A DNA stretch of 52,714 nucleotides from Acidimicrobiales bacterium (GCA_035526015.1 DATLDH010000108.1:1-52714), one strand, 5' to 3'. Positions 1-52,714 are shown, numbered from the stretch's first letter. Numbers and translations are program-made. Notes: generated by a model not told the origin, from the letters alone.

Positions 1-749
1 CGGGCCCCGGAGTCGAGGTCGTCGATGTTGATGACCACGTTCAGGTGCGGCCGGTTGCGCCGGGTCGTCGGCACGTTGTGATGGGCCAGGTAGTGCTCAC
101 AGATCTCGGCCAGGGCATCAGCCCGCCGCTCGGCCGGGATCCGGCTCTCCCCATCGGCATCGCCGGTCGTGGCCAGGCGCAGCGCGGTGGCGACGACCGA
201 GCCGGTGCCCGGGTCGAAGCTTCCCTTGGTCTCGAACCGCCCGCCCAGGGTCTGGCTGTGGTGCAGCGACCTCTCGGGCTCATGGGGCTCGGGGCCAGGA
301 TCGAGGGCATCGGCGCGTGCCTTCCAGTCCCGCATGACAGCCGCGGTCTCGGTCACGCCCAGCTTCGCCAGCAGCGGCACCAGCTCGGGCTCGTGCTCGG
401 CATACAGCGGCCGGTGCCGGGCCGGCACGTTGGCCAGGATGGCCTGCACCTGGCCCTCCGACAGCACGCCGGCCCGCCACGCCGTGGCAGTGACCGGCAG
501 GTCCCGCAGCGTGGCGGCGGTCCGCGCCAGGTCAGTGGCCGAGCGCACCGTCATGCGCGCCTCCTCCTGGAGCCAGCCCGACATGGAGGTGGCGGCGTCG
601 AGCTCCCACAGCTCGGCGGCATCGAACTCGCCGATCACCTCCGAGACCCGCGCCTTCATCCCATCGATCAGCGACAGCCAGGTGACGAGGGCGGCCCGAT
701 CCACCGGGATCCGGCTCTCCTTCACCGCGGTTGCGATCGTCTCGAACAC
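1..749 (-). CDS. DUF222 (13E12-repeat type) HNH endonuclease family protein, N-terminal part; the 3' end runs off the window
   Basis: My own minus-strand translation from GTG at 749: VFETIATAVKESRIPVDRAALVTWLSLIDGMKARVSEVIGEFDAAELWELDAATSMSGWLQEEARMTVRSATDLARTAATLRDLPVTATAWRAGVLSEGQVQAIL...RIPAERRADALAEICEHYL. This is the typical DUF222 N-region. There is no stop before position 1, so the ORF track omits it. The start codon is uncertain. Confidence 0.75.
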   Translation of the reverse strand, partial: MFETIATAVKESRIPVDRAALVTWLSLIDGMKARVSEVIGEFDAAELWELDAATSMSGWLQEEARMTVRSATDLARTAATLRDLPVTATAWRAGVLSEGQVQAILANVPARHRPLYAEHEPELVPLLAKLGVTETAAVMRDWKARADALDPGPEPHEPERSLHHSQTLGGRFETKGSFDPGTGSVVATALRLATTGDADGESRIPAERRADALAEICEHYLAHHNVPTTRRNRPHLNVVINIDDLDSGA

Positions 750-787
750 TGAGTTCGAGAATACAAAGGGGGTGTGACAGGAACTCC

Positions 788-997
788 GTGCGCGAGCCTG
801 TCGCGGTGGACTTCCGCATCACCGAGTTGCACGACGCTGCCGTCGAGCGCGGTGAGCCGGGCTACACCGACCCCTACACCGGGCTCTTCGTGTTCACCGC
901 CGCCTACCACCTCGCCCGCGGCGAGTGCTGCGACAGCGGCTGCCGCCACTGCCCCTTCGGTGACCTCGGCGAACCGGGTGCGGTTTCCCACGTCTGA
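788..997 (+). CDS. DUF5522-like small Cys-rich protein
   Basis: Track ORF 731..997. The motif YTGLFVFTAAYHLARGECCDSGCRHCPF is characteristic of this family. The GTG at 788 is preferred because 731 overlaps the divergent gene start. Confidence 0.7.
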   Translation: MREPVAVDFRITELHDAAVERGEPGYTDPYTGLFVFTAAYHLARGECCDSGCRHCPFGDLGEPGAVSHV

Positions 998-1009
998 CGT
1001 GGGAAACCG
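981..1009. terminator. Perfect 14-bp stem hairpin between convergent genes; putative bidirectional terminator
   Basis: cggtttcccacgtc (981-994), t, gacgtgggaaaccg (996-1009). The TGA stop of the 788..997 gene lies at the stem tip, and the pirin gene ends at 1028 on the other strand. Confidence 0.5.
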
Positions 1010-1027
1010 TCGCAGGAACGGAGCGAG

Positions 1028-1990
1028 TCAGCGGCCGCGGTAGGGGCGGAGGCCGTCGGCGGGGATGGTGCCGAGGCGGCCGGTGTGGAAGTCGTCCATG
1101 GCCTGGGCCAACTCGGCGCGGGTGTTCATCACGAAGGGGCCGTAGGCGGCGACGGGCTCGCGGATGGGCCGGCCGCCGAGGAACAGCACCTCGAGCGGCG
1201 CCTGCGCGCCGCCCGCCGCCGCCACCGTGATCATGTCGCCGGCGCCGAAGACCGTCAGCTGGCCCGACTCGACCGACCTCCGCTCGGCGCCCGCCGTGCC
1301 GCTGCCGTCGAGGACGTACGCGAGACCGTTGAACTCCGCCGGCCACGGCAGCACCAGTTGCGCGCCCGGCGACACGGTGGCGTGGGCCACGGTGATCGGC
1401 GTGTGCGTGGCTCCCGGCCCTCGGAAGCCCCCGAGATCCCCGGCGATGAGTCGCACCAGCGCGCCGCCGTCGGCCGACGAGAGCAGCTCCACGTCGCCCG
1501 CCTCGAGGCTCTGGTACCGGGGCTCGATCATCTTCGACGCGGCGGGAAGGTTCACCCACAGCTGGACCCCGTGGAACAGGCCACCACTGATGACGAGCTC
1601 CTCGGGCGGCGTCTCGATGTGCAGGATGCCCGCACCCGCAGTCATCCACTGGGTCGCGCCGTTGGCGATCACCCCGCCGCCACCGTGGGAGTCCTGGTGC
1701 TGGAACGTCCCGTCGATCATGTAGGTGACGGTCTCGAAACCGCGGTGGGGGTGCCAGTCCGTTCCACGCGGCTCGTACGGGGCGTACTCCACCTCGCCCA
1801 TCTGGTCCATGTGGATGAACGGGTCGAGGTCGGCCAGGTCGACACCGGCGAAGGCCCGGCGCACCGGGAAGCCCTCGCCTTCGTGGCCCCGCGGCGCGGT
1901 CGTCACCGAGCGGATCGGGCGGTCGACGGACCCGACGCCGGGCGTGGTGAGCCGGGGGAGGGTCAGCGGGTCGGCGGTGATGGCGGGCAT
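1028..1990 (-). CDS. Pirin family protein
   Basis: 320 aa with the cupin motifs HPHRGFETVTYMIDG and GGVIANGATQWMTAGAGILH. The start is ATG. Confidence 0.93.
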   Translation of the reverse strand: MPAITADPLTLPRLTTPGVGSVDRPIRSVTTAPRGHEGEGFPVRRAFAGVDLADLDPFIHMDQMGEVEYAPYEPRGTDWHPHRGFETVTYMIDGTFQHQDSHGGGGVIANGATQWMTAGAGILHIETPPEELVISGGLFHGVQLWVNLPAASKMIEPRYQSLEAGDVELLSSADGGALVRLIAGDLGGFRGPGATHTPITVAHATVSPGAQLVLPWPAEFNGLAYVLDGSGTAGAERRSVESGQLTVFGAGDMITVAAAGGAQAPLEVLFLGGRPIREPVAAYGPFVMNTRAELAQAMDDFHTGRLGTIPADGLRPYRGR

Positions 1991-2038
1991 GTCACCTCAA
2001 ACATAGGTGAATGTTCAACTATTCCGGGCGCGACACGG

Positions 2039-2860
2039 TCAGGCCGCCAGGACCCGCTTGTGGGCGGTGAGCGTGCCGGTGCCCGAGCCGTCGAAGCTGC
2101 CCGACATCATCGGCACGTCGGCGTAGTCCCGGCCCACGGCGATGGTGATGTGGCGGTCGCCCACGAGAGCGTCGTGGGTCGGGTCCCAGGCCTCGACCAT
2201 CCATCGCCGGGCCGAGATGGGTCGCAGCACCTCGACCCACGCGTGGCTGCCGCCCTCGCCGATCAGATGGCCGGACACGTAACGGGCCGGGATTCCGACC
2301 TGCCGGCACACCGAGAGCATGATGTGGGCGTAGTCCTGGCACACGCCCCGGCCGCCGGCCAGCGCCTCGGCCGCCGTGGTGCGGATGCCCGTGATGCCCC
2401 ACTCGTAGGTGAGCGACTCGTGCACGGCGCGGCACACCACGGCCGGGTCGGGTTCGTCGCCCACGCCGGCGGCGAGGGCCACGAGGGTGGGGTCGGGAGC
2501 GGTCAGGGGCGTGAACTCCAGGTACCGGCGGTCGGCGGCGACCATCACCGCCGGTCGATCGGCCTCGAGGGAGATGTCGGCCTCCACCGCGAACTCGATC
2601 CACGACGCGATGGACGGCACGCGCACGTCGATGACGAGGTTGGAGAACGTGTCGCGCCGGGTCTGGGTGCGGGCCTCGTCCACGCCGGCGACCTGCATCG
2701 ACCACCGGTGGCGGCGCTGGTTGGAGTGGGTACGGGGCGGCACGACGATCAGCCGCTGGCGGAGGTCGTGGACCGGCGCCGAGTAGTCGTACCGGATGCG
2801 TTGGTCGAGCACGAAGGTGGAGCGCGACGTCACCGTCGTCATGCCGGCGTCACGGGTCAT
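2039..2860 (-). CDS. Transglutaminase family protein (N-terminal Bact_transglu_N-like region plus transglutaminase core)
   Basis: Real start is MTRDAGMTTVTSRSTFVLDQRIRYDY at ATG 2860, an ATGA overlap with the upstream stop. The core triad motifs are GVCQDYAH, SHAWVEV and DPTHD. Confidence 0.85.
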   Translation of the reverse strand: MTRDAGMTTVTSRSTFVLDQRIRYDYSAPVHDLRQRLIVVPPRTHSNQRRHRWSMQVAGVDEARTQTRRDTFSNLVIDVRVPSIASWIEFAVEADISLEADRPAVMVAADRRYLEFTPLTAPDPTLVALAAGVGDEPDPAVVCRAVHESLTYEWGITGIRTTAAEALAGGRGVCQDYAHIMLSVCRQVGIPARYVSGHLIGEGGSHAWVEVLRPISARRWMVEAWDPTHDALVGDRHITIAVGRDYADVPMMSGSFDGSGTGTLTAHKRVLAA

Positions 2861-3678
2861 GCCCCCACAACGGCGTCGGCCCACACCGTCATGCCCAGCA
2901 GCTCGGGCCCGCCGTAGGTCGTCAGCATGGCGACGTCGAGGGCGTCGCGCCCGTAGCCGATGAGCACCCGCCCGGCGCGCGGCACGTTGTTGCGCGGGTC
3001 GAACGTGAACCACTGACCGCTGAGGTAGACCTCCATCCAGGCGCAGAAGTCCATCTCCGCGCCGGTGGGCTCGATGTCGACGTCGGGGAGGTACCCGAAC
3101 GCGTACCGGGCGGGGATGTTGAGGGCCCGGCACATCGTGACCGCCACGTGGGCGTAGTCGCGGCACACCCCGCGCTTGTCGGCCACGACCTCCGCCGCCG
3201 TCTTCCTCGGGCTGCTGGAGCCGTACCCGAACACGATCATCTCGTGCGTCCAGTCGCAGATGGCCTGGACCCGGCTCCACCCCCGCGGCAGCCCGCCGAA
3301 GAGCTCCCACGCCATGTCGCCCAGCTCGTCGGAGGGGCAGAACCGGCTCGGCAGGGTGAAGGCGAGGGCGTGATCGGGCAGATCGCCCGGGAGCAGCTCC
3401 TCGGCGTCGGTGACGACGGGGTCGGCGATGCCGGTGACCTCCACCTCGGTGTCGTAGCGCAGCACCGATTCGCCGGCGGGGATGGTCAGGCGCCGGCAGA
3501 GGTTGCCGAAGCCGTCCACGTAGCGCGACCAGGGGACCTCGGGGGCGTTCTCCCACCGCTCGTGCACCATCCGGAACCCGCCGTCCGGGCGCGGCTCGAC
3601 CTGGAGCACGGCGTGCAGCGGTATTTCGGATTGGTGACGGAACTCACAGCCCACGCGGACGCGCACCCCCACAACCAT
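2857..3678 (-). CDS. Transglutaminase-like family protein; the catalytic His position is occupied by Cys
   Basis: Starts MVVGVRVRVGCEFRHQSEIPLHAVLQVEP at ATG 3678. Motifs are GVCRDYAH, FCAWMEV (the other two copies have HAW) and FDPRNN. The rest of track ORF 2857..5238 is antisense shadow. Confidence 0.85.
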   Translation of the reverse strand: MVVGVRVRVGCEFRHQSEIPLHAVLQVEPRPDGGFRMVHERWENAPEVPWSRYVDGFGNLCRRLTIPAGESVLRYDTEVEVTGIADPVVTDAEELLPGDLPDHALAFTLPSRFCPSDELGDMAWELFGGLPRGWSRVQAICDWTHEMIVFGYGSSSPRKTAAEVVADKRGVCRDYAHVAVTMCRALNIPARYAFGYLPDVDIEPTGAEMDFCAWMEVYLSGQWFTFDPRNNVPRAGRVLIGYGRDALDVAMLTTYGGPELLGMTVWADAVVGA

Positions 3679-3690
3679 AGAGAATGGGGT

Positions 3691-5265
3691 GTGGCCGACC
3701 TGTTCGACTCCTATGGATTGGCGGGCGCGTGGGACGAGATGTTCGCCGCCGACCACTCCGTGCGGCCGCACTACGAGGCCCTCCGGGACACCCTCGGCGT
3801 GCTCACCGACGCCGATTACGCCGAGCGGTGCAAAGCCCGCGACCGCAGCTTCCGGGACCAGGGCATCACGTTCTCGCTGTCCGGTGAGCAACGGCCGTTC
3901 CCGCTCGACCTCGTGCCCCGGGTCATCCCCGCCGAGGAGTGGGAGCTCATCGAGGCCGGCGTCGTGCAGCGGGTACGCGCCCTCGAGGCGTTCCTCGCCG
4001 ACCTCTACGACCGGGCCCAGGTGCTGGAGGACGGCATCGTGCCGCGCCGGCTGGTCATGTCGTCCACCAACTTCCAGCGCGCCGCCGTCGGCATCCGCCC
4101 GCCCAACGGTGTGCGCATCCACGTGGCCGGCGTCGACCTCGTCCGCGACGGCGCGGGGGTGTACCGCGTGCTGGAGGACAACCTGCGCACGCCGTCGGGG
4201 ATCTCCTATGTCATCGAGAACCGGCGGGCCATGACCCGGGTGTTCCCGCAGCTGTTCGCCACCCACCGGGTGCGGCCGGTGGCCGACTACCCGTCGCACC
4301 TGCTCGAAGCGCTGCGGGCCGGCGCCCCCGAGGGCCGTCACCAACCGACGGTGGTGGTGCTCACCCCAGGCGTGCACAATGCCGCGTACTTCGAGCACTC
4401 CTTCCTCGCCCGCCAGATGGGTGTGTCGCTGGTGGAGGGACGCGACCTCATCAGCCGCGACGGCCGCGTGTTCATGCGGGCCACCGAGGGCGAGCAGCGC
4501 GTCGACGTCGTCTACCGGCGCATCGACGACGACTATCTCGACCCCCTCCACGGCCGGCCCGACTCGGTGCTCGGGTGCCCCGGCATCGTCAACGCCGCCC
4601 GCGAGGGCAACGTCACGATCGCCAACGCCATCGGCAACGGTGTCGCCGACGACAAGGCGCTCTACCCCTACGTCCCCGACCTCATCCGGTACTACCTCGG
4701 CGAGGACGCCATCCTCCCGAACGTCGAGACCTTCCACCTCGAGGACCCCGACCACTACTCCTACGTCCTGGCCCACCTCGACGAGCTCGTGCTCAAGCCC
4801 GTCGACGGCTCGGGCGGCTACGGCCTCGTCATCGGGCCGCAGGCCAGCGACGAGCAGCTCTTCGCCCTCCGGGCCGAGGTCGAGGCCAACCCGCGCGGCT
4901 GGATCGCCCAGGGCGTGATCGCCCTGTCGACGTCGCCGACCCACGACGGCACGCATTTCGCTCCCCGCCACATCGACCTGCGCCCGTTCGCCGTCAACGA
5001 CGGGACCAACGTCTGGGTCGTGCCGGGCGGCCTCACCCGGGTCGCCCTGCCCGAGGGGAGCCTGGTCGTGAACTCGAGCCAGGGCGGCGGCTCCAAGGAC
5101 ACCTGGGTGTTGACGCCGTCGGGCGAGGCACGCGAGCGGCTGGTGGCCTCCGGCGCCCGTCAGCCCGGCGCCGTGTGGAAGCGCGCGCCGGAGCCTGGGC
5201 CGGTCGAGGGCCCCGTCGCCGCCCAGTCCCAACAGCAACAGCAGTCGGGGTCGGCACCGTGTTGA
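3691..5265 (+). CDS. Circularly permuted type 2 ATP-grasp protein (DUF404/DUF407 type)
   Basis: GTG at 3691 (VADLFDSYGLAGAWDEMF...). The sequence contains RVLEDNLRTPSGISYVIENR, VVVLTPGVHNAAYFEHSFLARQMG, VLKPVDGSGGYG and SQGGGSKDTWV. Confidence 0.9.
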   Translation: MADLFDSYGLAGAWDEMFAADHSVRPHYEALRDTLGVLTDADYAERCKARDRSFRDQGITFSLSGEQRPFPLDLVPRVIPAEEWELIEAGVVQRVRALEAFLADLYDRAQVLEDGIVPRRLVMSSTNFQRAAVGIRPPNGVRIHVAGVDLVRDGAGVYRVLEDNLRTPSGISYVIENRRAMTRVFPQLFATHRVRPVADYPSHLLEALRAGAPEGRHQPTVVVLTPGVHNAAYFEHSFLARQMGVSLVEGRDLISRDGRVFMRATEGEQRVDVVYRRIDDDYLDPLHGRPDSVLGCPGIVNAAREGNVTIANAIGNGVADDKALYPYVPDLIRYYLGEDAILPNVETFHLEDPDHYSYVLAHLDELVLKPVDGSGGYGLVIGPQASDEQLFALRAEVEANPRGWIAQGVIALSTSPTHDGTHFAPRHIDLRPFAVNDGTNVWVVPGGLTRVALPEGSLVVNSSQGGGSKDTWVLTPSGEARERLVASGARQPGAVWKRAPEPGPVEGPVAAQSQQQQQSGSAPC

Positions 5266-6188
5266 GCCGCATCGCCGAGTCGCTCTTCTGGCTGGGCCGC
5301 TACAGCGAGCGGGCCGAGGACACGGCGCGCATCCTCGACGTGCACTACCACCTTCTCCTCGAGGACCGGTGGGTCGACGAGGAGGCGGCGTGCGCCGCGC
5401 TGCTCGAGGTCATGGGCCTCGGCGAGCGCATCGTCCCCGGCACGGACTCGATCGCCGTCACCCGGCTGCTCGCCTTCGAGGACGGCTACGCCGGCTCCAT
5501 CGTCGGCGCCCTGCACGCCGCCTGGCAGAACGCGCGTGGCGCCCGCGAGGCGATCTCGTCGGAGATGTGGGAGTGCATCAATGCCACCAACGAGGCGCTG
5601 CCGGCCCAGGTGGCCGGCGCCAACCACCAGAGCCCGTCGGCGTTCTTCCGCTGGGTGAAGGAGCGCGCCGCCATCCTCGCCGGCCTGGCCGACTCGACGA
5701 TGACGCGCGACGCCGGATGGCGCTTCGTCGTCCTCGGCCGCAGCCTCGAGCGCGTCGACATGACCTCGCGGCTGCTCTCGGCGCGCTACGGCGACAGCTG
5801 GGGACAGGCCGGCTGGGTGACGACGCTGCGGTGCTGCTCGGGCTACGAGGCCTATCTACGCACCTACCAGCGAGCCGTCGACGCTTCGCTGGCGGCCGAG
5901 TTCCTCGTCCTCGACCGCCTGTTCCCCCGCTCGGTGTTCCACGCCCTGCGCACCGCCGAGGAGTGCCTCGTCGAGCTGGGCCCCACCGTGGGCCGCACCG
6001 GTCCCGACGACCCCGCCCGCCGGGCCCTGGGTCAGGCCCGCAACGAGCTCGAGTTCCGGTCCGCCGACGACCTGCTGGCCGATCTCCCGGGCCACCTCTT
6101 CCGGTTGCAGCAGCACTGCTTCGACGCCGGCGCCGCCATCGCCGACCGCTACTTCCGCACCACGGCTCCCATGGAATGGTCAGCGTGA
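5259..6188 (+). CDS. Alpha-E domain-containing protein (DUF403)
   Basis: GTG at 5259 overlaps the ATP-grasp stop. The N-terminus VLSRIAESLFWLGRYSERAEDTARILDV is the hallmark of the alpha-E domain. Confidence 0.9.
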   Translation: MLSRIAESLFWLGRYSERAEDTARILDVHYHLLLEDRWVDEEAACAALLEVMGLGERIVPGTDSIAVTRLLAFEDGYAGSIVGALHAAWQNARGAREAISSEMWECINATNEALPAQVAGANHQSPSAFFRWVKERAAILAGLADSTMTRDAGWRFVVLGRSLERVDMTSRLLSARYGDSWGQAGWVTTLRCCSGYEAYLRTYQRAVDASLAAEFLVLDRLFPRSVFHALRTAEECLVELGPTVGRTGPDDPARRALGQARNELEFRSADDLLADLPGHLFRLQQHCFDAGAAIADRYFRTTAPMEWSA

Positions 6189-6192
6189 ACGC

Positions 6193-7038
6193 ATGAGCTG
6201 GCGCCTGGCCGTCACCCACACCACTGGCTACCGGTACGAGCGGCCGGTCGTGGCGTCGTACAACGAGGCGCGCCTCACGCCGCTGAGCGTCGAGGGCCAG
6301 CTCACCATCGACGCCAGGGTCGAGGTCGTGCCCCGCGTGAGGATGGGGCGCTATCGCGACTACTGGGGCTCGGTCGTGCACCCGTTCGACGTGCACGTGG
6401 CCCACTCCGAGCTGGTGGTCACGGCGTCGTCGCTCGTCGACACCCGGTCGACCCCGTCGGCCCCGACGACCGACGGCCCGGGCTGGGACGTGCTGTCGGC
6501 GGAGGCGCTCGACCGCTACTACGAGTTCCTCGCTCCCACGGCGACGGTGCCCGAGGACGCCGAGCTGGCCGACATCGCCGGCCAGATCCGGGCCGGTGCG
6601 GCCACGCCCGGCGACGCCGTGGTCGCGGCCAGGGAGTGGGTCGGCGGCCAGCTGGCGTACGAGAAGGGGAGCACCAGCGTGTCCACCTCCGCCATCGAGG
6701 CGTGGCGGTCGGGCCGGGGTGTGTGCCAGGACTACGTGCATCTCACCCTCGCCCTGCTGCGTGCCATGGGCGTCCCGGCCCGGTACGTGTCGGGGTATTT
6801 CCATCCCGAGGCCGAGGCCGGTCCCGGCGACACCGTCACCGCCGACAGCCATGCCTGGGCCGAGGCGTGGACAGGGGAGTGGCACGCCTTCGACCCCACC
6901 AACAACGTCGTCGTGGGCCACCGCCACGTGATGCTGGCCCGGGCCCGCGACTACCGCGACGTGGCCCCCCTCAAGGGCGTCTACAGCGGGGCCCCGTCGT
7001 CCACGCCGAACGTCGCCGTGACCCTGACTCGCCGCTGA
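6193..7038 (+). CDS. Transglutaminase family protein
   Basis: MSWRLAVTHTTGYRYERPV (Bact_transglu_N type), followed by GVCQDYVH, SHAWAEAW and FDPTNN. Confidence 0.9.
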   Translation: MSWRLAVTHTTGYRYERPVVASYNEARLTPLSVEGQLTIDARVEVVPRVRMGRYRDYWGSVVHPFDVHVAHSELVVTASSLVDTRSTPSAPTTDGPGWDVLSAEALDRYYEFLAPTATVPEDAELADIAGQIRAGAATPGDAVVAAREWVGGQLAYEKGSTSVSTSAIEAWRSGRGVCQDYVHLTLALLRAMGVPARYVSGYFHPEAEAGPGDTVTADSHAWAEAWTGEWHAFDPTNNVVVGHRHVMLARARDYRDVAPLKGVYSGAPSSTPNVAVTLTRR

Positions 7039-7067
7039 CTCGCCGCTGACCCGCCGCTGACTCCCGG
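7024..7067. repeat. Tandem 11-nt repeat (ctgactcgccg, about 3.9 copies) at the gene end
   Basis: Units lie at 7024-7034, 7035-7045 and 7046-7056 (1 mismatch), with a partial unit at 7057-7067. Each unit carries a TGA. Confidence 0.8.
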
Positions 7068-7080
7068 TCACACCTCCTTT

Positions 7081-7121
7081 CTGCGACGATTTTCCCCCTA
7101 TGGCGTGGAAAACCGTCGCAG
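7081..7121. promoter_or_regulatory. Imperfect 15-bp inverted repeat bracketing the start codon of the 7100 gene
   Basis: ctgcgacgattttcc (7081-7095) pairs with ggaaaaccgtcgcag (7107-7121), 14 of 15 complementary. The ATG at 7100 sits in the 11-nt loop. Confidence 0.35.
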
Positions 7122-8146
7122 GAACGTTCGTGCTCGCCCTCCTGGTCGTGCTCCCGACGTCCACGCGCGCCGTGACCTTCACCAGGCTGGCCAACTCTCC
7201 GACGGGACGGACGGTGCTCGACCCCGGGCCGCTGACGATGACGGCGGGGAGCGAGGCGTGGCACGAGACCGGGCGCGATTTCCTGCCGTTCGACTACGAG
7301 CAGGGTGTCGCCAGCGACGGCAGGGGCAACCTGTTCTTCAACTCGCGGGGGATGATCTACCGCACCACCACCGGGTGCCCGAGCCCGGGCGACGATGCCG
7401 TCCCCTGCTACGACGTGCGGGCCGAGAACCGCACGCCGATCGATTCCGGCCAGGGCTCGCGGGGGTTCAACCACGTCGGTGACACCAGCGCCGGCCGGAA
7501 GGGCCCCGCCGCCGGCTTCCTGTTCACCCCCGTCGAGAAGTCCCCGGGCAACGGGGTCGACAAGATCTTCAAGGTGTTCGACGCCGAGACGCTGGCGACG
7601 GCCGGCACTCTCGACATCCCGGGACCGTTCTCGCACCATGCGTGGGTGGTCGTCGACCCGAGCGGCCGCTTCATGCTGAACGCCGACGCGACGATCCGGA
7701 AGCTGGAGGTCTACCGGATCAGCCGCAACCCCAAGCCGGCGTCACCGGCCGAGCGGGTCTTCCTGACGAGGGCCAAGGAGCTCGACGTCAGCATCGACGA
7801 GGGGATCCCGGGCGACGTCGGGCCGACCGGGTGCAGCTTCCGCGACGACCTGACGCTGTACTGCGCCGACTGGCGCAAGAACCAGGCCAAGTGGGACGAG
7901 GGCACCGACGTCTACCGCATCCGGTTGCGGTCGCCCGTCGGCATCTCCGGCAATTCCGGCTCGGCCTCGAAGGCGTTCTCCTTCGCCGTCAGCCACCGCA
8001 CGCCGTCCATCACCTATGGCCTCGAGGGCGAGGGGGTCACCTTCTACCGCCGCACCGCGGGCGGCCCGAACGAGCTGCACGTGCTGATCCGCGGCGAGCA
8101 CCTGGCCTCGACATTCCTGCTCCACCTGGCGCCGGGTCGCGGATGA
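7100..8146 (+). CDS. Secreted hypothetical protein
   Basis: 348 aa with the signal-peptide-like N-terminus MAWKTVAGTFVLALLVVLPTSTRA. I recognise no domain. The amino-acid composition is coding-like, in contrast to the Arg-rich alternative frames. Confidence 0.7.
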   Translation: MAWKTVAGTFVLALLVVLPTSTRAVTFTRLANSPTGRTVLDPGPLTMTAGSEAWHETGRDFLPFDYEQGVASDGRGNLFFNSRGMIYRTTTGCPSPGDDAVPCYDVRAENRTPIDSGQGSRGFNHVGDTSAGRKGPAAGFLFTPVEKSPGNGVDKIFKVFDAETLATAGTLDIPGPFSHHAWVVVDPSGRFMLNADATIRKLEVYRISRNPKPASPAERVFLTRAKELDVSIDEGIPGDVGPTGCSFRDDLTLYCADWRKNQAKWDEGTDVYRIRLRSPVGISGNSGSASKAFSFAVSHRTPSITYGLEGEGVTFYRRTAGGPNELHVLIRGEHLASTFLLHLAPGRG

Positions 8147-8883
8147 AGAGGCCCGCGGCCGCGTTCGCGACCGTCTTCGCCGGCGCGGCCGTCCTCGCGG
8201 TGTGGGCGCCGCCGGCCGCCATCGCCGCGTGCCACGACTTCCAGGTGACGGCGAAGCCTTCGACGGTGGCCGAGGGCGGGACGGTGATGGTGACGGTGAC
8301 GCGTGACGCCGGGCTCAACCCGTCGTCGATCGACGTGAGCTCGATCGACGAGACGGCGAAGGGCGGTCAGGACTTCCCAGCCGTGAGGCGCACCGTGTCG
8401 TTCTCGAGCGAGACGTCGCAGACGTTCCCGCTGGCGACGACCGATGACGCCGACGAGGAGGGCCCCGAGACGTTCCGGCTCCACCTGGCGAACCCCAAGG
8501 GGTGCGCCATCAACCCGAGCTACCGCATCGGCCCCGACGCCCGGGTCACCATCGAGGCCGGGGACCCGGCGCCGCCGACGACCACGACGGCGCCGCCGAC
8601 CTCGTCCTCGACGACCACGACCGTCCCCAGGACGACCAGCACGACGGCCCTGCCCACGACCACCTCGCCGACCACCCCACCGACGTCCACCACGTCGACG
8701 TTCATCGCCGGCCTGGGGGCCGAGCCGTCGACGACCACGACGCTCCAGGCCGTGCCGGTGCCGGGCGCCGGCTCCGGGACGAGCGACGCCGGCGTGATCG
8801 GCATGCTCATCGGCGGGATCGTGGCCGTTTCGGCGGCCTCCACCTATGTCCTGTACCGGCGGCGGGCGGCGGAAGCAGCCTGA
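8143..8883 (+). CDS. Calx-beta domain protein with signal peptide, Thr/Pro-rich linker and C-terminal TM anchor
   Basis: ATG at 8143 is an ATGA overlap with the upstream stop. The sequence reads MKRPAAAFATVFAGAAVLAVWAPPAAIA, then a Calx-beta-like TAKGGQDFPAVRRTVSFSSETSQTFPLATTDDADEEGPETFRLHL, then a PTTTT linker, then GVIGMLIGGIVAVSAASTYVLYRRR. Confidence 0.75.
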   Translation: MKRPAAAFATVFAGAAVLAVWAPPAAIAACHDFQVTAKPSTVAEGGTVMVTVTRDAGLNPSSIDVSSIDETAKGGQDFPAVRRTVSFSSETSQTFPLATTDDADEEGPETFRLHLANPKGCAINPSYRIGPDARVTIEAGDPAPPTTTTAPPTSSSTTTTVPRTTSTTALPTTTSPTTPPTSTTSTFIAGLGAEPSTTTTLQAVPVPGAGSGTSDAGVIGMLIGGIVAVSAASTYVLYRRRAAEAA

Positions 8884-8934
8884 GGCGGCGCGGGCCAGGA
8901 GTGCGCCCGCCCGACCGTTGGGTACAACGACTGC

Positions 8935-9216
8935 ATGTCGGTGATCGTGCGGAACCGGCCCGAGCGGTCGAGATACGAGATCGAGGTGGACGGCACCCTC
9001 GTCGGCTTCGCCGACTACCGGAACGACGGGGGCCGTGTCGTCTTCCCCCACACGGTCGTGGACGGGCGGCGACGCGGACAGGGCCTGGGTGAGCAGTTGG
9101 TCGCGGCCGCCCTCGACGACGTACGGGCGCGGGGCCGGACCGTGGTGCCGCGGTGTTGGTTCGTGCGCGAGTTCATCGAGGCGAACCCGGAGTACGCCGA
9201 CCTCATCGCTGCTTGA
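8935..9216 (+). CDS. Small GNAT-like N-acetyltransferase (YjdJ / Acetyltransf_CG type)
   Basis: 93 aa. Contains RYEIEVDGTLVGFADYR...HTVVDGRRRGQGLGEQLV...VVPRCWFVREFI. Confidence 0.85.
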   Translation: MSVIVRNRPERSRYEIEVDGTLVGFADYRNDGGRVVFPHTVVDGRRRGQGLGEQLVAAALDDVRARGRTVVPRCWFVREFIEANPEYADLIAA

Positions 9217-9225
9217 CTACCGGGT

Positions 9226-9783
9226 GTGAGCCCGGAACCCCGCATCCCGCCCCTTCCCCACGACGAACGCGACGAGGCGACCGAGGAGCTGCTGCGTGGC
9301 TTCCGGGTCGACCCCGACGGACCCGACATCAACATCATGTCGACCCTGGCCCGGCACCCGACTCTGCTGAAGCCGTGGGCGGCCTTCGGCGGTCGGCTCC
9401 TGTACCGCGGTGCACTCGTCCCCCGTGAGCGCGAGCTGCTCATCCTGCGCACCGGTTGGAACTGCGACGCCGACTACGAGTGGGCCCAGCACGTGCCGAT
9501 CGGCCTCGCCGCCGGCCTCACCTCCGAGGAGATCGCCCGCCTGGCCACGCCGCGCGTCGACGGCGGCTGGAGCGACGACGACGACGCTCTCGTGTGCGCC
9601 GCCGACGAGCTGCACGCCGACGCGCGCATCAGCGACGGGACGTGGAAGCGGCTGGCCGCCCGCCTCGACGAGCAGCAGCTGATCGAGCTCTGCATGGTGG
9701 TGGGCCAGTACCACCTGGTGTCGTTCGTCCTGAACTCCCTCGGCGTCGAGATCGACCCCGGGCTCGAGGGCCTGCCCCGGTGA
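9226..9783 (+). CDS. Carboxymuconolactone decarboxylase (AhpD-like) family protein
   Basis: 185 aa. Contains RERELLILRTGWNCDADYEWAQH and LIELCMVVGQYHLVSFVLNSLGV. Confidence 0.85.
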   Translation: MSPEPRIPPLPHDERDEATEELLRGFRVDPDGPDINIMSTLARHPTLLKPWAAFGGRLLYRGALVPRERELLILRTGWNCDADYEWAQHVPIGLAAGLTSEEIARLATPRVDGGWSDDDDALVCAADELHADARISDGTWKRLAARLDEQQLIELCMVVGQYHLVSFVLNSLGVEIDPGLEGLPR

Positions 9784-10559
9784 CCCCGCGCCTGGCGGGG
9801 CGTCGCGTCCTGGTCGTCGGCGCCGGCACCCGCGCCACCGACGACCCCGACGCACCTCCCGGCAACGGTCGGGCCATCGCCGTCGTCGCCGCGCGCGAGG
9901 GCGCCACCGTGACGTGCGCCGACATCGACGAGGCGGCGGCCGAGGAGACGGCCGGCCTGGTGCGGGCCGAGGGCGCGAACGCCCACGTCCTGCAGGCCGA
10001 CGCCGGCGACCCCGACGCGTGCGCCGAGGTCGTGACCGCCGCCCACCGCGTCATGGGGGGTCTCGACGGGCTGGTGTGCAACGTCGGCATCGCCGCCGGC
10101 CGCCGGCTGGAGAAGACGTCGCCCGAGGCCTGGGACCAGGTCTTCGCCGTGAACACCAGAGCCCACTTCCTCCTGTGCCGGGCCGGCCTCCCGCTCATGG
10201 GCGAGGGCGCGTCGATCGTGCTCATCTCCTCGGTGGCCGGCCTCAAGCCGGGCAGCCTCAGCCCCGCCTACGACGCGTCGAAGGCGGCGCTGGCCGGCCT
10301 CGTCCGCCATGTCGCCATGGAGGGCGGCCGTCAGGGGGTGCGCGCCAACGTGGTGGCTCCCGGCCTCATCGACACGCCGCTCGGCCGCCTGGCCACCGCC
10401 GGCCGGCCGTCACGGGCCGACACGCCCGTCCCCCTCGGTCGCCGCCAGGGGACGGCGTGGGAGGTGGCCGCCCCGGTCGCGTTCCTCCTCAGCGACGAGG
10501 CCAGCTACATCACGGGCCAGGTTCTGGCCGTGGACGGCGGGCTGTCCACCATCGTCTGA
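9780..10559 (+). CDS. SDR family oxidoreductase
   Basis: GTG at 9780 is a GTGA overlap. Contains RRVLVVGAGTRA...NGRAIA, the catalytic SPAYDASKAAL (YxxxK) and the C-terminus ASYITGQVLAVDGG. Confidence 0.9.
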   Translation: MTPRLAGRRVLVVGAGTRATDDPDAPPGNGRAIAVVAAREGATVTCADIDEAAAEETAGLVRAEGANAHVLQADAGDPDACAEVVTAAHRVMGGLDGLVCNVGIAAGRRLEKTSPEAWDQVFAVNTRAHFLLCRAGLPLMGEGASIVLISSVAGLKPGSLSPAYDASKAALAGLVRHVAMEGGRQGVRANVVAPGLIDTPLGRLATAGRPSRADTPVPLGRRQGTAWEVAAPVAFLLSDEASYITGQVLAVDGGLSTIV

Positions 10560-10560
10560 C

Positions 10561-10579
10561 CTCACAGGCGACTCCCAGG
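10561..10579. promoter_or_regulatory. Direct repeat CTCaCAGG-N3-CTCcCAGG (11-bp phasing) upstream of the response-regulator gene
   Basis: ctcacaggcgactcccagg lies 22 nt upstream of the GTG at 10601. A related pair follows the kinase gene (12695-12713). Confidence 0.3.
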
Positions 10580-10600
10580 GTTCGCGGGCATCCTGGGGCC

Positions 10601-11287
10601 GTGGAGCAGCGGCAGAGCCGGGTCCTCGTCGTCGACGACGAGGAGAACATCACGTTCCTCCTCGATGCCGCGTTGCGCCACTTCGGCTACGACGTGCGGG
10701 TCGAGGGCGACGGACGGGCGGCGTTGCGGGCGGTGGAGGAGTTCGTCCCCGACGTGATCCTGCTCGACGTGATGATGCCCGACCTGGACGGCTTCGAGGT
10801 CGTCCGGCGGCTGCGTCAGGACGGTCGACGCGTGCCGGTGCTCTTCCTCAGCGCGCGCGACGCGGTGGAGGACCGCGTACGCGGGCTGACCCTGGGCGGT
10901 GACGACTACGTCACCAAGCCGTTCAGCCTCGAGGAGGTCATGGCGCGGATCGAGGTCATCCTCCGCCGTCAGGGTCTCGGCTCGGCGTCCACCCGCCTGG
11001 TGCTGTCCGACCTGGAGATGGACGACGAGGCCCACGTGGTGCGCCGGGCGGGAACGGTCGTCGACCTGTCGCCGACGGAATACAACCTGCTGCGCTTCCT
11101 CCTGCAGAACACCGGGCGCGTGATGTCGCGGGGCCAGATCCTCGACCACGTCTGGCAGTACGACTTCGACGGGCACGCAACCGTGGTGGAGACCTACATC
11201 AGCTACCTGCGGAAGAAGGTCGACACCCTCGGCCCGCCGCTCATCCACACCGTGCGCGGCGTGGGCTACACCGCCAGGGTGGGTTAG
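10601..11287 (+). CDS. OmpR/PhoB-family response regulator
   Basis: Receiver domain: VLVVDDEENI, LLDVMMPDLDG, TKPF. Winged-helix output domain: LSPTEYNLLRFLL...YISYLRKKV...TVRGVGY. Confidence 0.92.
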   Translation: MEQRQSRVLVVDDEENITFLLDAALRHFGYDVRVEGDGRAALRAVEEFVPDVILLDVMMPDLDGFEVVRRLRQDGRRVPVLFLSARDAVEDRVRGLTLGGDDYVTKPFSLEEVMARIEVILRRQGLGSASTRLVLSDLEMDDEAHVVRRAGTVVDLSPTEYNLLRFLLQNTGRVMSRGQILDHVWQYDFDGHATVVETYISYLRKKVDTLGPPLIHTVRGVGYTARVG

Positions 11288-12694
11288 GTGTCACTCCGGC
11301 GCCGGCTGCTCGTCGGGCTCGTCGCCGTGGCCGCCGTGCTCGTCGTCACCAACGTCGTCCTGGCCGGGATCTTCGAGTCGTTCCTGCTCGACCGCGTCGA
11401 CCGCCAGCTGGTGGCGGTCACCGGCCGGCCCGCCATGCGGCGACCGGCTGGTCCCGCCGGTGGGCGGCCCGGCCCGCCGCCCGGCGAAGGCGCGGAGACG
11501 CTGTCGGAGTACTACATCGCCGTCGGCACGCCGGACGGGTCGACGTTCGTCCGCGTCGCCTCGGCGTTCAGCAGCAGCGCCGCACCGCGACTCGACGCCA
11601 CCGAGATCCTCGGGCATGCCGCCACCGCCGGCGCCCCGCCCGTCCCGTTCACCACCGGCGCGGCGTCGGGGCCGGGCCGCTGGCGTCTCGTCGCGGTCCA
11701 GGGTCGCAACGGTGCCGTCACCGTCGTGGGCCTCGACCTGGCGGGCCTGAACGCCACGGTCCGCCGCGTCCGCAGCGTGCAGGTGTTCGGCACCATCGCC
11801 GTGCTCAGCGCCCTCGGTCTCGTGTCGTGGTGGGTCGTGCGGCTCGGCGTCCATCCGATCGAGGACATGGCGGAGGCCGCCGACTCGATCGCCGGTGGCG
11901 ACCTCGACCAGCGGGTGGCCCATCCCCCGGCGTCGACCGAGGCGGGGCGGCTCGGAGTGGCTCTCAACGCCATGCTCGATCGCATCCAGGACGCGTTCCG
12001 CGCCCGGGAGGAGTCCGAGCAACGGGTGCGCCGGTTCGCGGCGGATGCCTCCCACGAGCTCCGTACGCCGCTGACCTCGATCCAGGGTTATGCCGAGTTG
12101 TGGCGCGCCGGCGGCCTCCGCGACGAGGACGCCCTGGCCGACGCCATGCGCCGCATCGAGCAGGAGGCCAACCGCATGGGGGCGCTGGTCGAGGATTTGC
12201 TCGTGCTCGCCCGCCTCGACCAGGGGCGGCCCCTCGACGCGACGCCGGTGCGGCTCGACGTCCTTGTCGCGGACGCGGTGCGCGACGCGCGCGCCGTCGA
12301 GCCCGACCGCGACATCGAGCTGACCACGGAGGAGGTGACGGTGACCGGCGACGAGCTGCGGCTGCGCCAGGTCGTCGCCAACCTCCTGGCCAACGTCCGC
12401 TCCCACACCCCGGTCACCGCCGCGGTCCGCGTGTCGGTGGCCACCGAGGACGGCACGGCCGTGGTGACGGTCGCCGACGAGGGGCCAGGGATGACGCCGG
12501 ACGTGGCCGCCCACGTGCTGGAGCGCTTCTACCGGGCCGATGCCTCCCGTTCCCGTGACGCCGGTGGCGCCGGGCTGGGCCTGTCGATCGTCGATGCCAT
12601 CGTGGAAGCCCACGGCGGAGCGGTGACGGTGGAGTCCGAACCGGGGCGGGGCTCGAGGTTCGCCGTGCGGCTGCCTCCGGCGACCCGCAGCTGA
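11288..12694 (+). CDS. Sensor histidine kinase (TM-HAMP-HisKA-HATPase_c)
   Basis: Contains the H-box FAADASHELRTPLTSIQGY and the ATPase motifs LLANVRSHT, DEGPGM and GGAGLGLSIV. The GTG start immediately follows the response-regulator stop. Confidence 0.92.
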   Translation: MSLRRRLLVGLVAVAAVLVVTNVVLAGIFESFLLDRVDRQLVAVTGRPAMRRPAGPAGGRPGPPPGEGAETLSEYYIAVGTPDGSTFVRVASAFSSSAAPRLDATEILGHAATAGAPPVPFTTGAASGPGRWRLVAVQGRNGAVTVVGLDLAGLNATVRRVRSVQVFGTIAVLSALGLVSWWVVRLGVHPIEDMAEAADSIAGGDLDQRVAHPPASTEAGRLGVALNAMLDRIQDAFRAREESEQRVRRFAADASHELRTPLTSIQGYAELWRAGGLRDEDALADAMRRIEQEANRMGALVEDLLVLARLDQGRPLDATPVRLDVLVADAVRDARAVEPDRDIELTTEEVTVTGDELRLRQVVANLLANVRSHTPVTAAVRVSVATEDGTAVVTVADEGPGMTPDVAAHVLERFYRADASRSRDAGGAGLGLSIVDAIVEAHGGAVTVESEPGRGSRFAVRLPPATRS

Positions 12695-12713
12695 TCCACA
12701 GGGTCCTCACAGG
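12695..12713. promoter_or_regulatory. Direct repeat TCCACAGG-N3-CTCACAGG (11-bp phasing) upstream of the 12775 gene
   Basis: tccacagggtcctcacagg starts directly after the kinase stop. It uses the same core as the 10561 site. Confidence 0.3.
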
Positions 12714-12774
12714 TGGGGCGCCCACACTCCCCTCATCGCCCCGGGCAGGATGGGGCCGGACGAAGGAGCCCGAC

Positions 12775-13293
12775 ATGGAGCAGCCCACGCAGCCCCCCAG
12801 GCCGACCGACAGGGGACGGAGGCTGCGGTCGATGATCGTCGCCCTGGGCGCAGCGGCGGGCATGACGCTGGCCGGGCTCGGGATCGCCGGCGCCCAGGTC
12901 GACGAGGCGACGGGTCCCAGGCCGGCGGCGGTGACGAAGCACGCCGATGGCCGCCCCCGTCATCCCCGCCTCCGCGTCGCCGTCGCCGCCGCGGCCAAGG
13001 CCATCGGGATCAGCGAGGCCGACCTGGTCACCGCCGTCAAGGGCGGGCAGTCGGTCGCGCAGGTCGCCCAGGCCCACGGGGTCACCCCCCAGGCCGTGGT
13101 CGACGCCCTCGTCGCCGCCGGGAAGCAGCGACTGGCCGCCGCCGTGGCCGCCGGGCGCATCACCCAGGCCCAGGCCGACGCCCGCGGCGCGCGCCTTGCC
13201 GAACGGGCGACGCGGTTCGTGAACCACGTCCGGTCGGCCGACGACCACCGTGGCCGCGGCCGTCGCACCCAGGAGGGCCCGGCGAGGGCCTAG
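12775..13293 (+). CDS. Hypothetical exported protein
   Basis: A gaaggag RBS lies 7 nt upstream of the ATG. The protein has a TM/signal segment (MIVALGAAAGMTLAGLGIAGA) and an Ala-rich helical repeat (SEADLVTAVKGGQSVAQVAQAHGVTPQAVVDAL). I recognise no domain. Confidence 0.6.
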   Translation: MEQPTQPPRPTDRGRRLRSMIVALGAAAGMTLAGLGIAGAQVDEATGPRPAAVTKHADGRPRHPRLRVAVAAAAKAIGISEADLVTAVKGGQSVAQVAQAHGVTPQAVVDALVAAGKQRLAAAVAAGRITQAQADARGARLAERATRFVNHVRSADDHRGRGRRTQEGPARA

Positions 13294-14057
13294 CCCTTGT
13301 TGTGCTCCCGGAAGACCTTCAGGAGGTCGAGCGGCCGCTGCCGCACCGGCTCATCCAGCCACCGGCCGCCCTCGGCGACCAGCAGCCGGTCGTCCAGCAA
13401 CTCCTTGGTGTTGGCGTGAATGGCATCGGCGGGGCAGTACTGGATGATCCACGCCCGGCGGTGACGATCCGTGACGTTCGGCCCGCTGCGGTGCATGACC
13501 AGTGAGGAGAACACCAGCACGCTGCCGGCCGCGACGGGCACGGGGATGCCGGCGTCCTCACCGTCGTAGCCAGCCCGGAACGGGCCGTCGGTGCCGTGGT
13601 GCTGCAGCGTGCCTTGGCGGTGGCTGCCCGGCTGCACCCAGATGCAGCCGTTCTCCTCGTCGGCGTCGTCGAGGGCCAGCCAGCACGTGACGTACTCCTC
13701 GGGGATGGTGGGCGCGTAGCCGTTGTCCTGGTGCCACGGCAGCTCGGTCCGCGCCTGGGGAGGCTTGGCCACCGCCTGCTCCCAGTAGAGGCGGGCCGAG
13801 TCGCCCAGCAGCGGCAGCACGACGTCGGCCCATCGCCGGTCGGCGGCGGCGGCCTGCAGCTCGGGGTCGTTCAGCGTCATCATCGGCCGGTACGACAGGG
13901 GGCCGTCGTCGGCCTGGCCCAGCTGCAGCTCGAAGGCGATGGTCTCGATGCGCTCGATGATGCGGGCGCACTCGTCGGTCGAGAACAGGTTCTCGACCAC
14001 GAACCACCCCTGATCGCGGAACTGGTCGGTGTCGGTGGCGGTGAGCACGCCACCCAC
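13290..14057 (-). CDS. Phytanoyl-CoA dioxygenase (PhyH) family protein
   Basis: Contains WHQDNGY (HxD), GCIWVQPGSH and VMHRSGPN. Confidence 0.9.
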   Translation of the reverse strand: MGGVLTATDTDQFRDQGWFVVENLFSTDECARIIERIETIAFELQLGQADDGPLSYRPMMTLNDPELQAAAADRRWADVVLPLLGDSARLYWEQAVAKPPQARTELPWHQDNGYAPTIPEEYVTCWLALDDADEENGCIWVQPGSHRQGTLQHHGTDGPFRAGYDGEDAGIPVPVAAGSVLVFSSLVMHRSGPNVTDRHRRAWIIQYCPADAIHANTKELLDDRLLVAEGGRWLDEPVRQRPLDLLKVFREHNKG

Positions 14058-14065
14058 GGTACGCG

Positions 14066-14905
14066 TCAGTCGACGAGCGCGCCCGACATCCTCCAGGCCG
14101 CCTCCACCCGGTCGAGGCGGGCGGTGGCACCGGCGCGGAGGCGGGCCGCCACCGCCGTCACCAGTGCGTTGGCCAGGGCCAGCATCCCCACGTGGCTGTC
14201 GAACGGGCCGGCCCCCTCCGCCGCCACCGCGAACGCGGCGGCGGCGCCGTCGGCCAGCGGCGACAAGGGGGAGTCCGTCACGGCGATGACCACCGCGCCG
14301 CGGCGCACGGCCTCGTCGGCGGCGGCCAGCACGGCCCGGTCGTAGCGGCGGACGTCGAGGGCGACCACGACGTCGGCCGGCTCGAGCAGTCCCACGGCGC
14401 GGGCGGTGGCCACCTCCGAGCCCGACACCAGTGAGACGCGCGGACGCAGCATCGCCAGCTCCCCGGCGAACATGGTCGCCACGCCGACCGACGCCTCGCC
14501 CGAGACGACGGCGACGGTGCTCGACCGCGTCGCCAGCAGTCGCACGGCGGTGCTGAACGTTCGGGGCTGGACGGCGTCCAGCGTGCGGTGCACGTTGTCG
14601 AGCTCGGTGGCCAGCGTCCGGCCCACGACGTCGACGGCGGCCGGCTGGCGGATGCGCTCAGCGGCGGGGCGGAGGCGGGTGGCCAGCTCGGCCTGCACCG
14701 CCGACTGCAGGCCGACGAACCCGTCGTAGCCGAGGCGCGTCGCCAACCTCACCACGCTGGCGCCGCTGGCGCCCGACGCCGTGGCGACCGAGGCCACCGT
14801 GCCGAAGGCGATGGCCTCGGCGTCGGCGAGGACCACGGCCGCCACCCGCCGCTCGGCCGGTCCCAGAACGTCGCGGTACTGCTCGATCGTGCTGGCCACG
14901 CTCAC
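14066..14905 (-). CDS. MurR/RpiR family transcriptional regulator (HTH_6 + SIS)
   Basis: Real start is around VSVASTIEQYRDVLGPAERRVAAVVL (GTG at 14905). The SIS part includes VVVALDVRRYDR and VIAVTDSPLSPLA. The upstream 460 aa of track ORF 14066..16285 is antisense to the ALDH gene. Confidence 0.85.
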   Translation of the reverse strand: MSVASTIEQYRDVLGPAERRVAAVVLADAEAIAFGTVASVATASGASGASVVRLATRLGYDGFVGLQSAVQAELATRLRPAAERIRQPAAVDVVGRTLATELDNVHRTLDAVQPRTFSTAVRLLATRSSTVAVVSGEASVGVATMFAGELAMLRPRVSLVSGSEVATARAVGLLEPADVVVALDVRRYDRAVLAAADEAVRRGAVVIAVTDSPLSPLADGAAAAFAVAAEGAGPFDSHVGMLALANALVTAVAARLRAGATARLDRVEAAWRMSGALVD

Positions 14906-14950
14906 GGCACAAACGTTACAGTGTGAAGACTGACGAAACAGGAGTTCCAG

Positions 14951-16414
14951 ATGGCGACGAGAGAGCGGACGACGTTCGACAGCGTGAACCCGGCCCGGCC
15001 GGCCGAGGTGATCGGGACGTTCCCGGCGCAGACGGCCGCCGACGTCGATCGGGCCGTCGAGGCCGCCGCCGCCGCGCAGCGTCGGTGGGCCGCGGTGCCG
15101 GTCCCGGCCCGGGCCGAGATCATCGCCGCCGTCGGCCAGGCGATGCTCGGCCGGAAGGGCGAGCTCAGCCGCCTCGTGAGCCGGGAGGCGGGCAAGATCG
15201 GTGTCGAGGCCGGTGGCGACGTCCAGGAGGCGGTCGACATGGCGTCGTTCGTGGCCGGACAGGGCCGCAGCGCCTGGGGTGAGACGGTGCCGTCGGAGCT
15301 GGGCGACAAGCTGTGCTGGACGACGCGCATCCCCGTCGGCGTGGTCGGGATGATCACGCCGTGGAACTTCCCCGTCGCCATCCCGTCGTGGAAGTGCTTC
15401 CCGGCCCTGCTGGCCGGCAACGGCATCGTGCTCAAGCCGTCGGAGCACGCCCCGGCCTGCGCCGAGGCGTTCGTGGCCGCCTGCGTGGAGGCCGGCGTGC
15501 CGGCCGACCTCATCCAGGTGGTCCACGGCGGGGCCGAGCCGGCGGCCGCGTTGGCCGTCCATCCCGGTGTCAGGGCGGTGAGCTTCACCGGGTCGGTCGC
15601 GACCGGCCGCAAGGTGGCCGCCGCGGCCATGGAGACCGGGCCTCGGCTCGTCTCCCTCGAGCTGGGCGGCAAGAACGCCATGATCGTGCGGGCCGATGCC
15701 GATCTCGACCTCGTGGTCGACGGTGCCCTGTTCGGCGCCTTCGGCACGGCCGGCCAGCGGTGCACGTCGACGTCGCGGCTGCTGGTGCATCCCGACGTGG
15801 TCGACGAGCTGGTGACGCGCCTCGCCGACCGGGCCGGGGCGCTCCGTCTCGGCGACCCGTGTGATCCCACGACCGACGTGGGGCCGGTGATCACGGCCGA
15901 GTCGGCGGCGCGCATCGAGGGGATGATCGACGCCGCCGTGGGTGAGGGCGCCGCCGTGGCGTGCGGCGGCACGGTCCGCACCGACGTGGCCGGTTGCGAG
16001 GGCGGCACGTTCGTGGAGCCGACGATCCTCACCGGCGTGAAGGCCGCCCACGCCATCGCGTGTGACGAGGCGTTCGGCCCGGTGCTGGCCGTGATCGAGG
16101 TGGAGGGCCTGGACGAGGCCATCGGGGTCGTCAACGGCGTCGAGTACGGCCTGTCGGCGGCGATCTACACACGCGACATCAACAGCGCGCTGCGCGCCGT
16201 GGCCGCCATCGACACCGGCATCGTCTACGTGAACGCGCCGACCATCGGCGCCGAGATCCCCCTGCCCTTCGGCGGCACCAAGCACACCGGCAACGGCTTC
16301 CGCGAGGCCGGCTCCCGCGGCATCGAGCAGTTCAGCCAGGTCAAGACCGTCTATGTCGACTACTCGGGCCGTCTGCAGCGCGCCCAGATCGACAACCGCG
16401 AGCCCCTCTCATGA
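14951..16414 (+). CDS. Aldehyde dehydrogenase family protein
   Basis: An aggag RBS precedes the start. Contains ITPWNFP, ELGGKNA and FGTAGQRCTS (catalytic Cys). Confidence 0.93.
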   Translation: MATRERTTFDSVNPARPAEVIGTFPAQTAADVDRAVEAAAAAQRRWAAVPVPARAEIIAAVGQAMLGRKGELSRLVSREAGKIGVEAGGDVQEAVDMASFVAGQGRSAWGETVPSELGDKLCWTTRIPVGVVGMITPWNFPVAIPSWKCFPALLAGNGIVLKPSEHAPACAEAFVAACVEAGVPADLIQVVHGGAEPAAALAVHPGVRAVSFTGSVATGRKVAAAAMETGPRLVSLELGGKNAMIVRADADLDLVVDGALFGAFGTAGQRCTSTSRLLVHPDVVDELVTRLADRAGALRLGDPCDPTTDVGPVITAESAARIEGMIDAAVGEGAAVACGGTVRTDVAGCEGGTFVEPTILTGVKAAHAIACDEAFGPVLAVIEVEGLDEAIGVVNGVEYGLSAAIYTRDINSALRAVAAIDTGIVYVNAPTIGAEIPLPFGGTKHTGNGFREAGSRGIEQFSQVKTVYVDYSGRLQRAQIDNREPLS

Positions 16415-17685
16415 CCGCCGTCGTGGCGCCGACCTCCACCGAGGAGTGGTTGGCGCGCTACGACGAGGCGGTGGCGGGGGTGCTGCCGACGTACTTCGAC
16501 GTGGTGGCCGACCATGCCGAGGGCAGCTGGATCACCGACGTCGGCGGCCGTCGTTACCTCGACTTCGGATCGGGCATCGCCGTCACCAACGTCGGCCACT
16601 GCCACCCGCGCGTCGTGGCCGCCGTCCAGCGCCAGGCGGCGAGGTTGCTGCACACCTCCGTCGTGCTGCGGCATCAGCCGTACATCACCCTGGCCGAGCG
16701 CATCGGCGCGCTCTGCCCCTTCCTCGACGACCCGCAGGTCTTCCTGTGCAACTCCGGCGCCGAGGCCGTTGACGGCGCCATCAAGCTGGCCCGGCGGGTC
16801 ACCGGTCGCGCCGGCATCGTCGCCTTCGACGGTGCGTTCCACGGGCGCACACTGGCCGCCACCACGCTGACGACGACCAGGGCCACCTACCGGGAGGGCT
16901 ACGACCCGCTGCTGCCGGGTGTGCACGTGGCGCCCCACGGCGATCTGACCGGCTTCGACGAGCTCCTGGCGACGATCGGCGCGGCGACCGTCGCCGCCGT
17001 CATCGTCGAGCCCGTCCTGGGCGAAGGTGGCTACGTTCTGCCCCCCGCCGGTTGGCTGGCCGGCCTCCGGCAGCGGTGCGACGACCACGGCGTGCTGCTC
17101 GTGTTCGACGAGGTGCAGTGCGGCATGGGCCGCACCGGGCGGCCGTTCGCGGCCGAGACCTTCGGCGTGGCGCCCGACGTGGTGCTGTTCGCCAAGGGCG
17201 TGGCGTCGGGCCTGCCGCTCGGCGGCATCGTGGCCGGCCGGGCCCTGATGGATCGGTGGTCACGCGGCTCGCACGGCTCGACGTTCGGGGGCAACCCCGT
17301 CTCGTGCGCCGCCGCACTCGCCACCCTCGACGTGCTGGCCGACGAGGACTGCTACGAGCGGGCCACCGTGCTCGGTCGCCGGGCCCTGGCGCGCCTGGCG
17401 GCGGTCGACGCGCCGTGGGTCGTCGACGTCCGCGGCGTCGGCCTCATGATCGGCGTCGAGCTGACCGACGGCGCCACCGCCGTCGTCGTCCAGCGCCGCT
17501 GCCTGGACGCCGGCCTCATCGTCCTCAACTGCGGCCCCGACGGCCGCGTCCTCCGGCTCGTGCCGCCGCTCACCATCTCCGACGCCGACCTGACGATCGG
17601 CCTCGACATCCTCTGCCAGGCGCTCAGGCGCGGCGCCACAGGGAAGCCGACGGGTGCAGCAGGTCGAGAGCGGCGCTCCCCCTGA
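16411..17685 (+). CDS. Class III (omega) aminotransferase, GABA/acetylornithine-aminotransferase-like
   Basis: ATGA overlap with the ALDH stop. Contains DFGSGIAVTNVGHCHP, FDEVQCGMGRTG, AKGVASGLPLG (PLP Lys) and STFGGNP. Confidence 0.93.
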   Translation: MTAVVAPTSTEEWLARYDEAVAGVLPTYFDVVADHAEGSWITDVGGRRYLDFGSGIAVTNVGHCHPRVVAAVQRQAARLLHTSVVLRHQPYITLAERIGALCPFLDDPQVFLCNSGAEAVDGAIKLARRVTGRAGIVAFDGAFHGRTLAATTLTTTRATYREGYDPLLPGVHVAPHGDLTGFDELLATIGAATVAAVIVEPVLGEGGYVLPPAGWLAGLRQRCDDHGVLLVFDEVQCGMGRTGRPFAAETFGVAPDVVLFAKGVASGLPLGGIVAGRALMDRWSRGSHGSTFGGNPVSCAAALATLDVLADEDCYERATVLGRRALARLAAVDAPWVVDVRGVGLMIGVELTDGATAVVVQRRCLDAGLIVLNCGPDGRVLRLVPPLTISDADLTIGLDILCQALRRGATGKPTGAAGRERRSP

Positions 17686-19000
17686 ACGAGGCGAAGGACG
17701 GCCCGGGCCGATGGTCGCGGCCGAGGAGGAAGACGCGGCGCACGTCGGTGACCGTCACCGTGGCGATCGGGTCGACGGGGTAGACCGGCACCCGGCGCGC
17801 CACCAGCTCGAGCACGTCTGCGGCGGTGGTGCCCGGTGGGAGCTCGACGGCGGTGGCCGCCGGCTCGTCGCGCTGGATCGTCCACGCCGGCTGCGCCTTG
17901 TGTGACGTATAGGTCCGACCGTTCCGCAGCTTCACCTCGACGGCGAGGCCGGCGTAGGGCGCGGCTTGCGGCGGGGAGGTGTCGCGGTCGATCTCGACGT
18001 AGAGGTAGTTGGCCGGATCGCTGACGGCGTCGGTCGCGGGATCGGCCCTCTGCTCGAGCTTGCCCTCGCGGATGAGCTCGTGGGCCATGCGGGCATAGGT
18101 CCAGGGTTGGGTGTCCATGACCCACTCCCGCGCCCGACCGGCCGGCAGCGCCGTCACCGGGTCGAGGAAGAACCGCAGTGCGCCGTCGACGACCCGGTCG
18201 CACAGGTTGTTGTTGGCCGTGCACGTCTGCAGCCGCGGATGGCTCCCCTCGTAGGTGCCGGCGAACCGCGTGACGGCGTGGTCGGGCCCCTGAAAGACCT
18301 GGGTGCCTGGCACCGCCGCGCCGCGCTCGTCGACCTCGAGCCGGTAGGCCCACTCGATGTCGGTCGACCGGCCCCACCGGGCCATGAGCGCGGTGGTGTC
18401 GGTGCCGCCGTCCTCGTTGCTCCATACGAGCGAGTACTCGATGACGCGGTGCCCCTCGCCGGTCGCGGGGGAGATGGTGTGGAAGGCGAGCAGCGGCGTG
18501 TCGGTCGTGGCGTTCTGCCCGGGGCCGCCGTGGTCGGGGAGGGACCGGCCGAAGAGCATGGGCGCATGACGGGTCACGACCCCGGCCGGGCCCCCCGGCG
18601 GCATCACCCGCACCTCGGTCCGGCGTACCTGGACGGGTCCCGGCACCGGCGACAGCGACGGCGCCACCTCGATGACCACCCGGTGCCGGCCGGCGGCGAC
18701 CGCTCCCAGCAGGGCCCGATGGGGCTGCCACTCGTTGCCGGTCACGACGAGGTGGGACACCGGGCCCGCGTCGATCGAGACGGCCAGCACGGTGGACTCC
18801 CGCCCCGCTTTCGCCCACGAGGTCCCCGGCGCCCTGGCCTCGAAGGCGATGAGGACCTCACCCGCCGCCGAGTCGACGGGCACGACCAGCTCGTGGCGCG
18901 GCGTGACGGTGCGGTCGTCGGTGTTCTTCGCCACGGCCACCGTGCCAGGCACCGTCAGCCCGGCCACCACGACCGCCACCGCCACCGCCACCCGACGCAT
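17624..19000 (-). CDS. Secreted hypothetical protein
   Basis: 458 aa with the signal peptide MRRVAVAVAVVVAGLTVPGTVAVA and a non-repetitive, coding-like composition. I recognise no domain. It lies 21 nt downstream of the E1 gene on the same strand. Confidence 0.7.
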   Translation of the reverse strand: MRRVAVAVAVVVAGLTVPGTVAVAKNTDDRTVTPRHELVVPVDSAAGEVLIAFEARAPGTSWAKAGRESTVLAVSIDAGPVSHLVVTGNEWQPHRALLGAVAAGRHRVVIEVAPSLSPVPGPVQVRRTEVRVMPPGGPAGVVTRHAPMLFGRSLPDHGGPGQNATTDTPLLAFHTISPATGEGHRVIEYSLVWSNEDGGTDTTALMARWGRSTDIEWAYRLEVDERGAAVPGTQVFQGPDHAVTRFAGTYEGSHPRLQTCTANNNLCDRVVDGALRFFLDPVTALPAGRAREWVMDTQPWTYARMAHELIREGKLEQRADPATDAVSDPANYLYVEIDRDTSPPQAAPYAGLAVEVKLRNGRTYTSHKAQPAWTIQRDEPAATAVELPPGTTAADVLELVARRVPVYPVDPIATVTVTDVRRVFLLGRDHRPGPSFASFRGSAALDLLHPSASLWRRA

Positions 19001-19021
19001 CGTCCCGAGGGTACCGGGAGG

Positions 19022-20983
19022 TCAGTAGGCCAGGAGCTCCCGGAGCCTGGGAAGGAGCCGCCGCCACGGGGCAACGAGCTCCTCGAGCGCCTTGGCGAAC
19101 GGCACCGGAGTGTCGAGGCCGGCGACGCGCATGACGGGGGCGTCGAGCTCGGAGAAGGCCTCCTCGGCGATGGTCGCCGCCACCTCGGCGCCGAAGCCAC
19201 CGGTGAGGGGTGCCTCGTGGAGCACGAGGGCGCGGCCGGTGGACTGCACCGACGACACCACCCGGCCGCGGTCCCACGGCTGGAGAGAGCGGAGGTCGAT
19301 GACCTCGACCTGGTGGCCGTCGGCCGCCACCGCCTCGGCCGCACCGATGGCGTGGGCCACGCCGGCGCCATAGGTGACGATGGTGGCGTCGCGGCCCGGG
19401 CGCACCACGGCCGCCTCACCGATGGGCACCGTGTGCCACCCGGCCGGCACCGGTCCCGTCGCCGAGCGGTAGAGCAGCTTGTGCTCGAGGAAGAGGACGG
19501 GGTTGGCGTCGTCGAAGGCCGCCAGCAGCAGGCCCTTGGCATCGGCCGGCGTGGACGGCGCCACCACCTTCAGCCCGGCCACGTGGGTGAACCACGCCTC
19601 GATGTTCTGGGAGTGGAACGGCCCGGCGCCGGTGCCGCCGCCGACCGGACAGCGCACCACCACCGGCACGGGCGCCCCCCACCGGTAGTGGGTCTTGGCC
19701 AGGTGGTTCACGACCTGGTTGAAGCCGCACGTGACGAAGTCGGCGAACTGCATCTCCACCATGGGGTGGAAGCCGTCGAGGGCGAGGCCGAGGGCGGCGC
19801 CGATCGCCCCCGACTCGATGATCGGGGTGTTGCGCACCCGTTCCCTGCCGAACTCGGCGCACAGCCCGTCGGTGGCCTTGAACGCCCCGCCGTAGTCGGC
19901 GATGTCCTGACCCATCAGCACGACCCGCTCGTCGGCGGCCAGTGCCTCCCGCAAGCCCTCGGTGACGGCGTCGAGGTAGCGCATGTCGCGTGGCTCGCGG
20001 GAGACGGGACGGGGGCGCGTCCGAGCGGGCGGCGGGGCGAACACCTCGGCCCGCTCGGCGTCCTCGGTGGAGTCGGGATCGTCGACCTCGAGCGCGGCAG
20101 CGACCCGACGGTCGACGTCGGCCTTGATCACCGCCCACCGCGCCTCGCGCCTTCCCGGTGGCAGCCGCTCGTCGAGGCGGGCGATCGGGTCGCGCCCGGC
20201 CCACTCGGCCAGCAGCTCGGCCGGCACGTAGTCGGTGCCCGACGTCTCCTCGTGACCGCGCATGCGGAACGTCTTGCACTCGAGCAGGGTCGGCCCGGCG
20301 CCACTGCGGGCCCGTGCCGCCGCCTCCCGCACCGCATCGACCACGGCCAGCACGTCGTTGCCGTCGACCACCGTGCCCGGCATGCCGTAGCCCACGGCCC
20401 GGTCGGCCAGGTCGGCGCACGCGTACTGCTCCTCGGTGGGCGTCGAGAGCCCGAACCCGTTGTTCTCGATCAGGAAGATCACCGGCAGCTTCCAGACGGC
20501 GGCCAGGTTCATGGCCTCGTGGACGTCACCCTCGCTGGTGCCTCCGTCGCCGGTGAAGGTGACCGCCACCCGGTCCTCACCCCGCAGTCGCGCCGCCAGG
20601 GCCAGCCCGGCCGCCACGGGCACCGTCGCGCCCAGGTGGCTGATCATCCCGACGATGTGATGGCCGAGGTCACCGAAGTGGAACGAGCGGTCGCGTCCCT
20701 TCGTGTAACCATCGGCCTTGCCGAGCAGCTGGCGCAGCAGCCGGTCGAGGTCAACGCCGCGCGCCGTGAACACCCCGAGGTTGCGGTGCATCGGCAGGAT
20801 CCAGTCGTCGGGCCGCAACGCGTGCACCACACCGACCGACACGGCCTCCTGGCCGATGCCGGAGAACCATTTCGACAGCCGGCCCTGACGCAGGAGCAGC
20901 AGCATCTTCTCCTCGATGATGCGCGGCAGCCACAGCGCCTCGCCGAGGCTCAGCAGCTCCTCCTCGTCGACGGTCACCCGCAC
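19022..20983 (-). CDS. Fused alpha/beta E1 component of a TPP-dependent 2-oxoacid dehydrogenase
   Basis: 653 aa. The alpha part carries the TPP motif GDGGTSEGDVHEAMNLAAVWKLPVIFLIENN. The beta part includes RVRNTPIIESGAIGAALG and a transketolase-like C-terminus. Confidence 0.92.
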   Translation of the reverse strand: MRVTVDEEELLSLGEALWLPRIIEEKMLLLLRQGRLSKWFSGIGQEAVSVGVVHALRPDDWILPMHRNLGVFTARGVDLDRLLRQLLGKADGYTKGRDRSFHFGDLGHHIVGMISHLGATVPVAAGLALAARLRGEDRVAVTFTGDGGTSEGDVHEAMNLAAVWKLPVIFLIENNGFGLSTPTEEQYACADLADRAVGYGMPGTVVDGNDVLAVVDAVREAAARARSGAGPTLLECKTFRMRGHEETSGTDYVPAELLAEWAGRDPIARLDERLPPGRREARWAVIKADVDRRVAAALEVDDPDSTEDAERAEVFAPPPARTRPRPVSREPRDMRYLDAVTEGLREALAADERVVLMGQDIADYGGAFKATDGLCAEFGRERVRNTPIIESGAIGAALGLALDGFHPMVEMQFADFVTCGFNQVVNHLAKTHYRWGAPVPVVVRCPVGGGTGAGPFHSQNIEAWFTHVAGLKVVAPSTPADAKGLLLAAFDDANPVLFLEHKLLYRSATGPVPAGWHTVPIGEAAVVRPGRDATIVTYGAGVAHAIGAAEAVAADGHQVEVIDLRSLQPWDRGRVVSSVQSTGRALVLHEAPLTGGFGAEVAATIAEEAFSELDAPVMRVAGLDTPVPFAKALEELVAPWRRLLPRLRELLAY

Positions 20984-21841
20984 CTAGCGTTCGTAGAGGA
21001 AGAAGCCGCGCCCGCTCTTGCGGCCGATGAGCCCGGCCTCGACCATGCGCGACAGGAGCGGGGGCGGCGCGTAGAGCGGCTCCTTGAACTCCTCGTAGAG
21101 CGACTCGGCCACCGCCATGGTGGTGTCGAGACCGATCAGGTCGGTGAGGGCGAGCGGGCCCATCGGGTGGTGACAGCCCTCGATCATCCCGGCGTCGATG
21201 TCCTCGGCGGTGGCGAACCCCGACTCGACCATGCGAATGGCCGACAGCAGGTACGGGATCAGCAGCGCGTTGACGACGAACCCGGCGCGGTCGCGCGCGT
21301 GGATGACACGCTTGCCCAGCACGTCGGAGGCGAACGCCGCCGAGCGATCGATGGTCTCGGTGCCGGTGACCAGCGACGAGACCAGCTCGACCAGCTGCAT
21401 GACCGGCACGGGGTTGAAGAAGTGCATGCCGATGACCGACTCCGGGCGCCGGGTCGCCATGGCCAGCTTCATGATCGGGATCGACGAGGTGTTGGAGGCG
21501 AGGATGGCGCCGTCGCAAGCGATCTCGTCGAGGGCGGCGAACACGTCGACCTTCACGGCCTCGGCCTCCATCACCGCCTCCACCACCAGGTCGCGGTCGG
21601 CCATGTCGGCGAGGTCGGTCGTGTAGCGGATGCTCTCCAGCGCCCGCGCCCGCACCCCGTCCTCGAGCTTGCCGCGGGTGACGGCCCGCTCGAGCGACGA
21701 CTCGATGCGGGACTGGCCCCGTCCGATGGCCCCGGCGTCGACCTCACGCACGACGACGTCGAGCCCGGCGGTGGCGCACACCTCGGCGATGCCCGAGCCC
21801 ATGAGCCCGCACCCGACCACACCGACCTTCTCGACTGCCAT
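20984..21841 (-). CDS. 3-hydroxybutyryl-CoA / 3-hydroxyacyl-CoA dehydrogenase
   Basis: Contains VGVVGCGLMGSGIA (Rossmann), ASNTSSIPI, GMHFFNPVPVMQLVE and GFVVNALL. Confidence 0.93.
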   Translation of the reverse strand: MAVEKVGVVGCGLMGSGIAEVCATAGLDVVVREVDAGAIGRGQSRIESSLERAVTRGKLEDGVRARALESIRYTTDLADMADRDLVVEAVMEAEAVKVDVFAALDEIACDGAILASNTSSIPIMKLAMATRRPESVIGMHFFNPVPVMQLVELVSSLVTGTETIDRSAAFASDVLGKRVIHARDRAGFVVNALLIPYLLSAIRMVESGFATAEDIDAGMIEGCHHPMGPLALTDLIGLDTTMAVAESLYEEFKEPLYAPPPLLSRMVEAGLIGRKSGRGFFLYER

Positions 21842-21859
21842 CGGGCGATACTACGGGCC

Positions 21860-22010
21860 ATGGCCGAGTCCGTTCTCGAGCGCGTCCGCGCCATCTGCAT
21901 GGCCTTCCCCGAGGTCAACGAGCGCCTCAGCCACGGCGTGCCGACGTGGTTCATCCGGCTACCGCCTGGTCGCGCCCACGAAGCTGGTCGCGCTCCTCGA
22001 CGAGCGTTGA
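21860..22010 (+). pseudogene. Remnant of an MmcQ/YjbR-family gene with an internal deletion and frame change
   Basis: MAESVLERVRAICMAFPEVNERLSHGVPTWFIR (frame of ATG 21860) joins out of frame to ..YRLVAPTKLVALLDER* (stop at 22010). These match the usual N- and C-termini of the roughly 120-aa family, with the middle missing. Confidence 0.55.
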
Positions 22011-22024
22011 CACCGCGGGTTGCG

Positions 22025-22045
22025 ATACCTACTATCGCTAGGTAT
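22025..22045. promoter_or_regulatory. 7-bp inverted repeat (ataccta-N7-taggtat) overlapping the PadR start; putative operator next to a TACTAT -10-like box
   Basis: The arms are at 22025-22031 and 22039-22045. tactat lies at 22030-22035, 8 nt upstream of the ATG at 22044. Confidence 0.3.
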
Positions 22046-22367
22046 GAGCGGTGAGCAGCTGAAGGGCCATCTGGACTCGCTGCTGCTGTCGGTCCTGAGC
22101 GACGAACCGATGCACGGCTACGGCGTGATCGCCCGTCTTCGCGACCGCAGCGGCGGCACCTTCGACCTTCCCGAGGGCACGGTGTACCCCGCGCTGCACC
22201 GACTCGAGCGGGCCGGCCTGGTGCACAGCTACTGGTCGTCGGACACCGGCCGCCGCCGCCGACTGTACGAGCTCACCACCGGCGGGCAGGAGTCCTTGGC
22301 CGGTGCCCGCGCCGACTGGCGCTCGTTCTCCCGCGGCGTGACCGCCGTGCTCGGTGCGGCCGGATGA
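22044..22367 (+). CDS. PadR family transcriptional regulator
   Basis: Contains LLLSVLSDEPMHGYGVIARLRDRSGGTFDLPEGTVYPALHRLERAGLV. The ATG at 22044 is preferred over the TTG at 22020. Confidence 0.88.
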   Translation: MSGEQLKGHLDSLLLSVLSDEPMHGYGVIARLRDRSGGTFDLPEGTVYPALHRLERAGLVHSYWSSDTGRRRRLYELTTGGQESLAGARADWRSFSRGVTAVLGAAG

Positions 22368-23137
22368 GCGCGCCCATCGAGCAGTACCTCGACGAGCTGG
22401 CCGACCGGCTCCCGCTGCGGGGCCGGGCCCTGCGCCGCGTGCTCTGTGAGGTGGAGGACCATCTACGGGAGGCGCTGACCGAAGGCGTCGAGTCGGGCAT
22501 GACGGTGGCGGCCGCCACCGAGCGGGCCCTGTCGCGCTTCGGCCATCCCGGAGTCGTGGCGGAGCAGTTCGCCCGCCAGGGTGTGACGCTGCGCAGCTGG
22601 GTGTGGAACCTGGCCCTGTCGCTCGGGCTGCTCGGCGCCATCGGCCTCTTCGCCATCGGCGTGAGCGGGTCGCTGGCGGCCGCGTCGGGGGCCGCCTTCG
22701 GCAAGGACTTCGTGGCCGGCGATCCACCCGGCATCCGCTACACCTCCGAGCGCTGCGCCCAGCTCCGCGAGCTGGCGCCGGGCGCGCCCACCTGCAACGA
22801 GGCCGCGGTGCGCCATCACTACGACGAGATCGTCGGGATGCGGTTGGGTGCCGGCGTCGTGGGCGGTGCGGGGCTGGTCGGCTGGATGCTGCTCGGTCGC
22901 CGGTGGCGCCGGCCCGGCGTGCTGCCCGACTCCTTCGTTCCCGTCGCCGGTGCAGCGGTGTTCGGGATGGCCGCCGTCATGCTGCTGGCCGAGGGCGGCC
23001 TCGAGCTGGCGTTCTCGGGCGCCCACACCGGCCCGGGTCAGCTCCTCACGGGTGGCGTGGTGGCACTGGTGATGGCGGTCGGCTTCCTCTTCCGCCTCGC
23101 ACCCGTGGGCCGCGGGCGGCGCACCGCACTCAGGTAG
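22364..23137 (+). CDS. Membrane protein with a PadR-associated 'permease prefix' N-terminal domain
   Basis: ATGA overlap with the padR stop. The sequence IEQYLDELADRLPLRGRALRRVLCEVEDHLRE is followed by about 4 hydrophobic segments. Confidence 0.75.
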   Translation: MSAPIEQYLDELADRLPLRGRALRRVLCEVEDHLREALTEGVESGMTVAAATERALSRFGHPGVVAEQFARQGVTLRSWVWNLALSLGLLGAIGLFAIGVSGSLAAASGAAFGKDFVAGDPPGIRYTSERCAQLRELAPGAPTCNEAAVRHHYDEIVGMRLGAGVVGGAGLVGWMLLGRRWRRPGVLPDSFVPVAGAAVFGMAAVMLLAEGGLELAFSGAHTGPGQLLTGGVVALVMAVGFLFRLAPVGRGRRTALR

Positions 23138-24749
23138 CGGCGGCCTCGAAGAGGGAGCGGGCGCCGGGGTAGTCGGCCTTGCCGTTCGGGGCGCGGGGGA
23201 CCACCTCGACGAGCACCAGCTGGCGCGGCACCTTGTAGCTCGACAACTTCGTCCGCGTCAGCTCGATGATCTCGTCCGGGCCGGCGACGCCCCCCGCGGT
23301 CACCGATGCGACGCCGACCACCCGCTGGCCGAACCGCTCGTCGTCGACACCGAACACCAGCGCGTCGTCGACCGCCGGGTGGAGCTTGATGATCTCCTCC
23401 ACCTCCTCGGGGAAGACCTTCTCGCCCCCGGTGTTGATGCACTGGGACCCGCGGCCGAGCAGGGTGATCGAGCCGTCGTCCTCGACCAGCGCCCAGTCAC
23501 CGGGCACGGAGTAGAGCTGCCCGCCGATCTCGCGGAACGTGCGGGCTGTCTTCTCCTCGTCCTTGAAGTAGCCGAGCGGCCGCTCGCTGACCGGGACGCA
23601 GACGATGCCCATCTCCCCGGAGCCGGGCGCGACCTCCTCGCCGTCCTCGCGCAGCACCTTGACACCCGCGCCCGGCATGAACCGTCCGGTCGCGGCCGGC
23701 TTCTCCCTGGTCGAGACCGACACCCCCATCCCGCCCTCGGTGGCGGCCATGTAGTCGACGATGGCGGCGTTGGGCAGGTGGGAGTGGAGGCCCTGCTTCA
23801 CCTCGCCCGAGAACATGGCGCCGGCCGACATGAGCAACCGGAGCGATCCGAGCTCGCGCGCCGGGCCGTCCTGCAGGCCGCGCAGGAGCGGGCGGGCGAA
23901 GGCGTCGCCCACGATGGTGAGGCCGTTCACCGACTCGCGCTCGACCGTCGACCACACCTCGTCGACGTCGAGCCCCCGGTGCTCGAGCAGCACGAGCACG
24001 CCGCCGAAGCACATCGACGGACGGGTGCCGATGTCCATCCCCGTGCCGTGCATGAGGGGGCACGCGGGCAGGGAGACCCACTGCCGTCCTTCGTCGGCGA
24101 CGCGCTTGGCCATGGCCGGGATCTCGGCGGGATCGGTGACCGGCGCCATGCCGAGGATGGGCGGCACGGCCGTCATCCAGCCCTCGATGCCGCCGCCCAT
24201 CCGGCTCATCACGCCCTTGGGCATGCCGGTCGTGCCGCCCGTGTAGGTCATCACGACGTCCGAGGGATCACGGGCGATGCGGGGCGCCGGCTCGTGGGCG
24301 GCGAGCACGTCCTCGTACGCGAAGGAGCCCACCACGTCGTCGAATCCGCCGCCGTCATGCACGGCGATCCAGAGCTTCACGCCGGGGGCGCGATCCCGGA
24401 TGCGGGCGACGCGGTCGCCGAGGCTGGTGTGGAAGACCAGCGCCTCGGCCTCGGAGTTCTCCAGCAGGTAGAGCAGCTCGTCGTCGAGGTACCGGTAGTT
24501 CACGTTCACCGGCGTGGCCCGGATCTTCACCGCCGCGTAGTACGTCTCCATGTACTCCGGGGCGTTGTAGAGGTACTCGGCGACCTTGGAGCCGTGGCCG
24601 ATCCCGGCGGCGGCGAAGGCACCGGCCAGACGGGACGCCCGGTCGTCGAACGCACCCCAGCTGATCCGGCGGGCTCCCTGGACGATGCACGGCTGGTCAC
24701 CGATGAGGTCGGCGACGGCCTCCCCGATCGTGGCGAGGTGGCGCTCCAT
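23130..24749 (-). CDS. AMP-binding acyl-CoA synthetase
   Basis: 539 aa. Contains TYTGGTTGMPKGV, the TGD-type GDWALVEDDGSITLLGRG and a C-terminal KVPR...PNGKADY. Confidence 0.92.
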   Translation of the reverse strand: MERHLATIGEAVADLIGDQPCIVQGARRISWGAFDDRASRLAGAFAAAGIGHGSKVAEYLYNAPEYMETYYAAVKIRATPVNVNYRYLDDELLYLLENSEAEALVFHTSLGDRVARIRDRAPGVKLWIAVHDGGGFDDVVGSFAYEDVLAAHEPAPRIARDPSDVVMTYTGGTTGMPKGVMSRMGGGIEGWMTAVPPILGMAPVTDPAEIPAMAKRVADEGRQWVSLPACPLMHGTGMDIGTRPSMCFGGVLVLLEHRGLDVDEVWSTVERESVNGLTIVGDAFARPLLRGLQDGPARELGSLRLLMSAGAMFSGEVKQGLHSHLPNAAIVDYMAATEGGMGVSVSTREKPAATGRFMPGAGVKVLREDGEEVAPGSGEMGIVCVPVSERPLGYFKDEEKTARTFREIGGQLYSVPGDWALVEDDGSITLLGRGSQCINTGGEKVFPEEVEEIIKLHPAVDDALVFGVDDERFGQRVVGVASVTAGGVAGPDEIIELTRTKLSSYKVPRQLVLVEVVPRAPNGKADYPGARSLFEAAAT

Positions 24750-24807
24750 GGGCGTGGAGCGTACCGGTCCGCGTTCTTGTCACACCCTCTCGCCATACTC
24801 GGGTGAC

Positions 24808-24930
24808 ATGGAAACGATCACGGCGACCCCCATCACCACCTGTGAGTTCTGCGACGAGGAGTTCGACGAGTTCGACATCCTCGATCACCTCGACCTGGCC
24901 CACCCCGAGCTCATGGACGACGCCGCCTAG
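24808..24930 (+). CDS. 40-aa acidic mini-protein with a C2H2-like motif
   Basis: METITATPITTCEFCDEEFDEFDILDHLDLAHPELMDDAA carries C-x2-C-x11-H-x4-H. It sits in the divergent intergenic region after the 24749 start. The call rests on ORF and motif only. Confidence 0.5.
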   Translation: METITATPITTCEFCDEEFDEFDILDHLDLAHPELMDDAA

Positions 24931-24949
24931 CTGTTCCGCGGAAACGGTT

Positions 24950-25795
24950 TCAGCCGCGGAGTGAGCGGAGGCCGGCGAGCAGGCGGTCCCGCTCCGTCTC
25001 GTCGAGGGTGGCGTACAGGGGCTCGGTACGGGCATCGGTGTCGCTCTCGATGGCGTTGCGCTGCCCGATGCCGGCCGCGGTGATCTCGCCGTCGGCGGCC
25101 AGGCCCCGCGCCTCGATCGCCGCCAGGCCACGCGTTCCGGGCTCGGTCCGGCCCTGGCCGACGCGTTCGACCCCACGATGGGCGTCCCACAGCCGGTTGA
25201 GCGCGTGGGCCTCGGCCGCCCCCAGGTCTGCGGCACGCAACGCGGCCCGATGGGCGTCGGCCCGCCAGTACCGAACGGCCGTGATGGCGCGCAGCACCCG
25301 GGCCTCCGGCGTGGGCCGGTCGAGCACGGCCGGATCGGCGTAGAGGGAGAACGCGTCCGGCGACGAGGGCGGCACCTTCGATCGACCCCCTGCCACGACG
25401 GCCCGGGCCACGTCCTCCAACCCGGCCACCACCTCGGCGCCGGCCTCCCACAGCGCGACGACGGCCGAGTCCTGCAGCTCGACGACCGCCTCGGCGACCA
25501 TGCGGCCTTCGTCGGTGAGCACCAGGTGGGCGCCGTCGCGGCGGAGCACGCCCTCGCTGACGTTGTTCTCGACCAACGCGTCCTCCAGGTCGGGTGCGAT
25601 GTACGGGGTGATCCGACCGAGATCGTCACGGGTCAGCGGTCGCGCCAGCAGCACGATGGCGGTGGTGGTGAGCAACCCGGGGTGGGCGCGCATGCTGTCC
25701 ATGGCAGGTGGCCGGGGCGCCTCGCCGGCGACGCGGTGGCCGGCGATGACGAGCCGGTCGATCTCGGTGGCGACGCGGCCGGCATAGACGGACAT
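24950..25795 (-). CDS. Hypothetical protein (possibly tandem winged-helix-like)
   Basis: The ATG at 25795 (MSVYAGRVATEIDRL) avoids overlap with the divergent 25821 gene. The composition is coding-like, and I recognise no family with confidence. Confidence 0.65.
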   Translation of the reverse strand: MSVYAGRVATEIDRLVIAGHRVAGEAPRPPAMDSMRAHPGLLTTTAIVLLARPLTRDDLGRITPYIAPDLEDALVENNVSEGVLRRDGAHLVLTDEGRMVAEAVVELQDSAVVALWEAGAEVVAGLEDVARAVVAGGRSKVPPSSPDAFSLYADPAVLDRPTPEARVLRAITAVRYWRADAHRAALRAADLGAAEAHALNRLWDAHRGVERVGQGRTEPGTRGLAAIEARGLAADGEITAAGIGQRNAIESDTDARTEPLYATLDETERDRLLAGLRSLRG

Positions 25796-25820
25796 CGGCC
25801 CGACGGTAGAGGATGACCCG

Positions 25821-26654
25821 GTGAAGTACGGGTTCGTCTTCCCGGGCGGCACGGCGCTCGAGCAGATCGAGCTGGCCGAGGCCGCCGACTCTCATGGCTG
25901 GGACGGCGTGTTCGTGTGGGAGGCGGCCTACGGCGTCGACGCGTGGAGCCTGCTCACGGCGATGGCCATGCGGACGACGCGCGTCAAGCTCGGCACGATG
26001 CTGACGCCGCTGCCGTGGCGTCGTCCCTGGAAGCTCGCCAGCCAGGTGCTCACGCTCGACGAGGTCTCGGGCGGGCGCGCCATCCTCACGGTCGGGCTCG
26101 GAGCCGTCGACGATGCGCTGGGCACGACCGACGAGGTCACCGACCGGCGCACGAGGGCAGAGCTGCTCGACGAGGGCATCGACCTCATCGCCGGCCTGTG
26201 GGAGGGGCGGCTCGCCTACGAGGGCACGCACCACCGCGTCGACCTCACGGCGCGGGAGCAGCTGTTTCCGCTGCCCCGACCGGTGAGCGACCCGCGCCCG
26301 CCCATCTGGGTCGTCGGCGCCTGGCCGCGGGACCGGTCGATGCAACGGGTCCTGCGGTGCGACGGCCTGGTCCCGAACGTGTTCGGCGAGAACGGGATAC
26401 GAACGGCGACGCCGGCCGACCTGGCCGACATGCGCGCCTGGCTCGTCGAGCACGGCGCGCCGCAGGTCGACATCGTGATGGAGGGGGACACGCCGGCGGA
26501 CGACGCCGCGGGCGCAGCGGACACGGTCGCCCGGTGGGCCGACGCCGGTGCGACATGGTGGCTCGAGAGCCGGTGGGTCCTCCCCGAGGGCGAGACGCGC
26601 GACGCAGTCGAGGTCGTGCGGGAGCGACTGGTGGCGGGCCCGCCGCGTCGCTAG
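25821..26654 (+). CDS. LLM-class (luciferase-like) flavin/F420-dependent oxidoreductase
   Basis: Contains MKYGFVFPGG...ELAEAADSHGWDGVFVWE...VKLGTMLTPLPWRRPWKLASQVLTLDEVSGGRAILTVGLG. Confidence 0.88.
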   Translation: MKYGFVFPGGTALEQIELAEAADSHGWDGVFVWEAAYGVDAWSLLTAMAMRTTRVKLGTMLTPLPWRRPWKLASQVLTLDEVSGGRAILTVGLGAVDDALGTTDEVTDRRTRAELLDEGIDLIAGLWEGRLAYEGTHHRVDLTAREQLFPLPRPVSDPRPPIWVVGAWPRDRSMQRVLRCDGLVPNVFGENGIRTATPADLADMRAWLVEHGAPQVDIVMEGDTPADDAAGAADTVARWADAGATWWLESRWVLPEGETRDAVEVVRERLVAGPPRR

Positions 26655-27253
26655 ACGTCGGGAATCGGCTCGCCCCGGACCGACGACACCGGCACCACGC
26701 CGGCCCACACGTCGAGGCCCATGTCCTCGGGGTCGTCGATGGGCGGGCCGGTGCGGACCTTGGCCGATGCCTCGTCGATCGGCATCGCCAACACGAGGGT
26801 GGTCGTCACCTCGGTCGCGTTCGGTCGGCGCGCCACGTCCCACCGCCCCGGGACGACGTGGTTGGTGACGGCTTCGAGGGCTCGCAGCTTCTCGTCGCGG
26901 TCGACGACCTCGCGTGCCACGCCGTGCACCACGACCGACCGGTAGTTCATGGAGTGGTGGAACGCGGAGCGGGCCAGCACCAGGCCGTCGAGGATGGTCA
27001 CGGTCAGGCACGCGGGCACGCCCTCCCGCAGGGTGCGCAGCATGCGGCTCGCCACCGAGCCGTGCAGGTAGACGGTGTCGTCGATGCGGGCGTGGATGGT
27101 CGGGATCACCCGCGGCGCGCCGTCCACCACGAAGCCCACGTGACAGATGAGGGCCTCGTCGATGATGGCGTGGATGGTGGCGCGGTCGTAGTCGGCGCGC
27201 TGCGCCCGCCGCCGGACGCGGGCGCGATCGGACGGGGCGGTCGGCTCGGCCAT
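26651..27253 (-). CDS. Pyridoxamine 5'-phosphate oxidase family protein
   Basis: Starts MAEPTAPSDRARVRRRAQRADYDRATIHAIIDEALICHVGFV at ATG 27253. Also contains YLHGSVASRMLR and MNYRSVVVHG. Confidence 0.88.
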   Translation of the reverse strand: MAEPTAPSDRARVRRRAQRADYDRATIHAIIDEALICHVGFVVDGAPRVIPTIHARIDDTVYLHGSVASRMLRTLREGVPACLTVTILDGLVLARSAFHHSMNYRSVVVHGVAREVVDRDEKLRALEAVTNHVVPGRWDVARRPNATEVTTTLVLAMPIDEASAKVRTGPPIDDPEDMGLDVWAGVVPVSSVRGEPIPDV

Positions 27254-27267
27254 GCCGCAGTCTCCCC

Positions 27268-27921
27268 TCAGTGAGGGTGGGTGGCTTCGGGAATTACCGC
27301 CGGCACATAGCCCGGTGGCGACTTCGGCAGCCCGGCCTGGTCGCGGGCCAAGCCCATCTCGATGATCTCCGACCGCTGGTTCCGCGCCATCAGCCCGGCC
27401 AGGTCGCGCACCCACGCCTCGGACCCGCTCTCCGCCGCGTGCTCGGCCATGTGGATGCCCCCGCGGTGGTGGTCCTGCATCAGCGGCACGAACAGCGCGT
27501 CGGCCGTCGCGCCCTGCGCATCCTCGAGGAGCTCGAGCTCCTGCGCGCTGGCCATCCCGGGCATCGAGTCGGGGGGCACCGCCGTGCCCATCCAGGCCAT
27601 GGCCCGAGCCGGTGGGTCGTCGCGCTCGTAGCCCCAGTGCTCGAGCTGCCGTTGCATCTGGCCGATCTCATAGGACTGGAAGAGGATGATCTCGCGGGCG
27701 AAGTTGCGGATGTTCGGGTTCGTCCCGTGCCGCACCTCGGCGTTGGCCATGGTGAGGGCCTGCTCGTGGTGCCCGATCATGTCGTAGAGGAACCCGACGT
27801 CCACCGACGACCGTGAGGGCGCCGTGTCACCACGCGCGCCGAAGGCATAGCCGCCGGCGCCGGCGAGGAACAGCAGGGCCACGGCCAGGACCGCGGCCGG
27901 GCCACGGGGCGCGTCGCTCAT
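27268..27921 (-). CDS. DUF305 domain protein (exported)
   Basis: A TM/signal segment is followed by two DUF305 half-repeats: FLYDMIGHHEQALTMA and FVPLMQDHHRGGIHMAEH. Confidence 0.88.
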   Translation of the reverse strand: MSDAPRGPAAVLAVALLFLAGAGGYAFGARGDTAPSRSSVDVGFLYDMIGHHEQALTMANAEVRHGTNPNIRNFAREIILFQSYEIGQMQRQLEHWGYERDDPPARAMAWMGTAVPPDSMPGMASAQELELLEDAQGATADALFVPLMQDHHRGGIHMAEHAAESGSEAWVRDLAGLMARNQRSEIIEMGLARDQAGLPKSPPGYVPAVIPEATHPH

Positions 27922-27977
27922 GGCGAGAGCTTCGCACCGGTAGCCTTGGGGGCGCAGCGCGACTGGGGAGGAAGACG

Positions 27978-28388
27978 ATGCGCAGGTTCACTTTGGTGCT
28001 GGCCGTGGTGGCGGTCCTTGCCGGGACCCCGGCCCTGGCCAAGGGTCCGAGTGGCTCCACCGAGTCCAAGGACAACCAGGTCAAGTGCAACCACGACGTC
28101 GGCCCCTCCAACGGCGGGGTCAATGTCTACGGCAGTGGCGCCGGGGTGTTCCTCGGCCCGACCGGTGCCGAGGTCTGCTCCGACAACGACGACAACGTGG
28201 ACGGACGCGCCATCGTGTCGAGTGAGGGGTATGTGTCCATCGACGGTGACAGGACCAACAGCCAGAAGGAGGGCACGAGCTGGGCGCGCATCGACACCGG
28301 CGGCCCCTCGTGCGGTGACACCACCGACAACCCCAAGACCGAGAAGGACAACGACGCCACCCTCGACCAGGGCTCGGCCTGCCCCTGA
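27978..28388 (+). CDS. Small secreted Asp/Gly-rich protein with 4 Cys
   Basis: A ggggaggaag RBS precedes the start. The signal peptide is MRRFTLVLAVVAVLAGTPALA. Cys residues occur in KCNHD, EVCSDNDDNVDG, PSCGD and SACP. I recognise no domain. Confidence 0.65.
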   Translation: MRRFTLVLAVVAVLAGTPALAKGPSGSTESKDNQVKCNHDVGPSNGGVNVYGSGAGVFLGPTGAEVCSDNDDNVDGRAIVSSEGYVSIDGDRTNSQKEGTSWARIDTGGPSCGDTTDNPKTEKDNDATLDQGSACP

Positions 28389-28407
28389 CCCCGAGTGCCG
28401 GCGGACC

Positions 28408-29223
28408 TCAGCAGCAGGTGGTCGTGACCTTCGGCCCTTCGCCGATGACGCGGCCGTTCGCATCGAGAGCTCGCACGCCGTAGGAGTAGGTGCCACCGGG
28501 GGCGACGTCGCCGTCGAAGAAGCGGGTCACGCTCCGGTCCCGCGTCGTGAACACCACGCGAGGCGGGTTGCCCCCGGTTGCCTTGTGCAGTTGGTAGGAG
28601 GCGAAGGTCGGGCGTGAGCTCTGCGACCACTCGCAGGCGATGCCACTGCGGCCCTGCAGGACGATCGGTCGGCACGAGAAGCCGAGTCGTTCCGGAGGCG
28701 GTCGGGTGGTCGAGGTCGTCGACGGCCTCGGGGGCACCGTCGTGGTCGTGGGCGCGGGCGGCTTCTCTCGGGGCGGTGCCGTCGTGCCCGGCGCGACCGA
28801 CGGTTCCTGGGTGGTCGAGGTGGTCGTCGGCATTCCGAACACCCCCGGCGCCGGGGTGGAGGTGGTGGGCACGGCCCACGGGTCCGGCGGGATGGTGAAC
28901 GACGTGGTGGTGGTGGTGGGCGCGAGGGTGGTCGACGGCGCGTCGGCGGGGCCGATCGAGGTCACGCCCTGCGGGCGGGTGAGCAGCGACAGCACCACGA
29001 TCACGGAGGCGGCGATGGCCGCCATGACCGTGGCCGCACGCGCCGGCGTGAGTGCGCGTCCGGCAAGGCGTGGCGCCGGAGCCTCGTCGAGCTCGTAGGC
29101 GATCGGGATCGATCCGAGCCTGGCCGCGAGACGGTCGACGAACGCCGGGTCGGGCCCTGGCACCGGCGCCCGACCGATGGCCGAGAGCTGTTCCTCGACA
29201 CCCCGGCGAGAGGCGCGGCTCAT
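28408..29223 (-). CDS. Putative anti-sigma / membrane protein: cytoplasmic N-terminus, 1 TM, Thr/Pro linker, C-terminal Cys-framed FN3-like module
   Basis: ATGA overlap with the ECF sigma stop. The TM segment is AATVMAAIAASVIVVLSLL. The C-terminus reads FSCRP...IACEWSQSSRPTFASYQL...GGTYSYGVRALDANGRVIGEGPKVTTTCC. There is no classical zinc anti-sigma motif, so the role is inferred from position. Confidence 0.7.
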   Translation of the reverse strand: MSRASRRGVEEQLSAIGRAPVPGPDPAFVDRLAARLGSIPIAYELDEAPAPRLAGRALTPARAATVMAAIAASVIVVLSLLTRPQGVTSIGPADAPSTTLAPTTTTTSFTIPPDPWAVPTTSTPAPGVFGMPTTTSTTQEPSVAPGTTAPPREKPPAPTTTTVPPRPSTTSTTRPPPERLGFSCRPIVLQGRSGIACEWSQSSRPTFASYQLHKATGGNPPRVVFTTRDRSVTRFFDGDVAPGGTYSYGVRALDANGRVIGEGPKVTTTCC

Positions 29224-29819
29224 GGCCCCTCCTCGGCGACGGCCATCGCCCGCCGGAGGGCGTTGATCGCCCGGTGGACGGTCACGGCCATGACCGACCG
29301 CGAGCAGTCCATGGCCTGGGCGGCGTCTTCGTTGCTGAGCCCGCTGAAGAAGCGGAGCGCGAGTGCCTGCTGGTACCGCTGCGGCAGGGTCGAGAGCGCG
29401 TCGCGGAGGGCGTCGACGCCGGCGTCGTCAGGCCGCTCGTCGACCGTGGTCACCGGTGACCCGGTCAACGCCTGCAGGGCGGGCTGTGCCCGGGGCCGCC
29501 TGACGCGCGCCTCCCGTCGGCAGATCGACGCCAGCTCGGTGGAGGCGATGCGGAACAGCCACGGCTCGATGCCGCCGCCCTGCCACTCGAATCGGGGCAT
29601 CGCCCGCCACGCCCGCTCGAACGTGGCGGCCGTGACCTCATCGGCCAGCTGGCGTGACCCGCTCCGCCGCATCACGAAGCCGTGGATGCGGCCCACGTAA
29701 CGGCGGTAGATGGCCTCGAAGGCGCGCGGGTCGGTGCGGGCGCGCAGCGCGAGAGCGTGGACATCGTCGTCGTCCGTCCTCCCACCGGTCGCCACCAGCA
29801 GCGAGTCTGGCGCGGGCAC
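29220..29819 (-). CDS. ECF-type sigma-70 family RNA polymerase sigma factor
   Basis: Region 2: FEAIYRRYVGRIHGFVMRR...ADEVTAATFERAW, WLFRIA. Region 4: LPQRYQQALALRFFSGLSNEDAAQAMDCSRSVMAVTVHRAINALR. Confidence 0.9.
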   Translation of the reverse strand: MPAPDSLLVATGGRTDDDDVHALALRARTDPRAFEAIYRRYVGRIHGFVMRRSGSRQLADEVTAATFERAWRAMPRFEWQGGGIEPWLFRIASTELASICRREARVRRPRAQPALQALTGSPVTTVDERPDDAGVDALRDALSTLPQRYQQALALRFFSGLSNEDAAQAMDCSRSVMAVTVHRAINALRRAMAVAEEGP

Positions 29820-29828
29820 TGACGACGT

Positions 29829-30698
29829 TCAGGCCGCAGGGGCATTCTCGCCAGACGGGCAGCACGTGACCCGCACCGGTTCGCTCCTGGCGATCACCCG
29901 GCCGTCGCCGTCCATGACCTGGACCGCGTACGCGTAGGAGTGGCCATCCTCGACCGTGCGGTCGAGGTGGAAGGTCCGGTCCCGGTCGGTGATGCTGGCC
30001 AGGACGGCGGGCTCGGCGTCAGCGGATTTGCGCATGACGCGGTAGGCGGCGAACCCGGGGGCGTCGCTCCTGTCCCACCTGCACGTCACGCCAGGCTGGC
30101 CCTCCGGCCGTCCGGCGATGCAGGCGAGACGCAGCGCAGCGTGCTCGGCCTCCGGCGGCGGATCCGACGGGCGCACGCCCACGGGCTCGCTCGCCGCGAT
30201 CACGGCACCGTTCGCATCGCGGACGGTGAGGCGGTACATCCAGCCGTGGTCTCCGGTCGCGGTGCCGTCCACGAAGCTCGACGTGCTCCGGTCCGGGGAC
30301 TCGAACACCGTCACCGGCTCGCCGTGGCGCTTCTCGCCCGACGGGGTCCGCTCGACGGCGGCACGCTGGAGACGGTAGGACGCGAAGGCGGGGTCGTCCG
30401 AGGGCGCCCAGCGGCAGGTGACGGTGGAGGTGGAGTCGGTGCGGGCGCAGGCGAGACGAGTCTCCTGCGGCCGCTTCTCCTCCCGCTTGGGCTCGGGTCG
30501 CTTCTCCTCCCGCTTGGGCTCCGGCCGCTTGGCGCCGGGACGGGGCTTGGCCTTGAAATGGGCGCGCTTGGCGTGGTGGTGGCGGGACCTGGTCCCGGCC
30601 GATCGCTCGGCGGCGGCCGGCAGGGTGGCGACGGCCAGAACGGCGGCCAGCGCCATGGAGGCGATCAGGGCGAGGACGGAACGGGGGTGTCGTTGCAT
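29829..30698 (-). CDS. Secreted protein with a basic KRPEPKREE repeat and two copies of the Cys-framed FN3-like module
   Basis: An aaggag RBS precedes the ATG at 30698. The signal peptide is MQRHPRSVLALIASMALAAVLAVATLPAAA. The modules read LACARTD..VTCRWAPSDDPAFASYRL.. and LACIAGR..VTCRWDRSDAPGFAAYRV..HSYAYAVQVMDGDGRVIARSEPVRVTCC. Confidence 0.7.
   Translation of the reverse strand: MQRHPRSVLALIASMALAAVLAVATLPAAAERSAGTRSRHHHAKRAHFKAKPRPGAKRPEPKREEKRPEPKREEKRPQETRLACARTDSTSTVTCRWAPSDDPAFASYRLQRAAVERTPSGEKRHGEPVTVFESPDRSTSSFVDGTATGDHGWMYRLTVRDANGAVIAASEPVGVRPSDPPPEAEHAALRLACIAGRPEGQPGVTCRWDRSDAPGFAAYRVMRKSADAEPAVLASITDRDRTFHLDRTVEDGHSYAYAVQVMDGDGRVIARSEPVRVTCCPSGENAPAA
30482..30542. repeat. 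In-frame 27-nt tandem repeat (2.3 copies) encoding KRPEPKREE
   Basis: Unit 30482-30508 matches unit 30509-30535 at 25 of 27 positions. A partial third unit extends to 30542. Confidence 0.85.
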
Positions 30699-30797
30699 GC
30701 GGCTCCTTCGGTCGTAACCGGATCGCCTCCGGTCTCTACGACTCCAATGCCGTGCCCGGCGGCCGATGTCACCCCGAGCGGGACTGACCACGCTGCG

Positions 30798-31364
30798 TCA
30801 GTTCGAGCGCGGCTCGTCCGGAAAGTTCGCGAGCGCCGGCGTCAGGCCCGGCTGGCGGCGGATGACGGTGCGCCACAGGTCGTGCGGGGTGGGCGTGCAG
30901 GCATCGTCCTCCTCGGCGTCGGCGACGATCCATCCGCCCATGCGCAGCTCGTTCTCCAGCTGGCCGGCGCCCCACCCGGAGTAGCCGGAGAAGATCCGGA
31001 CCCAGTCGATCGGGGTGGCCAACGCCTCGGGCGGGCGGCCGAGGTCGACCGTGCCGAGGCGGCCGTCGACGGGAGTCCACTCGTCGTCGCCGCCGACGGT
31101 CCCTCCGACGTGGGCCAGGCCGATGGCGGACCGGGGTGACACCGGGCCACCGACGAACACCACTGCGGGGTCGGCGGCCAGGCGGTGCCACCCGCCGACG
31201 GTGTCGGCCACCTCCAGCGTGCTGGGACGGTTGAGGACCACGCCCACCGCGCCGGTGTCGGTGTGCTCGAGCATGAGCACCACGGTGTGCTCGAAGGTCG
31301 CCTCGGTCAGCTGCGGTGATGCAACCAGCAGTCGGCCCCGAAGGCTCGGCTCGGCCTCAGCCAT
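30798..31364 (-). CDS. YqgE/AlgH family protein (UPF0301)
   Basis: Contains LRGRLLVASPQLTEATFEHTVVLMLEHTDTGAVGVVLNRP and FSGYSGWGAGQLENE. Confidence 0.9.
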   Translation of the reverse strand: MAEAEPSLRGRLLVASPQLTEATFEHTVVLMLEHTDTGAVGVVLNRPSTLEVADTVGGWHRLAADPAVVFVGGPVSPRSAIGLAHVGGTVGGDDEWTPVDGRLGTVDLGRPPEALATPIDWVRIFSGYSGWGAGQLENELRMGGWIVADAEEDDACTPTPHDLWRTVIRRQPGLTPALANFPDEPRSN

Positions 31365-31383
31365 CGGGTCTTAACCTATCGCC

Positions 31384-32919
31384 GTGGCCACACCTGATCA
31401 GTCGCCGTGGTGGAAGTCGGCCGTCGCGTACCAGATCTACCCGCGGAGCTTCTGCGACACGAACGGCGACGGCATCGGCGACCTCGAGGGCGTGCGCCGC
31501 CATCTCGACCATCTGGTGTGGCTCGGTGTCGACGCCATCTGGCTGTCACCGTTCTTCCGATCGCCCATGGCCGACTACGGCTACGACGTGGCCGACTACT
31601 GCGACGTCGACCCGCTGTTCGGCGACCTCGCCGCGTTCGACCGCGTGCTGGCGGAGTCCCACGAGCGCGGGCTGAAGGTGCTGATCGACTGGGTGCCGAA
31701 CCACAGCTCCGACCAGCACCCGTGGTTCGTGGACTCGCGGTCGTCGCGCGAGTCACCGAAGCGCGACTGGTACATCTGGCGCGACGGCAGGCCCGACATG
31801 CCGCCCAACAACTGGCGGGGCGCATTCATCGACGGCCCGGCGTGGACATGGGACGAGGCAACTGAGCAGTGGTACCTGCACCTGTTCCTGCCGCAGCAGC
31901 CGGATCTCAACTGGGCCAACCCGGATGTCGAGGCGGCCATGCACGACACGTTGCGGTTCTGGCTCGACCGCGGCGTGGACGGGTTCCGCATGGATGTCAT
32001 CCACTTCATCGGCAAGCACCCCGACCTGCCCGACAACCCCGAGGACTTCGGGTTCTCGATGGTGCCCCACGACTCGACCCACGCCATGCTCCGCCGCATC
32101 CGGGCCGTGCTCGATTCCTATGACGGTGACCGCACCTCGGTGGGCGAGGTGTACATCCTGTCGACGGCCAAGGTGGCCGAGTACTACGGCGATGACGACG
32201 AGCTGCACATGGCCTTCAACTTCCCTCCGCTGTACGCGCCGTGGGACGCCGACGCCTGGCGCAAGCGGGTGCGGCGGACGGCCGAGGAGCTCGACCCGCG
32301 TGACGCGTGGCCCACTTGGGTGCTGTCGAACCACGACAACCCGCGCCACCGCACCCGCTACGGCACCGAGGCGCGCGCCCGGGCCGCGGCGGTGATGTTG
32401 CTGACGCTGCGGGGTACGCCGTTCCTCTACGCCGGTGAGGAGCTCGGCCTGGAGGACGCCGTGATCGCGGCGGGGGAGGAGCTCGACCCGGGCGGCCGCG
32501 ACGGCTGCCGGGCACCAGTGCCCTGGACGGCGGAGCCCGACCACGGGTGGGGGGTCGAGCGTGGCTGGCTCCCGTGGCCGCCGGACGCGACGACGCGGAA
32601 CGGGGCGACCCTCCGCGACGACGCGGCGTCGATCCTGTGGCTCTATCGCCGGGCGCTGGCGGCCCGGCGCGGGTCGCCGGCGTTGCAGCTCGGCGACTGG
32701 ACCGACCTCGGGCTGCCATCACCGATCCTCGCCTACCGGCGCTCGCTCGGCGAGGACGAACGGGTCGTGCTCGTGAACTTCAGCGACGCCGCTGTCGCTG
32801 CCGCGGTGGAGGGCGACTGGTCGATCGAGGTGTCCTCGGTCGGCGCCGGCGACCGGGAGGGCCGGCCCTACGACGGCCGGCTCGTCCCCGACGAGGCCCT
32901 GATCCTGCACCCCTCCTGA
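31384..32919 (+). CDS. GH13 alpha-glucosidase / oligo-1,6-glucosidase-like alpha-amylase family protein
   Basis: Contains WWKSAVAYQIYPRSFCDTNGDGIGDL, DWVPNHSS, GFRMDVIH, VGEV and LSNHDNPR. Confidence 0.93.
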   Translation: MATPDQSPWWKSAVAYQIYPRSFCDTNGDGIGDLEGVRRHLDHLVWLGVDAIWLSPFFRSPMADYGYDVADYCDVDPLFGDLAAFDRVLAESHERGLKVLIDWVPNHSSDQHPWFVDSRSSRESPKRDWYIWRDGRPDMPPNNWRGAFIDGPAWTWDEATEQWYLHLFLPQQPDLNWANPDVEAAMHDTLRFWLDRGVDGFRMDVIHFIGKHPDLPDNPEDFGFSMVPHDSTHAMLRRIRAVLDSYDGDRTSVGEVYILSTAKVAEYYGDDDELHMAFNFPPLYAPWDADAWRKRVRRTAEELDPRDAWPTWVLSNHDNPRHRTRYGTEARARAAAVMLLTLRGTPFLYAGEELGLEDAVIAAGEELDPGGRDGCRAPVPWTAEPDHGWGVERGWLPWPPDATTRNGATLRDDAASILWLYRRALAARRGSPALQLGDWTDLGLPSPILAYRRSLGEDERVVLVNFSDAAVAAAVEGDWSIEVSSVGAGDREGRPYDGRLVPDEALILHPS

Positions 32920-33002
32920 GCCTCTTCGGCGAACAAGTGCATTGCACCCGTGTGACGTACGGCTTTCATGCACGAGTTCGGGTCGGATCCGCCCGTCCTG
33001 CT

Positions 33003-33008
33003 TAGAGT
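33003..33008 (+). promoter_or_regulatory. -10-like TAGAGT box 7 nt upstream of the ATG at 33016 (suggests a leaderless transcript)
   Basis: cttagagtgcgctgcATG. There is no Shine-Dalgarno sequence. The same TAGAGTGC occurs at 47990. Confidence 0.3.
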
Positions 33009-33015
33009 GCGCTGC

Positions 33016-33909
33016 ATGGAGATCTCTCTCGGTGCGGGTGGGGCGACGCTGGATCAGGTGGTGGACCAGGCCCGGGCGGCGGCGGACGACGGGTTCGCCG
33101 GCGTGTACCTGGCCAACATCTTCGGCCTCGACGCCATGACGGCATGCGCCGTCGTGGGCCGGGAGGTGCCTGGCATCCAGCTCGGGACCGCCGTGGTGCC
33201 GACCTACCCGCGCCATCCGCATGCCATGGCCCAGCAGGCGGCCACCACGCACGCCGCGTGTGGCGGGCGATTCGTGCTCGGCATCGGCCTTTCGCATCAG
33301 ATCGTGATCGAGTCGATGTTCGGGATGTCGTTCGACAAGCCGGCCAAGCACATGCGCGAGTACCTGTCGGTGCTCATGCCGTTGCTGCGCGAGGGCAAGG
33401 TGTCGTTCGCCGGCGACGTCTACACGGTGAACGCGCCCCTGGAAGGCGTGCTCGACGATGGTCCGCCGGTCGTGCTGGCCGCCCTGGCGCCGCGCATGCT
33501 CGAGCTGGCGGGATCGATGGCCGACGGCACCGCCCTCTGGATGACGGGCCCGAAGACGATCGCCGACCACATCGTGCCGTCCATCACCAAGGCGGCCGAC
33601 AACGCCGGGCGCCCGGCTCCGCAGATCCATGCCGCCCTCCCGGTCTGCGTGACCAACGACGCCGACGCCGCCCGCACGACCGCCGCGAAGGAGTTCGCCG
33701 TCTACGGCACCCTCCCGTCCTATAGGGCCATGCTCGACAAGGAGGGCGCCGACGGGCCCGCCGACGTGGCCATCGTGGGCGACGAGGCGACCGTGCAGGC
33801 CGGCGTCAACCGCCTGCGGGATGCCGGCGTCACCAACTTCGCGGCCGGCATCTTCGGCAGCGACGAGGAGCGGGCCGCCACCAAGGCCGCCCTCAAGGCG
33901 CTTCTGTAG
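33016..33909 (+). CDS. F420-dependent LLM-class oxidoreductase
   Basis: Starts MEISLGAGGATLDQVVDQARAAADDGFAGVYLANIFGLDA. Also contains LGTAVVPTYPRHP, FVLGIGLSHQ and a C-terminal DAGVTNF. Confidence 0.88.
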   Translation: MEISLGAGGATLDQVVDQARAAADDGFAGVYLANIFGLDAMTACAVVGREVPGIQLGTAVVPTYPRHPHAMAQQAATTHAACGGRFVLGIGLSHQIVIESMFGMSFDKPAKHMREYLSVLMPLLREGKVSFAGDVYTVNAPLEGVLDDGPPVVLAALAPRMLELAGSMADGTALWMTGPKTIADHIVPSITKAADNAGRPAPQIHAALPVCVTNDADAARTTAAKEFAVYGTLPSYRAMLDKEGADGPADVAIVGDEATVQAGVNRLRDAGVTNFAAGIFGSDEERAATKAALKALL

Positions 33910-33920
33910 CCTCGGCCGCC

Positions 33921-34415
33921 ATGAAGTGCGAGGAGTGCGGGTTCGTGTACGAGGACGTGCCCGGTGGGGAGATCGCCGAGCGGCTCCTGACGTTCCCGGC
34001 GCTGGTCCGGGCCGCACTGGCCGCCATCCCCGCCGACCGCATCCGTCAGCGCCCCGAGCCGGCGACCTGGTCGCCACTCGAATACACGTGTCATCTGCGC
34101 GATGCCTTCCTGGCCCAGCGGGAGCGTGCTGTCGTCGCGCTCGTCGAGGACGGCCCGCGGTTCACCCGTATCTACCGCGACGAGCGGGTCGACCTCACCG
34201 GTTACGACGAGGACGACGTCGACAGCGCGCTGGCCGGGCTGGATGTCGGTGCCACTCTGCTGGCCAGGACGTACCGGCGCATGACGACCGAGCAGATGCA
34301 GCGGCCGTGTGATTACAACCTGCCCCACGCCGGCCTCGTCGACCTCACCTGGGTCGGTCGCCACAGCGTCCACGAGGGCGAGCACCATCTCCTCGACATC
34401 CGGAGGCAGTCGTGA
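33921..34415 (+). CDS. DinB family protein
   Basis: Has the N-terminal CEECGF knuckle, WSPLEYTCHLRD, and a C-terminal HSVHEGEHHLLDI. Confidence 0.85.
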   Translation: MKCEECGFVYEDVPGGEIAERLLTFPALVRAALAAIPADRIRQRPEPATWSPLEYTCHLRDAFLAQRERAVVALVEDGPRFTRIYRDERVDLTGYDEDDVDSALAGLDVGATLLARTYRRMTTEQMQRPCDYNLPHAGLVDLTWVGRHSVHEGEHHLLDIRRQS

Positions 34416-36085
34416 ACTACCAGGAGGTGTGCGCCGCGCTCACGGCGCCGGGCGAGCGGTTCGAGACCGTCGAGACCGAGACTCGTCACGGCACCAGGGT
34501 CACGGTCCACAAGAACGCGCCCAACAGCCTGCGGGAGATCTTCGCCACGGCCTACGAACGCGGCGACGACATCTTCCTGGTCTACGAGGACGAGCGGTGG
34601 TCGTTCGCCGAGGTCATGCGTCATGTCGACGCGCTGGCCGCGCTCCTCGTCGACCACTACGGCGTGAAGAAGGGTGACCGGATCGCCATCGGCATGCGCA
34701 ACTACCCCGAGTGGGTCCTGTCGTTCGCCGCCATCACCTCCGTCGGCGGCATCTCGGTCTCGCTGAACGCGTGGTGGACCGAGGACGAGCTCGACTTCGC
34801 CATGGAGGACAGCGGCGCCACCGTGCTCATCGCCGATGCCGAACGGGTGGAGCGCTCGCGCGCCGCCGCCGACAGGCTCGGCTTCCGTACCCTCGCCGTG
34901 CGCACGCCAGATGGCGGCGGGACGAGAGACGGTGTCGACCGGTGGGAGGACGTGCTCCCCATCGGTGCGCCGATGCCCGACGTGGTCATCGACCCTGACG
35001 ACGACGCCACCATCCTCTACACGTCGGGCACGACGGGCCGCCCCAAGGGAGCGGTCTCGACCCACCGCGCCATCGTCCAGGCGCTCATGGGGTTCGGCTG
35101 CAAGACGGCGGTCGAGCGCGTCCGCCGACCTGAGGCCGCTCCGCCCACCGACAAGCCGGCGTTCATCCTCATCGTGCCGCTGTTCCACGTCACCGGCTGC
35201 GTGCCCGTGATGCTCTCGTGCTTCTCCAGCGGCCTGAAGCTGGTGATCATGTACAAGTGGGACGCCGACCGCGCCCTGCAGCTCATCGAGCGCGAGCGGG
35301 TCACCAACTTCGTCGGCGTGCCGACCCAGAGCTGGGACCTGCTCGAGTCGCCCAAGTTCGCCGAGTACGACACCTCCAGCCTGGTGAGCGTGGGCGGCGG
35401 GGGGGCACCGGCGCCGCCCGAGCTCGTGCGGCGCGTGTCCACCAGCTTCGCCAAGGCCGCGCCCGGTATCGGCTACGGCATGACCGAGACGAACGCCTAC
35501 GGCCCACAGAACAGCGGCCCCGACTACATCGCCCACCCGACCAGCACGGGACGGGCCACGCCCATCCTCCGGATCGAGGTGCGCGACGAGGCCGGCAACG
35601 CGGTGGCGACGGGGGAGCGGGGCGAGATCTGGTTCAAGGGGCCCAACCTCATCCGCGGCTACTGGAACCGGCCCGAGGCCACCGCCGAGACCATCGTCGA
35701 CGGCTGGCTACGGTCGGGTGACATCGGGCGGCTGGACGAGGAGGGCTTCGTCTACGTCGAGGACCGGGCCAAGGACATGGTGCTGCGCGCAGGGGAGAAC
35801 ATCTACTGCGCCGAGGTCGAGGCTGCCCTCTACGAGCACCCCGGTGTCTACGAGGCCGCCGTCTTCGGGGTGCCGCACGAGCGGCTCGGCGAGGAGGTCG
35901 CCGCCGTGGTGTACCCGCGGCCGGGCCACGACGTGACTGCCGTGGCCCTCCAGGCCCACGTGGCCGAGCGCCTCGCCGCCTTCAAGGTCCCCAGCATCGT
36001 CACGCTCTACGACACCCAGCTGCCGCGCAACCCCGCCGGCAAGATCCTCAAGCGCGAGCTGCGCGAGGAGCTCCTCAGCTCCTGA
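34412..36085 (+). CDS. AMP-binding (class I adenylate-forming) acyl-CoA ligase
   Basis: GTGA overlap with the upstream stop. Contains LYTSGTTGRPKGAV, GYGMTET, SGDIGRLDEEGFVYVEDRAKD and PRNPAGKILK. Confidence 0.92.
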   Translation: MNYQEVCAALTAPGERFETVETETRHGTRVTVHKNAPNSLREIFATAYERGDDIFLVYEDERWSFAEVMRHVDALAALLVDHYGVKKGDRIAIGMRNYPEWVLSFAAITSVGGISVSLNAWWTEDELDFAMEDSGATVLIADAERVERSRAAADRLGFRTLAVRTPDGGGTRDGVDRWEDVLPIGAPMPDVVIDPDDDATILYTSGTTGRPKGAVSTHRAIVQALMGFGCKTAVERVRRPEAAPPTDKPAFILIVPLFHVTGCVPVMLSCFSSGLKLVIMYKWDADRALQLIERERVTNFVGVPTQSWDLLESPKFAEYDTSSLVSVGGGGAPAPPELVRRVSTSFAKAAPGIGYGMTETNAYGPQNSGPDYIAHPTSTGRATPILRIEVRDEAGNAVATGERGEIWFKGPNLIRGYWNRPEATAETIVDGWLRSGDIGRLDEEGFVYVEDRAKDMVLRAGENIYCAEVEAALYEHPGVYEAAVFGVPHERLGEEVAAVVYPRPGHDVTAVALQAHVAERLAAFKVPSIVTLYDTQLPRNPAGKILKRELREELLSS

Positions 36086-36776
36086 GCCGGGCCTCGGCCT
36101 CGGTGAGAGCGGCGCGGGCGGCGTCGACCTTGCGGCGGGCGGCCTGGAGGCGGCCCTCGAGCCGGCCGGCTTCCTCCTGGGCCGCCTCGAGGGCGTAGGT
36201 CGCCTCCCGCACTTCGCGCTCGGCCGCCTCGCGGGCCTCGCGCTCGTCGCGGTCGGCGCGTCGCTTCCGGAACGCGTCGTCGTGGCCGCCCGGTGCGTCG
36301 CTGCCGTCGGGCACCAGCGTGAGTTCGCCGAGGTCACCGAAGCCGGTCTCGGTGATCGGCGCCGTGAGCCTGCCCTCCTGCACCTGGGCGGCCGCCTCGG
36401 CGCTGGTGACGGCAGCATCGAGGGTGGTGGCCACCTCCTCGCGTTGCGCCGACGGCGCATGGGAGGCGAGGGCCCGCACCATCTCCGTGCGTTGCCGACC
36501 GAGCGAGCGCAGCTCCTCCACGTCGTCGCCCCGCAGCGCCCGTTGCTGCGCGGCGCGCAGGCTGTTACCGAGCGACACGAGCTGCTCGACCTCCGCCGCG
36601 TGCTCCCGCACCAACCGGTTGACCACCGCGGCCGCCGCCGTCGGCCGGCGCAGCGCCTTCACCTCGGCCGTGCCCTCCTTGTCGCCGGCCGCTCGCATCT
36701 CCTTCACGAGTGCGTCCCGCGCCGCGATGAACTCGCCGATGGGCAGGGCGTACAGGGCGTCCACGCGGTCATCCAC
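36075..36776 (-). CDS. Hypothetical protein with a C-terminal coiled-coil
   Basis: 233 aa. Starts MDDRVDALYALPIGEFIAARDALVKEMRAAGDKE and ends in a charged helical tail. I recognise no domain. Confidence 0.65.
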   Translation of the reverse strand: MDDRVDALYALPIGEFIAARDALVKEMRAAGDKEGTAEVKALRRPTAAAAVVNRLVREHAAEVEQLVSLGNSLRAAQQRALRGDDVEELRSLGRQRTEMVRALASHAPSAQREEVATTLDAAVTSAEAAAQVQEGRLTAPITETGFGDLGELTLVPDGSDAPGGHDDAFRKRRADRDEREAREAAEREVREATYALEAAQEEAGRLEGRLQAARRKVDAARAALTEAEARLRS

Positions 36777-36830
36777 TCCCCTGGTCTACCCGGAACGGCG
36801 CTCTGCGTCGGGCCGTAGTTGACTGAGGCC

Positions 36831-38093
36831 ATGAGCTGGTTCGATGGTGCGGGCCTCGGCATGTTCGTGCACTGGGACCACGCCAGCCAGCAGGGCCTGG
36901 AGATCTCGTGGCCGCTGGTGGGCGGCGTGTTCGCCATCCCCGCGGCCCAGAAAGACGTGACGGTCGAGCAGTACCAGTCGTCGGCGCGGACGTTCGACCC
37001 CCGCGAATGGGATGCCGCCGAGCTGGCTCGCCGGGCGAGAGCGGCGGGCATGACCTATGCGGTGTTCACGGCCAAGCACCACGCCGGCCACGCCATGTTC
37101 CATACGGAGCTTTCGGACTTTTCCATCGAGCACACGCCCTTCGGCCGCGACATCGTCGCCGAGTTCACCGACGCCATGCGGGAGGAGGGCCTGCGTGTCG
37201 GCATCTACTTCTCGCTGTCGGACTGGCACCACGCGGACTACCCACCGTTCACCGAGGCCGACAAGCCCTACACGCTCGGCTTCTCTCCGCCGCTCGGCAC
37301 AGACCAGCAGCACGCGGCGTATCTCGCGTTCCTGAAGGGACAGCTGACCGAGCTGCTCACGAAGTACGGCCGCATCGACCTGCTCTGGTTCGACGGTGGA
37401 TGGGAGCGACGCCGCGAGTGGTGGCGGCCGGATGAGCTCGAGCGCCTGATCCGCGGCCTGCAGCCCGACATCCTCATCAACGACCGCCTCGCCGGAGTGG
37501 GCGACTTCACGACCCCCGAGCAGTTCATACCGCCCTCACCGCCGGACGGCCGGTGGGAGACGTGCATGACGATGAACGAGAGCTGGGGGCACAACCCGTC
37601 CGATACCCGTTGGAAGTCGGCCCGCCACCTCGTGCACTCGCTGTGCGAGGTCACCGCCAAGGGCGGCAACCTCCTGCTCAACGTGAGTCCGACCGGCACG
37701 GGCGCGTTGCCCGGGGCCCAGGTCGAGCGCCTCGGGGAGATGGCGCGGTGGATGGAGCTCCACGGCGAGAGTGTCCGCGGCGTGCGCCCCGGCCTCGCGC
37801 CGTGGCAGTTCTACGGGCCGTCGACCCGCACCGCCGACGGCAGCCGTGTCTACCTGCACGTGCTGGCCCGCCCGTACGAGGCCGTGACGGTGCGGGGTGT
37901 CCCCGTCAAGCGGATCACCGCGGCCCGAGCCATCGGATCGGGCATCGACCTGACGTGGCAGACGCGCACGTCGGTGATCGACATGCTGAACGCCGATCCT
38001 TCGGGCGAGGTGATGATCGAGGTGCCGGAGCACGCGCTCGACCCCACCGCCACCGTGATCGCCCTCGACTTCGAAGGCGGCGTGACGCTCTAA
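36831..38093 (+). CDS. GH29 alpha-L-fucosidase
   Basis: Contains WFDGAGLGMFVHWD, YAVFTAKHHAGHAMF, GIYFSLSDWHH, LLWFDGGW and GGNLLLNVSP. The ATG at 36831 is preferred; the TTG at 36819 is possible. Confidence 0.9.
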   Translation: MSWFDGAGLGMFVHWDHASQQGLEISWPLVGGVFAIPAAQKDVTVEQYQSSARTFDPREWDAAELARRARAAGMTYAVFTAKHHAGHAMFHTELSDFSIEHTPFGRDIVAEFTDAMREEGLRVGIYFSLSDWHHADYPPFTEADKPYTLGFSPPLGTDQQHAAYLAFLKGQLTELLTKYGRIDLLWFDGGWERRREWWRPDELERLIRGLQPDILINDRLAGVGDFTTPEQFIPPSPPDGRWETCMTMNESWGHNPSDTRWKSARHLVHSLCEVTAKGGNLLLNVSPTGTGALPGAQVERLGEMARWMELHGESVRGVRPGLAPWQFYGPSTRTADGSRVYLHVLARPYEAVTVRGVPVKRITAARAIGSGIDLTWQTRTSVIDMLNADPSGEVMIEVPEHALDPTATVIALDFEGGVTL

Positions 38094-39208
38094 GGGCTCG
38101 GTAGCTCCAGCGGTAGGTCGTCGAAGCCGGCGGCGGCGCCCAGGAACGTCGAGTTGGCGATGTTCCAGTGCGTGCTGAGGTAGCTGCCGTTCACCGGGTT
38201 GGCGTGGAAGTAGTCGTCGGACCCGCAGTCGAGCAGCTCGACCCGGCCGCCGCAGCGCCTGAACGTCTTCACCCCACCCTCGCGGTAACACATGATGTCG
38301 GGCTCGTCCCTGCAGTGGGCCAGGCCGTTGGAGTTCGGAGACGAGAGCTGCACGGCCCCCATGGTGTGGAGCAGCTCGTGCGTCTCGGTGTGGGCCGAGT
38401 CGTGCCCCCAGCACGCGACCACGCTGTCGGGCAGCGTCGGGTGCGGCGACTTGAAGGCGATGGCGACCGACCCGCCGAGGCCCCAGACGGCGACCAACCC
38501 CGGTATCTGGCCCAAATTGTTGCTGTTGGCCGGAGTCGGGTTGTCGTCGGCGACCGGTATTGCGCGCGTCGTGCCGACACCGCACGGGTGGGGGGCCAGA
38601 GCCTGGCCGTCGTACCAGACGAGGTACTTGCGGTTGGCCTTGGTCATGCCCGCCGCCGCCAAGGAGTTGTAGATGCCGTTGATCTGGCCACCCATGTCCT
38701 TGCTCTTCTGGGCCGCGGCCGACTGGGAGAGGACCGTGACCGACAGCTTGCAGCCGGGCGCGTGGAAGCGCAGACCGAGCTCACGACCCTGCTGGCGTGA
38801 GGTCAGCCGGAACGTCGCCTCCATCTCGGGTGCCCACTCGTTGACGATCTTGGGGACCCATACGGCCCGATCGTCGTGGCGCCCGTCGACGTACATGTAG
38901 ACGAGCTGGATGCGGTTGCCGTTGACGCCGTTGCCGTAGCACTTCGGTGCGACCCGCTCGTCGTCGACGGCACGGAGCGACGGCGCCGGGTCGGCGCTGG
39001 TGTGGAAGCACGCCACACCGCCGATGTCGAGTCGTCGCCCGCTGTAGCCGGGCCCGCACCCTTCAACGGTGCCGACGGGCCCGACCTCGTTGTCGTGGCC
39101 GACGTGGAGTGTCGCGGGGGCGGTGGCCCGGGCATCGGCCTGGGGCGCCAGCACCAACGACGCCAGCGCCAGCGCGGCCAGCACCGGGGCGAGGCGGCGG
39201 AACCTCAC
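38090..39208 (-). CDS. Secreted HExxH zinc-metalloprotease-like protein (metzincin-like, family not recognised)
   Basis: The signal peptide is MRFRRLAPVLAALALASLVLAPQADA. Contains HTETHELLHTMGAVQLSSPNSNGLAHCRDEPDIMCY. It is a paralogue of the next gene, and its GTG start overlaps the upstream stop. Confidence 0.8.
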   Translation of the reverse strand: MRFRRLAPVLAALALASLVLAPQADARATAPATLHVGHDNEVGPVGTVEGCGPGYSGRRLDIGGVACFHTSADPAPSLRAVDDERVAPKCYGNGVNGNRIQLVYMYVDGRHDDRAVWVPKIVNEWAPEMEATFRLTSRQQGRELGLRFHAPGCKLSVTVLSQSAAAQKSKDMGGQINGIYNSLAAAGMTKANRKYLVWYDGQALAPHPCGVGTTRAIPVADDNPTPANSNNLGQIPGLVAVWGLGGSVAIAFKSPHPTLPDSVVACWGHDSAHTETHELLHTMGAVQLSSPNSNGLAHCRDEPDIMCYREGGVKTFRRCGGRVELLDCGSDDYFHANPVNGSYLSTHWNIANSTFLGAAAGFDDLPLELPSP

Positions 39209-40464
39209 GCGCGGGGTAGCTCGAGCGGCACGGCGTCGAGGCCGAGGGCGTCACCGAGGAAGCTGGACCTGGCGATGTTCCAGTGGGTGGCGAGGTAGCT
39301 GCCCGTGCCGGGGTTGGCGTGGAAGTAGTCGTCGGCCCCGCAGTCGAGCATCGGGATCTTGGTCAGGCACTTGGTATAGACCTTCTTGCCACCCTCGGGG
39401 TAGCACATGATGTCGGTGCCGTCGCTGCAGTGGCCGAGGCCGTTGGAGTTCGGCGCCGAGATCTGGACGCCGCCGAGCGCGTGCACCAGCTCGTGCACCT
39501 CGACGAACGCACCCATGGCCGACTGGCCCCAACCGCCGTTGGCCCGGTCGGGCGCGGGTGCCGCAGTGCGGAAGGCGACGGCGATCGAGCCGCCGTACAT
39601 CACCGGGAGGTACCCGACATTGTTCGGGTTGGCCGGTGTCCCGTTGTCGTGAAGGCTCGCGGGCTGAGGCTCGTCGTAGTCGCGGCGGACGGAGCCGGCA
39701 CCCTGCGGCCCGAAGGAGGGCCCGTCGTACCAGATCATGTACTTGCGACTGGTCTCGTTGAAGCCGGCGTTGGTGAGCGTGTTGTGGATGGCCACCCACA
39801 CCTTCTCGAAGTTGGCCGAGTCGGCGTCTTCGGCCCCTATCTCGAGGGTGTCGACGGTGATCTTGCAGCCAGGGGCATGGAAGCGGAGGCCGACCTCGCG
39901 ACCCTGCGCCGCCGATGCCCGGCGGAACGCCGACTCCATGTACGGCATCCACTCTCCGAGAATGCGGGGGACGATCTCGGCGCGGCGGTCGGCGTGGCCC
40001 TCGCGGAACATGTAGAGGAGCTGGATGCGGTTGCCGTTGACGCCGTTGCCGTAGCACTTGGGCTGCATCTTGTTCACGCTGGGCGAGACGGCAGCCCTGG
40101 AGATCACGTCGTAGTTCTTGTGGATGCAGTCGACGCCGCCGATGACGCGGAGCGCGGTGTGGCCCGGCCCGCAGACGGCTGACGACGTCGGGTCGGCGGC
40201 CAGGTCGGCCGGGCCCGATGCCGCCGCGGTGGGATGGGGCCGGGTGGCGTGGTCGTGGTCTCCGGCATCGACCGTGACCGCGTCGCGCGTGACGGCCGGG
40301 GCGGCGGCCGGCTGGCCGGGCGCGGATCGGGCCGGGGTGCTCGTGAGTGCGGCGACGTCATCGGTGACGGGCGCGATCTCGGAGTGGGGCGCGAGGAGCA
40401 GCCCGGACAGCGCGAGGCCGGCCATCACCAGAGCTGCCCGCGTGCCTGTGCTTCCCATCTCCAC
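39205..40464 (-). CDS. Secreted HExxH zinc-metalloprotease-like protein, paralogue of 38090..39208
   Basis: Has a signal/TM segment ALVMAGLALSGLLLAP. Contains FVEVHELVHALGGVQISAPNSNGLGHCSDGTDIMCY. Shared blocks are KCYGNGVNGNRIQL, GLRFHAPGCK, DCG.DDYFHANP and THWNIA.S.FLG. Confidence 0.8.
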   Translation of the reverse strand: MEMGSTGTRAALVMAGLALSGLLLAPHSEIAPVTDDVAALTSTPARSAPGQPAAAPAVTRDAVTVDAGDHDHATRPHPTAAASGPADLAADPTSSAVCGPGHTALRVIGGVDCIHKNYDVISRAAVSPSVNKMQPKCYGNGVNGNRIQLLYMFREGHADRRAEIVPRILGEWMPYMESAFRRASAAQGREVGLRFHAPGCKITVDTLEIGAEDADSANFEKVWVAIHNTLTNAGFNETSRKYMIWYDGPSFGPQGAGSVRRDYDEPQPASLHDNGTPANPNNVGYLPVMYGGSIAVAFRTAAPAPDRANGGWGQSAMGAFVEVHELVHALGGVQISAPNSNGLGHCSDGTDIMCYPEGGKKVYTKCLTKIPMLDCGADDYFHANPGTGSYLATHWNIARSSFLGDALGLDAVPLELPRA

Positions 40465-40566
40465 CTCTGACTCGACGCCGCCGTACTGCGGTTCTGGCTA
40501 TCCAAGGGTACCGGGGTGGGACCGGCCTCCCTACGCGCGGGCCAAAGCGGACATAGCGTCGGCCGG

Positions 40567-41730
40567 ATGCGCCGGGTCCTCACCCTCATCCTCGCCGTCG
40601 TGCTCCTCGTCGGTGCCGGCTTCGCCGCCGCCACCGTGCTCCCGATCGGCTCCGACGACGACTCGGTGACGGTGCCCCAGACGCCCGGCCCCACCACGTC
40701 CCAGCCCGCAGAGCGGCCGGCCGCGCCCGTGAAGGGTGTCGAGGGCGACCTCAGCGTCACCGACGCCGACGGCGTCGTCCACGCCTGGAAGTTCCTGTTC
40801 GCCGACGACGGCAGCTACCGCCTGGACGGCCCGCCCGAGCTGGGGGGTTTCGCCTACGACGCCAGGACGGGCACGGCCACGGCCGACGGCGACGGCTTCT
40901 CGTCGCGCCAGCGCGACCTGGCCCCCGGGCCCCCCGACCCCGATCCCGAGAACCCGGCCTTCTTCGTGGACCGGCCGCTCGGCTGGCTCGTCCGGGGGCT
41001 GGCCGGCGCCGGTGACGCGTCGATCACCCGGGACACGTTCCTCGGGCGGCCGGCCTGGCGGTACCAGGCCACGTTCCCGCCCAACAAGCTGGCCGGCCCT
41101 GGCGCGCCCGACGAGGTGCGGGCAGTGGTCGACCAGCAGACCGCCTTCCCGGTGTCGATCACCCGCCTGGCGGGCGGCAACGTGGTGGAGGCGCTCACCG
41201 TCGAGCGGCTCGTCGTCGACCCGCCGCCACACCCAGAGCGGTTCGTCCTCGGCAACGAGACCGTGGCCGCCACCGACGAGGGATGGGAGCGCGTCCAGCA
41301 GCCCGAGGTCGCCGGCCGCGCCGGCTTCCGCCCGTTGGTGCCCGACCTCGGCGACGGGTTCGTCTTCGACGAGGTGGCGGTGGCGTCGAAGCCCGGCCAG
41401 ACCGGCCCCGAGGGGTCGAACCCGAACCCGGGACCGGCGGTGTCGTTCTCCTACCGGCGCGGCCTCGACCAGGTCACGGTCACGACCCGGCAGACCGGAC
41501 CCGATCCTCAGGCCTGGGCCGACCCGTTCGGCGGCGAGGGCATGAGCCTGCGCTCCGAGGACGTGGCCGTGACCAAAGGCGCCCTGGCCGGCAGCACGGC
41601 CCGCATCGTGCTCGACGCCCAGTCGGTGCCGCACGCGTTCATCGTCTCGAACCGCCTGGTCGTCACCGTCGGCGGCGCCCTCGACCGGGCCGGCCTCGTC
41701 GCCGCCCTGGAGTCACTGCACGAGGCCTAA
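40567..41730 (+). CDS. Membrane-anchored or secreted hypothetical protein
   Basis: The ATG at 40567 (MRRVLTLILAVVLLVGAGFAAATVL) is preferred over 40516. The composition is coding-like, and I recognise no family with confidence. Confidence 0.7.
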   Translation: MRRVLTLILAVVLLVGAGFAAATVLPIGSDDDSVTVPQTPGPTTSQPAERPAAPVKGVEGDLSVTDADGVVHAWKFLFADDGSYRLDGPPELGGFAYDARTGTATADGDGFSSRQRDLAPGPPDPDPENPAFFVDRPLGWLVRGLAGAGDASITRDTFLGRPAWRYQATFPPNKLAGPGAPDEVRAVVDQQTAFPVSITRLAGGNVVEALTVERLVVDPPPHPERFVLGNETVAATDEGWERVQQPEVAGRAGFRPLVPDLGDGFVFDEVAVASKPGQTGPEGSNPNPGPAVSFSYRRGLDQVTVTTRQTGPDPQAWADPFGGEGMSLRSEDVAVTKGALAGSTARIVLDAQSVPHAFIVSNRLVVTVGGALDRAGLVAALESLHEA

Positions 41731-43256
41731 CCGTCCACGGTGAACCACGCCGCCTTGAGGTAGGGCGGGTCCCCGGGCCCCGTCCGGTGGTCGAGCGGCA
41801 CCGTCGCCGTCTCGAGCTCACCCTGGTCGCGGGCGCCGAGGTGGGCCAGGAACTTGGCCCAGCCCATGCGGGCCAGGTTGGTGGAGACGAACACGGTGCC
41901 ACCCGGCGCGCACAGGCGGACGGCGCGGCCGACCAGGGCTCCGAGGTCGCGGTCCACGGTGAAGCGCTTGGAGCCCCGCGTGCCGGTCGTGCTCGTGCTT
42001 GGCGGGTCGACCAGCACGAAGTCGAACGTGCGTCCCTTGCGCGCCAACCGGTCCATCCACTCGGCGGCGTCGCCGTGGACGAAGTCGTGGTCGGCGGGAT
42101 CGATGTCGTTGAGCCGCATGTTGTCGGCGGCCCAGTCGAGCCATCGCCGGCCGAGGTCGATGCTCAGCGTCTCGGCCCCGGCGGCGGCGGCCGCCACCGA
42201 CAGCGACCCGGTGTGGGCGAACACGTTCAGCACGGTGCGGCCGGCCAGGTCGGAGGCGAGCAGGCGGCGCCGGGTCTCGCGCTGGTCGAGGAACAGCCCG
42301 GTCGAGGTCGTGCTGGCGCCCAGGTCGAGCTGGTAGCGGAGCCCCAGCTCGGTGACGACGGGGCGGGGCGCCGCCGGGCCCGATCGGAGGGCGGCGGGCG
42401 GGCCGCCGCCCGGGACGCGCCGCTGCTCGTAGACGGAGGTGACCCCGCCCACCTCGCGCCATGCATCCACCCACGCGTCGGGCACAGGCTCCTCACCGGC
42501 GGTGACGGCGAGGGCGACATCGCCGAGGCGCTCGACCCGAACACCCGGGAAGCCGTCGTGGTGGCGGTCGATCCACAGCCACGCGTCGGTGTCGGCCGGA
42601 TCGAAGAGCAGCTCGCGTGCCTCCCGCGCCGTCAGCGCGCCGAGGGCTGGTGTCATCGCTCCGTCGATGGCGCGGTCGAAGCTCGCCGGCCGCTCGGCGG
42701 TGACGGACACAGCAGCCCCGCCGGGGTGGGCGAACCCGAGGTGGGCCGCGTGCAGGAACAGGCGCGGTCCGGCCGGTCCGCCGTGCTCGCCGTCGCCCAC
42801 CACCGGCATGCCGAGCGACGCGGCATGAACGCGCACCTGATGGGTGCGTCCGGTGCGGGGCACGGCCTCGTAGCGCTGGTTCACCCTCCCCCCGGCGACG
42901 CGGCTGAACGACGTCGACGCCGGCTTGCCGTCGATCGGTCGATCGCACTGCAGTGACGGGGCGCGCCGGCCGCCCCGGACGAGGAGCTCGTACCGCTTCT
43001 CCACCGAGCCGTTCTCGAACTGGACGGCGAGCGACCGGTTCGCCTCCGCCGTCTTGCCGAACAACAGGACACCCGACGTGGCCTTGTCGAGGCGGTGCAG
43101 GATCGACAGGGAGGTCCCGGGTCGCTGGCGTTGCACCCACTCGTACATGCCCTCCTGGGCGTGGGTGTCGGCCCGGTGGGTGTTGACACCGGCCGGCTTC
43201 TCGACGACGAGCACGTGGGAGTCCTCGAACCGCACCCAGCGCTCAGCCACGGGCAC
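41727..43256 (-). CDS. Apparent fusion protein: RluA-family pseudouridine synthase (N-terminal) + class I SAM-dependent (RlmI/YwbD-like) methyltransferase (C-terminal)
   Basis: There is one uninterrupted frame. The N part has HVLVVEKPAGVNTH, ILHRLDKATSGVLLF and RTGRTHQVRVHAA. The C part has VLNVFAHTGSLSVAAAAAGA and FVLVDPPS. The start could be the GTG at 43256, 43250 or 43235. Confidence 0.8.
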   Translation of the reverse strand: MPVAERWVRFEDSHVLVVEKPAGVNTHRADTHAQEGMYEWVQRQRPGTSLSILHRLDKATSGVLLFGKTAEANRSLAVQFENGSVEKRYELLVRGGRRAPSLQCDRPIDGKPASTSFSRVAGGRVNQRYEAVPRTGRTHQVRVHAASLGMPVVGDGEHGGPAGPRLFLHAAHLGFAHPGGAAVSVTAERPASFDRAIDGAMTPALGALTAREARELLFDPADTDAWLWIDRHHDGFPGVRVERLGDVALAVTAGEEPVPDAWVDAWREVGGVTSVYEQRRVPGGGPPAALRSGPAAPRPVVTELGLRYQLDLGASTTSTGLFLDQRETRRRLLASDLAGRTVLNVFAHTGSLSVAAAAAGAETLSIDLGRRWLDWAADNMRLNDIDPADHDFVHGDAAEWMDRLARKGRTFDFVLVDPPSTSTTGTRGSKRFTVDRDLGALVGRAVRLCAPGGTVFVSTNLARMGWAKFLAHLGARDQGELETATVPLDHRTGPGDPPYLKAAWFTVDG

Positions 43257-44475
43257 GGGAGGCGGGCGGGCCGGCGAGCAGCGCGGCGGGCGGGCCGGCG
43301 AGCAGGGCGGCGCGCAGCGGCCGCAGCAGCTCGGTCTGGGCCAGATGCTCGACCTCGACGGCGTCGCAGTCGACCCACCTGGCCGCCTCCACGAGTGCGG
43401 CGGCCATGCCGGCGACGGCGGCTTCGGTGCGCGCCGCCGTGCGCACGGCGGCATCGGTGAACGAGGCGCGCCGGACGACGAGGGTGCGGCCGGCCCGCTT
43501 CGGGTCGACGCGCCCGATGAGCTCACCGCCGTGCAGGAGGGGCATGACGAAGTAACCGTGGACGCGCTTCGGAGGCGGCACGTAGATCTCGATGCGGTAC
43601 GGGAACCCGAAGACGCGCTCGCAACGGGCGCGGTCCCAGATGATCGGGTCGAACGGCGACAGCAGGGTCGTGCGGTGACGGCCGCGGAGCGATCCGGTGC
43701 GCAGCCGGTCGAGCAGCTCCGGGTCGGCCCAGGCCGGCGTCCCCCAGCCGTCGACCTCCACGGGGACGAGCCCGGCCGCCTCCACCACCGTGTCCACCGA
43801 GGCCTTCGGCTTGACCCTGAAGTAGTCGGCCAGGTCGTTGCGCGTGGCCACTCCCAGGCACCGCCCGGCGATGCGGACCATCCGGGTGAGGCACTCGTCG
43901 TCAGAGGGGTCCGCGGCCAGCAGCTCGGACGGGATGGCGCGCTCGGCCAGGTCGTACACGCGCTGGAACGAGCGACGCTCGACACACACGACCTCACCGC
44001 GACGGAACAGGGCCTCGGCCGCGTACTTCACCTTCGACCAGCTCCACCACTGCCCGCCGCCCTCCTTGGCCCCGCCCATGTCCGACGCCGTCAGCGGCCC
44101 CCGGTCGCGCAGCTGCACGCGCACCGCCTCCAGGGCCGGCTCGGCCGGGTGCCACGGCGCGTGGGCGAGAGCGCGCCGGCGGGCCGCGAACATGGCCCAC
44201 TCCTCCATGGGGATCACGGCCGCCTCGTGGCCCCAGTACTCGAAGGCCCGGTGCGGTGCGCCCCAGTAGGCCTTCTCGACCGTGCCCCGCCCGACCGGGC
44301 CGAGCCGCGCGTACGGGACGAGCTCGTGGCTGCGCGCCATCACCGAAACGGTGTCGATCTGCACCAGCGCCAGTCGCCGCAACAGGGCCGGGACGCCGCC
44401 CGGCGGCGGTCGCCCGATCAGGCCCTGGGCGGCCAGGGCCAGCCGCCGGGCCTCGGACGCGGAGAGCTGCTCGAT
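43243..44475 (-). CDS. Winged-helix DNA-binding protein, YcaQ (crosslink-repair DNA glycosylase, DUF1006) family
   Basis: Contains LVQIDTVSVMARSHELVPYARLG, EYWGHEAAVIP and VHGYFVMPLLHGGELIGRVDPK. The first canonical start is the TTG at 44382, but the conserved N-terminus QLSASEARRLALAAQGLIG lies upstream of it. My 5' end at 44475 is an ATC codon and is therefore tentative. Confidence 0.75.
   Translation of the reverse strand: MEQLSASEARRLALAAQGLIGRPPPGGVPALLRRLALVQIDTVSVMARSHELVPYARLGPVGRGTVEKAYWGAPHRAFEYWGHEAAVIPMEEWAMFAARRRALAHAPWHPAEPALEAVRVQLRDRGPLTASDMGGAKEGGGQWWSWSKVKYAAEALFRRGEVVCVERRSFQRVYDLAERAIPSELLAADPSDDECLTRMVRIAGRCLGVATRNDLADYFRVKPKASVDTVVEAAGLVPVEVDGWGTPAWADPELLDRLRTGSLRGRHRTTLLSPFDPIIWDRARCERVFGFPYRIEIYVPPPKRVHGYFVMPLLHGGELIGRVDPKRAGRTLVVRRASFTDAAVRTAARTEAAVAGMAAALVEAARWVDCDAVEVEHLAQTELLRPLRAALLAGPPAALLAGPPASRARG
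43261..43305. repeat. 24-nt-period tandem duplication (two 21-nt identical cores)
   Basis: ggcgggcgggccggcgagcag occurs at 43261-43281 and again at 43285-43305. It encodes LLAGPPA twice at the C-terminus of the YcaQ-family gene. Confidence 0.85.
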
Positions 44476-44484
44476 GCGCTGGAG

Positions 44485-44964
44485 TCAAGCAGGCCGCGTG
44501 GCGCGCACCTGGTCGACCTTCACCAGCGCAGCCCGCAGCTCGTCGAGCCATGCCGCGTCACGCTCGCCGACCTGGCGCACGCACCAGGCCAGGGCCTCGC
44601 TGCGGCTGCGGGCCACGCCGGAGGCCACGAGGGTGTCGAGCACGACGCGCTCGCGCTGGCGGAGCCTGGTCATCACCGGGACGTTGAGGTGGGTGAAGAG
44701 ATAGGTCGCGGCGTCGTCGTCGCCGCCGGACCGGACGCCCCAGGACACGGCCCGTCCGAAGCGCTCCTCGGCCTCGCCGGCGATCCTGACCCTGGCGTCG
44801 CGGGTCTCCTCGCGGAAGGCCCTGACCTTGGCATCGTCCGGGAGGGTCCCGAGGACGAGGATCTCCTCGGCGTCGGCCGTGACCTCGACCGGGGCGGTGA
44901 ACCACCCGTCGGGCACCTGGGACCTGAACCACTCCTGCACCGTCTGCTGCTTCTTGGTTGTCAT
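44485..44964 (-). CDS. Hypothetical protein with a C-terminal ribbon-helix-helix-like segment
   Basis: 159 aa starting MTTKKQQTVQEWFRSQV. The C-terminus VMTRLRQRERVVLDTLVASGVARSRSEALAWCV looks RHH/CopG-like. It lies 13 nt downstream of the kinase gene. Confidence 0.7.
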   Translation of the reverse strand: MTTKKQQTVQEWFRSQVPDGWFTAPVEVTADAEEILVLGTLPDDAKVRAFREETRDARVRIAGEAEERFGRAVSWGVRSGGDDDAATYLFTHLNVPVMTRLRQRERVVLDTLVASGVARSRSEALAWCVRQVGERDAAWLDELRAALVKVDQVRATRPA

Positions 44965-44977
44965 CGTGATTACATCA

Positions 44978-46513
44978 TTACCAGATCACGAGAAGCGCGA
45001 CGAACGGCAGAGGCGCCGCCCAGGCCCACCAGCCCAGCCGCCGCCAGCGCCGCCCGAGGGCGCCCCTGGGCTCGTGCCAGCGCTCGACCCACCGGGGGGC
45101 GGCCAGGACGAGGACGGCCGTGGCGAGGGCGCCCGCCAGGCGGCTGCCGGTGGCGATGGACCAGCGGACGGCCCCCGCGGCGCCGGCGACGGCCGGAGGC
45201 ACGAGCGCAGTGGCGGCGACCCGGGCCCACGGCCGGGCCGAGGCGCGGAGGACGCCGAACCCCCGGCGTCCCGACGTGGCCGACAGCACGAGGGGGACGA
45301 GCACGACGGCGAGCAGCGACGTGGCCACCGGCACCACCCATCCGGCCAGCCCGGTGGCCAGCACCGCCGGGAGCACCGAGCGCAGGATCGGCGACGACCG
45401 GTCCCAGCTCCACCGGGCGGCGCGCCGCGCCGAGCGCCGGGTCGCGGCCCGGGCCCGTCCGGCCAGCCGGACCGCGACCGGCGGCGGCGGGACCACGACC
45501 TCGCTGCGACCCGACGGCCCGGGGAACGGGTCGGGGAGGCCGCGGGCGATCTGGGCGCACCACGGGCAGCGCCGTCCGGCGTGCAGGTGGTGGGCGCTGC
45601 GCCCGCAGGTGCGCAGCCGGGCCTCGACGCGGTCGAGGGCGGCGACCCACGCCGCCGCCGGGGGACGGACGCGAGGGTGGGCGGCACCGGTGACGAAGGT
45701 CCGGCGGGCCAGGCGGCGGAGCGGGGCCGGGAGATCGCGCAAGGGGAGGGCGAGAGGCGGAGGCGCCACCGGCGACAGCCGGCGGTAGGGCCATCGGCGG
45801 GCGCGCATGCGCGCCGCCAGGTCGGGGGGCTCACCGCGGCCGCGCCACACGCCGGCGTAGGGGTGGGTGCCCTGCATGAGAAGGAGGACCACGACGACCG
45901 CCAGCGCGAAGTCGTCGCCGCTGGTGGTGCGGTCGACAGCGGCCAGGTCGACGCGCTGGAACTCCGGCGCCGTGAACTCGGGCTTGGCCACCGTGCAGCG
46001 GTGCACGACGCCGGTGTCGGGATCGCGCACCTGCAGCGAGTCGCAGTCGACGAGGGCGACCAGGGCGCGCCGGCTGACCAGCAGGTTGCTCTCGTTGAGG
46101 TCGCCGATGACGTAGCCCGCCCGGTGGAGGACGTCGACGAGGGAGGCCACGTTGCGGGCCGTGCGCAGCAGGTACCGCCAGTCGAAGGCGGGCGCCACCT
46201 GGGCCCGGCTCTGCGGGTTGTAGAGCTGGAACAGCGACACGTACTCCCGAAGGTCGACGCGCGGCATGAGGAAGCCGTCGACGGTGCCGTCGGCGCCGGT
46301 CAGCAGCTCGCGCGGCCATGCCACCGCGACCGGCCCGGCGCCGGGCGCGGCCGCATCGGGAGGGTGGGCCAGCATGACGCGCAGCTTCTCGGCGCGTGCC
46401 GCAGTCGGACGGCGGTAGCGCTTGGCCGCCAGCTGCGGCCGGCCCGGCACCGCCCACACCTCGGCCTCGCCGCCGGCGCCCAGGCGCTGGGCGGCGTGGA
46501 TCCCCGAGCTCAC
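44978..46513 (-). CDS. Ser/Thr protein kinase-like protein with a Cys/His knuckle and multi-TM C-terminus (yegI / TerY-P-triad type)
   Basis: Contains GEAEVW..LAAKRY (Lys), GYVIGDLNESNLLV (catalytic D..N), VDCDS and FTAPEF. These are followed by CGRSAHHLHAGRRCPWC and then about 4-5 hydrophobic segments. The GTG start overlaps the PP2C stop. Confidence 0.85.
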   Translation of the reverse strand: MSSGIHAAQRLGAGGEAEVWAVPGRPQLAAKRYRRPTAARAEKLRVMLAHPPDAAAPGAGPVAVAWPRELLTGADGTVDGFLMPRVDLREYVSLFQLYNPQSRAQVAPAFDWRYLLRTARNVASLVDVLHRAGYVIGDLNESNLLVSRRALVALVDCDSLQVRDPDTGVVHRCTVAKPEFTAPEFQRVDLAAVDRTTSGDDFALAVVVVLLLMQGTHPYAGVWRGRGEPPDLAARMRARRWPYRRLSPVAPPPLALPLRDLPAPLRRLARRTFVTGAAHPRVRPPAAAWVAALDRVEARLRTCGRSAHHLHAGRRCPWCAQIARGLPDPFPGPSGRSEVVVPPPPVAVRLAGRARAATRRSARRAARWSWDRSSPILRSVLPAVLATGLAGWVVPVATSLLAVVLVPLVLSATSGRRGFGVLRASARPWARVAATALVPPAVAGAAGAVRWSIATGSRLAGALATAVLVLAAPRWVERWHEPRGALGRRWRRLGWWAWAAPLPFVALLVIW

Positions 46514-47253
46514 CGGACGGCCAGGACGAGGGTGGTGTCGTCGTCGGTTCGTGCCGCCACCCGGTCGGACGCGAGGAACGACTCGAGCTCGCCGGCCTGC
46601 CCGTCACCGGCGGCGAAGTCCCACAGCGGGGTGAAGAACGGCTCGTGCGGGCGACCGGCCGCCAGGTCGAGCGCGAGCAGCTGCAGGCCATCGGTCATGA
46701 GCGCGATCCCGGTGACCGCGGCGGCGTCCTCCACCGACACCCGCAGGTCGTCGCGCCACCCGTCGGAGGTGACGAAGCAGGTCTCGTTCAGGTACTCGCT
46801 GCGTCCCGGCGGGTCGAGCAGGGCGACGCCGTCGGCCCGCCGCACGACGACGGCGCCGTCACCCACCTGGGCCACCGCCAGCACGTCGGGGAGGAGCACG
46901 GCGACCGACAAGGTGGTCGACAGGTCGGCCAGCCGGGCGCCATGCGCGACGGCGCGCCGTTGCAGGCGGCCGCGGGTGGCGTGCAGCACGTCGGTGAGCA
47001 GGTGTGGCCAGGTGACGGCGCGACCGGCGCCCTCGGCCTCGGCGATGAGCCACGCCGCGAGCTCGGCCGCCCACACGACCGCCGTCTCGGCCCCCACCGC
47101 GGCCAGACGGGCCGAGCCGGCGCCGTCGGCCACGGCCAGCACGACACCGTCGCCGCTGTCGTCGCCGATCGCCACCACGTGGTGGGCGTCGTCACACCCC
47201 CGGCCGCGCTGGCGGTGACCCGACCCGGTCACCGACGCGCCGACCACGCGCAC
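46510..47253 (-). CDS. PP2C-family Ser/Thr phosphatase
   Basis: A ggagga RBS precedes the GTG at 47253. Contains GASVTGSGHRQRGRGCDDA, LAVADGAGSA, VAQVGDGAVV and ALMTDGL. Confidence 0.85.
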   Translation of the reverse strand: MRVVGASVTGSGHRQRGRGCDDAHHVVAIGDDSGDGVVLAVADGAGSARLAAVGAETAVVWAAELAAWLIAEAEGAGRAVTWPHLLTDVLHATRGRLQRRAVAHGARLADLSTTLSVAVLLPDVLAVAQVGDGAVVVRRADGVALLDPPGRSEYLNETCFVTSDGWRDDLRVSVEDAAAVTGIALMTDGLQLLALDLAAGRPHEPFFTPLWDFAAGDGQAGELESFLASDRVAARTDDDTTLVLAVR

Positions 47254-47288
47254 GAGGCTCTGTCCTCCGCTGAGAGAGCCGCTCGGGC

Positions 47289-47948
47289 TCAGACGGCGGC
47301 CCACCCCGACACGGCGGGGAGGGCGGCCTGGTCGCCGACCTTCGACGCCGACACGTTGCGCTGGCTCTGCGAGAGCCACACGAAGAGCTCGACGAACTGC
47401 AGGCCCTGGAGGCGCAGGGGGTCGCGCACGGCGATCTGGGCGAGCACGTCCATGTTCGCCCCCTGTACGCCGACGGCGAAGAAGGCGAGCCCGTTGGCGG
47501 CCTCGGCCTCGCGCACGGCGGCGGCCGCCTGCTTCCAGTCGTCGGTGGGCTCGCCGTCGGTGACGAGGAAGACCCACGGCCGGTAGTAGGCGACGCCGTT
47601 CGCCTTGTAGTCGCGCTTGCGGTTCTCCACCATCTCCAGGGCGCGCTCGATGGCCTCGCCCATGGGCGTTCCCCCGCCGGCGTGCAGGGTCGGCGGCTCG
47701 AACTGTCCGGCGGTGATGAACCCCTCCACCGTCTTCACGCCGCCGTCGCCGAAGGTCACAACGGCCACCTCGACGCGCTGGCGGGCCAGGGCGTCGGTGC
47801 CGATGTCGGCGGCGAAGGCCCGCAGCCCGTCGTTGAGGGCGGCGATGGGCGCGCCACTCATCGACCCGGAGACGTCGAGCAGCAGTACGCACGCGCAGCG
47901 CGGCTCGGGGTTGGTGGCGAACTCGACTGCGGCCTCCAGCTGACTCAT
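47289..47948 (-). CDS. vWA domain protein (TerY / YegL-like)
   Basis: ATG at 47948 (MSQLEAAVEF). The MIDAS motifs are VLLLDVSGSMSG, GGGTPMGEAI and PWVFLVTDGEPTD. Confidence 0.88.
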   Translation of the reverse strand: MSQLEAAVEFATNPEPRCACVLLLDVSGSMSGAPIAALNDGLRAFAADIGTDALARQRVEVAVVTFGDGGVKTVEGFITAGQFEPPTLHAGGGTPMGEAIERALEMVENRKRDYKANGVAYYRPWVFLVTDGEPTDDWKQAAAAVREAEAANGLAFFAVGVQGANMDVLAQIAVRDPLRLQGLQFVELFVWLSQSQRNVSASKVGDQAALPAVSGWAAV

Positions 47949-47989
47949 GCAGCCATTGAACCGCAGGCGGCCCCTCCGGACGCGGACCG

Positions 47990-47995
47990 TAGAGT
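47990..47995 (+). promoter_or_regulatory. -10-like TAGAGT box 6 nt upstream of the GTG at 48002 (suggests a leaderless transcript)
   Basis: cgtagagtgcacccGTG. There is no Shine-Dalgarno sequence. Confidence 0.3.
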
Positions 47996-48001
47996 GCACC
48001 C

Positions 48002-49219
48002 GTGGAGGTCGACCTCTCCGATCCGCAGACCTATGTCGCCGGCGTGCCGCACGACTGGTTCGCCCATCTGCGGGCTCACGACCCCGTCCACTGGCAGCCC
48101 GCTGCGCACGCCGCCCCGGGGTACTGGGCGCTCACCCGCTACGACGACGTGGTCACCGTCTCCCGCGACCCGTCGGTGTTCTCCTCCTTCGAGGGCACGG
48201 CGCTGCTGGAGGACATGCGGCCCGAGGGCCTGTGGCTCATGCGCCAGCAGCTCATCCACATGGATCCGCCCGACCACACCAACCTGCGAAAGATCGTGAA
48301 CCACGGGTTCACCCCGCGCATGATCCGCCAGCTCGGCGAGCATGTCGCGGAGATCACCGCGGCGATCGTCGACGCCGTGGCGCCGAAGGGCGAGTGCGAC
48401 TTCGTCACCGAGATCGCCGCCGAGCTGCCCCTCCAGGTGATCGCCGAGCTGCTCGGTGTGCCCCACGAGGACCGCTGGAAGCTGTTCGACTGGAGCAACC
48501 GGCTCATCGGTCTGGAGGACCCGGAGTACGGGGGTGGCGAAGTCGACGCCGGCGCCGCCCTGATGGAGATGTTCATGTACGCCGCCGAGCTGGCCCAGGA
48601 CCGTCGGAGCTCGCCCCGCGACGACATCGTCAGCGTGCTCGTCCACGCCGAGGTCGAGGGCGCCAAGCTCACCGACACCGAGTTCAACATGTTCTTCTTC
48701 CTGCTCGTCATCGCCGGCAACGAGACGACGCGCAATCTGCTGTCCGGCGGGATGCTGGCCCTCTGCGAGCATCCCGACCAGCGGGCCAGGTTGGCGACGG
48801 AGTCCCAGCGCGCCGAGCTCCTGCCCAAGGCGGTGGAGGAGATGCTGCGGTGGGTGACGCCGGTGATGTACTTCCGCCGCACCGCTCTCCGCGACACCGT
48901 CGTCGGCGGCCAGGAGGTGAAGGCGGGCGAGCGTGTCGTCATGTACTACGGCTCGGCCAACCGCGACGAGGCCGTGTTCGGCCCGACCGCATCCGCCTTC
49001 GACGTCGGCCGCGAGCCGAACAACCACGTGGCGTTCGGCTTCGGCACCCACTTCTGTCTCGGCGCCAGCCTCGCCCGCCTCGAGATCCGCACCGCCTTCG
49101 AGGAGGTTCTCCGCCGCATGCCCGACCTCGAGGTGGCCGGGCCCGTCGAGCGCCTCCGGTCCAATCTGATCAACGGCATCAAGCACCTCCCGGTGCGCTT
49201 CACCCCCACGAACGCCTGA
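48002..49219 (+). CDS. Cytochrome P450
   Basis: Contains the I-helix LLVIAGNETT, the ExxR motif VEEMLRW and the heme loop FGFGTHFCLGASLA. Confidence 0.93.
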   Translation: MEVDLSDPQTYVAGVPHDWFAHLRAHDPVHWQPAAHAAPGYWALTRYDDVVTVSRDPSVFSSFEGTALLEDMRPEGLWLMRQQLIHMDPPDHTNLRKIVNHGFTPRMIRQLGEHVAEITAAIVDAVAPKGECDFVTEIAAELPLQVIAELLGVPHEDRWKLFDWSNRLIGLEDPEYGGGEVDAGAALMEMFMYAAELAQDRRSSPRDDIVSVLVHAEVEGAKLTDTEFNMFFFLLVIAGNETTRNLLSGGMLALCEHPDQRARLATESQRAELLPKAVEEMLRWVTPVMYFRRTALRDTVVGGQEVKAGERVVMYYGSANRDEAVFGPTASAFDVGREPNNHVAFGFGTHFCLGASLARLEIRTAFEEVLRRMPDLEVAGPVERLRSNLINGIKHLPVRFTPTNA

Positions 49220-49232
49220 TGCGGCGCTCACC

Positions 49233-49238
49233 TAGACT
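49233..49238 (+). promoter_or_regulatory. -10-like TAGACT box 6 nt upstream of the GTG at 49245 (suggests a leaderless transcript)
   Basis: cctagactgaggccGTG. There is no Shine-Dalgarno sequence. Confidence 0.3.
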
Positions 49239-49244
49239 GAGGCC

Positions 49245-51335
49245 GTGACGGTCGCGGGGGCGGACGCCGGCCCGGCCGGATCCACGCCCTTCTCCCAACT
49301 CGGTGAGCGGTGGACGGAGTTCATGCGCCGTCGTCGTCGGCGCGCCGCGGCCCGGCGTCGTCGGGGTGGCAAGGGCGTCATGCTGCTCGTCAGCTGCCTG
49401 GCCGTGCTGCTGCTGGCCGTGGTGTGGTCGTTCGCCTACCTCGAGCCGTCGTCGCCGGGCAAGGAGCTGTCGATCGACCAGCTGGCCGGGCTCACCGAGC
49501 AGGCCAGGGTGAAGGCGGCGACGTTCCTCGACCAGGACGCGCGGATCGTCGGCGAGTTCGTGGGCCGGCCGGTGCTCGCCACACCGCCCCCGGCCCCGCC
49601 CACCGCCGCCGCGCCGGGCGCCAAGGTGCCGGTCTTCGGCGGGAAGTTCTGGGTCTCCTACCCGCGCAACGACGCCACGACGAGCCGCCTGATCGAGCGC
49701 ATGAGCCAGTCCGGCGCCATCGTCCGCGTCGACCCGCAGACCTCCAAGGCGTCGGTCCGCATCGTGCTCACCGTGCTGTTGCCCCTCGTCATCCTCGCCA
49801 ACCTGTTCGCCCTGTTCTTCGTGGCCGGTCGGGGGACGGCCACCGGCCTCGGTGACGTCACCGACTTCTCGCGCATCGGCGGCGGGCGCGGCCGCGGCGG
49901 GCGCGTGGGCCACGGCGCCATCACCTTCGCCGACGTGGCCGGCGCCGACGAAGCGGTGGCGGAGCTGGCCGAGGTCGTGGACTACCTCGCCAACCCCGAC
50001 CGTTACAAGCTGCTCAATGCGGCACCACCCAAGGGCGTGCTGCTGTTCGGGCCGCCGGGGTGCGGCAAGACCCTGCTGGCCAAGGCCGTCGCCGGCGAGG
50101 CGGGCGTGCCCTTCTTCAGCGTGGCCGGGGCCGAGTTCGTCGAGTCGCTCGTCGGAGTCGGCGCGGCGCGCGTGCGCGACCTGTTCACCCGGGTGCGGGG
50201 CGTGGCGCCGGCCATCGTGTTCATCGACGAGCTCGACGCCGCCGGCCGCCGCCGCGGCGGAGGCAGCTCCGGGGGCGGCGCCGACGAGCGCGACCAGACC
50301 CTCAACCAGCTGCTGGTGGAGATGGACGGGTTCGAGGCCAGCAGCGGCATCGTCGTCATCGGCGCCACCAACCGGCCCGACATCCTCGACCCCGCCCTCC
50401 TCCGCCCCGGGCGGTTCGACCGTCACATCACCATCGAGCGGCCCGACCTCGAGCGGCGCCAGGCCATCCTCGAGCTGCACGCCAGGCGCAAGCCGCTCGA
50501 GCCCGGCATCGACTTCCATCGCCTCGCCCGCCAGACGCCCGGCTTCAGTGGCGCCGACCTGGCCAACGTCGTCAACGAGGGCGCCCTCCTCACGATCCGC
50601 GAGGGCGGCCACACCGTCGGCGCCCGCCTGCTCACCGAGGCCGTGCAGCGGGTGCTCGCCGGCCCGCAACGCCGGGGTCACCTGATGAGCGCCGAGGAGC
50701 GCCAGCGCATCGCCGTGCAGGAGGCGGGCCGCGCCATCCTCGTCGCCCTCAGCGGCCGCGGCGAGGACATCCACCGGGTGTCCATCGTGGCCCGCGCCCA
50801 CGGCTACGGCACGACCCTGTTCGAGCGCGAGGACGACGCCGTCCTCCGAACCGAGGGGCAGCTCCTCCACCAGCTGACCACGTCGATGGCGGGCCGCGCC
50901 GCCGAGCTCCTCGTGTTCGGCGACGCCTCGACCGGCACCGAGAACGACATCGAGACCGCCACCAGCCAGGCGCGCGAGATGGTGGGCCGCTACGGCCTCT
51001 CACCCGCCCTCGGGCCCCAGCGGCTGCTGGCGTCGGAGGCCGACATCTACCTCGGCGCGTCCGACGGCCTGCTGCCGCTGGCCGAGCCCACCCACGACCG
51101 CTTCGATGCCGAGGTGCGACGGGTGCTCGACGCCGCCCTGGCCCGATCCGTCGCCCTGCTCCGGCGCCACCGCACCTCGCTCGACCGCCTGACCGAGCAC
51201 CTCCTGGCCGAGGAGACGGTGGAGGGCGACGAGCTGCAGCAGCTCCTGCCCGATGCCGAGCCGATGGCGACCAACGGGGCCACGCCCAAGAAGGCGGCGG
51301 CGGCGCGGAAGTCGACGGCCAGGGCGCGCCGGTGA
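49245..51335 (+). CDS. FtsH-like membrane AAA+ protein with a degenerate M41 protease zinc site (HEXXH replaced by QEAGR)
   Basis: Has 2 TM segments flanking an extracytoplasmic region. AAA+ motifs are intact: Walker A GPPGCGKT, Walker B IVFIDELD and SRH GATNRPDILDPALLRPGRFD. The M41-like C-terminal half reads RIAVQEAGRAILVAL where FtsH has ..YHEaGHA... The N-terminal start is uncertain. Confidence 0.9.
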   Translation: MTVAGADAGPAGSTPFSQLGERWTEFMRRRRRRAAARRRRGGKGVMLLVSCLAVLLLAVVWSFAYLEPSSPGKELSIDQLAGLTEQARVKAATFLDQDARIVGEFVGRPVLATPPPAPPTAAAPGAKVPVFGGKFWVSYPRNDATTSRLIERMSQSGAIVRVDPQTSKASVRIVLTVLLPLVILANLFALFFVAGRGTATGLGDVTDFSRIGGGRGRGGRVGHGAITFADVAGADEAVAELAEVVDYLANPDRYKLLNAAPPKGVLLFGPPGCGKTLLAKAVAGEAGVPFFSVAGAEFVESLVGVGAARVRDLFTRVRGVAPAIVFIDELDAAGRRRGGGSSGGGADERDQTLNQLLVEMDGFEASSGIVVIGATNRPDILDPALLRPGRFDRHITIERPDLERRQAILELHARRKPLEPGIDFHRLARQTPGFSGADLANVVNEGALLTIREGGHTVGARLLTEAVQRVLAGPQRRGHLMSAEERQRIAVQEAGRAILVALSGRGEDIHRVSIVARAHGYGTTLFEREDDAVLRTEGQLLHQLTTSMAGRAAELLVFGDASTGTENDIETATSQAREMVGRYGLSPALGPQRLLASEADIYLGASDGLLPLAEPTHDRFDAEVRRVLDAALARSVALLRRHRTSLDRLTEHLLAEETVEGDELQQLLPDAEPMATNGATPKKAAAARKSTARARR

Positions 51336-52714
51336 AGCCCCGCCGCGTCCCCGCGGCAGCGACCCTCGCGGCACTGCTCGTCGTCGCCGCGCTGCTCGCA
51401 CCGGGCCTGCAGGCGGCCCCGCCCGAGGGGTCGCCGCCCCTGGTCGAGATCCCGCCGTTCCAGCCTCCGCCGCCGCCCCGGCCGGCCCCGGCCCGCATCA
51501 CGCCGGGTGACGCCCGTCTGCGCATCCCGCCCGGCAGCGAGGTCGGCATCGTCCACCGCCTCGACCTGCCGGCCCGCCCGACACCGCTCGACGTGTTCTT
51601 CCTCGTCGACACCTCGGGCAGCCAGGAGCCGAGCATCCGCGGCCTGGCCCTCGGCCTGGCCCAGCTCACCCGCAAGCTGGCCGAGGCCGGGCTCGACGCC
51701 CAGTTCGGGCTCGGCGAGTTCCAGGACGTGTGGGCCGACTCGCCGGGCGTCCGCTATCGCCGCCGGGTCGACATCCGCCGTCCCGACCGCGTCTTCCAGT
51801 ACCAGCTCGAGCGTCTCTACACCGATGGCGGCGACGAGCCCCACCTCACCGCCCTGCACCAGGTCGCCACCGGGTCGGGCTTCGAGGAGGGCGACGGCGC
51901 CGAGATCTCCAGTCCGGTCAACGGCTACAGCGAGGCCATCGAGCCCGGGCAGGGGGCGACGTGGCGCCCCGGATCGTTGCGCGTGGTCGTCATGATCACC
52001 GACGAGACCTTCAGTGACATGGGCACCGGTCCGACCCGTGACGAGACGGTCGAGGCGCTGCGCGCCGACGGTGCCCGCATGGTCGGTGTCGAGATCTGCA
52101 ACCTCGAGCCCCGCGGCAGTGGCGCCAACTGCGTCGAGTCGGCCCGGGCCGCCGCCGATTCCCAGGGCCAACCGCTGGCCACCCAGCTGCGGGAGCAGCT
52201 GGAGGACATCTCCGGTGCGACCGACGCGTTGGCGCCCGCCGGCGGCGTCGACTGTCTCGACAACGGCAGCGTCGAGCTGAAGGAGGGCCATCCCCTCGTC
52301 TGCACGTTGCCCGAGTCCGAGGACGGCGACAGCGGCGTCGTGAAGATGGCGGGCCCGCTCACGCGCGTGCTCACGTCCCTCGTCGACCTGCAGCCCGTGA
52401 CGCTCAGCCTGGTGCAGCCGGCCGCCTTCGACGCGCGGATCGCAGGCCAGGGCGACTACTCGCAGGTCGACGTCAAGCGCACCAACCAGCTCTCGTTCCA
52501 GACCGCGCTCGGTTGCCGGTACGACCAGGCCGGCAGCAGCGGCCGCCTGCGCTTCATCGCGCGGGTCGGGCCTCAGGTGGTGGGTGAGGCGATCGTGGAC
52601 GCGACCTGTGGTGACGTGATCGTGGTGCCGACGGCGTCCGCGCCGCGCGCCGCTGTCGTGCAGCCGGTGAGCGCCCCGCCGCCGGCGCCCGCCCCGGTGG
52701 CCAGTCCCGCGCCG
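51332..52714 (+). CDS. Secreted vWA domain protein; the 3' end runs off the window
   Basis: My own translation from GTG at 51332 (GTGA overlap with the FtsH-like stop): VKPRRVPAAATLAALLVVAALLAPGLQAAP..., with MIDAS DVFFLVDTSGS, then YTDGGDEPH and LRVVVMITDE. The frame stays open to position 52714 and is absent from the ORF track. Confidence 0.8.
   Translation, partial: MKPRRVPAAATLAALLVVAALLAPGLQAAPPEGSPPLVEIPPFQPPPPPRPAPARITPGDARLRIPPGSEVGIVHRLDLPARPTPLDVFFLVDTSGSQEPSIRGLALGLAQLTRKLAEAGLDAQFGLGEFQDVWADSPGVRYRRRVDIRRPDRVFQYQLERLYTDGGDEPHLTALHQVATGSGFEEGDGAEISSPVNGYSEAIEPGQGATWRPGSLRVVVMITDETFSDMGTGPTRDETVEALRADGARMVGVEICNLEPRGSGANCVESARAAADSQGQPLATQLREQLEDISGATDALAPAGGVDCLDNGSVELKEGHPLVCTLPESEDGDSGVVKMAGPLTRVLTSLVDLQPVTLSLVQPAAFDARIAGQGDYSQVDVKRTNQLSFQTALGCRYDQAGSSGRLRFIARVGPQVVGEAIVDATCGDVIVVPTASAPRAAVVQPVSAPPPAPAPVASPAP

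Follow-up and report, generated by a model that had tools for sequence, protein, structure and literature searches.

A predicted peptidase-dead FtsH paralogue paired with a putative integrin-beta-like surface protein in an uncultured actinobacterium

Introduction

Bacterial FtsH is usually treated as one housekeeping protease. In plastids, the FtsHi proteins act together with FtsH12 in a protein-import-associated complex. The FtsHi proteins of Arabidopsis (FtsHi1, 2, 4, and 5) retain their AAA+ module along with an M41-like domain, lack HEXXH, and are thought to be ATP-driven motors or scaffold subunits, not proteases (PMC8197885, PMC9020784). Each ftsH paralogue of the phytoplasmas lies behind a gene in the same operon that encodes a secreted substrate-binding-like protein (PMC6981957). 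Furthermore, the MoxR-vWA “FtsH ternary” systems, which place an anti-invader effector under the control of a vWA protein and AAA+ chaperones, are defined by two FtsH-type AAA domains in one protein, the first of them inactive (Kaur et al, 2020, PMC7159879).

Here we describe a gene pair from an Acidimicrobiales bacterium, located in a 52.7-kb stretch of DNA that was analysed as a whole and is called the window. It consists of an FtsH paralogue without HEXXH and a putative integrin-beta-like partner. The paralogue has the same architecture as canonical FtsH (E. coli and T. maritima; TIGR01241) with ~45–50% identity over AAA and M41, but has no zinc histidines and SLVG in place of MFVG, and its clade has IVARG for IIPRG. 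As an FtsH homologue devoid of HEXXH it resembles the plastid FtsHi, a likeness in function only, whereas FtsHi are eukaryotic proteins of the plastid envelope and the window protein is bacterial, tied to its partner, and lost its site so recently that nothing but the ligand residues has changed. The loss would be independent of that in FtsHi because the nearest relatives, in a tree built without plant sequences, come from actinobacterial MAGs and keep HExxH. The phytoplasma operons similarly combine an FtsH paralogue with a gene whose extracytoplasmic product bears a signal peptide (PMC6981957), but that product is a relative of the oligopeptide ABC substrate-binding proteins, HExxH is intact in the FtsH copies, and both the clade and the partner fold differ. 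The AAA+/vWA pairs RavA-ViaA, CbbQ-CbbO, and FtsH-ternary are alike in the genomic coupling of an AAA+ ATPase to a MIDAS vWA protein (PMC7159879); in contrast, they act in one compartment with MoxR-clade ATPases, and the FtsH-ternary type has a double-AAA protein. In the window pair the vWA domain would lie outside and the AAA+ ring inside the cell, and thus any contact must run through the membrane segments or else involve the tail or the external domain of FtsH.

Results

The FtsH-family paralogue is encoded by an ORF of 696 aa at 49245..51335 on the + strand, as are the parts of the gene pair given below, and was characterised by Pfam, NCBIfam, alignment to solved FtsH structures, and hydropathy. 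An Arg-rich N-terminus is followed by TM1, an extracytoplasmic domain of ~105 aa, TM2, an AAA+ module, an AAA lid, and Peptidase_M41. The two TM segments, which the original prediction had placed around an external domain, were found by hydropathy at about residues 46–66 and 172–196. Pfam matched AAA (PF00004, E = 3.1e-43), AAA_lid_3 (2.6e-11), and Peptidase_M41 (PF01434, 3.2e-40, 138 bits, residues 480–667 against profile positions 2–191 of 191), and FtsH_ext was weak, below the Pfam cut-off (17.3 vs 25.5 bits). The protein scored 605.2 bits against the NCBIfam model TIGR01241 (FtsH_fam, cut-off 600), and phmmer aligned it to T. maritima FtsH (7tdo, 8vw9, and 2ce7) with E of ~1e-140. Only one AAA domain is present and its motifs, which lie between 50049 and 50420, are intact when aligned to T. 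maritima FtsH: Walker A GPPGCGKT (50049-50072), Walker B IVFIDELD (50214-50237), and the SRH ATNRPDILDPALLRPGRFD with its arginines (50364-50420). The pore-1 loop FVESLVGVGA (50136-50165) is a variant in which Leu replaces the canonical aromatic Phe of MFVG. The domain matches, the alignment, and the motif coordinates together bear out the intact ATPase that had been proposed for this FtsH paralogue.

The former HEXXH zinc site now reads QEAGR (50718..50732; codons CAG GAG GCG GGC CGC). The phmmer alignment placed “iavQEAGRail” gap-free under “iayHEAGHavv” of T. maritima FtsH; QEAGR occupies the HEXXH column, and the claim that both zinc-ligand His residues are lost stands. Elsewhere in the clade, the two His columns are 100% and 98% His. 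The catalytic Glu is kept, and so is the Asp of TENDIE (50937..50954), which aligns with aNDIErAT of T. maritima FtsH; the Asp of this NDIE/DDLE motif is the third zinc ligand in FtsH crystal structures. The nearby SIVARAHGYG (50781..50810) corresponds to the canonical “IIPRG..LG” strand, and its “IVARA” had been named next to the zinc-site change as pointing to a proteolytically dead protein. It is no mark of degeneration, as S[IV][LV]ARG is normal across the clade, including members with HExxH, and the replacement of IIPRG by IVARG is a clade trait and not a lesion. With no zinc His, the protein should, by established FtsH biochemistry, hydrolyse ATP and grip or translocate polypeptide without cutting it. 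In all likelihood it is a peptidase-dead but functional ATPase.

The window FtsH belongs to a large clade restricted to Actinomycetota MAGs, all relatives being metagenomic. The SLVG pore loop of the window protein occurs in 69 + 7 + 4 of 90 clade members (~89%), and MFVG is the commonest pore-1 form outside the clade. HExxH is retained in ~95% of the clade. The zinc or catalytic variants are QEAGR in the window, YESGR in L006, YEAGH in P0277/L045, HEAGP in P0058/L001, HEAGR in P0149, and HHAGH in P0197. The change of the first His to Tyr is common to L006 and P0277/L045, which are 72% identical, and their dN/dS was 0.10 for AAA and 0.35 for M41 (NG86, dS near saturation). In NJ bootstrap, L006 grouped with P0060, which has HExxH intact, and with P0058 (91%), and the window protein and L006 were sisters in 3% of the replicates. 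Zinc or catalytic residues were thus lost on at least three separate occasions in the clade, and zinc-site loss is a recurrent minority state within an already specialised clade.

When the 161 clade columns with at least 90% conservation were compared, the window protein was found to depart at three only (H492Q, H496R, and A635S), and two of these are the zinc histidines. The chance that three random changes would include both is 6/(161 × 160), or ~2e-4. Because the departures are so few and so placed, the zinc-site change appears to be a targeted active-site loss and not a step in the decay of a pseudogene. The M41 domain seems to be still under constraint. The mean M41/AAA amino-acid divergence ratio was 2.43 for the window protein vs 1.97–2.37 for HExxH-intact relatives, and pairwise dN(M41)/dN(AAA) was 2.7–4.1 in pairs that include it and ~2.3–3.2 in the seven comparisons between the intact genes of L002, L003, L004, L009, and L011, the absolute dN/dS values being unreliable as dS is near saturation.

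The M41 domain forms the protease ring of the hexamer in solved FtsH structures. Its conservation in the window FtsH would also be expected if the zinc-less paralogue were the non-cutting subunit of a mixed hexamer, co-assembled with an active FtsH encoded elsewhere in the way plastid FtsHi joins FtsH12, and the complex still degraded substrates, possibly the partner. Precedents for mixed FtsH complexes and for FtsHi (PMC9020784, PMC8197885) and the dominance of HExxH-intact members in the clade are in favour of such an assembly, whereas no second ftsH was found within the 52.7-kb window (one copy by tblastn; no FtsH in Pfam searches of the other genes), and we consider it possible but rather unlikely. 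A mixed hexamer overlaps with the motor explanation and is compatible with the other readings.

A sequencing or assembly error in the His codons, or a very recent inactivation that is heading to decay, would have to be considered because each lost His is one nucleotide from CAC and the window FtsH is a singleton. Its closest relative has at most 64% identity, and the two His changes could be single-nucleotide steps of recent origin. Against an artefact or a fresh pseudogene, the frame is open over 696 codons with a GC3 of 0.96, errors would need to have struck the two ligand codons inside a 15-nt stretch while sparing everything else, and the conserved columns changed little except at exactly these ligands. 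Similar losses occurred independently in relatives, and the one in L006/L045 persists across 28% divergence. Either form of this explanation is thus improbable.

The FtsH stop and the GTG start of the partner overlap in GTGA (51332..51335), read directly from the sequence, and the proposed translational coupling to a signal-peptide vWA gene is supported. An identical 4-nt overlap was found at L003, L006, L009, and L045, and several junctions have 1–13-nt overlaps or gaps. The neighbourhood survey showed a partner homologue adjoining a clade FtsH at 18 loci (window, L001, L003, L006, L007, L009, L011, L012, L021, L022, L032, L033, L035, L036, L039, L040, L043, and L045), so that the outcome which would have spoken against a real FtsH-vWA module, no conservation of the neighbour, did not occur. 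Both gene orders exist, at nine loci each, L006 has two tandem partner genes, and across these loci the identity falls to ~50% for FtsH and ~26% for the partner. A survey of QExxR-type homologues for a vWA neighbour had been suggested; the pairing is not confined to that type, and most partner-linked FtsH paralogues keep HExxH. The gene pair is therefore conserved in uncultured Actinomycetota, where it was previously undescribed.

The link has exceptions. At 11 well-flanked loci with more distant partner homologues, FtsH was absent within 7 kb; in L002 no partner gene follows FtsH, and the upstream side is cut by the contig end; and at L004/L044 a Cdc48-like gene adjoins FtsH instead of the partner. 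The FtsH-partner link is thus frequent without being obligatory. These loci would fit a neighbour that is functionally unrelated, the overlap being mere operon packing and the FtsH paralogue having general quality-control duties. However, the adjacency holds at the low identities given above, it survives inversions of gene order and duplication of the partner, and no other gene was conserved in the neighbourhoods of the related loci compared; chance packing is accordingly a distinctly improbable account. A functional partnership of the FtsH paralogue with its neighbour is very probable on this comparative ground.

Upstream of the pair, a P450 gene on the same strand ends 25 nt before the FtsH paralogue. 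A TAGACT box (49233-38) ends 6 nt before the FtsH GTG and had been put forward as the −10-like element of the module's own promoter, a proposal left unsupported by a sigma-70 scan that returned no promoter-like site. The vWA-PP2C-kinase triad (44978..47948), 1.2 kb upstream of the FtsH paralogue, looks like a separate TerY-P-type module, which is a known kind (PMC11090510), and no link between the triad and the pair was found. The window contains no tilS, hpt, or folE.

The partner gene (51332..52714) is cut at its 3′ end by the contig end, and the 461 codons present encode a signal peptide (residues ~4–28), three beta strands, a vWA/betaI domain, a beta-sandwich, and the start of a Pro/Ala-rich stalk. 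The MIDAS motif DTSGS (DxSxS) occupies residues 93–97 (51608-51622). T180 and D224, probably the MIDAS Thr and Asp, were invariant in 5-sequence alignments, and D224 varied in an 8-sequence alignment. Pfam gave weak matches to vWA_SIBA-E and Integrin_beta and no matches in the partner to PSI and EGF repeats or NPxY tail motifs. In the AF2 model (pLDDT 73), which was built on a shallow 5-sequence alignment, strands were placed at 55–79 before and 323–426 after the vWA domain. When this model was searched against the PDB with Foldseek, the top 47 matches were all integrin beta chains, with E down to 2e-14; ~430–450 columns were aligned to integrin beta headpieces, with Foldseek TM-scores of only 0.35–0.48 for this shallow-alignment model. 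By sequence, the partner family profile matched integrin beta-8, beta-7, and beta-3 (E = 2.5e-5).

Full-length relatives of the partner have a signal peptide, a predicted headpiece of hybrid and betaI (vWA, MIDAS) domains, a Pro/Ala stalk, one TM helix, and a tail, and some carry an N-terminal BNR-type beta-propeller in the same chain. Among 35 complete ORFs the basic cytoplasmic tail has a median of 14 residues and ends in -RR in 22 and in R in 30. The window copy breaks off within the stalk, and its TM helix and -RR tail are predicted from these relatives. Of the secreted vWA protein with intact MIDAS in the original prediction, the signal peptide and DTSGS were confirmed, and free secretion was not, since the full-length relatives are membrane-anchored at the C-terminus. 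On these models and profiles, the partner appears to be an integrin-beta-like (hybrid plus betaI) surface protein. It is like integrin beta in having a betaI/vWA domain with a DxSxS MIDAS, which the model may place within a beta-sandwich (hybrid) domain, and, in its full-length relatives, a stalk behind the headpiece that leads to one TM helix and a short tail in the cytoplasm; it differs in having no detected PSI/EGF repeats, no apparent alpha subunit, and, in the relatives, a tail with -RR instead of NPxY. The reported integrin-beta-like protein of Trichodesmium erythraeum has no TM segment, and no FtsH link has been described for it. Membership in the conflict systems that Kaur et al (2020) describe as FtsH ternary is very improbable: a vWA protein does adjoin an FtsH-type AAA+ here, with a second vWA-containing signalling triad nearby, but there is no MoxR among the window genes scanned or the called genes of related loci, the window FtsH has one AAA with a full M41 and TM segments where those systems have a pair of AAA copies, the first inactive, the vWA protein here is an exported one of integrin-beta-like type, and PADLOC matched nothing in the partner and only generic AAA models in FtsH.

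Discussion

The reading that we favour, with a probability of roughly 0.6, is that a specialised FtsH paralogue and an integrin-beta-like partner form a conserved membrane module, in which the window FtsH would be an ATP-driven, peptidase-dead motor. The cytoplasmic AAA+ ring of the paralogue may take hold of the TM helix and basic tail of the partner, and the two extracytoplasmic domains may provide a further contact. In the HExxH-intact majority, the surface protein could thereby be removed or processed in a regulated way. The peptidase would have been switched off in the lineage of the window and in at least two others, where the zinc-less FtsH might do no more than extract the partner, chaperone it, or control its conformation at the expense of ATP, or might serve as the non-cutting subunit of a mixed hexamer with an active FtsH. 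That the partner is a client of FtsH engaged by its tail is a tentative proposal, somewhat short of an even chance, and a role as regulator or adaptor of FtsH is more doubtful still. A more ambitious version, an integrin-like receptor coupled to an AAA+ motor and widespread in uncultured Actinomycetota, in which the FtsH ring grips the -RR tail and ATP-driven pulling sets the surface level or the head conformation, the zinc-less versions being pure mechanical actuators, is a long shot; if true, bacteria would have an analogue of inside-out integrin control.

The membrane module so proposed draws attention to a large unnamed clade of FtsH paralogues with an altered substrate-gripping loop, a fixed integrin-beta-type genomic partner, and repeated loss of the peptidase site while the rest is conserved. 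Annotation pipelines would name its members “ATP-dependent zinc metalloprotease FtsH,” as the window protein passes the TIGR01241 cut-off by 5 bits, and the name would be wrong for the zinc-less members. If confirmed, the window FtsH would be the first bacterial counterpart found of the plastid FtsHi pseudo-proteases, and the clade would offer a natural separation-of-function series, from HExxH through YExxH to YExxR or QExxR, for studying the FtsH motor without proteolysis. It would also provide a concrete way into what bacterial integrin-beta-like proteins do.

Sequence features of the FtsH paralogue and its zinc site

The FtsH paralogue is encoded at 49245–51335 on the forward strand by 696 uninterrupted codons (GC3 0.96), and its codon bias is that of a genuine gene on this contig of 72% G+C. 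Pfam profiles of AAA (E = 3.1e-43), AAA_lid_3 and Peptidase_M41 (E = 3.2e-40) matched the protein, the last at full length (profile positions 2–191 of 191), and the cut-off of the NCBIfam FtsH equivalog TIGR01241 was narrowly passed (605.2 bits vs 600). Hydrophobic segments at residues about 46–66 and 172–196 flank a stretch of about 105 residues. Among solved structures the best matches were to chains of T. maritima FtsH (E about 1e-140), and in this alignment the Q-E-A-G-R of the paralogue, encoded by CAG GAG GCG GGC CGC at 50718–50732 (+), lies without gaps under the HEAGH of the structures. All three ATPase motifs (Walker A, Walker B and the SRH, arginines included) are intact, and neither the catalytic Glu nor the “NDIE” Asp has been lost. 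The FtsH stop codon shares nucleotides with the GTG start of the downstream gene, in the sequence GTGA at 51332–51335 (+). The original prediction for the FtsH/vWA sequence was right in all the details open to checking. A sigma-70 promoter and terminator scan of 47800–52714 found none, and PADLOC matched the FtsH to generic AAA models only and the partner, the integrin-beta-like vWA protein encoded downstream, to nothing. A scan of metagenomes with the AVQEAGRA DNA pattern matched at least 120 stretches, and among the matches listed none encoded an FtsH.

The FtsH belongs to a clade with its own pore-loop signature

A search of 5.8 billion protein clusters returned nearest relatives of only 57–64% identity, leaving the protein a singleton with no relative above 64%; an exact-sequence look-up of the FtsH gave no match. 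The nearest relatives have in common an Arg-rich N-terminus, a TM1 end reading “WSFAYL”, the pore-1 sequence FVESLVGVGA and “SIVARGRGLG”, and relatives of both the FtsH and the partner include proteins of Nitriliruptorales MAGs, which together with the 72% G+C are the strongest pointers to taxonomy. In a neighbor-joining (NJ) tree of 160 single-module FtsH proteins, taken from similarity-search matches and fetched loci, about 90 formed one clade, almost all from Actinomycetota MAGs. The clade is marked by S[IV][LV]AR where the canonical sequence is IIPRG and by an SLVG pore loop where it is MFVG. The IVARA of the window protein had been taken as a degenerate IPRG; because S[IV][LV]AR is the signature of the whole clade, this was rejected as a sign of decay. 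The pore-1 loop FVESLVGVGA (canonical FVEMFVGVGA) is found at 50136–50165 in the window and across the clade, and the substrate-gripping aromatic of pore-1 is Leu in about 89% of the clade. The tilS-hpt-ftsH-folE setting was seen in no inspected neighbourhood, be it of the window or of the related loci.

The top bit-score matches (P0002–P0057), which come from MAGs of Actinomycetota and Chloroflexota, were FtsH-like proteins of about 1,110–1,200 aa in which a tandem pair of AAA modules precedes one M41 domain. In another branch of the same clade, at the related loci L004:8001–12328 and L044:6001–10479, a double-AAA Cdc48-like gene product of about 750 aa is encoded 0–1 nt after FtsH. L044 also has a gene of the partner family, about 5.7 kb downstream of these two.

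Repeated loss of the zinc site

HExxH is the rule in the clade, with His in 100% and 98% of the 90 other members at the two columns. The exceptions are QEAGR in the window, YESGR in L006, YEAGH in P0277 (locus L045), HEAGP in P0058 (locus L001), HEAGR in P0149 and HHAGH in P0197. In a bootstrapped NJ tree built without the motif columns, L006 grouped with P0058 and the HExxH-intact P0060 at 91% bootstrap, and the window protein and L006 came out as sisters in just 3% of the replicates. P0149 and P0197 lie elsewhere in the clade tree. Because of this grouping, with the window, P0149 and P0197 apart from it, the zinc site must have been lost at least three times in the clade. The FtsH paralogues at L006:2532–4517 and L045:1822–3813 are 72% identical, and each overlaps a partner gene behind it by 4 nt. 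The order of changes seen in this pair is Tyr for the first His in the common ancestor and Arg for the second His later, in L006 alone, and through these changes the FtsH gene stayed open and next to the partner. The dN/dS between L006 and L045, with dS near saturation (NG86), was 0.10 for AAA and 0.35 for M41. This pair represents a stepwise and evolutionarily persistent zinc-ligand loss outside the lineage of the window protein.

Constraint on the M41 domain

The window protein departs from the clade at 3 of the 161 columns with at least 90% conservation (H492Q, H496R and A635S), and by our own calculation the chance of three random changes including both ligands is 6/(161 × 160), about 2e-4. 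As dS was near saturation and GC3 about 0.95, M41/AAA ratios of dN were used instead of dN/dS. M41 evolved somewhat faster relative to AAA in zinc-less lineages; where a zinc-ligand His was changed in at least one protein of a pair, the pairwise dN(M41)/dN(AAA) was mostly about 3.1–4.1 and in a few cases lower, and in seven comparisons among the HExxH-intact genes of L002, L003, L004, L009 and L011 it was about 2.3–3.2. The window (2.43), L006 (2.52) and P0058 (2.45) had higher mean amino-acid divergence ratios M41/AAA than the others (1.97–2.37). The M41 domain is clearly under constraint still, a pattern that marks a pseudo-enzyme rather than a pseudogene. Mutagenesis of E. coli FtsH has established that without the HEXXH histidines there is no cleavage while ATP hydrolysis is retained, and the window FtsH is therefore predicted to be non-cleaving yet ATP-hydrolysing.

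The partner is an integrin-beta-like protein

The partner gene starts at 51332 (+) with a signal-peptide-like sequence, and its frame is still open where the contig ends, 461 codons in. The MIDAS motif DxSxS is present in it (DTSGS, residues 93–97) and in most relatives. Pfam gave sub-threshold matches only, to vWA_SIBA-E and Integrin_beta. An AlphaFold2 model of medium confidence (5-sequence alignment, pLDDT 73, pTM 0.69) shows three strands followed by a vWA domain and, behind it, a beta-sandwich. The top 47 Foldseek matches in the PDB were all integrin beta chains (E down to 2e-14, about 430–450 columns), with TM-scores of 0.35–0.48, best with open headpieces, and the partner-family profile matched integrin beta-8, beta-7 and beta-3 by sequence (E = 2.5e-5). 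An optional N-terminal domain of the family matched BNR/GH74-type propellers and Ycf48 by profile.

Full-length relatives continue into a Pro/Ala-rich stretch, one hydrophobic (TM) helix and a basic tail, the median length of which is 14 residues. Among 35 complete ORFs, 22 end in -RR and 30 have R as the last residue, independently of a following gene or an adjacent FtsH. The possibility that -RR is forced by an overlap with the start or ribosome-binding site of the next gene was rejected, as it is equally common without a close following gene, for example in the last gene of L006 and in loci without FtsH. The C-terminus, with its TM helix, basic tail and -RR, is strikingly well conserved and may be a recognition tag.

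Linkage of FtsH and partner genes

The window partner is 46% identical (E = 1e-94) to the product of the gene directly upstream of the P0058 FtsH. Homologues of the partner directly adjoin clade FtsH genes in 18 loci. The partner precedes FtsH in L001, L003, L007, L009, L011, L012, L022, L040 and L043, and follows it in the window, L006 (where two partner paralogues stand in tandem), L045, L021, L032, L033, L035, L036 and L039; examples of partner homologues are L006:4514–6004, L006:6001–7539 and L003:5194–8004. The junctions are often 4-nt overlaps (window, L003, L006, L009 and L045), and no other gene was common to the neighbourhoods among the loci inspected. At L032:752–2972 the FtsH beside the partner homologue is broken into two frames on a contig of about 0.9x coverage per its name, so that the gene is either genuinely a pseudogene or affected by a sequencing error.

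When one genome per GTDB species was scanned with the 5-sequence partner alignment, 35 loci were found, all in MAGs and nearly all in Actinomycetota. Eleven well-flanked loci, mostly distant (about 28–35% identity), have no FtsH within 7 kb, and a single MAG with three partner loci (L022, L026 and L031) has FtsH at only one. The link is thus strong without being one-to-one, and a single FtsH may serve several partners.

Other genes in the window

Upstream lies a three-gene group on the reverse strand at 44978–47999, of which the first is a vWA gene (47289–47999), followed by a PP2C phosphatase gene (about 46510–47290) and a kinase-like gene whose product has a Cys-rich segment as well as hydrophobic segments that are C-terminal (44978–46513). 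It was likened to the known TerY-P triad, the PADLOC TerY match being weak, and no evidence of a link between this group and the FtsH pair was found. A circularly permuted ATP-grasp protein (705 aa) and, beyond a gap in the domain scan at 5266–6192, a transglutaminase-like protein are encoded at 3148–7035 (+), which we take to be a known conserved gene cluster. At 41727–~43217 (–), a pseudouridine synthase domain (PseudoU_synth_2) and a SAM-dependent methyltransferase domain (Methyltrans_SAM) share a single reading frame, the product of which would be a fused RNA-modification enzyme; its true start is probably later than that of the listed 756-aa ORF, because this ORF overlaps the upstream AlkZ-like gene. 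Three consecutive genes of about 370–420 aa in 38090–41727 had no Pfam match (38090–39208 (–), 39205–40464 (–) and 40516–41727 (+)).

Discussion

The evidence, which is metagenomic sequence throughout and includes a window partner cut short at the contig end, shows an otherwise intact FtsH that is predicted to be peptidase-dead, and a conserved genetic coupling of its clade to a type-I integrin-beta-like membrane protein. The plastid FtsHi proteins would be functional analogues, their zinc-site loss being independent (PMC8197885, PMC9020784). At the operon level the analogue is the phytoplasma ftsH paralogues, which are preceded by genes for secreted substrate-binding-like proteins (PMC6981957). 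The MoxR-vWA “FtsH ternary” systems are alike in name, having vWA and FtsH, but the parts differ, as MoxR, a double AAA and effector genes are all missing here. A bacterial integrin-beta-like protein has been described from Trichodesmium, where it is without a TM segment (PMC3192720). A literature search that covered few subscription-journal papers found neither a bacterial zinc-less FtsH or FtsH/integrin-beta-like pairing described, nor a report of the actinobacterial partner family or its FtsH link. It appears that neither the FtsH clade nor the partner family has been described before, and nor has their pairing.

The conserved coupling suggests that FtsH and partner act jointly at the membrane. 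Because the vWA head would be extracellular and the AAA+ ring intracellular, contact would be limited to the TM segments, the short tail of the partner or the external domain of FtsH. The conserved -RR-COOH tails, the presence of several partners to one FtsH and the pore-loop change throughout the clade weakly favour the partner as a client whose tail is engaged by the ring. In HExxH-intact members this may amount to regulated removal or processing of the partner, and the window FtsH would be confined to its extraction, holding or conformational control, or to a role in a mixed hexamer with an active FtsH.
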